DNA from: Hyphochytrium catenoides
Lineage: Eukaryota > Protista > Hyphochytriomycota
Direction: 5' to 3'
DNA length: 64,000 bases
Assembly (NCBI GenBank): GCA_900088475.1
Contig: FLMG01000261.1
Coordinates: 1-64,000, forward strand
The notes under the pieces are model-generated. The model saw only the letters and a list, made by a program, of their open reading frames with translations. It was not told the origin of the DNA and made no database searches. The position numbers were made by a program, and so were the translations under genes. Shown one piece after another: positions 1 through 64,000 of this stretch (its first letter is position 1; every line of letters begins with the position of its first letter).

Positions 1-615
1 GGAGCATCAATAAGACAGAGGAAGGACACAACTACCCCCGCCGGGTCCCTGCCCAAAGACATAATAGTTTGGCAATGGCCATTGCGGCGTGATCAAGCAG
101 AAAGTAGTGGGTCAGCAGCGACTGCACGATAGGACAACCTTTTTTCTTGTCCACTGTCATCAACAGACACTATTCCGTCCTGCGAGAACCAAAACGTTGC
201 CAGCACCCGAAACCAGGGATTATAGACCCTTCCGCGGCCATAGGGCAACTCATGCAGCACCTCCTGTCTGGTGGCTGCCACGACCTAAGCATGAGTTACC
301 ACTTGCTGATGAGGTCGAATGATTGCCGTGCAGCGCAGAGCAAGGAGAGATCTGCGCACACGCGGCGGGACTTCCCTCTGTTTGCGCGCTTCTTCAAGAC
401 GACGCGGCTCTTTCTGATTCAGTCCCAACCAGGGACTGTCATTGTAGAGCCAAGGCTATCCGTTAGCCGCTATTTTGGGCGTTTCATAAAGTCTCTGCTT
501 TCTCTGTCTCGATGGGCCAAGTCAATAGTTAACGTTAAACTCTACCACAAAATGTCTGTCGGGGTCTGTGAGGCTGTATCTCTTACTCACTCTGGCTTTT
601 CCACCATCGTCCGGC
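1..615 (-). CDS. Partial multi-exon gene of unknown function (runs off the left edge; 5' end unresolved)
   Basis: Exons join in frame through plausible splice sites (gctaacggatag| and ttag| acceptors): ..DGGKARVSKRYSLTDPDRHFV|PWLYNDSPWLGLNQKEPRRLEEARKQRE|VVAATRQEVLHELPYGRGRVYNPWFRVLATFWFSQDGIVSVDDSGQEKR|DPAGVVVSFLCLIDA.. No family recognised. Confidence 0.45.
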
Positions 616-1138
616 CTGTCTCAGCGCTGCTCCCTCCTCCTGCCTCTGGAGGAAGGACGGATGGAGAGGGAGGAGGGGAGGGAAGCGCAGCTACCAAGCT
701 GCTCGCTAGCCATCGAAGGCAGGGAAGAAGACTATCGGCGGAGGAGAAAGAGACAGCAGAAGAGGAGACAAGAGAGAGAGCAAGGAGAAGCAGAACGTGG
801 GCTGGAAGAAGAAGGAAGCTGACAGGAATGAAGGCGACGAGAAGCGGAGCTATTTTTTTGCATCGGGGCTGAGGCTGCAGCGTCCACCTGAGGACGACCT
901 AAGCGTTGCATGCCGCTAGCAGCAAGTAGGAGGAGAAAGAGAAGCTCCAAGAGTCCAACAGCGGCAAGGAAGGGCGATCATAATAGAAGCCTTGATTGAG
1001 GGCAAGCCGGCGGTGGGGATGGTGGCGGCAGTCCCCTCTCTCTTCTCCTTCCTCTGCTCAAAGGACTGCCGTGTGAGGGAGACCATCACCTGAGACCTAG
1101 GACCGTGACCGAGGTGAAGCAACGCCATCATCACCATC

Positions 1139-4100
1139 ATGGGTCTGCTGAACTGGAAGAGCAAGGTTATCTTGCCTGAGATCGATGAAAGGTAAGACGA
1201 TGAGAGCTTCTTCTCCCGCTGTTCTGAGCTTTGTGACTTTCTTTTATCTTTTTCTCTCCTTGCCCTGCACGTCTAACGGTCAAAGATCTCCCTGTCTCTG
1301 TGCTCTCTCTCTCTCTCTTGTCTCTGTACACTCTCACCCTTCTTTCTCCTTTATCTCCTTTCCATTCCTGTCTCCAGTTTGGGGTTCATTGTTCTTCAGG
1401 CTTTACTCTCTGTCCTCAGACTCTTTCGTCTCGATCTTGGTCAAGCCGTCCTCGACTACTTCTCTCTCTCACGCAAATGCTTTGCTTTGCCCACTCCTCC
1501 TTTTGCCTTCCAGAGTGGAGAATGTCCTCAAGCTTTATATGCGTAAGAAAGTCAAGACGTTCAGCAGTGCTTCTTGCGCCGCATCTCTCTCCTGTCCGAC
1601 CTTACCCACGACTCTTTCTCTGTCTCTCTGCCTCTCTTCTCGGTCGGTTTCTTTCCCTCTCTCTTGCGTCCATCCACTGACCATCGTCTTTGTAGTCTCT
1701 ACTGAGGATCTGGTGCACTTGTATAAGAGATTCTGCGAGTTTGACCGCGAGGTAAGGCACAGACGTTGACTCTACTGCTATGGCCTTTTTACCTCCTCCT
1801 TCAATGCCGTATGCACGATAACATCTCTTTCCTCTCTTTGGTTCTCTCTTTCTCCCTGGCTTTTCTCTGTCTTGTCCTGTCTCTACCTTCCCCGCCTCAC
1901 TCCCGCGTTCTCATTCTTTTATTTCTCACTCCCATTCTTTCTCTCTCTGTGCGTCTTTCTCTTTCTTGGTCTCTGCTCTCTCTCTCTCTCTCTCGTCAGT
2001 TTTCTTTCTCTCGTGTTATCTGTCACTCTTTTCTCCTCTCTTATCCTTCTAGAATCCTTCACCACTTACTCTTCAATCCGTTCCTACTCTTCTTCGAGAC
2101 GCATGAGGAGGGTGAATGACCCTATCCTTCGTCTCTTCCGCCTTTTCCCCTGCGGCACCATGCTAACACCATTCTTATTTTCTCTTTCTCTGTCTCTCTT
2201 CTCCCGTTCTCGCTGTCTCTCTTCTCCCGCTCTTTCTCTGTCTCTCTTCTCCTACTCTTTCTCTGTCTCTCTTCTCCCGCCCTTTCTCTGTCTCTCTTCT
2301 CCCGCTCTTCTCTCCCGCTCTCTGTGTCTCTGTATCTCTCTCTCTTCTATATGCAGTAAGTAAGAAGCGGAGAGATGGGTCTTTTTAGTTCCCTTTCCTC
2401 TGGCAGAGTTTCTAAAGGCGCTTTCGCTATCTTTCTTTTTTGTTGCTCTTCAGCAAGAGCGGGACGATAGAGGCAGACGAGTTCTATCTCAGCTTGGAAG
2501 AGAAGCCAAGCCCTTTTGGAGATGCGCTCTTCTCTCTTTTAGGTGACGCCAGGGCCACGCCTCCAGTCCCTTAGAAATAGAAGCTCCGCTATTATTCACT
2601 TATCCTCTTCCGTTTCCCCCTCTCTCTCTCACTCTCTATCTCTGTCTTAATGTCTCTCTCCTCTCTTTCTTCCCCGGCGTGTTGGCGCTTCTATCTTTTT
2701 CTTTCTTTCTTTCTTACTTGGAACTCAGGACCTTACATTCTTCTTCCCTTCTCCCATGCAGACGTGGACAACACCGGATCGGTGGATTTCTCAGAGTACA
2801 CGGTGACCGTCATGACATTCGGCATGTTTGGAGAGGAAGACGTGCTCAAGTGTGAGTATACAGGTTTCTGATCTCTCTCTCTCTCTCTTCCTCTCTCTCT
2901 GTCTCTCCTTCCCTGTCCCCCCAAAATGCTATGTCTTTCTCATCATCGCTGTAGGCTCCTCTCACCTCTAGCTTCTCTTTCGTCCTATGGCTCCGTCTCT
3001 CACACAGATACAACCTGATTCCTGTCCTTCTCTTCCAATTGGAGTCTCTCTGTCTCGTTCCTCTCACCTGCAAGCGACAGGGTAGCCCTTCTGGAGTTCT
3101 CTGTCTTGACCCCTGACTCTTCCTTGTTGTTCCAGCTCCGCTCATCATCTCGCTCAGCGTTTTATCGCCTGATGAAGAGAGACTTCGGCCAGATCCTCTC
3201 TCTCTCTCCTCTGTCTTCCAATCTCTAAACCTTGTTATCGTCACGTCACCCTGCTTCTCACTCTCCTTCTTCTCTATCAGCTTCGATCTGATACGTTCCT
3301 CCTCCCCTGTGGCCCTGCCTCTCTCCCTTTCCGTTCCACTTGCACTAGTCTGCTTTGGCATCTTCGATGCGGACAAGAGCGGGACCTTGGACCGCCTGGA
3401 GATAGAAAAGATCGTCGACCTGCTGCACGGAGATGAGAAGTTTGCCAATGCAAAAAAGGCTCTAGAGGCGATGGACGGCAACGGCGATGGTAAGGCTGAC
3501 TCTCTGCGGTCCTTCTCTCACTTCCAGTCTCCCAAAGCTGCCTGTGCTCCGTTTCTTCTTTCCCACTCTGCAACGTCAGTATCTTTCTTTTTTTCTCTTC
3601 ACCTCTCTCTGACTTCTCGTCTTTCTCTCTCTCTCTTTTTGTTACTTTCACTCGCTCTCCCTCGTACACTCTTTCATCCCTCTCTCTTGCTTGTTGGTTG
3701 GGTGCCTTACATCTCCGTGATGACCTTATCTTTCCCCTAGGACTCATTGACTTTGAGGAGTTCGTCGCCATCAACAAGCAGTTTCCTATGCTCTTCTATC
3801 CCGCATGTGAGCCCCCTCTTCCACTCCATCATTGCCACCCTCTCCCTCCTTCTCTCTCGTCGTGGTTTGTCTCTTGCTCTTCCATAGTCTATCCCAGGGA
3901 GAACCCTTCCGTCTCCAACACTAATGGACTTACCGGTGTCTTCGAACTATGTCCCACGGCTGACTCTCCCTCGTCCTCCCAGTCCGGCTGCAGCGGAATA
4001 TGTGGGTACGGCCTCTCTTTCGTATCACTCTCTGTCCTAAGCTCTTTCTCATCTCTCTCTCTCTCTTTGTGCGTCACGGTCTACGGCGCTCTACCTATCT

Positions 4101-4816
4101 AGAAAAACACCTTTGGAGAGAAGTGGTGGCAAGCCAAACACGAAGAGATGGAGGCGCTGAAGGCCTATCAGACGACAAAGGATGGCAGGTGCGAAAATCA
4201 GGGAAGAAACTTTCAGAAGACAAGGAAACAGAGAGGGAGAAAAAGGCAAGGAGGAATTGAGAGAGAGAAGAAAGATGCCTGTTGAGAAGAGAGACAGGAC
4301 CGTCTGCTTGGTCCCAGGAAGGGAATCAATGAGAGAGAAGAGAGAGGAGACGAGATTGGCTCAACAAGGTTCTTCTCCTCTCCTAAGAGCGAACAAAGCG
4401 CTTGAGAACCGTCGACTTGCGCTCCGGAGGAAGACAGTAAAAGAAAGAATGGGATGTTTCCTCTACTATTTCTGTTGCTGCCTGCGGCGCCCGTACTTCG
4501 GTAAGTGATGAGGTTCCTCTCCTCTTCTTCTTTACGTATCTTGGATGACTCATCTCAAGGGTGGTGCCCTTCCCTCTGCTTGCAGCAACCTATGACGCTG
4601 AGATGAAGGCCCGAGAGGACGAAGAAAAGGAGGAGAAGGAGGAAGAAAAGGCTCCGGAGCCGGAGGAGCGGAGAGAGCCTGAACCCCTGGCTCAGCGGGC
4701 TCCGGTAGGGCTCCACCCTCCTCTTGTCTCACTCACTCCGTTGATCCCCTCTCTTTAACCTTTCTCTTGTCGCTTCTCTCTGTCCCCTCTCCCTTCTAGG
4801 TTGTCCATCCCGTAAA
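1139..4816 (+). CDS. Calcineurin B-like / multi EF-hand calcium-binding protein (about 11-12 exons)
   Basis: Spliced reading MGLLNWKSKVILPEIDERVENVLKLYMLSTEDLVHLYKRFCEFDRE.. with EF loops DVDNTGSVDFSE, DADKSGTLDRLE and DGNGDGLIDFEE, followed by FPMLFYPA. C-terminal Cys cluster (GCFLYYFCCC) and acidic tail. GT-AG introns are CT-rich. Confidence 0.85.
2190..2330 (+). repeat. Intronic pyrimidine minisatellite (about 24-nt unit ctcttctcccgctctttctctgtc)
   Basis: About five imperfect tandem copies in an intron of the EF-hand gene. Confidence 0.7.
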
Positions 4817-5079
4817 GACTGTTCCACCACGGATGAGGTCGACAGCAGCTGAGCGACAAAAGAGAGCTCAGAAAAGGTCTACACTGCCGCCCCACTCTGA
4901 GATTCGGAAGAGGACTGACTTCCTCTGTCTTCCTCAATTGTTCAGGAGAGAGCAAGAAACAAGAGGACTGCCAGAGAGGCGGCATGTGGGTTACTAATAG
5001 CTAGAATGCAATACGAACGGAAGGAGGAGGACGCGGGTCGGCCAAGACTGGACAACGATAGGAGAGAAGAAATGCCTTT

Positions 5080-5493
5080 TTACATTGCGTTAAACTCAGA
5101 GGAGAATTGTTTCAGAGCCCCTGTGACAGCCTGGAAGAAGGGAGAGGACTGACGCTGCAGCTCTGCCTTCAGAGCTGCTCTAGTTTCCTCGCTGGGGCTA
5201 TCCTTAAAGGAGAGCTCGGTCTAGAGACAGAGACACACAGGAGACAGGGCATGAGTGCACAGCAAGTAAAGAAGACAGTGCTTGGTAGGTAGTGAGAGAT
5301 AACAAACGAGAGAACGCGAGGAGAGACATCTCCAGTACCTCGTAATCTCCGTCACTGTCATGACCAACATCTCTAAACTTTAGCAGCGCGGATCCCGCAG
5401 CGTCATCCACAGTGGCGACCTTAATACTGAAGCTAAGCTCATATAAATACCTGCAGCGCAAGGACAATAAGCCCAGGGTAGCAGAAGACGCGG

Positions 5494-5534
<41 letters not shown>

Positions 5535-8074
5535 NNNNNNNNNNNNNNNNNNNNNNNNNNNNNNNNNNNNNNNNNNNNNNTCTTCCTTCCCCTAATAACT
5601 GAAATATTGGCGTCTCCGGTGACATTCTTCACCTCCATAACCTTGACTGTCCCCGTTCTTATCTGTCGAGGGTACCGAAGGGCAAACCATGGACAAAGAG
5701 ACATGAGAAAGGGCACGAAGAGCGAGCTTCGAAGCAAAGGAAAAGAGCCATGAGATACAAAGTAGACAATGACTTAGAGGCCAAGAGCAGATCGAACGAG
5801 AGCAGCAAAATGCGCTTGCTTGCAGAGTGCGGGGGCCAATAATGAGAAGCCAAAATGGACTCAAATGATTCTTCTACTGCGGAGAAGCCAACCTGAGAAA
5901 GCAGCTCCTTCACTCGCCCTCTTGCCCACGCTGAAACGTCCTTCTCTTCATAGGTACCGCCTGTGTTCCACACTGATCCCACCTACTCGTGCGCCAGGCG
6001 ATAAGTCAGCGGAATAGATGACAACAAAGAGATCGGAAGGCACAGAGTGAGAAATAACAGCAATCTGAAGAATGGGTGGCTAGTAGGGACATATAAGGAG
6101 GGAAGAGGTGACAGTGCGCCAGAGCATAGACCAGAGGAGAGGCCGGATCCCCGCTATCCTGATGTGCGAAGACAGCTAGTAGATCACAAGAAAGATGGAA
6201 GACAGACAGCTGTTGCGCTCTCCCTAGCTCCTAACGATTTTCTCTTGCTTGCCCATAAAGTCTGCAAGGCTTACCGTGTCTTTGGCCTCCACCTTGGAGA
6301 GCTCTGCCTGGTCCACTTTCTTCGGCGCAATGTCGCCGATTAACTTCTTCGCCTCTTCGCTAAGTTCATTGTGGAAGTAGGTGGTCGTACGCCCATCAGC
6401 TAGCTTCTTATAGCCGCGGACGGCGGCCGCCTTGAGCTCTTCTTCTTCATCCACCTCCATCTTAGTTCCCTCGCTACGTTGCTCTTCCTTCGGCTTACTG
6501 TTGGTGCTGGATGAGACAGCGGACGGCCTAGATGGCTGCCGAGGCGTGGTCTTGTTGGAAGTTTGTCTGGGCGCCTGTGGGTGCCAATCAGTAGAAATAG
6601 GTAGAGAAAGAGAGAGAGATGCAGGGCGATTGTCGGATGGCAGAATCAGAAGATATTTGCCTATAGAGGAAGGCTATGGGAGTATCTATTGGGTGGCACA
6701 GGCCTAGAGGACGGAGCAAGAAAGCTCTCGCGGAGAGAGGGAAGAAGAAAGAATAGAAGCGGTTCTGTCGGGCAGGGACACCGATAGATCAAGACCAACA
6801 TCGAAAGAGATTGAAATATGATGGAACAGTGTCTTTACCTCTTCCTTCATCTTTTTGCTGAGCTCTCTCTCACTCTGTAACAGCTGCTGCACGGCCTTGT
6901 CATTGGGCTCCAGCGCCAGCGCTGCTTCCAGCGCCTCACAGGCCTCCCGGTGCCGCTTCAGCTTTGAGAGCGCTTGGCCCCGACGGAAGTGTCCCTGATG
7001 ATGACACAGGCATAGAAGCAATTGGCGTGAGATTGGACAGACAGAATAGCCTGAGCGTCAGCGACAATGACGGTAGAACGGGATGAAATGGCCAAGGAAG
7101 CATCACACAAGCTCTCAAGCTCGGCCTAGCGCATTAGAGGAGAAGGAGAGGTGATCCATGACTCTACGCAGCTCGATCGCTTCTCTCCCGTCCCTCCGTA
7201 TATCCTTACCTTGGCCCAAGACGGGCTTGCGGCTAGAGCTGAGTCAGCATCCTCTAACGCCTTCTCGAACTGGCCCATCATGCAGCGAGTGACCGAGCGG
7301 TTGCCCAGGACAGTCTGTTATATCATTAGAGCAGATAGTTCCGGGTTTGGCGGATGGTGAGTGAGGAAGGGAAAAAAAGCGAGGAAGAAATGACACAGGC
7401 ATAAAGACAAGACGAGGGGATAAGGAGAGGCTTTGACGTGCCCAGGAGGGGAGAGGTCGAGGAAAGTGAACGGTCGATGGAAAGAGGGACAGAGAGAGAG
7501 AGGAAAGGAAAGAGAGAAGAGGAAGAAGAGAAAGCTGGGAGACCTGAGTAGGAGAGCAGACGAAAACGATAGGATGAAGGGAGAAGAAAAAGCGAAGTCC
7601 TACATGCATGGCCGGATCCAGCTCTATGGCCCGAGAGTAGAGAATGTCAGCTTCTTCCAGGCGCCGGGCCTTGAAAGCAGCATTGCCCCGGTTCTTGATC
7701 TCGTCTGTCAGTGGTTAGACAGAGAAAGAGGTCAGCGAGAGAAATAGAGAGAGTAAAAGAGCGTAAGGAAAGATGCACAGCCAGAAGATGTGGTGCAAAA
7801 AGACTGCGGGAGACAAGGAGAGACGGGAACGAACTATCTCAGAAGAGAGAGAGAAAGAGCCAAAGTGGAGCAATAGTCCAGCGCAAGTGCAAGGACCGCC
7901 AGAGACAAATCGACAGAAAGAGAAGCAGGTGGCCAGGGGAGTATCGGGGCAGAGGTTAGACAGAGTCAAGCATGGAAGAGAAAAGCACGATCTACCTAGC
8001 AAACGCGCCTTCTCCTCGTCTGTCTGAGGGACAGCATCAAGTATGTCTCCGTGAGCCTGCCGAATCGGAATCAT
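5080..8074 (-). CDS. Hsp90 co-chaperone: N-terminal TPR domain fused to Aha1 N-terminal (activator of Hsp90 ATPase) domain
   Basis: TPR exons IKNRGNAAFKARRLEEADILYSRAIELDP, GNRSVTRCMMGQFEKALEDAD and GHFRRGQALSKL..LEPNDK; linker RGYKKLADGRTTTYFHNELSEEAKKLIG; Aha1_N-like SVWNTGGTYEEKDVSAWARGRVKELL, VTGDANISVIRGRK, YLYELSFSIK. Last exon ends QFSSEFNAM-TAA at 5080. Confidence 0.85.
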
Positions 8075-8130
8075 CGTGCTGCTGCCAATGGCGCCAATGC
8101 TGCGGGAAAGGTTGCAGAGTGACCAGAAGC

Positions 8131-8385
8131 CTATGGGAGTGGAGAGCACCTGATCTTGCGAAGTGACCGGCGGGGAAACTGTGGAGAGAGGTTGTTGACA
8201 AGAGATGGTGGTCGGAGAGATGCGAGATTGATAAAGAGAGGAAGAAGAGGCTAAGCGAAGAGAGCAAGAGAGAGTGCGAGAGACCAGAGAGAGTGAGAGA
8301 GAGAGAGAAAGAGAGAGAGGCAGAGAGAGACACAGAGAGAGAGAGGGAGCGAGGAAGGAGAGGGAGAGCGGAGAGGAGAGATAAG

Positions 8386-8417
<32 letters not shown>

Positions 8418-8810
8418 CTTATCATCGGCCACAGAAAGCTCTAGAAACCAACAGCAATCTATATTCTGGAAACTTTCGTGCCCCTATTACCTCTAACAAA
8501 TTCAAGGCAAAATTACAAATGCAAAATGGGTTGTAGTATTGAAGCTTTCCCGCGGTTCTGATCGTCGCCACTTCAAAAGGCTGTCCCCCACCTAAATCTC
8601 AGCTGGTTTCTCTCTCTCTCTCTCTCTCTGTCTCTCACACACATCTCTCTCTCTCTTTCTCTCTCTCTCTACTCTCTCTCTCTCTCTCTCTCTGCTTATC
8701 CTCTTCTTCTCATCGAGCTCGCATTTCTACGACCACCATCTCTTGTCAACCTGTTCGCGCAGGTTAACCCCCGGTCACTTCTGAAGATCAGGTGCTCTTC
8801 ACTCGCATAG
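8131..8810. repeat. Imperfect inverted repeat (arms 8131-8256 and 8694-8810) enclosing (AG)n and (CT)n tracts
   Basis: Left arm ctatgggagtggagagcacctgatcttgcgaagtgaccgg..gttgacaagagatggtggtcg..gaagaagaggctaagc is the reverse complement of gcttatcctcttcttc..cgaccaccatctcttgtcaac..ccggtcacttctgaagatcaggtgctcttcactcgcatag. Confidence 0.9.
8433..8478. promoter_or_regulatory. Possible degenerate heat-shock elements upstream of the Hsp90 co-chaperone
   Basis: GAAagCTCtaGAA (8434-8446) and TTCtgGAAacTTTC (8464-8477) each miss a three-unit nGAAn inverted array by one base. Their position fits the gene function. Confidence 0.3.
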
Positions 8811-9287
8811 TATCGGGTTCCTTTAGCCTCTCCTCTTATCTATAAGATTCTTCCACCTACCGGGAGCCAAACATTGTGCAACATCCGTGCGCTGACTGCT
8901 CAAGCACAGCTCCGGACCTTGGTCCAAGAATCCGGCCTGGCGGTATACGGCCGACATAGTGCTCAAACGTTAGGATGGAGCTCAGTAGTCGATGCCCTTC
9001 CTCTCGATATACTCTGCTCTTCTCTTTCAAAGTGTGGGATATCAAGTCAAGGAATGGAAGTGCGCGTCATTTTGATGAGATGACAGCGCGAGACACGCTT
9101 TGTGGCGCCCTACAGGGCCTCCCATATGGACGTTGTACGCCCACTGAGACGAGTAGACAGAGATTGAGTGAGACATTTTATTCGGGCGAGAGATGGACAG
9201 AAGAAGAAGGAGAGACAAGACGGTAGGGCGTTTGGAAAACCCTTTAGCAGCGAGTAGAGTGAATGTATGGGCGAGCCGGAGGAACTG

Positions 9288-12200
9288 CTACGAGCTTATG
9301 CCCTCTCTCATCATCTCATCCCGTAAGTTCTCATAGGACTCAAAACGGGCGCTAATCCAGTTCTTGTCCATGTCTGCATCCCTGGGCATCATCGGCTGCG
9401 GGTGGGACAGTACTTTCGCCATAACGAAGAGGACCTAGTAAAGGCAGCGACGAGAGTTAGAAAGAGGGAAGGCAGAAAGAGCGGGAGATAGGACCAAAAG
9501 CGTTCACGCTCCGTGTCCGAGAGGAGGGCGGGAAGTGCGTGGGCTTTAGCGTTACCAAGTCTTTAGATGACCAATAGCTGGAGTGCGCTGTCAATGCGCT
9601 CACTTGTTCCGTCATGGCCTCGAAGGCCGAGCTCTAGCGTAGGGAGACGAGCGTTACTGAGGCGATTTGGTGCCGCGAAAGCAAGGAAGAAGGAGGGAAG
9701 AACGAATCGGGGGGCTGCGAAAGGCAGTAGAGGGCGAGCAGCAGAAGGGGAAACCAAAGCAATGGCATGGACTAGCAAAAGGAAAGAAAGCTTAAGCCAT
9801 GGACCCGTAACAGACGTGAGACTGTCTCCGCACGGGACAAGGTTATCTCTAGAGAAGCCAGCTCCGTGAGGAATTACAAAGAAACGTGAGCAAGCAATGA
9901 CAGAGGCTTGGAGAGAAGAGTGGGAATAATACTATTGGCACCTGAAGATTATAATCGATTCTCTCTCCATTGTTCAGCTTCCCAAAGCTAATGCCTGAGC
10001 CCAGGCCATTAGAATTAAACGTAGCATGCGAAGCAAGGAGCCGCATTCAGTTGGAACAGCAGAAGAATAAGACAGATATTGCTCCGCCAGAAAGGAAGAG
10101 CACTGACAGCAGAGTTGAACGTATTGAAAGAGGCAGGACAAAGTCTAGTAGGTAGCAAGGCGCCAACGCAGAGTCTGGAAAGAAGCCATCAAGGGAAAAG
10201 ACAAAGCTGGCGGCACAGACTGACCAGTATCTCTTCCATCCTTGTCCTTTGAGCCTTCAGAGGGCTTGAGAAGGCTGGAGACCGACTGAAAGATGTTTGC
10301 TATTTCCTTCGTCTTAGTATCAATCTCAGTTACCACGTCCTGAACAACCTGGAGATCGAGGAAGGGCGCAGAGTCGTCACCAGAGATCTTGATATCCGTG
10401 CAAGTGACGCGCAGATGCTGTATCCATAGGAAGGAACTCTAGCGGGAACTAGAAGAGGAGATAGGGCGAGAAATAGCAGGCTCTTTAGAGAAACAATCCG
10501 GAACAGTTGACGACAGAGTGGAAGGAAACTGAAGAGAGCAAGAAGAACAGAGAGGGGAGAAATACCGAGGGTGAGGGACCCGGCGGAGGACGAGGATGAG
10601 AGAGGGAGCGGAGTAGAGCACGAGAGAGGGTCAATTTCAGAAAGGAAGGTAGATGTAGTCGTACATAGTGGATGCTATTCCAGCCTGTGTACGCCGGGAC
10701 CCTGGCAGGCGGAATGGACTTCAACTGACGATTAATAAGAGGTTCCAAACGATAAGCCTAGGGCATGCAGCAGCCCATGCACGACGTTAGTCTTGACATC
10801 AATTTAAAATAAGTTGGAAGCTGGACCAGAAAAGGGAAGAAGGCGACGACATCCGGGAAAGGGTCGTGGACAGCAGTAGAAGAGAGGCCACATCCGCGAG
10901 GTTATGTTTCTGCCCCCAAGGGAACTCTGGACAGTGGTGGTGAAAGTAGGGCTGACGGCGCTGGTACCTAGAGGAAAGGGGGAAAGGAGAAAAATTGGGG
11001 AGAAAGAGAGATGAAGACAGAACAGAGAAATAAGGGAGGAGAGCACGATTCGTACCACGGGATCGGCAGGATGAAAGATATTGTATACATGGCGGCAGTA
11101 ACGCAGCCTAGTGTCCTCATCCAAGGGCACTCCTCTCACTAGTTGAAACAGAGGGAGAGGAGAACCGACAAGGAACAGATTGTTCACAGAGAAGGCAAGG
11201 GAGCCAAAAGTAGTCCCGGAGCTCTTTTCTGTCTCCTCCCTCGTCTCCTTGATGGCCATCATCAAGCAGTCGAAAAGAATAACAGAGCCCAGGCTGTGCG
11301 CTAGGATGGACACACCGCCTTCATACTCTGGATTATATTTGCAATACCTAGAAGAGAATCGGAAACAAGTGAGATACGCGGAAAAGAGAGCGTCCAAGAG
11401 ACGGCTCAGGCAAGAGAAGATCCAGGCTTCTTGATCTAAGGATAACCAGACAGCACCCGTCCATGTTATGGAGGCATTATGAAGAAGATAGACAAAAAGA
11501 CAGAATCCAGCAAGGATCTAAGCGAAGAAAGGCAGGTGCCATTTTACCGCAGATAGTTGACGTTCATGGCTCCGACCACACAGTCCGCGATGATCTGCTT
11601 ATATTTAGGCGATGTGTAGAACAGCCTATAAGCACGAAGAGTTAGATGATGAGGCGCCAGCAGGCTGAACGTTGAACGCAGGGCGGCAAGGCAAATATGA
11701 CAGTCAAGCATCTCGCATCTAAGAGCTCAACGAAAGTCGGGACGTTTTGAGAGCGAGGCTAACGATGGCCCCCAAACACCTAAGGCATTTGAAAGAGCTG
11801 CAGACGTCTTCAGAGAATGACTCACACATCGGAGAGTACTTCATTTGCCAGGGTCCGGAAGAAAGGCAAAGATTCCAGAGTGATCGCCGTTATCGTGTCC
11901 TTCAACTCTTTCTGTTCGAATATTAAGGTAAGAATGGAGTAACGCGTTGAGAACCGCCAGTATGAAGGATAAAGAGAGCTAAGCGCGTTAGAGCAGGAGG
12001 AAACAGAGCAACCAGATAGTATGCAAATCGACAACCTTGACAGCTAAGAAGAGAAAAGAATAATGGAAGGGCAAGAGGCAGAAAGTGATAAGATCCAGGC
12101 GGGGAGTTGTCTGATGCGGGCTATGCGGTGCCTTCTCTCCGTTCTCACCTGGCTGTGGATGGAAACAGACCAGTCCACAGGAAGGAACTCAATCGTGCTA

Positions 12201-15200
12201 TCTCTATCAGGAAATTTATCTCTCCCTATTTCCTCCGCAAGTCCTCTCAGGTTGTCGCAGCACTTTAGAATGTCCTCGGCTGATGATGTGGTGAGCTTTG
12301 AATAGTTTTCTCCAATGCCGTGTACTACGAAGACCAGGTGCTTGGCTACGGGTGGTTTCGAAGGTAGGTGAGAGAGAGAGGAGGACGAAGAGAGAGAAGG
12401 CATTCTTCCCTCTTTCTCTCTGATCTTCTCTTGCTCTTGCTGAGCTTGAGAGGTAGGTGTGCGATATCCCCTATGGACCCTGCTTACTCTCTGCCCTGGA
12501 GGGAGATTTCTAGGGTAACGAAGAAGCTGATCGAGGAGCGACCTGTCCGTCCTTATGTGAGCTATCATGGGCACAGCCGGGAGAAAAGGAAGCGACACAC
12601 TAGAGTGAGAGTTGCTATAAAGACAGGCCTTGGAGAAGCGGAAAACGAAAAACACATGTAATGCACAGACTTTAGAGCCGGCATGAAGATCCAGCCAGTG
12701 AAAGCAAGCTAATTAGCTAACAGTAGGAGAGCCAGGGATTGGGAGAGGACAGACATACAGTAAAATGGGGAGAGAGAGAGAGACAGTGAAACTAGGCGGA
12801 CACGGTGTCCATATAAAGCACATGAGAGCACCAGGAGACGACCACACGAGACTTATACAAAGCGCGAAGGCGACATGACTGCAGCAGACCTAGCTCTTGG
12901 ACCGGAGCAAAGATTGAGGAGGCAGACTGGACCTCTACCCTATCCACATGATCCAGGAGCGACACAGATACTTCAGGCAATTTGGCGCCTTGCTGGTGCT
13001 GAAGAGTGCGCGATAGAGAAGACGCTATCAGTGCCATCCAGTACCTTCAACAGCAAAAAAAGTCAGACAAGCAGCAGCCATCTTAAACCTTTATCCGAAT
13101 AGCTACCCATAGCCGCTCTATCTCCGCAGCCTCATCCTCTTCGTAGGGATACAGAGTCTTGCCACCCGTATCGTACAGCCAAGTCCTGTATAGACAAAGC
13201 GAAGTAGTGGCATGCTGGTCAGAACTCTGCTGAATGGTGAGCAGTTTTAGTCCGGTCAAGGACAACAGGTACGTTGTAAGGGCCAAAGAAGTGTCATCTC
13301 AAGTCAGAAGAGAGAGAATGAGAAAGGGAGTAGTGGTCCGAGAGCTGTATCACAGAACGGTGACAGTGTGCGTCAGCTATATCTTTACCCTCTTACTACT
13401 CTGCAAGGTGTTGCCTCCCAATAGACCGCCTTCATGAGCCTTGAAGCTAAGTGCACCCTGAACCTTCGTCCCTTAACCCAGCTCTTATGGCTGACAATGC
13501 TGTCAGTCTGATGCTGAGAACGGAAATCTGCCTCTAATTGAGCTTTTCAAACAGAGAGGTCGTGGAGAGAGAACCCAAATTAGACGCGTAGAAAAGTAGA
13601 GGGCCGCGGGCGCGAGCGTGCGTGCGTAAGAGAGAGAGAGACAGACAAATAGACAGACAAGCCGGATCCCAGACTACGTGGGGAACACAGCGAAGAAAAC
13701 AAGGTTTATAAGGAGGTGGAACCTGGTAGGGATCAGCCTCATCTTTCATATAGATTTGTTGGGGAAGCACTATGCGCTAGATGCTATCAGAGAGAAGAGA
13801 CTATGGCCCTGGCACCTGAGTCTTCCAGCTGAAAAGGCTTCCACGTCGTTGTCTTATCTTTTTCGTTGGTCTCAAGGTACATCCACCGCACAAAGTGCTC
13901 GGAAAAGGGAAAGAAAGGTGGGAGGGACTCGTGGTAGATCTTTGATGACTTGCGATCCCCTGCAGGCAGTGAGATGGGTGTTAGAGGTAACGGAGCCCGA
14001 ACTTCATAGGCCGATGACCGGATAAGGACCAGACTTAGAGATCTCAAGCGCAAGCTAAGTCATAGAGGAGCTACAGACGTAAGTCTTGTGACGAAGTTGA
14101 ATAGAAGAGACAGAGGGAGAACAAGACAAGAGAGAAATGCTTTGAGAAGAGCGGGAAGGAAGGATTAAGACGGAAAGAGTGACTTAAAGTTCTGCAAGTA
14201 TTTCTATCAAGGTTGGCAGGAGATTGTGCCATGGCGACAGACGGATAAGATAGTTAAGACGTGAGGTGCCCCGTTCAATGGAGGGACGGGATGACAAGAG
14301 CGGCAGGATGTGAGCTCGTACAAAGCCTGGATCGAGGTCCGATTGACACAGAGGCAGTGTGAGGAAGAGAGAGAGAAGCGGAAAAACCATATGCGGGAGA
14401 TAAAGAGACATTGTGGAGTTGCAATAGCGTTTAGAGCAAAAGGAACTCAAGGCTGCTTGATAGAGGGAGGACATGTACTCAGGGCTTCGTACGATGTGAC
14501 AGGGCGTGGAGTCTCGTCTGGTTCTGCTCGGCCTTCTCTAGTAAGTACTGCACCATCGTCTCCGCGTAAGGGTCTTGCTGTCGAACACTGCGAGTGAGGA
14601 GGCCTGCCATGGTTCCCCGGTGCGATGGATAGATTAAGAACGTGGAAACAACGAACAGAGAACAAAAGAGAGTTGTCAGACGAGAGGTGAGACGGGAGGT
14701 CACGCTTAAAAACTATGGTAGAGAGAGCAGGACAGATAAGAACAAGTTAGAGACAGCAGCGCCAAGGCAGACAGAGCTGGAACAGGTAGGAAAGAGCACC
14801 AAGGCTATAGATAGGGACAGATAATGAGAAAGTGGAACCCACTCCGCGTTTCTTTGTCGATCTGCCCGCTGGCAGCGAGGTCGTTGATCATCTCCAGGAG
14901 CTTCTCTGCCGTAAGCCTGGACTCTAGATCTGCTGACCTTGTCTTTGGAAGCTCATAGACCGTTTGCAGTCTCATGGGACGGCGCCGGGACGGCGTGGAT
15001 ACCCTTACGCTTTCCTCTTCCTCTTTCTCTTTCTCTTGATGCTTCTCCTCTTCCTGCGGGCTGTTACCATCACTGTCGCTGTCATCTACACTAAGATCTA
15101 TGGCCACAGTCGAAGGAAAGGCAAGAGGAGATTTGCCATTGACATTCTCTGCATCATCCTTCTTCTCCTGAAGTGCTGTCGTTGCTTCTCCTGGCTTCGC

Positions 15201-15284
15201 TTCATCCGTTCTTTGGTCTTCCACCTCCTCTAAGGAATTGATCTCGGCCTCCGCTGTCGTCCAGAGCTTCCAGAGAGACGCCAT
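9288..15284 (-). CDS. DDHD-domain phospholipase A1 (PA-PLA1 / SEC23IP-DDHD family)
   Basis: Motifs HLVFVVHGIG, IEFLPVDW, lipase box SILAHSLGSVILFD, NLFLVGSPL, YNIFHPADPV-AYRLEPLI, NNGERIDYNLQ and SAHSSYWSSKD. N-terminal WWE-like segments (RWMYLE..WKPF; TWLYD..LYPYEE). Stop TAG at 9288. Confidence 0.9.
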
Positions 15285-15940
15285 TGGAAGTCCAGAGAGG
15301 ACGAGGGAGGAAGGGTGCAGAAGGTAAGGAAGAGGCGAGAAAGAAGAAGAGAATCCGCAGGGGAGCCGACCCCCACCCTTGAGATTACTGAGATTGCTGA
15401 GGAATCAGTGGCCGTACAAGGCAGCAGCAGCCTCTAGAGCCTCTGCGCCAGGGAGGATGTCTCTTACGGGCAACGGGCAAAGAAAGAGAACGGGCAGCTC
15501 TTCGAAAGGCTTTGGACAGGAAGAAGACACTGAGGGCTCTGCGTCTCGCTGAGGATGGAACCGTCAAATAACGAGGACAAGGTGTGGGACTAGGGTCAGC
15601 AAGGACGTTAAAGGCAGAAGAGAGAGAGAGACACGACTTGGCGCGAGGAGACAGGAGACAGCGCGAGTGCTGCTTGCCCAAAGAAAGAGAAGCTCTCCTT
15701 CGCTTCCCAATCGATGTCAAAAGGATCGGAACTTTCTGTAGCGTCTCACACGAACAAGAGAGCAAGACAGAGAGGACAAGCATCGAGACCGAGTGAAGAA
15801 TACAAATGAAATATATGTGAAAGCTTCATTCTATTCATTAATAACTTCTAGGTTTTAGTTTCAGGATTGTTTATTGGAAATAAATAGGGAGAAAAGAAAG
15901 AAGTAGGGCCACCGAGATATGAGAGAGAGAGAGTGCGACC

Positions 15941-17189
15941 TCACGCGGAGGATTTGCTCTTCTTCTTCTTCTTTTCCTTGGCCTGCTTCACTCCCTCTCT
16001 CTCTCCTTCCTCTCTTTCTCGCTTCATTGGTGCCTCTAGCTGCCCCTCGTCCTTCTTCTTCTTCTTCGACTTCTTCTCGCTGGACTCCTCACTCCCATCG
16101 CGCTTGAGAGCAGCATCTAAACCTCGAGAACAGTTAGAGAGGCAGATGCAAGGAGGCAGGGAGCCCTTAAGGCAAAGAGCTAGGAGGCAACCTGTGAGAG
16201 AGGCAAGAAGCGAGTGGGGCAAGCAAGGGGAGACGATCAAGAGAGAAAATGCCACCTGTTGAGACCGGAAGTTCTGAGCCATGTCCTGCCGGTGTGAAGC
16301 GCACCCTGAGGCCCTGCTTCTGAGCAACTGCAGAGTACGCTGTGACCTTCTTCACCATCCTTTCCTCCTCCTTCCTCTTCTCCAGTCCTCCCTGCTCCTC
16401 CTGAGCTGATGAGCGAACGACCTCAAGAAACAAAGCAGGTTGTTGCTCCGCTGAGAATTCAGCCAAAGTAGAGTGATCGTATGTTAGCCAGCAAAGATAG
16501 GCGAGGAGCAGATGAGGTGGCGAAAGAGCTGTGCTGAAAGGTAGGCGACCACGGAAGAGGAAGGAGACCATCAGATCAGTTCGTACCAGGATAGAGCTTC
16601 TCTCCGCCCCTTTGCGGTCTGAGAATGGGGAAGATCTGTCCAGCGGTGCTGGGGTCAGCAACCTTGATGTCATACTGCTGACCTCCAGCCTCAAGAGTCT
16701 TTAGCACTGAGCATGAGAGAGAAAGCATCGCATCAGAGAGGAGAGACGATTGTCAATCAATTGTGAACGAGACAACAGGAGCACGTCATAGCTGCAAGTA
16801 GGAAACAAACGCCTGCCTTCTCTCCGCCTCAACCACTGAAGGAGTTTGGAGAAGAAGTCCACGTGGGGATGAGGGAAAGACGAAAAATGCAAGAATGACA
16901 CTGAAAGTGGGCTGCCGCGCCATGAGAAAGGTGTATGCTGCCCACCTTTCCCAGGCCTGCTAGCGTGACTGGACTTCAGCTTCAGCCTCGTTCCGTCCAA
17001 GACTTCGGCGTCAACCTGAGAAGACAGCGCACGAGACCCAGAGAGAGTCAAGGAAAGGCATCGCNNNNNNNNNNNGATGTGCTTGTTAGAGTCCAAGGCA
17101 AAGTCTTCTAGAGCCAGTCCATCTCCTTGGTGCTCTATCAGCTGGAAAGTTCCGTCTATTACTCGCGGTTCTCGGCTTCTCTTCCCCAT
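15941..17189 (-). CDS. RNA polymerase I subunit RPA34 (A34.5/PAF49)-like protein
   Basis: Spliced product MGKRSREPR..VDAEVLDGTRLKL..VAQKQGLRVRFTPAG followed by a lysine-rich tail (KKSKKKKK..KEKKKKKSKSSA). The QxxGLxxRFxPxG motif plus K-rich tail resembles the RPA34 family. Contains a small N gap. Confidence 0.55.
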
Positions 17190-17576
17190 ACCGTCCAGCC
17201 TGTTCTCCTCCTGGTTACTCTTGCTGCCCACGGTGCGCGTGTACTCTGAGCAGATAACGTTAAAGCTTCGAGGCAGGAGGAGATTATGGTGGAGAAGAGA
17301 GAATCACGAAGAGAGGATAGACGACTCTGCCACGTGCGTGAGATGCTGAACTGACGGAGAGGAGGATGAGAAGCCTAGTTCGGCGTACGGCGGCTGAAGG
17401 TCTGTTGAAGCAGCCCCAAGACTGAGCGAGAATGAGCCGGGCCAGGAACGGACTGAGGAACTAGAGCAACAGGAGGAAGACCGCCAGTCGAAGGCCCCAG
17501 AATGGATGAGGGATGGTAGTAGATGCTGCGTCAATTGAGAGCGCACGCGAGTGAGATGAGAACGCGAGCATGGGAA

Positions 17577-17639
17577 GGAGAGAAAGAAAGAGAGAGGGAG
17601 AAGAGAGAGAAAGAGAGAGAGAGAAGAGAGGAAGAGAGG

Positions 17640-17705
<66 letters not shown>
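17577..17705. repeat. (AG)n microsatellite in the 5' region of the RPA34-like gene
   Basis: Direct observation. Confidence 0.95.
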
Positions 17706-17706
<1 letters not shown>

Positions 17707-17793
17707 AGGGGTAAGATGATGCCTCACCTCCAATCCCTCCCTCAACCCCTCAGCGTCCTCGATTTAACATAAAGGCGTTAGGATTCACGATAC

Positions 17794-17958
17794 TGTGGTA
17801 ACCTACCCTTCCTACCCTCCTGTAGCCTCCTAGCCCATCCACCCCTCAAGCCTAATGTATGGCCTACAGTACCGGCTTCCAAGTCTCCTGACCCACATTC
17901 TAAATAATGGCAGCCAACAATTTCCTTTGACATCCCACCAGTCGAGTCGCCCCTCACA
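17794..17958 (+). repeat. 5' LTR (short; starts TGTGG)
   Basis: Aligns with 24410-24544 (ttccaagtctcctga, taatggcag, ttgacatcc shared). The 3' end (17940 or 17958) is uncertain. Confidence 0.75.
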
Positions 17959-18104
17959 GTGGCTCGAGCCTCACATCAGTCATTCAGTTTCTGAAGTCGA
18001 AAGCGGGCCGGAAGCTGGTGCTCGGCTGGGAAGACAAGAGGAGAGGAAGGTAACGAATCGAAACTGGTAGGGGCTGTGAAAACAGCAACAAGGAGAAGGG
18101 AAGA

Positions 18105-20830
18105 ATGGTCGCGACGCGTAGTCAAGCAGCGTCTCACAGGTAGCGGAGGAAAGCGGACGGGAGGCGGCAGTCAAATCGCGGGCCGTGGACGGACTAGAAG
18201 CGCAGGCACGCCCAGCGCAGAGGCCAGCAGGACAGGTAGGAACCCAGTTCGGCACGAGCGAGAACTAACGGCTTCATATCCCTCTGCTGCCGATAATGCC
18301 AGGTTGATTCCACCGGCCATGGTGGAGGAGATTATCGCTTCCGAGGAACGTAAGCGGAAACGCGAGGATATTACCGTTGTGAGGGACGAGGAACGTTCCG
18401 ACCGAGGGGAAGGATGGCAGGGAGGAAGGACTAGGAATGTTCTTCCACCTCCAGGTTTTTGGCCCTTGAGACGGGGGAAGAGGGACTGCTCTCTGGACTG
18501 TCTCCACTCCCTCTCCTGGTCGTCCCTGGGTCTGACCTCTCCTCAAGGATCAACGGCGAACGAGATGGAAGCGTGCCGAGAGCGAACATTCCTAGTCCTT
18601 GCTCCCTGCCATCCTTCCCCTCGGTCGGAACGTTCCTCGTCCCTCACAACGATAATTCTCGCGTTTTCGCTTATTCCTCGGAAGCGAAATGGCGTTCCAC
18701 TAACCTCCGCACTATGTCGGTAATCTCCTCCACCATGGCCGGTGGAATCAACCTAGCGTTATCGGCAGCAGAGGGAGAGGAGCCGTTAGTTCTCGCTGGG
18801 GCGGAACTGGGTTCTTACCTGTCCTGCCGGCCCTGCGCGGGGCGTGCCTGCGCTTCTAGTCCGTCCACGGCCAGCGGTTTAACTGCGGCCTCCCGTCCGC
18901 TCCCTGTGAGACGCTGCTTGACTACGCGTCGCGACCATTCTTCCCTTCTCCTTGTTGCTGTTTTTACTGACCCAACCAGGTTCGGCTCGTTACCTTCCTC
19001 TCCACTCCCACTCCGGGTCGTCCTCTGGGTCTGACCTCTCCTCAAGGGCCATACACTTGGAGGTGGAAGAACTCTCCCGATTCTGCCTCCTGTCCCCATT
19101 CGGAAGAATGCGAGCGACTGCGGGAGCGCTCTCCAGACCCGCTCCTACTCTTCGGTGGAGACGGCGTCCTTTCTCTCCTCCGCGGAGCTAAGGACTGCTG
19201 TCCCCGCCTGCTGGAGCTCTCTCCCTGCATCGCCTGTCTCCGTCCTGCAGCGCCTCTGTTCTGTCGTGGTTCCTGCCACTGTTTGACACTTCCCTTGGGG
19301 ACGCGGGGGTCCTACCCCGCTCTGAAGGAGCCCCGGTTCCTGCCGCGCTCCTCCCTACCTGGGCTTCCCACCCGAGCCCTAGAAGTGTCCCAATTCCATC
19401 GACTCTGGCTGCCTGGGGTCCGGGTTGAATAGAAGCAGGTCCCGAGAGCGATCCCGCAGTCGCTCGCTGTCTCCCGATGGGGACAGGAGGCAGAATCGGC
19501 AGAGTCCTTTCACCTCCAAGTTTTTTGCCCTTGAGGAAAGGTCAGACTCAGAGGGCGACCAGGAGTGGGAGTGGAGACAGACCAGAGAGCGGCCCTCTCT
19601 CCTGTCGAACGGCTCCCAACGTTCCTTGCAAAGGGAAGCCGGGGAGGACTTCCCGCCCATGAGCGGGATAGGATTTCCACATACGATGGCAAGAGTAGCT
19701 TTAGCCACCACGTGAGCACGTTGGCAAGGTGCACTGAGTGATACACGGACGCTCAGAGGACGGATGCGTTGGAGCTATCTCTTGCGTCCAATTGTGATTA
19801 TGTCATGCTGCTAGTCAGTGAGGAGCAGCGTCAGACATACGCAGCGTTAGAGAAGCGCCTGCGCGAATTGCTGAATAGCGACCTCCTTAATACCGATAGC
19901 ACCTACTTAGTGCAGGAGACGTTAGCTAAGCTGGAGGAACAGGTACGGGAAGAACCTAAGGCGGGCGAGAAGGTGGCGTGGATTACGTGGGTCAATGAGG
20001 AAACGCTCTTGAAGGATCTTCGGCGCCAGTATGAGGGCTATTATGGGCCCGCGAGCCGTACCCGTACCAGAGAATGGGCCACATGCTCCTGAATGGCTTG
20101 AAGCAGCATCCTAGGGAGGCGGAGTTGCGAGTGTTGGTAGCCTTCCGCAGCTCGGTCACAGACAGGAGGACCTTTGAGGCCCTGGCCACGGGGCTGCAGG
20201 TAAAGTATAGAATTGCTTTGAGCACGAAAAAAAACGTGTCCTTCGCGGCACAGGAGAGGAAAGAGTGGGGCCGTTTAACCACGTACAAATGCCGGAAGTG
20301 CACTACCAATGCACATAGCTGGAAGCAGTGACCGAAGGCAGAAGCCCGGCCTCTCACCAACCACGCCACCGTCCACGGCAGGAAGCAACGGACAATGAAG
20401 GCCACCAGTGGTTGACGAGAGGACCGCTTCCAGCTATGGGCATTGGTAGTGCACTTCCGGCATTTGTTAGGGTACTCCGTTAGCATAGGTGCAGTGCTTC
20501 ATCTGCAAGAATTTTCGGCATTTCAAGTCGGACTGCCCCAAAAATCAAGTCAAACCAAGTCAAAGCTGTGGGAAACGGCCGGAAGACGGAGAGGGCGTGA
20601 CTCTAGTCTCCGAAGGAGCGCTCACGCCTGTGGACGAGGTGGAGGAAGTAGCTGCTCCGGCCCCGGAAGGGCTGGCGCTGCAGCTACAGGATCGAGGACA
20701 CGCTGGGAAGGTTGTGCCTTTGGCGGTCGAGGCCGGAGCCACTCCGGCCCCGGAAGGGCTGGCGCAGCAGACACAAGAACAACGGCAGACTGGGAAGGTT
20801 ATGCCTGTTGTTAAGGTGAGGAGCACCACC
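18105..20830 (+). pseudogene. gag: gag remnant with RS-rich region and two CCHC zinc knuckles, interrupted by inverted segments
   Basis: CRKCTTNAHSWKQ* (last Cys replaced by TGA) and CFICKNFRHFKSDCP; an 87-nt direct repeat at 20655/20742. Confidence 0.75.
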
Positions 20831-23800
20831 TTCCTACAGCTCTGCGTACAGGGGAAAAGCGCACGAGTAGGGATGACACAGGCGTCGAGGTGTCGCTAGT
20901 CAATCGCGAGTGGTTGAGGACCAACAGCGTTAGCGTCAAGGTGCTGGGAAAGCAGCAGACACTGTATGATGCTTTGGGCACCGGCCGATGAGGACCAGAG
21001 GGTCGGTGAGGCTTTTGGTTCAGATGGGGTCACATTCTTGGACTGGAAGTTTTTGGTTGTTCAAGGGCTGAAGACCGACATACTTCTTGGGCGGGACGCC
21101 TATGGTGTAGAGGAGATGACATTACGACTGAACGGACCATCTACGCGTGATTCAGCGAGTGAGCAACCAGGGACAATCATAGGGAAGGTAGCGAGTGAGG
21201 ACCCTGGACCGGCCTCTTGTTAGGCTCCAGAGATGTTATCAAGGTGGAGGGAGATTTGCTCGGGTACTTTAAAGGGAAAACATAAATGTCCCAGTCTCCC
21301 CAGGACTACCGTTAGGTACTCCGAAGCGCAGGTTGTCTCCATTAGAGCGCAAAAAGGTAAGGAACACATGCAGGAGTTGCATAGTAAGGAAACTATTAAG
21401 CGTACGGCACACGCAAAGTACAGCTCACCCTTCTTACCAATAAGGAAGCCAAAAGGAGGTGACCGTAGTGTCCTGGACCTTCGGCGAGTAAATAAGCATT
21501 TAGATAAACATGCATATTCCATTCCTCTAGGCGATGACCTTTTTTGATTCACTTCATCGAGCAGAGTGCTTCTCCACTATGGACTTAGCAGAGGGGTTCC
21601 ATCAGGTGGGAATCACCGATGACATGGGAGAAGTCTTTACCTTTGTCACGGATGATGGTGCCTCTGCGTACCAACACTTACCAATGGGAGCTAAGGTCTC
21701 TCCAAACATTTCTCAAAAGGTGATGGACTTTACATTGGAAGGCATCCGCATTAAGTTTGTTATTTGTTACATTGACGATCTCCTGACGTTCACTAAGCAA
21801 AGGGAGGACCCCTTTGAGCACCTTGAAGTCGCCTTCCTACGACTCCGGACCCAAGGCCTCAAATCTTTTATATATCTCCGACAGTAATTTACCATTCCTA
21901 AGAAGACCCTGACCTCCGCGCGCGGCATTCCTCGGAGCTGGCCTTGCAGCTATGGCTGCTACCCAAGGCCAAGTGTCACTTTATATGCCAATCGGTCGAC
22001 TTCTTAGGGCATCGTGTGCAGCGCGGCGGCATCTCCCCACTACAAAGTAAGGTAGCAGCCATTGCTGCGAGGCCAGCTCCCAGGAATGCCTCGGAGGTCA
22101 GGGTCTTCTTAGGCATGATAAACTACTATCGGAGATATATAAAAGATTTTACTAAATCGGCAGCTCCTATTCAGCGCTTGCTCGGGAAAGGCAAGCTATT
22201 CTGTTGGGGCCAAGAGCAACAGGTGGCATTTGATACGTTAAAGAACAAGTTGCTGGAGGAACCAGTCTTCTTGCATACACCTGACTTTAAGAAGGCAGCA
22301 CGGCTCGTTGTGTATACAGATGGGTCAAAGGATGCGTTAGGAGCAGTCTTTGCCCAACAAGATGAGATCGGGAAGGTGCAAGTCTTGCAATACCTGAGCC
22401 GTAGTATAAGAGGGTCAGAGCCCAAGGACCCACATTTTGAGGCCATGGCAGTCTACTGGGCGGTCAAGAAGCTGCGGCCTTATCTGCTGGGAAGGCAGTT
22501 TACCGTGGTGACGGATCATAAGCCTTTGGAAGGGCTTATGAAGACTTCAGACCCCCAAGGCTTCAAGGCTAAGTGGATATCATACCTGTTGCAATACGGC
22601 TTTCAGATTGTTTTTATCGGAAGGGTACACAGCACGGCAACGCGGATGCGCTTAGTCGAGATCCGCGTTACGCTGTCAAGATTGTACAGGCGGCAGCTGA
22701 TGTAACACATGCTGTCATGTTGGCACAGTGTGGGGACCCAGAAATTGCGCAATTACGCGGCTCAGTCCTCACTCGTCTGCAGAGCAGCGACAACGGTTGT
22801 CCTTTCTTGTCCATGAAGGGCTGGTATATCGGTTGAAGGCTGATGCCCCTATAGAACAGCCTGATAAGGTGCTGCTCGTGCCCAGGAGCTATCGTAGGCA
22901 AGTATTACGCTGGTTCCATGATGAGGCGTCGCACATTGGTGTCACGCGCACCTACAAGACTATAGCGCTGCGCTATTATTGGCCTAGCTTACACAAAGAC
23001 GTTCGTGAGTATATAGCGCAATGTTACTTGCCAGCAATATCCTCACACGGACAAACAGATGAACATTCAATAATTCACCTTGCAGCCGGAAGCTGTCAAT
23101 GAGGCCCGGGTCTTTGATGTTAAATACATGCCTCGTAGCCTGGAAAGCTACATTGGGCTCCTCGTGGGAATCGAGGTACTGGCCCACTAGCCGGAGGCAT
23201 TTCCTCTCAAAGAGATGACGGCGTCCCACATTGTAGCCGTCCTTCACAAGTATTCCTGTCGCGACATAGTGTTCCTAAATTCATCGTCACGGACGGCACA
23301 AAATACTTCTTATCAGGAGCCGTGAAGGAGTTTTTCAAAAACTAGGCTCTCGACATGAGGTGGACTCTGCTTACCAGCACGGTCCCACAGCCACGACAGA
23401 GCGCCTTATCAGGACACTGCAGCACATGGTGCGCAAGTATGTGGACGACGACCAGGCAAATTGGCCTGGCACCTTAGAAAGCCACTTGGCAGCGTATCGC
23501 TTTTCTGTCAACTTAGTCAGGGGCTTTTCGCCCTACTACCTGATGCACGGAGGACGAGAGGCGAATGTACCAGGAGACCTGGTATTGCGCGATAAGGATG
23601 CAATGCGAACGAGGTTTAAGACCACTCAGGATTACATCCCGTACCTCCAGAGACATTTCCGCCAAAGCCTTCTTACGACTAGAGCTCGGAAGACTCGAAG
23701 GGCGCAGGCTCAGATAGCTATTGGCCAGCCAGAGGAGGACACTGCAGGTGGTGGACTGTCTGAGGACACCCTTAGGCCAGCTGAATCGTTGCCATTCGTC

Positions 23801-24106
23801 GCGAGGCGTCTGAGGCCTTTACCTACGCCGCCGCTGGCACCTCTACTTCCTGGAGACAAAGTCTGGCGTTACATTCCTAACAAGGTGGCGGGAGGGTCTC
23901 CAAAACTGGCCAAGAATTGGTGGGGGCCTTACGAAGTGATGCGTCAAGTAGGGCCGCTCACATACCTCGTCAGGGGAGCTATTGAGCACCAGGGTGCAGG
24001 TAATAATGTGTTCTGGAAGGAGGTCAAGGTGCATAGGAAGCACTTGCGCTTGATCTATCAAGCAGAAGAAGGGACTTCGACGCTAGGCCCGGTGTTCAGA
24101 GTCTGA
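20830..24106 (+). pseudogene. pol: pol remnant (PR-RT-RH-INT), frameshifted
   Basis: Conserved motifs are spread over ORFs 21233, 21534, 21944, 22728 and 23360 in different frames. No chromodomain is visible. Confidence 0.92.
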
Positions 24107-24369
24107 GCATCACTGGCGATAGAGCAGAGGCCGCCGCCGCGGCAGCACACTTGCCTCTGGTTCCTCAATGTTAGGACTCCTCGCGTAGCCGCCGTGTGCT
24201 ACTGAGGCCATTGGCTTTCTTACTGCGGAGAATTGGAGTTTTCGGCCAGCCTGAAGCACTTATGTAAGTAGTTAAGTAAGTAGTTAGGACTTGCCAGCAA
24301 CAGAATTAAAATTAAGTATTGCAGTAGGGAGATCTTGTCGGAGGTAGGTGGAGAGAGGGTCAGCACTCG

Positions 24370-24409
24370 GAGAGGGGATGCGGAAGGGAGGGGATTTGGG
24401 GGAGGGCCG
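24370..24409 (+). other. Polypurine tract (plus-strand primer site)
   Basis: gaggggatgcggaagggaggggatttgggggaggg immediately precedes the TG start of the 3' LTR. Confidence 0.75.
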
Positions 24410-24544
24410 TGTGGTGAGCTGCCCCTCCTACCCCCCCGGAACCTTCTGACCCATCCTCCCCACGAGCCTAGGGCCTATAAGTTTCCAAGTCTCCTGAACC
24501 ACATAGAATTGTAATGGCAGTCACCAAGTTCCTTGACATCCACA
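24410..24544 (+). repeat. 3' LTR (TGTGG...CCACA)
   Basis: Perfect 5-bp terminal inverted repeat; homologous to, but clearly diverged from, the 5' LTR. Confidence 0.8.
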
Positions 24545-24658
24545 GTCCTATTTGGCTTCAATAGCCTCTAACGGCCATATTCAAAACGAAGCGTCATGCC
24601 CACCTTCAACTCTTTGTCTCACAGAACTGGGCTACCTAGCTCTAGCGCTCTCTTCCAG

Positions 24659-24660
<2 letters not shown>

Positions 24661-24726
<66 letters not shown>

Positions 24727-24741
24727 CGCTCGCTCGCTCGC

Positions 24742-24775
<34 letters not shown>
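24661..24775. repeat. (CT)n/(CTCG)n microsatellite upstream of the acidic-protein gene
   Basis: Direct observation. Confidence 0.95.
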
Positions 24776-24930
24776 CCCCCCTCTTGCTTGTGAGGTCCAT
24801 CGATGGCACGTTGATTGCGAGATCGCTAGAGCTTCTGACATATTCTATAGTCCTGTTCTCTTGGGTTCCGGCAAGCCAAGCGACCGCTCCGCTCATTGAC
24901 TCACTAGTCTCACTTTCATCTTCGGAGAGG

Positions 24931-25551
24931 ATGAGCTCAGATCCTGAGGACCAAGAAGAAGAGGAAGGAGAAGACGAAGACTCCGAAGAGGAATCTTCTG
25001 AGGACGAAGAGGAAGAAGAGAGCGGAGAAGAAGAGGATGATAATGAGGAGGAAGAGGAGGAAGAGGAGGAAGACGAAGAAGAAGGGAATGAAGAACAGGA
25101 GCGCAACGGAGAAGATAGCGCGACGCAGACTGATCAGGCAGTCAGAGAGGCAGCTCTGAAGATTCTACGAAGCTCATTAGCCATGGAAAACATAAAGCTT
25201 CGGATTATTCGGAAGTACAAGCTGCCGGCGTCACTGCTTATGGCCCAAGACGAAGAACAAGAAGCCCAACAAAAAGAGAAAGAGATGCCTGCTCAAGATC
25301 GGAGCAGCGCTCTTCCTCTCCCTCCTTCAAGGGAGTTTCTCAACAGAGAGGTTCCTCCTCCAGCCCCTCTTCCAGCCCCTCACAAGGAAGACGAAGGAAA
25401 CGGTCTAGGAGCAAGAACAAAGCCATCCTCTTCTTCCTTATCGGCCCCGCTCTTAGTGTTGGGGGAGTCTCAAGATCAGGAAGTGGCCTTGCCCCCGTCT
25501 CTCTTTGAAAGTGAGGTAGTCAAGAAAGCGATGGCCATCCTCCTCTCCTGA
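24931..25551 (+). CDS. Hypothetical protein with a highly acidic N-terminus and a Pro-rich region
   Basis: Single ORF from MSSDPEDQEEEEG..; poly-E/D tract then a helical segment (VREAALKILRSSLAMENIKLRIIRKYKL). Lies downstream of a (CT)n leader like other genes here. Confidence 0.6.
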   Translation: MSSDPEDQEEEEGEDEDSEEESSEDEEEEESGEEEDDNEEEEEEEEEDEEEGNEEQERNGEDSATQTDQAVREAALKILRSSLAMENIKLRIIRKYKLPASLLMAQDEEQEAQQKEKEMPAQDRSSALPLPPSREFLNREVPPPAPLPAPHKEDEGNGLGARTKPSSSSLSAPLLVLGESQDQEVALPPSLFESEVVKKAMAILLS

Positions 25552-26091
25552 TTGCAGATCTATGACGTCTCTGTACAAGGACTTGTGAGCATCTATTAGC
25601 CACAGTGGGAAGTGAAGTGAGAAAGACAGACTAAGCATAGACGGCTGCGGACGTTGCAATCCATCGGAAACGCTAAGCATATTCGAGGCTTGTCTGATTG
25701 TAGACAGAGCCAAGAGCGCAGGAACAAGGGCTCAGAAGGGCCTACGCGCTAAGAATAGGCAGCAGGGTTGAAGGCTATACCTACTAAGCAGCCCATTGCC
25801 GAAGGGAAAGACTGACAGGAACTAGGCTGACGTAGTAGGGGAGACGAGAGGGATAGAGAGAGACGGGTTTCCTGTTTTATTCTCTTTGAGGTTGTTCAGC
25901 CTAAAGGCAAGAGGCCAACGCTAAAAAACATATAGAGACAGAGATGAAGACAGATGAGCCGCTAGACCGTTGTGATAAGGTCGAGAAGTAGAACAAATAG
26001 CTAGAGAAGTCCGTACTGCCCCGGTATCTCCATAAAGACCTCTGATCCTCATCCCTCCTTTCTTCTTTGCTTTAGATACGCAGACTTCTTC

Positions 26092-28909
26092 CTAGCCAGC
26101 CACCACCAGCGGTTTATATTGGGGATCATACATCTTGTTCTTCACCCAGTCTTCTAAGGTTGCCCCCCGTCTCACCTCAGGCTTCACCCGCGCCACATTG
26201 GTATCTATCGCAGTTCGAATGACAGCGGTAGCCACTCGGAGAGAGACTTCTCTTATACGTCGAACTGTAGGGAAGACTCTACCTCGCTCTACGTCCTCAG
26301 GGGTTGAGGATTCAGACAAGGCTTTTGCCGCCGCGAAAAACATCTTGTCAGAGACACCAGAGGCTTCACAGAGAAGAGCGCCGAGGCCCACGCCCGGGAA
26401 GATAAACATATTGTTACATTGGGAGATCTCATAGGTCTTCCCATTGTAAGTGACGGGAGCAAACGGGCTACCACTCGCGAAAATACAGCGCCCATCCGTA
26501 TATTCAAAAGCCTCCTGTGCCGTGCATTCCGAGTTAGACGTTGGGTTAGAAAGAGCGAAGACGATGGGACGCTCAGTGTGCTTGCTCATCTCGCCAAGGA
26601 CTTCACTGGAAAAGGCGCCAGTCGCAGACGAAAGACCAAGGATGCATGTTGGCTTTATCCTCTTCACCGTCTCAAGAAGAGAGAGCTTGTCGGGGTAGTC
26701 TGACCGGGCAAACACGTCCTGTCCACCCCAAAGGTTTTCTCTCTCTGCTCCTATGAGCCCCTGATGGTCTACTACCCAGAACTGCTTTAATGCGTCCTCG
26801 GCATCCATTCCTGAGTGCACCATACCGCCCAGAAGACTGCTAGCTACGCCCATTCCGGCACTTCCAGCGCCCAGGACAAGGATCCTTTGCTCTGTAAGAG
26901 ACTCCCCCTTCTGTTTGCATGCATTAAGCAGCCCTCCTAACACCACGGCCCCCGTACCCTGTATGTCGTCGTTAAAGCATAGTTGCTTGTTCCTATAGCT
27001 TTTCAGTATATCTGACGCCACAGAGCTGTTGAAGTCCTCGAATTGAACTAGGGCCTTGGGCCATCGCGCCCGTACCGCTCTCATAAACTCATCAATAATT
27101 GCGTAGTAATCTGGCCCGGTCAGTCTCTCCTCTTGCACTCCAAGATAGAAAGGATCTTTTAGCAGCCTCTTGTTGTTGGTTCCAACGTCTATGATGCAGG
27201 GCAAGGTCTTGGCAGGGTCAATACCGCCCGCAGCGACGTAGAGCGCCAGCTTTCCAATAGGGATGCCCATCCCGTTGAGCCCCAAGTCTCCCAGCCCAAG
27301 AATCCTACTGCCGTCCGTTACGACAATGACCTCTACATCGTCCACTGGCCAATTATGCACCATGGCGCCGAACTGTCCCTTGTCGAACTTCGAGAAGTAC
27401 ATGCCCCGAGGCCGACGGAAGCGATCCGCGAACTTTTCGCACACTGCGAAGTGAGCGAACAGAAATAAGAAGCAGATGGAGCCGAGTGTGAGACAAAGAT
27501 AGAGAGATGAAATACGGTTGCAGCAGGTCTTCCAGGAAGAAGAAGTAGCTTGGAAGGTGAAGAGACTAAATGCATAGGAACAGGAAAGTGTGGAGCTGTG
27601 GAAAACGATAGACAGAAAAGACTCTCTTACGAAGGAGGAGAGGCAGCACAGTCATTTCAAGGCGAAGTCACTTTGAGACCGAGCTTAGCCAAATGCTTTG
27701 AATGTTTACCTTGCCCGACTACCGGCGTATAGATGATAGGCGCCACCTCTTCTATGTGATCGATCACTAGCCGGTAGAAGAGCGTCTCATTCCTGTCGTG
27801 AAGGGTCATAAGGAACATATTCTGCTCCAAAGGGTTGGCCTGCTCGTCACAACGGATCTTCGTCTTTCTGACTTGCTCTTGCAGTGTGAGGGTCCGAGGG
27901 GGTACGAGTCCTCTGAGGCCTAAGACGTAGAAGTGCAATCGAAAGCGGTGAACACGTTCAGACCTTGAGCATGATCCATAAGGAAAGGAAGATTCTTTCT
28001 CTTAGGAACAGTGGCAAATTCAAGAGGAAGGAGGGTAAGGCTCAAGCTAAACAAAGATAACAGGAGAAAGAACAAGATAACGGGAGAAAGCCCAAAGCTT
28101 TGCTGGAAGGACGGAGAGGGAGAAAACCGTAGAAACGGATAGGCAGAGCGCTCCGAGCAGATGCACAGCAAAGTCAAGAGAGTGCCTCAGCAGCCTCAGA
28201 GAGGGGTAAGACACGAGGGAACGAGAGGCTGCGAGGGCAGCAGAGACTGCGGATTAACAGATTAGCAAGGATGTCGCAGGTGTCGCACCGAGCCTATCTC
28301 TCTCTGGGTAAGTATAGCCGGACCCCTTGTTATATATAGGATTATTGATCTGCACTCAATGAGTAGGAGGAACGGCAGCTCAGAGACACAGCAGAAAGGA
28401 CCGGGAGCTTCCAAGGTAGCAGAAGAATGCTCAAGGAGACGCAGGCCCAAACGCATAATCCTAGCACCGCTCTTTGCCCTTACTTGGCGATATTCTTAGC
28501 ACTGCATCGCCTTTGCCCTCCACTCTCCTCTAGCTCATCACACTCTCTCTCTCTTCCCCTCTCTCGCTCTTCAATTCTCTGTTCATATCCCCCGCCTCTT
28601 TCTCCCGGATTTAGCTCGCTAGTTGCTAAGGTGCTTCCAGGACCGCCAAATGCGCTTCTTCTGCCCTCTTCTCTCTTCGTCTGCGTCTGAACTCACCGTA
28701 TAGTGTCCGCCCTTGGGCACTGTCACTGGTGGCTGGTACTTAGGAACCTTCTTCAGCATCTTCTGTACCGACTCCGCCGCCTCGGAGGATCCCGGGACAG
28801 AGGAAGATGAAGAGGACGATGAAGAAGAAAGGTAGCTCAGACCTCCATAACGAGAGAGACGCGTTCGTGTGCCTTTGAGGCTGACAACAGGCGAATTTCT
28901 CCTCAACAT
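26092..28909 (-). CDS. Malic enzyme (NAD(P)-dependent, probably mitochondrial)
   Basis: INNPIYNKGSGYTYPERDRLGLRGLVPP, LHDRNETLFYRL, PIIYTPVVG, VTDGSRILGLGDLG, QFEDF, FNDDIQGTG, GAGSAG, LSNPT, ASGSPF, QCNNMFIFPGVGLG. R/S-rich N-terminal presequence; four coding exons. Confidence 0.97.
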
Positions 28910-29516
28910 GCTTCTTAACCTGTTCCTGTCTTCACCTGCACGAGAGAGGCAACGTAAGCTCACCACGGAAAGGGTTAGATGAAGGGAAGGAGAGAGTGGC
29001 AACATTGCTCAGAGCTAGAAGAAGATAAACTGGATAGGAGAAGAGTTGCGGGCCTTAGGATGGGACACCGCACAAGAGGTGATGAGAAAGGACTAGAGAC
29101 AGATGATCCCGTGACGATCGTATGAGCAAGATCCAACTGACAGCTAACGTAAAGAGGCTCCGTACTTTTCTCTCTCTTTCTCGAGTTGCCTTCACGGAAT
29201 GGCCCTGGCCATCACCGGCACGGTCCTCAGCAGGAAAGGAATCGCGGCAGAGGCTTCCGTCAGCCTTGCTCCAGACCAGCTGATGACTCTGGAGACGAGA
29301 GGAGAGGGGAAAGGAGGAGCCAAGTGCACCCAACCAAAGAAAGAAGAAGGCTGATGCGTGGAGAAGAGTAGAACTCTAGAGCTCTAGTTCCCCTATTGGA
29401 TGAGGAGGAGGCACAATGAGAGAGAAAACTGGAGCAGGATAGGAATGAGTGGAACGAACGAACGAAAGCGCGCGAGCGAGAGAGAGAGGACAGAGATAAA
29501 GGGATATAAACCTTTA

Positions 29517-29517
29517 T

Positions 29518-29588
<71 letters not shown>

Positions 29589-29802
29589 AATAATACTGTA
29601 GTAAGTTGGGGGGAAGAGTTGTATGTCGTAGCAGTAGTGCCTGCCATAACCCATAGATAATATTAGAGACCCTATCCCCTAATTACCCGGTGTATCTCAA
29701 CCAAAAAGATTTCTGCACAGATGACCGTTAGCGGTCCTAAGCCAGCAACGGCTCTCATCGCTCCTCTCTCTCTTCTCTCTCTCTCTTCGATCTCCCTCTC
29801 AT

Positions 29803-29864
<62 letters not shown>

Positions 29865-29884
29865 CTCTTTCTCTCTCCCTCTCT
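29517..29884. promoter_or_regulatory. Bidirectional promoter region: (AG)n - AT-rich core - (CT)n between malic enzyme and YIF1
   Basis: Opposed microsatellites flank a core of about 170 bp between divergent genes. Confidence 0.55.
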
Positions 29885-30340
29885 GTGTCACGTCGCGCTC
29901 ATCATGAAGTCTCTTTTAGCTGTCTTTTATCGGCTCTGTCTCTTGCCAGCCTTCAACGCAAAAAAGTTCTCTTTTAGGAAAGCAGGGACTCTGTGGCCTT
30001 CACTCTTTAATTTCCTCTCGATACACGGTCCTCCGCATCAGCGATCGCTAGAGAGACAAAAGCTGAATAAAGAGAGGTAAGAAGAAAGAGACAGAGCGGC
30101 TGATTGTTAGAGACACACGGAGATAAAGGTGACAGGAAGCAGAAAGACAGACGACACACAGAGAGAGGGCGGGCGGCCCAGGCAAGATGTAGAGAAGACG
30201 CAAGGCGCTAGAGCCATGAGTGCTGAGAGCTATAAAGTCTAGAAAGATAAGCATGGTAAGCACTTAACAGCCGTGTTCCTGTCTTCTCTGTAGGGGAGAG
30301 ACGAGCATAGAGCTTGACAGAGAGAAGATTTGAGGACAGG

Positions 30341-33126
30341 ATGTCAGGTATCCTTCTTGGTCCTTATATCCTTGCTCTAACCTCCTGCCACGGATTATCC
30401 TGCCCACGCTTTCTGTTCACTTTCTCTCTCTTGCTCCACTTGTGCCTCCTCGCAGTAGCTTATCGCTGCTTGTCCCCTGGCCCCTTCCGCCCCTATCTGC
30501 CCTGTCAGCACCTTATGGAGACCCGAACAAGCAGCAATATCATGCTGGCACTGGCGGCGGTGCTGGCGGATACACCGCACAGCCTTTTCCTGGAGGCTAC
30601 GGGGGTGGGATGGATCCCAATGCGGCCGCAGGGGCACCTTGGCCTCAACCAATGCCGCAGAACACCTTTAATGCCTTCCCCCCACGTCCCGCTGGAGTTG
30701 GGGGACAGGTGCCGCAGGTATCTGATGAGAGTCAATGCGAAAGGAGTTTGAAGAAGATGCAAATTTGAAGACTAGGGAGGGAGGGAGAGAGAGAGAGACA
30801 CAGAGGGAGAGAGACGAAGAGAAAAGAAGAAAAGAGAGAAGCTCAAGCGCTACCTATTCAGACGTGACAACCTCCCTACGGACAACTCTCTAACGAGACT
30901 GCTCTAGGTGGGCCACGGATTCCAGAAGCCTGGAGAGAGGAGAGACGACTACCAGCAGAGAGTCGCTATATCGCAGCAACAGTCGCAAACCCCAGCTCCC
31001 TTTATAAACAATCTCTCCGCAGGGTAAGGCAGAGAAGACAGAAGGAAAGGACAGAGAGGACACTTACACTGGGGCACAAAGTACAGTACATGAGAGAGAG
31101 AAAGGATAATCCCCTGCGAGGCAGGAATTAGATGGATCTACTTGCTAGAAGTAGATGAAGAAAGGAGGATAGAGATGAATTTTAACAGTACACTTGGGCC
31201 GTTGCAGGGAACAGCTCGCTGCAAATTTCTTTCTGAATCAATGGCAGACTCATGGCCAGCAGTATACCGCAGGTACATTCTGCTATGTCTGTCCCTCTCT
31301 CTACCATTCATCTTTCTCGCCTACGTGCACTCTGAATGTGCACTCTGGAATGAGAGATATGAGGTCTCGGAGTACTCTGTAGGACGATGTCATGGAAAGA
31401 GACAGACAGACAGAAAGAGGGCTCACGGCTAACCTGCAGGGGCACATACTTTCTTCCAGTCTCTCAAGTTCTATTTCACCGTTAATAACTCCTACGTCAC
31501 TAACAAAGTCAAGGTAAAAGCACAGAGTCCTCTTCCTCTTCTCTCCTTTGCGGTTCCTCCCTCCCTTCCTGGCTGTCATACCTGCCAATCTGTATTGTTA
31601 TTCAGGTGTGGCGCGGCCAGCGAAGCCAATCTGCTAACTTTTTGCTATTCTCTCCTATTCGTCCATTATTCAGCTTATCTTTGAGGTTCATGTCGTCTTT
31701 CTCTCCCGTTGCAGGTGCTGTTTATGCCGTTCCGCCACAGGAATTGGAGAAGGATTAGGATGGATGACCCTGTTGACGGTCCCGGAGACGGCAGGATGGT
31801 ACGCACGTAGATTATCGGGTCGGGAGACCCCGGTAGATTATTTTCTCCCCATCATCTTCAGCTTAGGACCATCTGAACTTTTACTGCTTTCGGGAGACCT
31901 CGTTCACCTATCTCACTTGGGACTGATCTTTTGGCAGTCCAAGTATGCGACACCCGCGAACGACATCAACTGTCCGGACCTCTACCTTCCTCTTATGAGC
32001 TTTGTCACGTATGTGCTGCAGGTTGGATACGTTAAGGGCGCCACTGGACAGTAAGTAGATTTTTATCTTAAAATGTCCACATCTGTGCTTAACTTTTTGG
32101 CGCTTTCGCCAGCTCCACCGATGCGGCATTTGCTCCGATACGAACATTGCGGTCAATATTTTCTTTATCAATGAGACCCATCTCGCAGAATGTTATGCCC
32201 TTTATCTCTTCTACCAGGTCTCTTTCTCTCTATGCTAGGCAGCTCTGCTCCCTGGGGCCTCCCCTCGTCCGTCCTCTTTGTCTCGGACACCACCATTCAT
32301 TCTAAGGACCTCTCCATTCGCGCTTTCAGGTTTAGCCCAGAAGTGATTGTACAAGTGGGCACCAGCTGCTTGGTGACCCAAATCCTCGAGATCCTCCTGA
32401 TCCGCCTATCTTTGTACCTTATTCACTCCCAGCTAGGCTTCCTCGATCTACTCGCGTATACAGGGTACAAATATCTCAGGTAAGGCAAGGTGCGAATGAG
32501 AAGAGCGCGTCCACATGAACAGAGAGGGAAGAGCGGAGTCATGGAAGTGATGCAGCCACTAGCCTAGGCTCTGTGAGGCGCTTCCAGAGGTGCATAACAC
32601 AGTTACTGACCTGGACGTTCTGAACAGCTTGGTCGTAAACATGGCTGTGGGCTTACAGCTGGGCGGCACCTGCTACTACATGTCAATGCTGTACACCGGG
32701 TCGATGATAGCTTACGCGATGGTCAGTCTCTTATCTCTTCTTCAGGCCGCTGTCAGAAAGTAGACATGATTTCATTGTTTGGGTACTTGCTCGAGTGGTC
32801 ATGCCTTTTTCCCTGTTGCGTCTTCGCCCCTTTTGATGCTAGGGGTGTGCGAGAGTGTTTCCCATCAAGATGGCTCTCTCTCTCTCTCTCATCTGGTTAT
32901 CGTCGTAGCACGTACTCTTTGTCTCGGTCCTTATGCTTTTCGGTCCAAACAGCTTAACACGCTAAAGGCGACCCTTGAGACAAGCGGTATGTCTGGTGGA
33001 AAGCGACGGAACTATACGATTGTAGGCATCGGCCTAGCCCAGCTGATCCTTGTCTGGTTCCTGGGATATAACCGAGAACTGGCATTGCTCAGTCAGGGCT
33101 CTGTGCTGCTCTCTGGCACCCCATAG
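30341..33126 (+). CDS. YIF1: YIF1 (Yip1-interacting factor) ER-Golgi membrane protein
   Basis: LKFYFTVNNSYVTNKVKVLFMPFRH, DINCPDLYLPLMSFVTYVL, FSPE, LDLLAYTGYKY and several hydrophobic helices. G/Q/P-rich N-terminus; 7-nt first coding exon ATGTCAG|gt. Confidence 0.93.
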
Positions 33127-33599
33127 AGTTGAACACGTCAGGAACTTTTGGCTCCTCTCCCACCTCATATCTCTCGTCCTTTCTTGCCCTGCTTTCTGTC
33201 TTTAACACGCTTTCTTTAAGTGGACCTTCTCACTCGACGAGGACAATGTGCTTCATCAGTAAACTGAGATTGTTTGGGCTAATGACACGAAGACCGAACA
33301 AGCGCCCTGCTGGTTAGACCTGCATAGATAGGACCTCCTTTTCGCGCTAGTAGGGCCTGCTCGTACCGAAATATCCAACATACAACGTTCACGCAGCGCT
33401 CTCTACTATTGAGCTTCCTCTACGCCTCTCAGTCTGCTGCCCAGCCATGTTACCCTTCACTGCCTTCTCCTCCGGACTCTACGTTTTCACTGTCTGCCGA
33501 CATGCGTGCCATCACATTGACCTTCTCTCCTCATCGGGATGCACGTTCCTCTTCATCATTGTCTGTCGCATGCTTGGGGTCTGGTCGGTTTGTCTGTAA

Positions 33600-33673
<74 letters not shown>

Positions 33674-33932
33674 ACACAATCCTGTGTGACGTGTGAGTAG
33701 CCTAGACCATAGTGTGATTGTGTGGCATCGAGATATCCCCCAGGAGTGTTGTGGCTCAACAGATAGAAAAGGTTTCAAAGCTGAAGGTCGCGGGAACTGT
33801 TTTCCTTGCTGCAGACTGTCTGTTGAGACGGGGGCAGCAGAGCAATGAGCGCGGTTGAAAGCGCGGGAGAGAGAGAGAGAGAGACAGTCAGAGAGAGAGA
33901 GAGAGAGAGGGAGGAGAGAGGAAAGAGAGAGA
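33600..33932. repeat. (CT)n at 33600-33672 and (AG)n at 33866-33932
   Basis: Direct observation. Confidence 0.9.
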
Positions 33933-34501
33933 AAGTAAGGACAAAAGCAGTCCTGCTTGTCCTGCGTCCTTCCTTATTCATAAGCAATCCTTCTTCCTCG
34001 TCTAGATCTCTCTTTCTTCTATCGGCTATCCCCATACTGATGGTTAAGGCTATCTCCCTCCATGGCCCTCGCTTAGAAATAGCCAAGCGTGTGTTGAAGC
34101 GCCATCGGCATCGCCCGCTTGACTCGCAGCCGTAACCCCTCCTACTTTGGTCGACAGACAGAGAGCGTGACTCTGTCCGCAACTCTTCTCGGGGCCTCTA
34201 GATTTCTCCCTTGATCGTAATGCACGGAGTGCTCCGCTCGTAGGAGTCGTGGCATCAGATAACACTGAATAGCCCCGAAAGCTCACAGCGATTTCTAGGC
34301 AGCTAGACGGAAGGGGCCCCTGACTGATGGAAGGTCTAACCGTCAAGCGGAGCAAGTCAACGGAGCGGCCAATATCGCCAACATGAACCGCCAACATCTG
34401 CACAAAGTAGTTGGCAAATCTAGGACTCTTCAGTTCAAGGCAACGGGCTCTTCCCATATCAAAGCGGCCTCGTTCTTCTAAAAGCCAAAAGGGAAGGAGC
34501 A

Positions 34502-36170
34502 ATGACAACTAAGGGCGGGCTTCTCAAAACGAAAGTTGTGCTAGAAGAACAATTGAAGATCCTACAGAGAGAGGCCGCTAAACTCCAGCTTCGGCAGGCC
34601 AATGAAGAGGGAACCAAGCAAGGGCGAGAGGGCGGAAGAAGTAATAAAAAACGAGAGAGAAAACATCCTCAGGCGGAAGACGAGCTTTCATCCTTAAGCA
34701 GCCTTTCAGACCGTGATCATGTCTTCTTGCAGAATAGCTCCAGGTTAAGAGAGAGAAAGGAGAAGAATAAAGGATTGAGAGAGCGACAAGGAGAGAAAGA
34801 CTACGAGGAAGACGCTCAAGATACTGGATCCTTCTCTTCAAAGCAGATAGACCAGAATGTACAGCACGGAAAAGAGAGATCCTTAATTCTCTCCACAGTG
34901 GACAGATGGCAGCCTCGCTCAACCGCGCCAGGTTCAAAAGGAGAGAGAAGCCACCACGAGCTCGAGGCGGTTCAGAGGGACAGAGACCGTCTCCAGGCTA
35001 GAGTCGAGGAGGTACTCTCACTCTCTTGCGCTCACTGTCTCCTCGCTCCTTGTCGTCGTGCTCTCTTCTTGCTTTTCCCTTTTCTGCTCTTCTTTCATGC
35101 CCCTGTCCACATTTCTTATGCTGAGAATACCCTCCGTCATCTGCAACTAAAAAATGTTCTGTCGGCTGTCCCTCCCCATCGGACCGTCTCTCTGTCTCTA
35201 TGTAATTGCTCTCAATCTACTTTCATCTTTCAGCTGGAGCAGGACAATGCTCGATATCGTTCGATGCTGCAGCATTACGAGGAGATGCGAGCAGCCGTGA
35301 TGAAGCTGCAGCATGAGAAGCGTTCTCTCCTGCTCTCCTACGAAGCTTCCGAGCGGCTCAGATGCCGACAAAAGGCGTTAATCAAACTCTTGCAAGCAAA
35401 CCAGGAGGCACGGGGCACGAGTGGCGGACAGGAAGAGAGTGTTGAGATGCCGCTCTCCCCTCGTTCCTTCCAAACTTTACCCTGCTCGAAGGAAGAGACA
35501 CTTCTAGGTAGATTCAATGCTTGTCTCGGCTAGCTTGCCAATTCTCTCTATCTCTTCGTCTCGTAGGGGACTCCCTTAACCGCTTCTACTTATTCTCCAA
35601 CCTTCCAGTCAAAGGTGTGGGTCCCGCTCCGTCTCTTTAGCTCCACCTGGGTCCACCGCTTCTTACGCTGCTTTTTCACGGCCCTTGCACGCAGATGGTC
35701 AGTCCGAACCTTTGTGGTCTGCTTCGGTGGAGAAGAGCATCAGCCTATCCCGCGTCCACCAGCTCCCTGTCTCTCCTTTGGCGCCTGACTGCAAAGAGGA
35801 TAGGGACAACTTCAAGATGCATCGACGGCGGCCACCTCCTCTTTCTCTTGTAGCGCTGAAAGCAGGAGAGAGTGCTCTTCATACTGCACGTCCTTCCAAT
35901 TCCATCGAGCCACGCCGGCTGCGTCCTCAGGCGTCTCTAGATCAACGACCACGCGGTGGTAAGACAACGAGGAAAACAGAGAAACAAACTTCACGTCCAT
36001 CGCCATCTCTCTCACGAATGGAGAAACCCAAAAAGATCTCTAACGTGCAGAATGAGAGGACCCTTAGAAAACAAAAGGCAAAGGGCGCCCTATTGTCCGT
36101 GAAGGAGGCGCTCATCTCAACCGGCCGTAGGAGAAGAGGGGCTGATGAAGGCCACCGCCCTTGGCGGTAA
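34502..36170 (+). CDS. Hypothetical coiled-coil protein (about 3 exons)
   Basis: Exons approximately 34502-35011, 35234-35507 and 35695-36170 with GT-AG boundaries; heptad-rich ELEAVQRDRDRLQARVEE|LEQDNARYRSMLQHYEEMRAAVMKLQHEKRSL. Confidence 0.6.
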
Positions 36171-36734
36171 CGTGGACTATGCATGCCCATCTGCAAGACA
36201 TTGGCTCTTTAATTTTCTGGCTTCAAGTAGAGAGCTGAAGTTTGACATCGGTGTTCTTCGGAAGGGGAAGAAGTCTGCTCCTCAAAAAGGTGGGTCCTCC
36301 TTTGCCGATAGGAGAGAGAAGAGCCACACGTCACTCTTCAAAGCCATAAAAATAAGAGAGGATGAGGAAAGGCTCCACTTGCCTCGAGCTTCACATGCCG
36401 CTGTCTCTTCATGATCGAGACTTTTGGGTGCAGGACCAGAGAATTATCTCACGAGGAATTCTTATGGGTGTGGTCCAACACATCTCATAGCATAGATTAA
36501 AAAAATAGATACTGATAGGGCTACTCTTGTCCCCTTTATAAATACTAATATCCACGACAGGTGTCTCAGCAATCCGTAGCGAATGCCTAGCTTAGAACTT
36601 ACACCTTATAGGTCCGAAGCCCATGTCGCAAAACCGCTGCGTAAGGGATGCAGAGAGAGACAGGGGGAAACAGAGATGAAAAGATTATACTTCCATCTCT
36701 TTCCAACGATGGCAGAGACTTGCACATTGAGATC

Positions 36735-39435
36735 CTATCCCTTGACGCCATATTCTTGATTATAGTGCTCATACTGCGAGAGCGAGGCCGGTGCAACGCT
36801 TGGTCTAATGCGTTGTAAGGAGAGAGAAAAGTCTTGACGGGAAATTGGGCGCAGATCCTCGACTCTGACGCTCTGAATGTCTTTCACCTCGCGCACAGGC
36901 CCCAGGGCGGCATCGCGGCACAAAGCTTTCAGATCACTGCCAGAGAAACTGAAGATCGAGTATTAGAACGCCAGCGTCACGGGATGTGCAAGGGCAGGTT
37001 ATGAGCTCGAGAGAGAGAACTGTTCAGGTCCCAACTTTCTTAGCTGTATACTTGCTTTATAAGCTGCACTCACCCTTCTGTCTGCTTCAGAAGCCACTTC
37101 ATACTTAGAGATTTTAGGTCTCTGTGAGGAAGAATTTTCTCGATAAGCGCTTGCCTTGCAGCCTCGTCAGGAAGGGGAACTAGTCACGTTAACGCCAACA
37201 AAGAGAGATGCGTTAGCCAACAGCAAGCAAGTACTGCCAGAGCGCTAATTCAGAAAAAAATAAGAAAGCAAGCACATCTAAAAGACTTACAACTAGCGTC
37301 ATTTGCAGCAGAGGGGAAGAGAGGAAGAGCCAGCCTCCTCGAGAGCAGGAGAAAGAGCGAAAATGCAAGTTGGGCAACAAGAAGCACTGAGCTTAGGTGC
37401 CGACTCACTATAAACTCGCGTAGAGAGCCTTCTTAACACGGCGGGATCAAGCTCCCAGGGTCTATTGGTTGCTCCCAGGACCAGCACTCGCTCCTATGGA
37501 TAGCCATTAGCAAGAAAAGCGAGGTGTAGGGAAGAGAAGCCCATACACACAGAGGCAATACGCTTGTTTGATATCTACGGCTACTATGAAAGGGGACTGG
37601 AACGGATGGCAAATTAAGAAGAGCAATCAACCAGCAGACATGGATAGCAATTGACAGCGCGTCCCTACCTCGCCATTTGTTCCTACACCATCCAGCTGTA
37701 CTAGGAACTATGGGCAGAACAGTGAGGGGCATTAGATTCAGCCAGCGAACGAGAAGCGGTTATTCACCCAACGGACCAGAAGTCGGGACACAATGGAACC
37801 TTAGGGACCAGAGTGGCCGGTAGATGGACAGGCACATAGACTTGAAGATACATGCTTACCTCAGTCTTTATTCTCCTGCTAGCTCCGTCTTCTCCTTCAC
37901 TTCTGGCAGACAAAAGAGCATCAATCTCATCGATGAAGATTACGGCTGGTTGGAGCTCACGGGCCAGCTCAAAAAGAGCGCGTACTAGCTTCTCCCCCTC
38001 GCCAACCCACTTGGAGGTTATAGATGACGCAGATATGCTATAGGAGCGTAACAACCCCATGAGCATGACAGTATTAGCATAAAACACTGGCAGTGCAGTG
38101 CAAGAATCTTCTGACCTGAAGAAGGTGGCTTGGGCTTGTGAGGCAATGGCCTTCGCCAAGTGGGTCTTTCCTGGAAGAATAAGAGGATGAGCATTGGGGA
38201 CAATGAAAGACGCGTCATAGAAATGAAAGTGAAGGCGGAGGTGGAGCGCTATTCCAGGGCAACCGTAAGGTCAGTTGCCTAAGAAACATGAGAATAGGCT
38301 ACGAGAGAGAACGGACTGCAGCAAATGCATATTCTGTGAACATTCAGCAACCAGAGAGGATGTGAAGTATGGACCTGTGCCTGGAGGACCGAAGAAAAGC
38401 ACGCCCTTAGGAGGCGCCCGTAAACCCGTAAAGATATCAGGCCGGAGCATTGGCAGGATGACAGCTTCCTGTTGACCACACACAGACAGCTATCAGCCAC
38501 ATGCAACTCGTCAAGAGGCTCATGAGCTTTGCAGTCGAATGGCGAAGGAAACTAGCATATTTACCAGATAGGCAAGGAAAAATCTAAGTGTATGTTTCCC
38601 AGGTCTTACCTTCACGATCTGCTTGGCTACCTCTAGACCCGCCACATCCTCCCAGGCCACTCCTGGAGAGGAGTCCAGGACTTCGTCAAGGATTCGGTGC
38701 TTCAGCTCGGCGTCCGCGGTTAACCTTCGTTGAGAGGAAGAGGATGGAGCCAAGTGTGTCCTCCTGTCCTGCAGCCTTTGAAGGCTTACAGGCTGCATGG
38801 GAGGCGGAGCACGCACAGTATCGGCGCGGCACATCTAGACAAGGTTGGAAAGCGCATAAATGCAGTGGAAAGGAAGTGACTGAGAAACAATAATGCTGGA
38901 CGACTTCGCGGGCAGACGGTTATCATAGGAAGCTTCATATAGACGGAAAGGCAAGAGAAGGGAGAGTCAAAAGTCGAAGGGCTTCTCGGTTCTATAGAGA
39001 GGGGAATGGGATCGCGGAGCTCATTACCTTCCGCAAGATCTCTGCTCGCGTTAAGTACTCGTCCGCCTTTCTTCTCAGCGCTGTTTGGATTCTGGGCTCT
39101 CTTTGGTCTGGAACGGCCAGAAAGTCGAGATTGGTTGACATAGCAGTGAAGAGGAAGAGACAAGGCATTAGTTCAGGATCAAAAGCCGCAATCGGCGAGA
39201 GACGGAGAGGAGGCCCCGAGAGAGGAGAGACGGGGAGAGGGAGTAAGAGAGAGAGCAAGAGGACGAGGAAGAGAGCGAGAGACGTAGGGTTACCTTTCAG
39301 CTCCTGCAGCAGAAGCTCCGTTGCCTCCATGTACAGGCCCACGGCCCGCTGCAGCTCTCCCTTCGTGTCTGCTTCCACAGCCTTCAGTGCCACTGACTGG
39401 GCTGCGGAAAGATGCTGGGATGGCCGGCGAATCAT
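36735..39435 (-). CDS. SPAST: Spastin/fidgetin-family microtubule-severing AAA ATPase with an N-terminal MIT domain
   Basis: MIT ([30 protein letters not shown]), [89 protein letters not shown], Vps4_C-like end YNQEYG. Confidence 0.88.
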
Positions 39436-40095
39436 AATTCTTCCGCCCTCTCTGGGCTTCGATATACTTGGACGCCTTCTTCTACTTCTCTCTCCTTCTC
39501 TGCTCCGCTCTCTTTCTCTCTCTCTTCTCCCAGCTCTCCCAGGTGGGGAGGGCGGGGCTTTCCGCGCAACTCTTCTAACTTCACACATTCAACGTCAATG
39601 AATAGTCGTCTCTATCTCCTTGTACTGGGTGGGCCTCTGCAGCTTCATGAGTAATTATGAATGATGAGCGCATTCTGCCCGTTCCCTGATGGATTGTCCG
39701 CTTATAAAGAGCAGTGGTGGAGAAGAGAGAGAGGGACTGGGGTGGAGAAGAGGAGATAGAAGACAGACAGAGACTTAGAAGGGCAGGGTCAAAGTAAATC
39801 TAGAGAGGAACTGATGAAAGAACTGCCACGGAGAAGGATGGAAGAAGGACCGACAAACTCTCGGAGCGACATGAAACTTTTGGTGGGAAGTTGAGGAGGA
39901 AAGGAAAGGGAAGAGGCGAGCAGGAGCGGAATGGAGAAAGAAGAGAAGCCAAGAACTGACCTTGAAGAGTAAAGAGACAGAGAAGTAGTAGTGGAGAAAG
40001 GAGGAGTGTCAAAGAGGTCGGACGCGCGGGAAGCACTCAATCGGAGCAAGAAGACCGACAGTAAGTGTATCATCGGATGCTGCTGCCAACAAGTG

Positions 40096-40131
<36 letters not shown>

Positions 40132-40327
40132 NNNNNNNNNNNNNNNNNNNNNNNNNNNNNNNNNNNGGACTCTTATCTCATACATTATACACTGCCTAAC
40201 TATAAATTAGCTATATTCCTAGGTGAAATACAAGGTTCAGGCTTAGAAATACGTATATCTATGGACTTCCCAGAGCCCATATCCCTCTTAGATACATCTC
40301 TCTCGAGTCATCTTACTCTTTATCCTC

Positions 40328-40876
40328 TACTCTGTCTCGGTTACTCTGTCTCCGTCTCTCTTCTCCATTTCTCTCTTCATGTCTCTTCTCTCCTCTTCCT
40401 CTCTCCTCCCTGTGAACCAGATCCGCNNNNNNNNNNNNNNNNNNNNNNNNNNNNNNNNNNNNNNNNNNNNNNNNNNNNNNNNNNNNNNNNNNNNNNNNNN
40501 NNNNNNNNNNNNNNNNNNNNNNNNNNNNNNNNNNNNNNNNNNNNNNNNNNNNNNNNNNNNNNNNNNNNNNNNNNNNNNNNNNNNNNNNNNNNNNNNNNNN
40601 NNNNNNNNNNNNNNNNNNNNNNNNNNNNNNNNNNNNNNNNNNNNNNNNNNNNNNNNNNNNNNNNNNNNNNNNNNNNNNNNNNNNNNNNNNNNNNNNNNNN
40701 NNNNNNNNNNNNNNNNNNNNNNNNNNNNNNNNNNNNNNNNNNNNNNNNNNNNNNNNNNNNNNNNNNNNNNNNNNNNNNNNNNNTACTCTGTCTCGGTTAC
40801 TCTGTCTCGGACTCTCTTCTCCCCTCTCTCTCTTCATTTCTCTTCTCTCCTCTTCCTCTCTCCTCCCTGTGAACCA
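40328..40876 (+). repeat. About 95-bp imperfect direct repeat flanking an assembly gap
   Basis: tactctgtctcggttactctgtctc...ctcctccctgtgaacca occurs at 40328 and 40784 with several differences. Confidence 0.8.
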
Positions 40877-40905
40877 CATCTTCCTCCCTCTCGGACTCCC
40901 TTCTG

Positions 40906-42619
40906 ATGTTTGCTCCTCCCACTGCAGTCGACGATGTGCTGTTGAAGAAGCCAAAGATTGAAGGAAAAGCTGTACCTGTCTCTCCCTCCTTGACCACTCC
41001 TCGTCTCTTCTTTTCACTGTCTCCGCCTNNNNNNNNNNNNNNNNNNNNNNNNNNNNNNNNNNNNNNNNNNNNNNNNNNNNNNNNTCAGCAGCTGGTACCA
41101 GCGCCACAGGGTGAGACCCGACTCGTGTCATAGAGTCACAAGACCGTACATCACTGGGTCATCATCATCGACGGGACAGCGCACGAACAGGAAGAGGAAG
41201 CGAGCAGGACTAGCTGAGAATGAGAGACAGGATGAGACCAAGGGAACTAAAGATTCAACGGGGAGCCAGGGCCGGAGGGAAGAGACGCACCTTTATCGAG
41301 GAGAGGAGGAAAGAGAGATTCACTCACTTTGTCAAGCTGCACTCACTTTACTTGGACGACAGCTTCCCTCTGCTGCCTTCAGCTGGTCAAAGAAGAAGGC
41401 CACAGTCTCCTCTTCTTCTATTCTCCCATCAGCAAAGGAGACGATGGCAGACTTTCCGTTCCTGGAGTATCAGTCACTGGCCAAGCTAGCTAGAGGCTTT
41501 ACTCCCTCTTGCAAGGAGTACGAGGAAGAGAGCCAGTCTATCATCAGCATTGATGAGGTCTGTGAGGAGGACATTATGTCAATCTATGGGAGGGTTGTCC
41601 GCTATCATGAGCAAGCAACAGTAGGAGATGAAGCCGAAGGAAGAGGCCAAGAGAGGCAGAAAGACGCACGCGGAAGGGAGGAGAGAGTTCTCAACTTCAC
41701 TGCAGGCTTAAAAGCAGTTATTGCAGCAGAGACAGAGTTTCTTTGGTCTGATGTCTTCGATGCCGTCTCAGTTCTACAGACACAAGGCCGAAAGTTCTCA
41801 GTTATCTCGTTAGACCCGCCTTGGAAGAACAAAAGCGCACAGAGAGGAGAGAAGTATCCGACATTCTCCTGCCGCTCTCTCCTCTCTCTTCCTCTCAATA
41901 AGTTGGCAGAACCTGCGGGTTGTCTTTTCCTCGTCTGGGTGACCAATTATTGGCCCTTTACCAAGTTCGTGAAGGAAGAACTCTTCCCTTCTTGGGGCGT
42001 CGAATATTTAACGACATGGCTCTGGCTTAAGGTGACAGAGGGAGGAGAGCCTGTGGGGGACCTCTCTTTGTCCTCGTCCTCTTCTCGGAAGCCTTACGAA
42101 AAGCTCCTAGTAGGAATGTCTCCGAGTCAGGTAGCACATGGTAAGCGAGGTGACGCAAAGAGAGAGAGATCGACGGAGAGAGAGGGGTCCAGTCAAGAGA
42201 AAGGTTCGATGGATGCTGTTCAAGGTCTTAGAGACAGGATAATCAGCATGAAGCGGCACATCATTATTAGCTCTCCTCTTCGGCACTCCTGGAAGCCTCC
42301 TATAGACATGTTGTTGCAAGCAAGCCTTCCAACGTCATCCTGTGCCGTCTTATCGTGCACAGAAAATAAAGAGGAGCCACTGCTGTCGTCTAAGCTAGAG
42401 TTATTTGCCCGTGATCTGAAGCCAGGCTGGACCAGTGTTGGCAATGAAGTCCTGAAGTTTCAGCAGCCGCTTTACTTAGAGGCTATGCCTCTGACCAAAG
42501 AGCCCAAGAAACGAACAGGAAACGAGGACACCTTCCCAGCTCTGACAACCGTGAAAGGTATGTTGTTGAGAGGAGAAGACAAAGTAAGAGAGACACCAAT
42601 AGCTGCAGTAAGAGACTAA
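40906..42619 (+). CDS. METTL4: MT-A70 family N6-adenine methyltransferase, METTL4-like
   Basis: Catalytic DPPW followed by KNKS, LVWVTN, WGV..TWLWLKVT, RKPYEKLLVG, HSWKPP, LELFARDL.PGWTSVGNEVLKFQ. Long uninterrupted ORF 41111-42619; the start is uncertain because of an N gap. Confidence 0.9.
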
Positions 42620-42768
42620 GACGACCTCACTATCCGCCATACGAGGGAGAAGTCAGGAACTACCTTTTTACAATATTTCAATCTATTATATAGAGTAGAA
42701 AGCAGTCACAAGGGGCTATACATGCGTGCTTGCACCGAGGAGTTTGCTAGAAGTTACTGAGCGTGGCA

Positions 42769-44868
42769 CTAGAGGACAGAAACCTGTTGATAAGAAGGAG
42801 ACCCTGAAGCTAGGCGGACCACCCGATGAGGAGGGCGAACATCCGTCTCTACATCTTGGCGAAGGCAGCTGTCCTTTTCTTCCTCCATTGACTTGGTGTC
42901 GGCATCATTCCTTTGATCATCCCGAAGAGTAAGGCACGACTTAAAGAGGGAAGAGTCATATGTTCGAGTAGCTGCACGTTTCCCTTGTGAGAATATAGGG
43001 CCGCAAAGGCCAGCACCGTCCTTAGCCTCACCATCAAAGCGACTGAAGGCCCTCTGCACTTCTGAGACAGAGAAAGAGTCGTGGCCCTCAAGCCCCGACA
43101 GGTGAAGCAACTCTTTAAAGTCTTCTTCTCCCAAGGGCACCCCTGCATTCGCAAGAGCCAACTTTAGCGTATCGGCACCAACACAACCCGAGTTTCCGGA
43201 CATTCTCTGCAACGCAGGCAAGATACTCTCTCTAACCGTTTTGATCTTGTCCACCACTTTGGAGCGCACAATAGACCCCTGCAGCTGAACACTTGTGCTC
43301 GGCAACGGGCGAGGAAGGGCAGAAGAGCCTGCCCCGCGAGTGGCAGGTTCCGGAGCAAAAAGGGAAGAACGTTGGAAGTGTACGGGGACCCTCCTCCTTT
43401 GGGGACTATTCTCTCTCACCCCTCCACCTCTAAATCGGCGTAAGTGCCAATCTATTGTTTTGTCTATGAGTTGTCTATAGTTGACTCTCTCATTCTCGCT
43501 CGTGCCTACATACTGTACGAGAAGAGAGAACTCACTCTCCTGCAGTGGACATTGCAACCTCTCGAGAGCTTCCCGGACCTGAAGGGGCCCAAGAAGCCCT
43601 GTCCCATCTCTGTCAAACCAGTGAAAAAACAACAAAGCATCCGGACACCTAGGAGGCTGAAGAGCTTGGAAGACTCTTTCCAAGACGTCTGCTTGGAGTT
43701 CTAACTGCTTCGCAGGAGAGAGCTGGGAGGAGAATATGCGGTCAGCAAACGTTGTTATCTGAATGAGTCCCGTTTTTCCTTTGTCATGCTCCTGCATCAG
43801 AGCCCAAAGTTCATCTCTGCTCCAGCTGGAGCCCAGCACGAGCAGTGCACGGTAGAGCTGCTCGTACGTGATATGGCCATCGTGGTCACTATCCCAGTTT
43901 CTCAGCACAGCCCGAAGCCGAGATGGATTAGAATGGACAGTACTTCGCAGCTTCTGCTCTGCGTCCTTCCGTAACTTGTCCTGTCTAGCTGCAGCTGCCC
44001 GTGGAGAAAGGTTTCCGTTTCCTCCGATGCTATGTTGATCCAGCTGCATTAGCCCACCAGCGCTCCATCCCATGGGTGGGGTCGGAGGTTGAGGCTTTAT
44101 CCCCTCTTTGTCAAGATTGATGCCAGAAGGTGAGCTTTGCGTGCTCTGCCTCGCATTGTTGCCGGTGTGATACCGATTCGAAGCCTGTTTGGTCTCCTTT
44201 CTTGTATGGGAAGCACAGGGACCAGGAGTCAATGAGTCTTGCAAGCAGAGCTGGGAGGCCAGATGCCGTAGAGGATGTACAGTATGGAGCTTGGAACTTG
44301 CGTGCCCAGGATCCTGGGAAGAAGACGACGCAAAAGACGTAAGACGCGCCGAGAACTCTGCCTGGTCCACAGGCCCTTCCTCCTCAGCTCCGCACGAAGC
44401 CATGAGAGCGGCAACGTCGTTCTCGCTATATGGGGGGCAGAGGAGAGAAATTAGAGCAGACTTAAGCTGCTTCTTTTCTACTATACCACTCTTGGCCACT
44501 GCTCTAAACAGATCAGAGAGTGATGAAGTGTGATCTTCTAGGCGCTGAAATAACGACCGGCAGAGGTCATTTGGGCTTGAAGTCTCTGGTTTACTAGCTG
44601 ATCTTAAGGCTTTTTGCAGCGATTGATGCTCAGCCAAAAGCATGCGACGGAGGTCAGCGGTAAAAGTTCTGATCGCTGAGCTGTGATCGTGCCTCAGGTG
44701 TTGCTGAACGGTGATCAAGTGGCTCGTAGAAGGCTGTGCACTCTCTTTTAGAGCTTGCATTCTCTCAGTGAGGGTGGGGATACGTTCAAGAGCCTCTAGA
44801 ACGCTTCTCAAGTCCTGCGCTATAGCCGCCATCTCGGAAGTGGTAGCCTTCCCATTCATCGTACTCAT
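42769..44868 (-). CDS. Intronless multi EF-hand domain protein
   Basis: ORF of about 700 aa with EF-like loops DSDHDGHITYEQ, DKGKTGLIQITT and DRDGTGLLGPLQ. Confidence 0.75.
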   Translation of the reverse strand: MSTMNGKATTSEMAAIAQDLRSVLEALERIPTLTERMQALKESAQPSTSHLITVQQHLRHDHSSAIRTFTADLRRMLLAEHQSLQKALRSASKPETSSPNDLCRSLFQRLEDHTSSLSDLFRAVAKSGIVEKKQLKSALISLLCPPYSENDVAALMASCGAEEEGPVDQAEFSARLTSFASSSSQDPGHASSKLHTVHPLRHLASQLCLQDSLTPGPCASHTRKETKQASNRYHTGNNARQSTQSSPSGINLDKEGIKPQPPTPPMGWSAGGLMQLDQHSIGGNGNLSPRAAAARQDKLRKDAEQKLRSTVHSNPSRLRAVLRNWDSDHDGHITYEQLYRALLVLGSSWSRDELWALMQEHDKGKTGLIQITTFADRIFSSQLSPAKQLELQADVLERVFQALQPPRCPDALLFFHWFDRDGTGLLGPLQVREALERLQCPLQESEFSLLVQYVGTSENERVNYRQLIDKTIDWHLRRFRGGGVRENSPQRRRVPVHFQRSSLFAPEPATRGAGSSALPRPLPSTSVQLQGSIVRSKVVDKIKTVRESILPALQRMSGNSGCVGADTLKLALANAGVPLGEEDFKELLHLSGLEGHDSFSVSEVQRAFSRFDGEAKDGAGLCGPIFSQGKRAATRTYDSSLFKSCLTLRDDQRNDADTKSMEEEKDSCLRQDVETDVRPPHRVVRLASGSPSYQQVSVL

Positions 44869-45575
44869 CCTGTGTAACGCTGCTCGATGAGGTTTCACAG
44901 CAAAGATGATAGACTGTCGCACTTCCACTAACAGTGGCTTTCGGGCTTCCTATGATAACATACCAGGCCCTGAGGACAGCGCTGCAGAAAGATATCAGGC
45001 CCCTTTCTTATCCCTTAAGTGTGATGAGCTCATCACGGCCAGCTATTTAGAGCACTAGCGAGGATCCGAGGACTTCAGCTGAGACGACACTGGCTCCGCC
45101 ACCTATGACATGACGCCGCCCACACTGCGTTAACGAGTACCGCGATTGCGTCTGCTTACCGACTTTATGGCGATGCTTCCATCCGCGGCTCAGGGGTTTA
45201 AAAGGCGCTAAGCGGCTGTCTTTCTTCATCTATGGCGTGTACATCTGGGAAGCAGCTGAGCGAATGCCGTCAAACGCCGACTTCCAGGCATTTTCAGAAA
45301 AGTGCAGACCGTTACAAAATCAATAATAGCAAGGGAGGGCAATCGATATGATGATTATCATCAGACTGAACAGTGTGGTTATCAGGGAGCTCGATGCTCC
45401 CTTCTAGTTGAGGGTTGGGAACTGTGAAAGTCCGCTATTGAGGGCCGTGGAGTCCAAGCTAACGAAACACGTAACCTGCGGGAATGCGGAGTTTCTGGGA
45501 TCCCAAGGGTGCGAGAAAGTACACAGACTCCCTTTCCCTCAAGGTGAGCAACCCTCTTTCGTCTTTCCTCGCCTT

Positions 45576-45615
45576 TTCTCTCTCTCTCTCTTCTCTCTCT
45601 CTCTCTTTCTTTCTT

Positions 45616-45655
<40 letters not shown>

Positions 45656-45669
45656 CTCTCTCTCTCTCC
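45576..45669. repeat. (CT)n tract upstream of Rab5
   Basis: Direct observation. Confidence 0.9.
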
Positions 45670-46019
45670 CCAGTTTTGTGTTCGCATCTTCATTATCGGC
45701 AGAGGCGTCAGCTAGTCTCTCCCGACAACTAGTTCTATCATCAGAGCGGCAGTTGTTATAGAAGCTCATAACAGCTCTTTCACCCTGCCAGTCTGTCAAC
45801 TGCATTAGCTCTCTTATTGGATGGGTCAGTCCTCCGGGAGAGAACTTGAGTGCAAGAGGTGCAGACAACATTAAAGAAAGAAGCAACTATCGGGTTTTGC
45901 TTTTGGACTGTAGGCCCTTTGGACAGCCCTTCCACTTCTTAGCGCTGCCGGACAGCTGTCAGAAGACCGAGTAGCCGGTGCGCCCACAAGGCCACCTCTG
46001 GGCAGAAGTGTAGAGCATT

Positions 46020-46948
46020 ATGGCCGCCAGCAAAGTTTGCCATTTCAAGCTCGTCCTCCTTGGGGACACCGCTGTTGGCAAGTCATGTCTGGTGGTTAGG
46101 TTCGTCAGAGATGAGTTCTTTGAGTTTCAGGAACCTACGATAGGAGGTAAGCGATGAATAGTAGCTGGCTTTAATCCCTTCTAAGAGTAACAAAGAAGAA
46201 TCCTGAGAGCTTCTCTTTGTGACCAGCTGCATTCTTGACTCAGACCGTGAGTCTGGACGATGCGACCGTGAAGTTTGAGATATGGGACACTGCCGGCCAA
46301 GGTCAGTACGTTGGTGAGAATGGCTGGCATTATGATAGCTCTTTGTGACACCGTCTTCAATCTGTATATTGTTAGAGCGCTATCGCAGTCTGGCGCCAAT
46401 GTACTATCGAGGGGCTGCTGCGGCAATCGTGGTGTATGACATCACTAACAAGGTAATGCATTCCCCCTTCCTGTCCTACCTGTGCTCTTCGAACTTTCTT
46501 GGCTTATAGGGTGATAGATACACTCACTCTTATGTTGCTCGCTTAGGACTCTTTCCAGGGTGCGAAGTCATGGGTCAAGGAGCTGCAGCGGCGCGGAGAC
46601 CCCAATGTCGTGATCGCACTCGCCGGTAATAAGGCGGATCTTGTGTCAAGGCGGAAGGTAGAATTTGAAGAGGCACATAGCTATGCGGAGGAAAATGGCA
46701 TCCTTCATTTTGAGACCTCAGCCAAGACAGCAGATAACGTGAAGAAGCTCTTTGTTGCAATAGGTAGGCCTGTCGAGCTTCCCAACTGACCATACTCGCT
46801 CCCCACCTCAGGACCAGGCCGCGTGATGCAACTGACATAACTCTTGATGTCTGCAGCGGAGAAGCTTCCCAAGAACCCTCCTCAGCCTGAAAGAGAGGCG
46901 TTTCCTATAACTCCCGCAGCTCAGCCCAAGAAAAGCTCCTGTTGCTAG
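46020..46948 (+). CDS. RAB5: Rab5 small GTPase (5 exons; missed by the ORF track)
   Basis: [42 protein letters not shown]|[14 protein letters not shown]|[17 protein letters not shown]..|..[15 protein letters not shown]..|..KKSSCC-TAG. Confidence 0.98.
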
Positions 46949-47238
46949 CCTTGCCGCAGATGCCAAGTCCAATGGTTTTCCCCTGAACCCCTCGTTGTGC
47001 AGTTTGCGGAGCCTTAGTGGTAACAATACGAAAGAAGCTGCGAAGGAGTAAGGAGAACAGCAGCCTGCTGTCGCTGCGCACTTCCTTTGTCTCTTAGCCC
47101 ATTTTGTTGATACTTTGGCTTTCGTGGTGCAGGGGATAGAGAAGGAGGGTGGGGCTACAATGTAAATGAATGCGTTAAGTGTTACCTTCGAAGACTATTT
47201 TACATTCTGCCTATTTCTGCCCGTCTCTCCTTCATAGA

Positions 47239-50200
47239 CTAATCATCCAGCTGGGTCAACATGGCTACGCCTCGGCCGACCCAGTGTTCTTCAGGGAGGT
47301 CTGATGGTAAACGAATAAAGCAAATGAAGTTCGTAGAATGACCAGTGGTTGAGAGGACACCCCGCCGATCACTATATGACAAGAGGGAACAGGAGATGCG
47401 CTTTAGTGACGACCGAATCAGAGCTTGAACCAGCGAGAAGGTTGCGACAACTGTAACACGCAGGGGAATGATATAGACATTCAGCGCTCTCTTTGAAAGC
47501 GGCCATATTGACGAACGGACAATGAAGAGCTAGCCTCTTTTGCAGCTTACCTTGTTTTATAAAGAGGACAGGTATAGTGCGGGTACTTCCGCACCTCTAC
47601 TTTCTTGACTGGTCGGAGCCACATGAGGGGAGCAGGAGTGAAGAGAACCTTTGGCAGAGACTCTGCTAGAGATCCACTTGTCTTGTCCCAGCGTGCCCCT
47701 TCAAGGAAGAGCCCCCGCACAAACACTCCGTCCTACGGTTAGCACCAGACACTCTGTTAGGCCTCTACATTACATCTTCCCTCTTCTCCGTGATTGTATA
47801 CGGGTTCGGGGGTTTCCTCACCTGAGGTTTATCCTCATAGTTATCCTTTGGCATCATGTCGAAGTCAAACGTCAGGTTATCTGAGAATGAGGGAAAGTGT
47901 TGGAAGGGAAAAAAAATGGTGAGGGTCTATCGCTGGTTCTGCGTGAAGTATCTTCAGCTTCCGACATGGTCACCCGTTTATTCTTACAAGCTTACCTATT
48001 GGGATCGTGTACTTCCTGGCAAAGTTCTGGCTCGCGCCAGTCAGAAACGCCTGAGTAAAGAAGAACCCGGATAGCCAGTAAACGGTTGGAGGCTTATCCT
48101 CTAGCCAGGTCTGGAAAAACTCAAGTCGCACTAGCAAATCGTTGACGTAGCTAGAAGCAGGCTTGAGAGAAGGATAAGATTTAGCCATCCACATGGCTGG
48201 GATTTTACCGAAGAAGAGCGAGTTGCCAAGTTTTTCCAAATCAACGGACATCACGATTAAACCCTTGATGGCCTTTCCTAAGTTCACTAAACTGGACCTG
48301 ATGACACCGAGGAGATTGTTGAAGCGAATGAGCTCCTGACAGAGCACCGTGTTCATCGACTCTTCCCACTGTACAGGATAGCGGATCTGTGCCATCTCCA
48401 TGTCGAAGTTCGCAGGAAGCTTGGCAAGGATGTCTCTAGCAATGCCAGCCGTCACCTCCTCTTGGGACACAGCTCCTTCACCCCCGCCGGATGAGTTTCC
48501 TTGAGTGAGAAGTATGTCAGAAAAGAGACGAGAGGTTTCGTTCTGGTTCTTGGTGATGTTCGCATTGTCATGCAAGCCAAAGACCTCGGGAGGGGCGACC
48601 AAAGGAAGAGTGTTAATTTGACGAAGGTAGGCATCGTGACCTCCGTCCTCAGGCACCTTGTATAAGCCCGAGGAAGACAAGGGTGCGCCCTCATTAAGAA
48701 CAGAGAGGTCATAGAAGCGGTTTAAGATGCTGTGCAAGGTCCGCCTGTCCTTATCGTCAGTCACTCTCCCTCCATAATTGCATTCTCCTGTGCAATAACG
48801 CAGAGCTTTCAGAGGAATCTTTTCGTTCTCGTCCAAAAACATTGCTAGCTGTCTCACACTGATGCGAAGGTCTGACGCATTGAACTCATAAGGAATATTC
48901 CATCCGAGAGGCCCAAACTGTCTCCTCTCTTGCACTACTGCATGGAAGAAACAGAGACCAAAGAGCAGCCTCCGGAACTCCACCCCCTTTGAGCATGACT
49001 CAAAGAAAGATTGATCAGCAATAGGGTCACTTAGGTATGAGCTTAGTAGGTTAGAACGGAGTCCTTTGGGCGGTTCCAGAGTCATCTTCACCCCATTCTG
49101 CAGGACGGAGACAGGAAAGACGTCCGAGGGATAGGTCGTGCACCAAAGCCGGAAATTTGCATGTGTTCCGTCGTTGTTTAACTCCTCGGTAGTCTTTTCC
49201 ATGGTAGACATCCAGGATGGTGCAAGATGGCAGTTCTGGAGTACCACCCATGTGCCATTTGCGCGGGCTTTTTCAATCATTGCCTCAGCAATAGGACCCT
49301 GTCCTTGCCCAAGAGAAATGCTTTCAGTCTTCTGGCCTTGGCTCTCCGCAAACTTCAGGACGGCTGTCATGGGGTCAGCACCCGGTGAGAGGATGAAAAT
49401 GAGTGGCGAGATCTTGGAGCTATCCTGGAAGCAAGAGCCCAAGTCGAAGCTAGGAGGACGGACAAAATCCTCTCCCATTACCGCAACAACATAATTTTGA
49501 ATGCCTAGCATTACTCTGTCGGGTCGGATGCATCGGAGTGGCAGAAGCTTTTGAAAGCCTGTCAAATCTTGGTCCCAGTGCCCTGGCAACTTCTCCATAT
49601 GAGCCTCCGTGCTATCATATATTCTTTTCCATTCCTCTTTCTGCGCCTCAAACTCTTCCTTCAGCATTCTGAAGGCTGGCAGCTCAGAGAGGCGGCAGAA
49701 CTCTCCCCATTGCTTGTCGCTGAGCCATTGTGGAGCAGGATTTGGCGTGGGGTTATCCATGGCCACGCCGCCCGTCAACAAGAAGTACCATTCTCCTTGG
49801 TCAATAAGCTTCCGACCCTTAAGCACACTGATGGTTAGGAGAAAAGAGAATAGAAGCTTGTCCTTCTCTAGTAGGGACCGGGACACGTTCCGGTACAAAG
49901 AGTAAGTGAAGTGGTCATCGAGGATCTTCAGCCTTTTAACTATGTCAGGGCTTTTCTCGCTGAGACGAATGCTGAGGTTGAATAAGTTGATAAACCAACC
50001 CAGCGCGTACTGATATACGGGCTCGATGTTGGCTAACTCCGCGATGCAGAAGAAAAGCACTTGGGAAGAATAGGCCACTGACTTGTAGCCTTGCCGGACC
50101 TCGTCAATCTCCTTCTCGGTGTCTTCGGCGATTTTCTGCTTAGCTTTGATCTCGTCGGACACACTCTTACTCTGGTTCAAAGTGCTAATCGCAGCCTCAT

Positions 50201-53200
50201 CCTCAAGGATATTCCCCTCTGAGGCGGACAGGATGTGAAGAATCTAGAGGGGGAAGTGAGACGGGAGGAGATTGCACTGTCAGATAGAGAAACTGTTCGC
50301 CGCGCGAGTGGAACGAAGAGCGACTATCAGGAAAGGCCACAGGGACAGGAGAGAGCGAGACGGCAAGTCATCGCGCAGCTGGTTAGGGGTAGACAACACA
50401 ACTCAATAGCTTTTAAGAGTTTAAGAGGAGGGCCATCTACAGTCCAGAATATGGCTTTCGGGCTTACCTTGTCCTCAATCTCCTTCAGCAACCGCTTGTT
50501 CTCTGCTCCCTCTAATATTAGCTTATTTTTCTGTTCCTCTAAGTCTGGCCGCTCCTGAGCTACTACGATACCAAGGAGTTGGTCTTCAAGTCCTTCAGGG
50601 GTGATCATGAAGTTAAGCAGTGTGACCTTGACCGAAACTTCGGGCAAGTAGTGAGGGTTGCGTAGCTTGGTGGTGATGTAGAACCGAAAACTCTCAGAAT
50701 ACTCCACCGTAGCATCTCCCAGCCTAATACACTCAACTCCACCCTGCTTAAAGGTTTGCTTCAGCAGAAGAGGCTCAATGGAAGGATCCAGCTCTTCTCC
50801 AACGTTCTCCAGAAGGACTGGATAGCCAAATGGTAAAGCGTTTTCTATTGTACGTAGATAATCATTGTCCGTCAGCTTGACGACCTCCAACCGGTTGTTT
50901 TTCTCCATGTTGCGTATCCACTTGTTAGCTTGACCCTGGGGGTCAATCATTAAAGGCCAACGCCTGGCATTGAAGACGATAATGCCATTATCTACACTGA
51001 ATCCATCCGTGGGAAGGCCATCTATGTTCCACTGACGGATCTGGACTGGTTCCCCTAAGGTGCTTGTCAAAGAAGGCGAGCGAGAGAGAGGAAGGTTTCT
51101 AGTACGGCAGAATTGGACCCAATCCTGCAAGCCTATGTCTCTAAAGACGGAAGTGAAGGGACCGAGATAGGCCACTACTCCAGCAGAGATGAGAACATCA
51201 CCAGTGAGATTGTTCAATTGTTCGTTGAGTTCATCAGCAAACTGCTTCCATCTGCTTTTTTCTCCGCCTAGACTTTCTATGAGAGTAGAGGCGCGGGTCA
51301 ACTTCTTTCCGCAGAGATCTACCTGACGTTGTAAATCTGCTTTCTTATCGCTCGCCTCCTGCAGCTGACGCTGAAGACCTGCCATATCATCCTCGACGGC
51401 TTGAAGCTCCAGCTGTTTGCCTCTGAGCGCTGTCATTGTTGTCTCTAGTTGACCCTCCGCAATATGGAGCGCTTCCCTCTTCGGCGCTACCTCCTTAGCC
51501 ACTCTCTCATAGGTTTCCATTGCAAAGACCCACTTTGCCAGCCCGGCAGCAGCCTTGGAAGCTTTTTGTGCCTTTTCTATGGTGAAATTCTCGTTTGTGA
51601 GGTACTTTGTCCTTATTTCCTTCATAATCTTGTCCGGAATATTGTCCTTGTCGTAGGTACGGAGCTGATTCAAAAAGGTTACATCAGAGAGCATCTTCTG
51701 AGATGGGCCCCAGTAGTCCATGATACGACGACTGGGGTCTGCAGGATCAGGGATTCTGGCAGGTTTTATGTCTAGCATAACGCACACTGCCTCACAGACA
51801 AGCTTCACGCCAGCTGGAGGCTTGGTGAGGACCTTCACCTCGTTGATATCCTGTGGTTTAATAGTATCAAGAGCAGCAATGGCCTCCTCCAAGGCTGGCA
51901 AGGCCAGTGAGAGATCTGCCTCGACGCTCGCCTTAGCAGCGGCACACTTGTCCGCTTCTGCCTGAGCCACAGCAGCATCGGCCTGCACCTCAGCTCTCTT
52001 CTTCTCCACCCCAGGAACTTTGCTCTGTATGACATTCATCAGCTCGTCGGTCTCCTTTTGGGACTGGGCCAGAACTGGTTGAAGGTCCTCCAACTCTTTC
52101 TGCATGACGGAAACGTTCTTCTCGGCAAAGTCCAGCTTCTCCAAACCAACTTCATACCGTTTCTTCTTACCCAACACGTCCTTTCTTCGTTTGTCAAGCG
52201 CCGATTTGTAGCTAACAATAAGCTCTAGGTAAGAGGTCGGTGTGACATAATTTTGCCGTCTTAGCTGTCTAAGATAGTCACTTGATAGCCTAATGACAGA
52301 CTGGTGGAAGTACTGGCAGGTAGCGATGATTTCGTCCCTTAGTTCTTCCTTTTCAATCACTACATCTGCAAGGAACTTCTTCGCCACTGCTACCAGCGCA
52401 TCGTTTGGCCAGGCAGTGAACCAATTGATGGTGCAGCAATTGATAAGAGAAGGAAATTTCCGCAAGCGGTCCCTGAAGGCATCGCCGATTGGAGAGAAGG
52501 CCAGAGCAACATGCAGGTTGTCTCTAATGCGACTGATGTAGAAGCTGTACAGCTGCTCCGGGGTCATATCTTGGGCAGCTTTACCCATGACATTCCTAGC
52601 ATGAGGACGTACTGCTTCGCAGATGGCAACCTTCTCGTCGTACGGAAAGATATTAGGAACCTCTCCCGCGTTGAGCACGTTATTGATATCTTCAACAAAG
52701 CCTTCGTTCTTGATCTGGGTGTCACTGAACAGGAAGACGAGAGGCTTATCACCTGTCCCTGCTGTTTTTAGGATGGTTTTGAGATCCTCCCTCCATTCTG
52801 CCTGGCCATAATTCTTCGAAATCTCGATCTGGAAGACCTGATAGTCCATCATGAAGGCTGCCAGTCTCGTCAAGCTCTGCCTTCCGCTGCCCCCGACGCC
52901 TACGAGGAGCATGTTCCCTCCTGGCATTTTCAGTACGCGTGCAATGCGGGAGATATGCTCCACGGCGAACAAGAAGACGACTAGATTCATGGGCTTCCGA
53001 CTCTGAGCGTTGAAATCTCCTAGGTAGCGCTCCATACACGCGATAAGCTTCTGTAGGCCATTTGAAGTTGGGGTCACAGTGACATCTACCTCTTGATATA
53101 GCTTCGGGTTGGCTTCAGGATTAATGTAATCTCCGAAGAATAAGTTGCGCATGTCATCTACCGAGACCTCACCTTCCGCATGTCCCATTTTCAAATGTTT

Positions 53201-56200
53201 GAACAGAGGGTCGAACTGGGTGCCAAAGTGACTGGTTGCCATCTCCTTGAGTAAACTTAGGAACCAACTTCTATCCTGGTCATCAATGAGCCTGTCACCA
53301 AAGACGCGCAGCGTCTCATGAACCCACAGTCTTATGAATACGTTCTCAGTCAGTTGCTCACTCGGCTTGACGAGAAGCATTCCCTGAATTACCCTGGAAA
53401 AGTCTCGAAGATTAAAAGTGTAATGGCTCTTCTTAGGTGTTGGCAACAGGGACCGCACAGAAGAGCGGTAGACTTCTAAGGTGGCAGACACTACTGCTTC
53501 TGTCTGCTTCTGAATGTTATGGCTGAAGTTGTTGGAGCTCAGGTAGGAAGCTACTATCGTGGTAAAGATCCTTTTCAACGTGGAGTCATCGAACTCTGTG
53601 AAACAGAGAACGTTGAAGTGACGCACCAGTCGTGGCGTAATATTGTTTCTTCCACCTCCGGGTGGCCCCATAGCGGTCACCAACGTTGTGTCCACGATGG
53701 TTCTCCACGTTTTGTCCTTAAGGTCGTACCAACCGCCGTTGTCAACCAGCTGGCGAAGAAGTTCAATGGGTGGCTGAGCGCCATAGGTTTCCACCAGAGG
53801 CATATTTAAGTCATCTACAAAGATCACCGCATTTCGACCCACGGGTGGTCCGTAGACGCCTTTACGCCGCTTGTCTAGTTTGCCATCTATAATATCTTGA
53901 GTCATGTTGGCAGAGGTCTTGGCAGAAAAAGCTAAGTTGATATAAGCGTACTTCTCACGTGGGAAGCGCTCAGTGATGGTACGATGCATATAGCAGGACT
54001 TTCCTGTGCCCGTGGGCCCACACACCAAAATTCGCCGCTGCTGAGTAACGAGAAGCTGGACCATGTGCTCAAACTGCGCGGTGTATACGGTTGGGACCAC
54101 AATACTATTGTATGGAGTACCAGCAGGAATCTCAATTGGCGCTAGAACTTCTTCCCAGCTCCTCCACCTTCCATCCGTCGTTGCATATAAGTAGTCGTAG
54201 ATTGAACCACGGAGAGGTACAGGATTTGCAAAGACGTGGCTCTTCTTCCCGTCATCAAAGCTCGGCTTCTTCCACCTCCGTACTTGTAAAGCGCGATCTA
54301 CCGCATCATACTCCCTTGAGATTACGCCAACATCTTCAACAATCTGCCTTAGGAATCTGTTGAACTTATCTCTACCGTCAGCGTTAGTAGTGATGCCGAT
54401 GGACCAGACAAGACCAAAGAAGAAGCAATTCTCCACTAGCTCAACGCTGTCAACTTGTTTCGCTCCTGCCGGAGCTTTGCCCTCATTACCCAGCTTTTCA
54501 TTCAACAGGCATTCCATGATATTGATGAGACTAACCACTAAGCTTGTATCCACAGTCGGTATTAGCTCTGTGAGCTCCTTGCGGAGAAAGGCAATGCAGG
54601 GTTCCACAAGCCAATCGAACAGAAGGACAACGAGCTTTCCATCCGCTTTTGAGAGAGAGAATTTTTGCTTGTTTTCAAAAGAGACTCCCTCTCCATCCTT
54701 CTTTGAGTTGGCAAGGTTGTTTCCTTCTGTCTGTGTGCCTCCTGCACCTTTAGTTTCATTGACAAACCTTTCTAGCCATGAGTCTAGAACGGGCCGCCAT
54801 CCTAGCCTTTCCGGTTCCATATATATCATGCCGCAACGCGACACAGTAGCTGGAGATGCTGCCAATAGATCCATAGGCTCAAAGATCATACTCATCACGG
54901 AAGACATGGCAATAATCTCCCCGCTCATCAAGCAGAGCTTTCTGTTGTCGTCAAGCACAGTGTTCATGTTCTCAATCCAGATCGCATCGACGGGGCCGTC
55001 AAACATCACCCACTTCCTGGCTGCTTCAGGATATCCCTTGTTCATTGCAAGATTTCTATAATTGATTGCCAAAACACCGTCCGTCCACTCGTGGCTTACA
55101 GGGTCAAATTGGCCATAAAGCTGACCCATGGTAATGGATTTCGGATTCATGACCACGGGTATCACGTCAGACCACCGACTGTCGCTTGGGAACTCCGCGT
55201 GGAGCTTCCCCAAAGTGTCAGCCAAGACACGCCATGCTGATGTCTTTCCTGAAAAGGGCATCCCGACAACCATGAAGCCGTGGCGCACTATCATCATCTC
55301 GTAAACTTGAATCACCTAACAATTGGGGTAAGTACGCAGTCGGCTAAGTGCAATGTTACGAAGAAGGGGTAAAGTGCTTAAACCTAAGGAAATCTAGCGT
55401 GAGAAAGTGCAAACGTCTAGACCTCGAAAGTCAGCATATCCACAATGAAGCTATTAACAGAGTAACATCCAAATTCCTGATAGCCCGGCAGGCAGTATTG
55501 CGAAAGATGCATCGTTCATTCCCCGGTATCGGGGCTTAGCCAAGGGGTAATGCAGTTCGGGTGGACGTCTCAAATGAAGAAAGAGAAGGAAAGCAGCGCG
55601 GAAAATCCGTGAGACGACAAATCTACCCATTCACACTTACCTTTTCGATGAAGTTATCCACTGGTTGGAGGTTCCTTTCTTTGCAGACCTGCTTCATTGC
55701 CGCAGTCATGTTCGTGCGGTCTGGAGGTGTGACGGTCACTCCAGGAAAGAGATCAGATACAATGCCATGGAAAAGAGGAACATCTGGGGAAAGAAACTTA
55801 GGTAGGTTGACGTCTACGATCGACCGCAGGACTAACACGTCCTCAGGGAGATGTCCCTCTGATCTCTTCAAATTGCCTGAAGCCCTTAATACAGCCATGA
55901 CAGCCCTCATGCCGTAGTCATAGTGTGACTGGGAAGACAGCTGCTCGGAGCAAAGGGTGTAGGTAGTGGTGATCTTCTTCGCTAAAGAATTCGCATCCTT
56001 GTACCCATACGAGTAAAGCATGATCTCTGCTATCATGGCGTAGTCTGGAACCATCATTGCCACTGTGCGGAACAATGCTTTAAGGTTGTCGGGAAGCTCT
56101 GCTCTACCGGCATAGCCAGGGTTCATTGTGATAAACGGGCAGCAAGTCTGCTTAAGATTCAACTCCGTTCCTTCAAAGACAAATCTCTTCAAACCCTGCG

Positions 56201-59200
56201 CCTTAGCAATCTGAATGCAGAGTATTTGCTGCGCGATAACAGATAAAACCTCTAGCTGAATGCGGTTGAACTCATCAAAACAAGCCCAGGCACCTGAAGA
56301 TGCAAGACCCTTGAAGAACTTTCCCATCGCAATGTAGTCCAGCCCATCCGAGCAATTGGTCACAACGCATTGTATAGCAATAGCTTTGGCCAAATCCTTG
56401 GTAGTTTCAGTTTTCCCTGTTCCTGCTGGACCCTCGGGCGCTCCTCCAAGGTTCAGGTGGATGGCGCCCATTAAAGTCCGATAACAGCGGTCCGTAAGGG
56501 GTGTAATCACCAACCTCATGCTGTTGCCTAAGTACTCGTATGCGTAAAGGGCCAAAGCGTTGATCATTCGACATTCTAAAGTGCCTGGCGCTCCACTACT
56601 GGCGGAAATCCCATCCTGCTTCCAGTAGTATCGAAGCTGAGCTAGCCAGTCGAATTCCGTGCGATCTGAAACGCCAAGCTTTTGCAACTCTTCCACGGTG
56701 TCTCGGTTGTGAACATCCATTACTACGAGTGCACCTAGCGTTTGCCTGGTTAGCTTGGAGATATCCTGTCGAACCAGCTCCACCGTCTGAAGTAGCTCAC
56801 TTCTCAGCTTGTCCAAAAGTGTAATGATGCCCTGCTTTCCTCCTGCCGCTAGGGCATTCTCTACTTGGTGGGTCCACATTGTCTGGTTGACAGCCAGTAC
56901 CACCTGGCCCGGCCATTCACATACCCATTTAAGCCGTGGCTGCTGAGCGTAATCTACCATAGCAGAGTCCAGATGGTAGGCGGTGGACTTTCTCATAGTA
57001 GTTTCCACTTCAAGGAGCCAGTATTCTACATTTCCACCAGAATCCTTAGGGTTAATTTGCTTCTGATTGATCTTGTCGTAAGGAAACTTAACAGTCTCAC
57101 CCTGTTAATGATGGAAAGCAGTCGGTTGAGATATGCACAACAAGGAAGTTCAAATAATAAGGCCAGACGAAGGGGTACCATGCATTTGTACGAGACAAGA
57201 AGACTCTGTCATGGAAGAAGACCAGCACTACGGCGCCGGTAAGGAGAGGAGATCCATTGCACTTCAGATACTGCTATTGTACCTACCTCAGCACTAATCA
57301 TAGCCGATATATCAAGGTTCGGCTGAAACTCCAGCAAGTTGATCCCATCGAAGCATTTCTTCAAATGTGGCTGGACTCTGAGTGGATCCTTAGTTTCCGC
57401 CAGAATTTCGAGCAATTCATCGTTCGAAAGGAAGAAGAATCGTGGGAACGCTAATCTCTTGGTTTCCAGATAGTCATTCAAGCCTTTTTGAATAAGCTCC
57501 AAGTCCGCATTTGCCTTTATTAGGTTCTCAAGAAGCCCACTTCCGGAACGTCTGGCCACCGACAGCGCTGAAGGATCTTGAGCAGTCTCTCCCATACTTT
57601 TTCTCCATATTGCATCCACTTGCTTGAAGAGCTCGCCCTCTCTTGGCATCTGCTTCATAATGTCATCAGAACCAAAAATTGGTTCCAAATACAGCCAAGT
57701 AGACTGGACTTTGAGCCAGTTGTCCAAAGTGTCCTGAAGGAGCACCAGGATCTTCTCCCAAGCGGTCACTCTTTCCAGATATGGCCTGATATACCGACTG
57801 CCTCTCATAGCTTGCGTCTTAACTATATGGTCATCCAGGAGCTGCTGAATCTCATCCACAGCTGTTAGAATGTATGTGCCCGTATTCCTGTAGGCTTTTG
57901 TGGCAAACATGACATCCTTCCACTCTACCTCCATTTTATCCATTGCTTTTTCGAGTCCGAACTCCTTCTGCCCCGCCACGCAGACCTCTTCTATTTGAGA
58001 TGTAAACTTATTGAGGCCAATGCTAACGAGGTAGTCCACGTTAATCGTCTCAGTGTAGTCTATCGTGAGGCCTGTAATGCGGGAAATCTCATCCCAATGG
58101 CGGGGCCTGAGGCCAGGATTGCAGACCAGGGTCATTAAAGGTAGATGCTCTTTGAGAAGTGTGTTATTGACCTCAAGAATGGACGTAGCAGCTTGTAGAG
58201 GTATCGCATAATGCTCCCCCATCCTCTCAAGGTCCTTAATGATCTTCAGCATGGTTCGTCTGAAATTATCCGCATCTCTTTCTGCACTCTCGGCATCAAC
58301 AGAAGTCAGAGGATCATGGTACCAATGGTAGGACTTTGTCAGATACTCGCTCACTGCTGTCCAGAGACGTTCAATGGGGGACAGCTGTTCTCTGATCTGC
58401 TTGATCCTTTCAGAATAGTCCGTTGTTGGGATATGCAGCAGCAACTCCTGTGTGTTGATACTCTCTGCTTCCGTTTGAGCGTCCGCCAAAGATCGCCTGA
58501 AGCCTTCGATCTTTGTGATCGTCGCAGTGACATCGTTGACATTCAGGGACCCAAAGTCAATCAGCTTCTCCAATTTCCTTGAAATGCCGTTGAGTTCAGT
58601 CACTAACGTCTCCCTTCGGCCATCGACGACCATCTCTAGCTCCTTCTTCCTCTTAGCTTGTACTTCGAAGCACTTCTGCTGATAGGTCTTCACGTTCTCC
58701 GGCCAGTTAATAGCCACAGTAAAGAGCTGGATCTCTTCTCTAGAACAGCGATACTTATTGTCCAACAGAAACTTCACTCTGAGGCATATCTCGTTGGAAA
58801 GCTGGATTCGGAGGTCTTGAAGGAGCTTCTCACTCTCTTTGGCATACTCCTCGAAAACCTTCAGCTCATTTGAGTCTAACGGCTCAGAAATAAGTTTCTC
58901 CACTATTTGCTCGTAGCTAGCACATAATTGGCTCATATGCACTTTGTTATCCATCGCAACAGTCTCTAATATCCGGTGGATAAGATCCTCAGCCTTCTCT
59001 GCATAAGCCTTTTTGATGTCATAGCTATGCACCGCAAACATTGGATAATAGCAGAAGTCAGGAACGGAGCTTTTGGCCTTAAGAACTGTGTCTCGAAGAC
59101 GTAGAATAACCTGGGACATCTTCTTCAAACTCTGGACCGTCTTTGCCCCTCCTTCTCGGCTGTCCAGGGCCTCTGCCACGGCCTGGTCCTCACTCCCGTC

Positions 59201-61652
59201 AATCAGGGAGGAAAAATCCACAAATGACTCTAAGAGAAGAGAAGGCCGCTCCAGGTTTTGCCTGACGGCATCATGAACCCTCTGCTTCACTTCTGTAACT
59301 AGAGTGTCAGTGGTTGACATCGTTGCGGGCCCAAGGAACTGGAACTCTTCCGGTTTATTAAGGATACTGACTAGCTCTTCCCTCAACGATGGACATGGCA
59401 ACTGATGAGAAGCCTCTACAAGAGATTCAATGCATGCATCAATTTCCTGCAGTAGTGCCTCTGGACCAGGTTCAAAAGTGGGGCGAACAGAAGTCTTCTC
59501 GGCTGTTGGGCTGAGTTTGAGGTCCAAGATAAAAGCACAGTCGCCTGACGAAAGTCGGCCATCGAATCTCTCAAAAAAGGTGGCAAACTCCTCAAGGCTT
59601 TCTTCAACCGAACCGCGAATTTGTAGCGAGAGTAAGGCTGAGGCGGACTTCAAGATACCGTACAGTTGGTCACCCGTGCGTTGTAGGGCGCTAGAAGGGA
59701 CAGGAACATGAACCTGTATATTCTCTGCTTCATAGCCTTTGTCGCTTTCGACAGGAAGACCGTCCAATGCTAGTCTTTGTCTAAGGTGCGTCTCCGGGGA
59801 GCTCTCTCTTTTCGCTGGCGACGAAGAGGTACCGGAGCCGAGCTGAACCTTGCTCAAAGATGAATACCTAACGGGTAAGCCCGGAGTGACTCCTTCGAGG
59901 GCTGGTGTGACCCCCATTCGGCCCTGTAGGGAGGTGTCTATGTGCTCCGATACCTTATTGAGCCAATGCTGAATCAAAGCGTCACGAATAGTCCGACTAT
60001 ACTGACTGATGTGTGCTTTGAATGAGGACAAACCGACTGGCAGAGACCGAGAATACTCCTCTGTTAGAAGATCCACAAACTTCAGATCGGAAACCTTTTT
60101 CACTCGAAAATCCGATGTAACACCAGAGGGAATGGGAACCGTATACCACAAGCGCTGCAGTTGATGGATCGCAGGGTCTGTCAGCCAGAGGCTTGATGCT
60201 ATAAACTGTCGGGCGGCCGAGATACTCCGTGCATCCAATCCAGTCTTCCTAAAGACCCGCCATTCTTTGACCTGATACTCAACGTTTGTCCACTCCTTAG
60301 GGCCAGCCTTTTTCAGACATTCGGGTTGAATCTTCATCTGCAGATGTTAATGAACAGCGGGAAAGAACATAAGCCTACATTACCTCATGGTAGGACAATA
60401 GCAATAAGCGCTTTGCTCACAAAGTCAATCTTTGAGTAAGACGGGACCATACGCTCACACCTACCTTCTTCGCGACCTCTTGATCACGTAATGCGTAGTC
60501 TACGACTGAGCGAGCCACAGCGACATAGTAGTCTTGGTAAACTTCTTTCAAAATTGCAGTCATGAGTCCCTTCTTGTTCGGTGACTCCAGAGCCTGGCAT
60601 CTTGATGTTTGAGAGCTAACACCTTCTAAGATCTTGTGCGCAGTGCGCTCTTCGTAGTCTTGGATAGCACCACGTTCTACTAGAGCCCTCACTTCCTTCC
60701 AGTAGTTTTTAATATCTTCCTCCCTCGCCGCAACGTCCTCCTGCAGTTTGTGCCATACATTCGCCTGTTGATTGCCTCCAGGGGAGGGATGTCCCTTCTT
60801 TGGGGATTTGGCGTAGGTAGATGTACTTCCTGGCGTGATCATATACGGTGTATCTTTAGCAGGTGATCGCTGCAAACGACGCAAGGATCTTTCATCATTC
60901 TCCGTCCGTAATATTAAGGGATCTTCTGGATAACGTCTGGTCTCACTGTTATCCTTCTGCGCCAGTTCAATTGAGTCGTTGTTTGCTGGGTGAGGGAGGT
61001 CTGAGCTGAGCGCATAGTGTGTTGTATTAGTGTGTTGATCTTCGTTCCCCCCGAATCTGATGGGAGATAGCTTCCTCGGTGAGCCCTTGGTCTTGGTCAT
61101 AGACTTGCTCGGGCTGTGATGTTCGGGGATTCCGTTGTCAAAGAGTGCGGCAACAGCCTGGATGCTGGTACCACTGGCGGTAGGTGTATAATTCCTGCCG
61201 ACTCTATCACTTGGACTATAGTATGCAGTAGGCTCGACTGTCTGGTATGCGGTAGGCAAAGGAAATGTTTTCGTGGCCACTGAAAGGTACTCAACATTAG
61301 CGGTCGCATCGACTATGTCTCGAGCAGTGCGAGGCCCAGGAGAAGGAGGTGTCGTGGGTCTAGCCTGTGGCTCTTTGCGAGTCGGACTATGGTGATCCTC
61401 TGTGCGCTCGTTATGGGAGATGATGGAGGATTTTAGAATGTTGAGCTTGTAAGCAAATGCTCCATCCTGTCTCTGTGGAGAAACGTGAGCGTGTGGTGAG
61501 TATTGCATATGTTCGCTTTGGAATATTGACGACGGCACTACCTTGTCTGCCGATCCCTGCTCACGAGACCGTATTGGCGATCGATTTTTGGGCGAGCTGT
61601 TTGATGGGGAGTCCGAGGGCTGCGACCCTGGGGCTCGTCCTCTAGACGCCAT
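47239..61652 (-). CDS. Axonemal dynein heavy chain, single-headed inner-arm type (DNAH3/7/12-like)
   Basis: [19 protein letters not shown]1 [13 protein letters not shown]2 [11 protein letters not shown]3 [11 protein letters not shown]4 GVGGSGRQS, stalk coiled coil, [31 protein letters not shown]-terminal [18 protein letters not shown]. About 7 short introns. Confidence 0.97.
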
Positions 61653-62756
61653 GATCAAGTTATCACCACTTAAGCCAAACGGGAACTACATGGAGCAAGA
61701 AGGAGTGGCAGCAACAGCCAAAGCCAAAGCAAAGCTCATCGGCCTCAGTTCTGGAAGGCTCGCGATTGCTATACTCAGCACCTACCGAGCCTTTCTGACT
61801 GACGTCTCTCGGGCTACCGTTGGCTCTCACTGCCTCAAATTTGCCTGGTGAAGCGGTGGGCACTGCAGAAGTGCCGTCTCTGAATCTCAGGGCTCACTTC
61901 TCTGGTGCCATTGAACACCAAGGCGGACTTGCCGTCTCAGGACTCCACAGCAGGCAAACCAGAGAAAGTTGTTTTGCCTTGAAAGGAAGCGCCACTTCTG
62001 TCATCGCCTGTGCCGTTTCAGTGCGCACGGTGAAGGCCTTTGGCACTCAGCCAGGGGATAACCCCGCTGGTGAGTACAACTTTTAGGGATAACCGTCGGC
62101 TACCAAAGGAAACCTTCACTAGTTGATGAAGCTTTCAATAATGTGGAAGCAATCATTCTCCGTTAGCTTCCTTCTGTATCGCACGGCCGATTGAATTATT
62201 CTCAATCCTAGTTTTCACCGAAAGCTTTGTGTTAAACTATTCTCAATAGTATCTCTCATTCTCACCAGAGGTTGCCAATAAAGCAGACATTATCTCCAAT
62301 AGGTAAGCCTCGTTAAGCCTGGTACCTTATCACACTGTAGTAGTACATGTACTGTACAGTTGTAGTGCTGATTGCTTCTGATCCATTTTTGAGCAGCATT
62401 CATTTCGGTAGCTTCTGATCATTTTCGGAGCTCGTTGGATCCGAGTCGCTCTGCATATAAGACATAAGAGAACAATCTCTCAGATCTCACTTTATCTTCT
62501 CTCTGAGATCAGCTGATCGAGCTGGACAGCACCTTCAATCTTCATCAGCGCCGAAGAGGACAAGTGAGTGAGTTGTCCAGCCATAGAGAATCGTAGTCAA
62601 AGGCAGGTCCCGAGGTTGATACGTACAGTACTTCGATGGAGTGAATAGGCTGTGTGTGTCTGACTGTAGCCTGGCGGATTTGGGATGTCTGTGGAGAAGG
62701 ACGAAGCAGACGTACTCAAACGCCACTCCTAACGGAAGAGAGAGTTGGAAGGCACG

Positions 62757-64000
62757 ATGGCTTCTTCAATGCAGCAAAAAGCGCTGAAGCTGGCTAAGGT
62801 GGCGATAGAAACGAAGGATTATGAAGAAGCGCTCAAACAATGCCAGTTGGTAGGGCATCCTATACACACGTTTGGGTGAAACATTAATGACATCCACATC
62901 CAGGCCCTTCAGTTCGATGCCAGGAACTTTCATGGCCAGATTTTCAGGGGCGTGGCCAATCTACATTTACGAAAGGTAAAGCACGGACTCGCTATCTGTT
63001 CTATGCACGGCAATAAGATAGTCCTACACAGTTCGAAGATAGCGAAACAGCCTTTCGAATGGCGGCAGAGCTGCAACCGGATAGCCCGCTAGCATGGAAG
63101 GTATGTTACTCTGGAGTCGTCACCGTGATTTCTGCTAGAATCCTCTTGCCCTCATTCGCTCTGACCAAACCAGGGTCTATACGAGTTGGCTACTGCGTCA
63201 GAGAATCTGCAGCTGCAGGTAGAGGCAGCTCTGCGAATGGCTAAGATAACAGCAAGGTACCTACCAGCCATAGGGCACATAGAAAGGGTGCGCATCGAGT
63301 ATGCTTTTGGCGCTAAGTGGGGTTGATCAGCAAGGGCAATCTAAGCAAGTCCCAGACGTTCCGGGTGGCTCTTGCTCAGATATATGCAAGGCTTAACAAA
63401 AGGGAGGAGGTAAATTTGACCGACCCTATCTTTTTATTCTGGTCCCAACAACATGATGGACTGTCTCTCAATGTAGGCCCTTGAGGTATGGGAGGACGTT
63501 CTAAAGACGGGCCTAGAACATCTCCAACAAGATGACGCCGAAATCAGTGAACTGCAGATTCGCATTGAGATTAGCACTCTATTGGTATGGCCGTATGCTG
63601 CATCACGGTTAGTTTCCATCCTCAAACCTGTCGAAATTGTCGCACCTTTTCCAGTTGGAAACTCGACAGGACGAGTCCGAGGCCTTCTGCTCAGCTTTTG
63701 AGGCTTTAGTCGAAAGTGCTTCAACTTCTCCTTCATGCTCCCCTTCACCTGAGTCGCAGCCAAGAGTTGAAAAGTTAGTGAACCATTACATAGCCCTGAA
63801 GCTAGCAGCGGCAGAGAAGGCGTCCAAGAAGAGAGATAAAGTCGCCCACATGCTTCAGCTTCATAGTGTTTCTAGAAATATCACCAAATGGCAGTTTCAG
63901 CTCCAGCTGCCGCTGGAGATGGTTCTATCATCCTATGAGGACGACGGTACCGGTAATCACCCTCAGCTTTTACCTTCAACGCTACTTGCTCCCCCATTAG
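62757..64000 (+). CDS. SKI3: SKI3/TTC37 superkiller-complex TPR protein, 5' part (continues past the window)
   Basis: MASSMQQKALKLAKVAIETKDYEEALKQCQL|ALQFDARNFHGQIFRGVANLHLRK|FEDSETAFRMAAELQPDSPLAWK|GLYEL matches the characteristic N-terminal TPRs of Ski3/TTC37; short GT-AG introns. Confidence 0.8.

What the first reader, a model, noticed from the sequence alone, without database searches (positions are those of the whole stretch)
17794..24544. Gypsy element carrying at least four antisense patches: candidate self-silencing hairpin / TE-memory locus
Seen: four separate inverted-repeat pairs lie inside one element (18040-18442 with 18584-19003; 19000-19150 with 19427-19577; 20285-20326 with 20426-20467; 21861-21963 with 22051-22149). 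Each antisense copy lies within about 90-280 bp of its sense partner, and none is identical to it. Known: inverted TE rearrangements such as maize Mu killer yield hairpin RNA and siRNAs that silence the family in trans. Inference: one transcript from the LTR or the flanking host promoter would fold into a chain of stems covering the gag start, RS region, zinc knuckle and RT, so a process may repeatedly write antisense fragments next to their homologous sites.
Basis: partly seen in the sequence, partly recalled or inferred. Interest (0 to 1): 0.8.

Follow-up and report, generated by a model that had tools for sequence, protein, structure and literature searches.

The report
Fold-back repair scars in dead Gypsy
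A long-dead Gypsy retrotransposon in a stramenopile genome carries five local "copy-yourself-backwards" insertions, the signature of DNA ends folding back during repair or replication; any transcript across them would form long hairpins, but nothing here shows that the cell uses them to silence the element.

Summary
All four inverted pairs sit at the stated coordinates. BLAST E-values are 1e-13 to 0, arm identity is 87-96%, loops are 87-276 nt, and RNA-fold z-scores are -14 to -54.

The element is a decayed Ty3/Gypsy copy with 145-nt LTRs, RT, RNase H and integrase, and several frameshifts. It lies in a stramenopile genome that looks like a sister lineage of oomycetes. It is not human.

Dissection gives five events, not four, because the 5' palindrome region is three nested events. 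Each event is an inverted copy of sequence 70-280 nt away. The RT patch is an exact 95-nt insertion with 3- and 5-nt junction microhomologies and no loss of coding sequence. The big palindrome arm joins through an 8-nt microhomology.

The arms (8.6% diverged) are younger than the LTR pair (17.6%, p=0.004). So most patches arose after integration, in host DNA.

Such clustering is unusual: 1 local inverted repeat per 19 kb in 64 control Gypsy loci, P~5e-4. One similar inverted duplication lies in non-TE intergenic DNA at 8131-8810.

Best reading: recurrent fold-back (snap-back) template switching, with early palindromes provoking later ones. Hairpin RNA is a possible by-product. The arms show no sign of selection for pairing. 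The silencing or "memory" idea is untested.

The parts
17794..17940 (+). 5' LTR (~145 nt, starts TG, ends CA)
   Evidence: Direct repeat with 24410-24544. There are 108 matches, 23 mismatches and 15 gap columns.
18037..18442 (+). Arm A: original leader / gag-proximal sequence, source of the large palindrome
   Evidence: Pairs with 18584-19006. No protein family hit.
18421..18470 (+). Event 2 patch: inverted copy of the event-1 patch (equivalent to 19041-19090), so in sense orientation relative to 19486-19535
   Evidence: 40/50 identical to the reverse complement of 19041-19090, and 28/32 to 19504-19535 in direct orientation. Its first 22 nt are included in arm A/A', so it predates event 3.
18479..18548 (-). 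Left part of the event-1 patch (antisense copy of 19529-19598)
   Evidence: 63/71 identical to the reverse complement of 19529-19598. It is collinear with 19048-19150 as one antisense copy of 19427-19598.
18549..18583 (.). 35-nt filler of unknown origin at the event-3 junction
   Evidence: No match elsewhere in the window or element.
18584..19006 (-). Arm A' = event-3 patch: inverted copy of 18037-18442
   Evidence: 400 matches, 34 mismatches, indels including a 31-nt one. RNA fold of 18030-19010 gives -807 kcal/mol, z = -54.
18999..19047 (-). 49-nt direct duplicate of 18501-18548 made in event 3. Its first 8 nt (18999-19006) overlap the end of A' as microhomology.
   Evidence: 46/49 identical to 18501-18548. 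Overlap of arm coordinates; sequence.
19048..19150 (-). Right part of the event-1 patch (antisense copy of 19427-19528)
19151..19426 (+). Loop of event 1 (original element sequence between patch and source)
   Evidence: No internal repeats. Lies between the arms of pair 2.
19427..19598 (+). Module U: sense Arg/Ser-rich region upstream of the capsid-like ORF, source of event 1
   Evidence: Translation; pairs. Fold of 18995-19600 gives z = -17.
20285..20329 (+). First zinc-knuckle motif (CX2CX4H..., in frame with the gag ORF 20035-20328), source of event 4
20423..20467 (-). Event-4 patch: antisense copy of the zinc-knuckle segment, loop 93 nt
   Evidence: 43/45 identical. Fold z = -14. A second, complete CCHC knuckle follows at ~20489-20540.
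21531..21863 (+). Reverse transcriptase, up to ...GLK
   Evidence: RVT_1 E = 2.8e-16. P0265 residue 383 ends at 21863.
21864..21958 (-). Event-5 patch: clean 95-nt insertion, antisense copy of ~22056-22146. Arm homology runs 21861-21963 because of AAA and CTACC junction microhomology.
   Evidence: P0257 hits 21919-21860 on the minus frame. Fold z = -17.
21959..22702 (+). RT thumb and RNase H. Contains the source of event 5 at 22051-22149.
   Evidence: RT_RNaseH E = 1.6e-23. P0265 residue 384 starts at 21959.
22701..24103 (+). Integrase region (zinc-binding H2C2, fragmented core, C-terminal SH3-like), with frameshifts
   Evidence: Integrase_H2C2 E = 1.4e-17. Frame changes seen in the tblastn map.
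24340..24409 (+). Purine-rich tract just upstream of the 3' LTR (polypurine-tract position)
   Evidence: Read from the sequence.
24410..24544 (+). 3' LTR
17578..17708 (.). (GA)n tract left of the element. With (CT)n at 24661-24775 it forms a pair that would be ~200 nt apart without the element.
24661..24775 (.). (CT)n tract right of the element
8131..8810 (.). Non-TE local inverted duplication: arms 8131-8417 and 8609-8810, with unique sequence plus (GA)n/(CT)n and a ~190-nt spacer
   Evidence: The unique part has 101 matches and 15 mismatches.

Best explanation
The patches are scars of fold-back (snap-back) template switching in host DNA, made after the Gypsy copy had integrated and died.

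Proposed mechanism:
1. At a break or stalled fork, a 3' end folded back on its own strand through a few bases of microhomology.
2. This left a loop of about 70-280 nt, and the end copied 45-420 nt of itself.
3. The end was then rejoined, again through microhomology, at or near the point it had left.

Each event therefore wrote an inverted copy of nearby sequence beside its source. This happened five times. Three events are nested at one spot in the 5' leader/gag region. There, each palindrome probably provoked the next break, and the result grew into a 970-nt palindrome.

The events are visible here because a dead element tolerates them. A transcript across them would form long double-stranded stems and could feed RNA interference. 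That would be a by-product and is not shown.

Shown: the anatomy, the junctions, the nesting order, and the relative age of arms and LTRs. Inferred: the break/fork origin, the palindrome-driven recurrence, and any RNA consequence.
For: 1. Every patch copies sequence only 70-280 nt away.

2. Patch D is an exact 95-nt insertion. P0265 residue 383 ends at 21863 and residue 384 starts at 21959. P0001 shows the same. AAA and CTACC are shared between patch ends and target.

3. The 5' region resolves into three ordered fold-back events. Taking out 18549-19047 leaves one collinear antisense copy of 19427-19598, with 150 matches, 21 mismatches and no gap at the splice. Event 3 carries an 8-nt junction microhomology, 35 nt of filler and a 49-nt direct duplication. 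All three are typical of template-switch repair.

4. The arms are less diverged than the LTRs: 63/729 against 23/131, Fisher p = 0.004.

5. Event divergences fall in the nesting order: event 1 at 12.3%, event 3 at 7.8% with its companion 49-nt duplicate at 6.2%.

6. A similar inverted duplication with a ~190-nt spacer lies in non-TE intergenic DNA at 8131-8810.

7. Arm mismatches look neutral: 33 transversions, 12 and 18 wobble-compatible transitions for the two strands.

8. The same architecture has been demonstrated experimentally. In yeast, fold-back on microhomology with a 41-nt loop is followed by capture with 0-5 bp of microhomology (PMC11724301). Snap-back SD-MMEJ is described in PMC5728401.
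Against: - Patches of 45-423 nt are much longer than the 5-34 bp typical of the yeast events.
- Five events in 6.75 kb is far above the control rate (P ~5e-4). It is also above the rate in ~27.7 kb of non-TE DNA outside long ORF pieces in this window (P = 0.001-0.006). A purely generic process does not by itself explain that clustering.
- The arm divergences are not significantly heterogeneous (p = 0.22), so one burst cannot be excluded.
- Event 1 is not significantly younger than the LTRs (p = 0.25).
- Gene conversion between arms could make them look younger than they are.
- No target-site duplication is detectable, so the two LTRs might come from different copies by recombination. That would inflate the LTR age.
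- No other copy of the family or more of the genome could be examined.
Confidence: 0.6

Rival explanations
1. The patches were made by the element's own reverse transcriptase during the single reverse transcription that produced this copy. Nascent cDNA repeatedly snapped back on itself and returned to the template, so a scrambled cDNA was integrated.
For: - It explains why five events are concentrated in one element and almost nowhere else in the window.
- It explains why arm divergences are statistically homogeneous.
- Self-priming and template switching are intrinsic to reverse transcriptases (my own knowledge; template switching by RTs is reviewed in 10.1101/2021.05.13.443781, listed).
- Event 1 is not significantly younger than the LTRs.
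Against: - Arms made at reverse transcription should be as diverged as the LTRs. Pooled arms are half as diverged (8.6% against 17.6%, p = 0.004). Event 3 alone differs at p = 0.002.
- Divergence falls with nesting order.
- A comparable inverted duplication exists in non-TE DNA.
Confidence: 0.2
2. Whatever made the patches, the locus is kept by the host as a hairpin-RNA source that silences the Gypsy family in trans.
For: - The stems are long and stable: arms of 45-420 bp, z = -14 to -54.
- They cover gag, the zinc knuckle and RT.
- The element sits between a (GA)n and a (CT)n tract in what looks like a divergent intergenic region, so read-through transcription is plausible.
- In Phytophthora, also stramenopiles, inverted repeats are the most productive small-RNA loci per Mbp (PMC3804510).
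Against: - The arms show no sign of selection for pairing. About half of the mismatches are transversions, there is no G.U-preserving bias, and a 31-nt indel interrupts the longest stem.
- No close relative of the family (over 50% identity) was found in 1.84 billion representative proteins, so there may be nothing active left to silence.
- Transcription, small RNAs and the host's RNAi genes were not testable here.
Confidence: 0.12
3. The inversions are artefacts of amplification or assembly, such as inverted chimeras from multiple-displacement amplification or misjoined reads.
For: The assembly is a gapped draft with five runs of N in the window. One N gap is flanked by a 97-nt direct duplication (40328-40423 / 40784-40880). 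That shows the assembly has local errors.
Against: - No N gap lies within the element; the nearest is 17065-17075.
- Chimeric artefacts copy their source exactly. These arms differ by 4-13% and by indels of up to 31 nt.
- The junctions carry microhomology and one is in register with the protein to the residue.
Confidence: 0.04
4. The patches are nested insertions: a foreign foldback or MITE-like element for the large palindrome, and fragments of other family copies for the rest.
For: Large palindromes near Gypsy elements do occur elsewhere, for example an 827-nt palindrome just upstream of the 5' LTR in L033/L038.
Against: - The loop of the large palindrome is itself built from copies of the local module 19427-19598.
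- There is no target-site duplication at 18037/19006.
- No other copy of any patch exists in the window.
- All five patches lie within 280 nt of their source, which random insertion would not give.
Confidence: 0.03

Closest known systems
Fold-back (snap-back) templated inverted insertions at double-strand breaks or stalled forks (yeast Pol delta/NHEJ events, PMC11724301; synthesis-dependent MMEJ, PMC5728401; short-range template switches in ape genomes, PMC7954356)
   Same: - An inverted copy of adjacent sequence, separated from its source by a short spacer.
- Microhomology of a few bases at both junctions.
- No loss of flanking sequence (patch D).
- Filler DNA and a small direct duplication at a complex junction (event 3).
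   Different: - Patches here are 45-423 nt against mostly 5-34 bp.
- Loops are 70-280 nt against 41 nt or less.
- Five events are clustered in one 6.75-kb dead element, and three are nested at one site.
Maize Mu killer and other transposon-derived hairpin loci
   Same: An inverted duplication of part of a transposable element whose transcript would form a long hairpin homologous to the family.
   Different: - Mu killer is one large rearranged partial copy at a separate locus, read from a flanking promoter, with demonstrated small RNAs and heritable silencing.
- Here there are five small patches inside a dead copy.
- No expression or silencing data exist, and no active family members were found.
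Inverted-repeat small-RNA loci of Phytophthora (PMC3804510)
   Same: The host also belongs to the stramenopiles. There, inverted repeats give more small RNA per Mbp than transposons or genes, mostly 21-nt.
   Different: Those loci were defined by small-RNA reads. Here only the DNA structure is known, and the host is a different lineage (malic enzyme only ~65% identical to oomycete proteins).
Self-priming (snap-back) by reverse transcriptase on nascent cDNA (my own knowledge; RT template switching in 10.1101/2021.05.13.443781)
   Same: It produces inverted copies of nearby sequence joined through short homologies, and it would affect a single element copy.
   Different: It predicts arms as old as the LTRs. 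Here most arms are about half as diverged.
Palindrome growth and inverted-repeat amplification at short inverted repeats (ODIRA, PMC4689423; fold-back inversions, PMC7467729)
   Same: Existing inverted repeats promote hairpin formation, breakage and further inverted duplication. This fits the three nested events at 18.4-19.2 kb.
   Different: Those systems give kilobase-to-megabase duplications or chromosome rearrangements, not sub-kilobase internal patches.

Membership tests
Ty3/Gypsy LTR retrotransposon | Two long terminal repeats in direct orientation, TG...CA | tested here: met
   17794-~17940 and 24410-24544. There are 108 matches, 23 mismatches and 15 gap columns. Both start TGTGG and end CA.
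Ty3/Gypsy LTR retrotransposon | Domain order RT - RNase H - integrase on one strand | tested here: met
   RVT_1 at 21531-21884, RT_RNaseH at 21902-22702, Integrase_H2C2 at 22701-23099. Collinear with full-length relatives.
Ty3/Gypsy LTR retrotransposon | Gag with CCHC zinc knuckle | tested here: met
   One complete CX2CX4HX4C motif at ~20489-20540 and a partial one at 20285-20329, read from translations. No Pfam hit for gag.
Ty3/Gypsy LTR retrotransposon | Polypurine tract before the 3' LTR and primer-binding site after the 5' LTR | tested here: inconclusive
   A purine-rich tract at 24340-24409 is present. No TGG-type primer-binding site is recognisable directly after 17940.
Ty3/Gypsy LTR retrotransposon | Target-site duplication of 4-6 bp | tested here: not met
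   The flanks GATAC (17789-17793) and GTCCT (24545-24549) do not match. This could be decay or inter-element recombination.
Fold-back / snap-back templated inverted insertion | Inserted DNA is an inverted copy of sequence close by on the same molecule | tested here: met
   All five patches. Sources lie 70-280 nt away.
Fold-back / snap-back templated inverted insertion | Microhomology at the junctions | tested here: met
   Patch D has AAA and CTACC. Event 3 has 8 nt, TCTCC(A/T)CT. For events 1, 2 and 4 only 2-3 nt or unclear, because of divergence.
Fold-back / snap-back templated inverted insertion | Flanking sequence otherwise intact (insertion, not replacement) | tested here: met
   Patch D: homologues align without a missing or extra residue across the site. 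Event 3: the interrupted event-1 patch is collinear once 18549-19047 is set aside. This could not be checked for events 1, 2 and 4.
Fold-back / snap-back templated inverted insertion | Usual size of a few to a few tens of bases | tested here: not met
   Patches are 45, 50, 95, 172 and 423 nt, against mostly 5-34 bp in PMC11724301.
Hairpin-RNA silencing locus (Mu killer type) | Inverted duplication of transposon sequence able to form a long stem | tested here: met
   Fold energies from -121 to -807 kcal/mol, z = -14 to -54.
Hairpin-RNA silencing locus (Mu killer type) | Transcription through both arms | not testable with these tools
   No expression data. The promoter scan is for bacterial promoters only.
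Hairpin-RNA silencing locus (Mu killer type) | Small RNAs from the arms and silencing of family members in trans | not testable with these tools
   No small-RNA data. No other family member found: best relative 50% identical, none in the window.
Foldback / MITE-type transposon insertion | Terminal inverted repeats flanked by a target-site duplication, dispersed copies | tested here: not met
   No duplication at 18037/19006. The loop is made of local sequence. No other copy in the window.
Amplification / assembly chimera | Inverted copy identical to its source, often at contig or gap edges | tested here: not met
   Arms differ by 4-13% plus indels. No N gap in the element.

The most novel reading that the evidence does not exclude
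A host or element-linked process targets transposon DNA and deliberately writes antisense copies beside their source, for example breaks directed to TE chromatin followed by obligatory fold-back repair. Old insertions would thus be converted step by step into multi-hairpin silencing triggers, a heritable 'memory' of the family. The excess of events in this element over control Gypsy loci and over the window's other non-coding DNA does not exclude this.
Probability: 0.05. Interest if true: 0.85.

Novelty: new member of a known kind. Interest (0 to 1): 0.4.

Why it matters
If the reading is right, this locus is an unusually legible natural record of fold-back template switching. It holds five dated events with resolvable junctions, and three of them show how one palindrome seeds the next and grows to about 1 kb.

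It also shows how a dead retrotransposon can acquire long hairpins covering gag, the zinc knuckle and RT without any special machinery. That is the raw material from which hairpin-RNA silencing loci are thought to arise.

Both ideas are directly testable. A genome-wide count in this organism would show whether such patches favour transposons. Small-RNA data would show whether they are used.

Tried and rejected
**Shared lineage feature.** L033 and L038 have an 827-nt palindrome at the same distance upstream of RNase H as palindrome A. Their LTRs show it lies outside the element, upstream of the 5' LTR at 3658. L033 and L038 are also one locus sampled twice. Rejected.

**Finding other copies of the family or the source genome.**
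- The word-based protein search found nothing above 44% identity.
- The exhaustive representative search found nothing above 50%.
- The metagenome scan found nothing above 40%.
- tblastn found no other Gypsy fragment in the window.

**The (GA)n...(CT)n pairs as a repeat family or MITE.** Their spacers and outer flanks are unrelated. Rejected. Only the 8131-8810 pair has unique sequence in its arms.

**Selection for RNA pairing.** There is no excess of wobble-compatible mismatches.

**RIP-like mutation.** Transitions and transversions are about equal. Rejected.

**Other negatives.**
- Rfam and tRNA scans of the window found nothing.
- The origin of the 35-nt filler at 18549-18583 was not found.
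- One fold call failed on length and was re-run in pieces.
- The third word-based protein search was left unused because no claim depended on it.
Full report
**What is there.** The window is eukaryotic and not human.
- It carries very long exons of a dynein heavy chain (47970-61658, minus strand), a malic enzyme, and MT-A70, EF-hand, MIT and DDHD genes.
- The malic enzyme is 61-65% identical to proteins of all oomycete groups and about 55% to those of diatoms and other ochrophytes. I infer that the host is a stramenopile outside the sampled oomycetes. Its own proteins do not appear in the searched collections.
- The assembly is a gapped draft with five N runs, none inside the element.

**The element.**
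- 17794-24544 is a Ty3/Gypsy retrotransposon on the plus strand.
- It has ~145-nt LTRs that start TG and end CA, and a purine-rich tract before the 3' LTR.
- It has a CCHC knuckle, then RT, RNase H and the integrase zinc-binding domain in that order.
- Full-length relatives map collinearly but through at least four frame changes, so the copy is dead.
- No target-site duplication is detectable.
- The LTRs differ at 23 of 131 aligned sites, with 15 gap columns.

**The observation.**
- Arm identity is 92%, 87%, 96% and 92% once gaps are set aside. Loops are 141, 276, 93 and 87 nt.
- In a self-comparison of the whole window these are the only strong local inverted repeats apart from one at 8131-8810.
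- Each pair folds far better than shuffled sequence, with z = -54, -17, -14 and -17.
- As a control I ran the same scan on 64 metagenome contigs that carry distant Gypsy relatives (308 kb). They hold 16 local inverted repeats, several of them duplicates of one locus or outside the element. That gives 0.35 expected in 6.75 kb and P(>=4) = 5e-4.

**Anatomy of the simple patches.** Patch D is the clearest.
- The RT reading frame ends at ...GLK (21863) and resumes at LPKAKCHF (21959).
- In P0265, residue 383 ends at 21863 and residue 384 starts at 21959. P0001 shows the same.
- So 21864-21958 is a clean 95-nt insertion with nothing lost.
- It is the reverse complement of RT-thumb coding sequence about 90 nt downstream. 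P0257 matches it on the minus frame.
- AAA at the left junction and CTACC at the right are shared by patch and target.
- Patch C (20423-20467) is the reverse complement of a partial zinc knuckle that lies in frame with gag 93 nt upstream.

**Anatomy of the 5' region.** This region looks chaotic but resolves into three ordered events.
1. Event 1 placed a 172-nt antisense copy of 19427-19598 to the left of 19151, leaving a 276-nt loop.
2. Event 2 placed a 50-nt inverted copy of part of that patch just to its left (18421-18470, loop about 71 nt).
3. Event 3 struck inside the event-1 patch. It added 35 nt of filler, a 423-nt inverted copy of 18037-18442 that includes 22 nt of the event-2 patch, and a 49-nt direct duplicate. 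The join runs through an 8-nt microhomology at 18999-19006.

I tested this model by prediction. 18479-18548 followed by 19048-19150 should be one uninterrupted antisense copy of 19427-19598. They align with 150 matches, 21 mismatches and no gap at the splice point. That concatenation was made by reference inside a script, only for this alignment.

**Timing.**
- Pooled arms differ at 63 of 729 sites (8.6%). The LTRs differ at 17.6% (Fisher p = 0.004).
- By event: event 1 is 12.3%, event 2 is 20% (only 50 sites), event 3 is 7.8% with its companion duplicate at 6.2%, D is 8.1% and C is 4.4%.
- This order agrees with the nesting.
- The support is limited. Heterogeneity among arms is not significant (p = 0.22). 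Event 1 is not distinguishable from the LTRs (p = 0.25).
- Most patches therefore arose after integration. Whether they came as a series or a burst is open.
- Two caveats apply. Gene conversion between arms would make them look younger. LTRs of mixed origin would look older.

**Mechanism.** The structure matches fold-back template switching.
- A 3' end pairs with its own strand through a few bases, leaving a loop. It copies itself and is then recaptured through microhomology.
- For patch D I worked this out base by base.
- Yeast experiments show the same architecture at induced breaks: a 41-nt loop, inserts of 5-34 bp and capture with 0-5 bp of microhomology (PMC11724301). Related snap-back repair and short template switches are described in PMC5728401 and PMC7954356.
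- The patches here are much longer.
- I infer that the three nested events at one site reflect palindrome fragility, with each hairpin-prone structure inviting the next break.

**Is it specific to the transposon?**
- Against: a comparable inverted duplication lies in non-TE intergenic DNA at 8131-8810. Its arms carry 116 unique aligned sites (12.9% diverged) plus a (GA)n/(CT)n tract, with a spacer of about 190 nt.
- For: about 27.7 kb of non-TE sequence outside long ORF pieces holds only that one event, against four or five in 6.75 kb of element (binomial P = 0.006 to 0.001).
- This comparison assumes equal tolerance. That is doubtful in a compact genome.

**Function.** Nothing in the sequence points to maintenance of the stems.
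- Of 63 mismatches, 33 are transversions. The wobble-compatible classes number 12 and 18 for the two strands.
- The longest stem carries a 31-nt indel.
- No relative closer than 50% identity exists among 1.84 billion representative proteins, so an active family to silence is not in evidence.
- In Phytophthora, inverted repeats are the most productive small-RNA loci per Mbp (PMC3804510). A by-product role is therefore plausible if the locus is transcribed.

**Limits.**
- No further sequence of this genome and no same-family copy could be obtained.
- No expression or small-RNA data can be consulted.

**Verdict.** The process looks like known fold-back repair or replication switching, not a dedicated system. 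The silencing or memory function is untested.

Noticed in passing
window 8259-8417/8609-8711; 17578-17708/24661-24775; 29518-29586/29752-29884; 33600-33673/33867-33932: Eight of the ten GA/CT microsatellite arrays in the window form opposite-orientation pairs separated by 165-200 nt of unique spacer. The pair around the Gypsy element is ~200 nt apart once the element is removed, so the element landed in such a spacer. The spacers are unrelated to one another. They may be divergent-promoter architecture or eroded fold-back duplications.
   Followed up: partly
window 8131-8810: A genuine non-TE inverted duplication. About 128 nt of unique sequence plus the (GA)n tract is repeated in inverted orientation across a ~190-nt spacer, with 12.9% mismatch in the unique part. 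It lies upstream of a TPR-like gene on the minus strand (7247-7714).
   Followed up: partly
window 21849-21858 and 21961-21970: The same 10-mer (ACCCAAGGCC) lies on both sides of patch D and is read in two different frames (TQG and PKA). Both readings are supported by homologues. Before the insertion the two copies would have been 17 nt apart. Whether this direct repeat favoured the break is unexplained.
   Followed up: no
window 20638-20719 / 20725-20806: A tandem direct duplication of 87 nt (29 codons, 79% identical) lies between the zinc knuckle and the protease region of the element.
   Followed up: no
window 40328-40423 / 40784-40880: A 97-nt direct repeat (93%) flanks a 357-N gap. It is probably a gap-edge duplication from scaffolding.
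   Followed up: no
L033:2618-3424 and L038:2985-3791: An 827-nt imperfect palindrome (80% between arms) lies about 230 nt upstream of the 5' LTR of a distantly related Gypsy element (LTRs at L033:3658-3997 and 8432-8775). It appears in two metagenome contigs that are the same locus (98.6% identical).
   Followed up: partly
L020:2391-2602 / 2969-3180; L061:1806-2029 / 2278-2471 and 3379-3423 / 3503-3547: Other environmental Gypsy-bearing contigs also carry one to three local inverted repeats, one of them 98.6% identical. Isolated events of this kind are therefore not rare. I did not check whether they lie inside the elements.
   Followed up: no
window 17789-17793 and 24545-24549: No target-site duplication flanks the element (GATAC against GTCCT). 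This could be decay or a sign that the two LTRs come from different copies through recombination.
   Followed up: no
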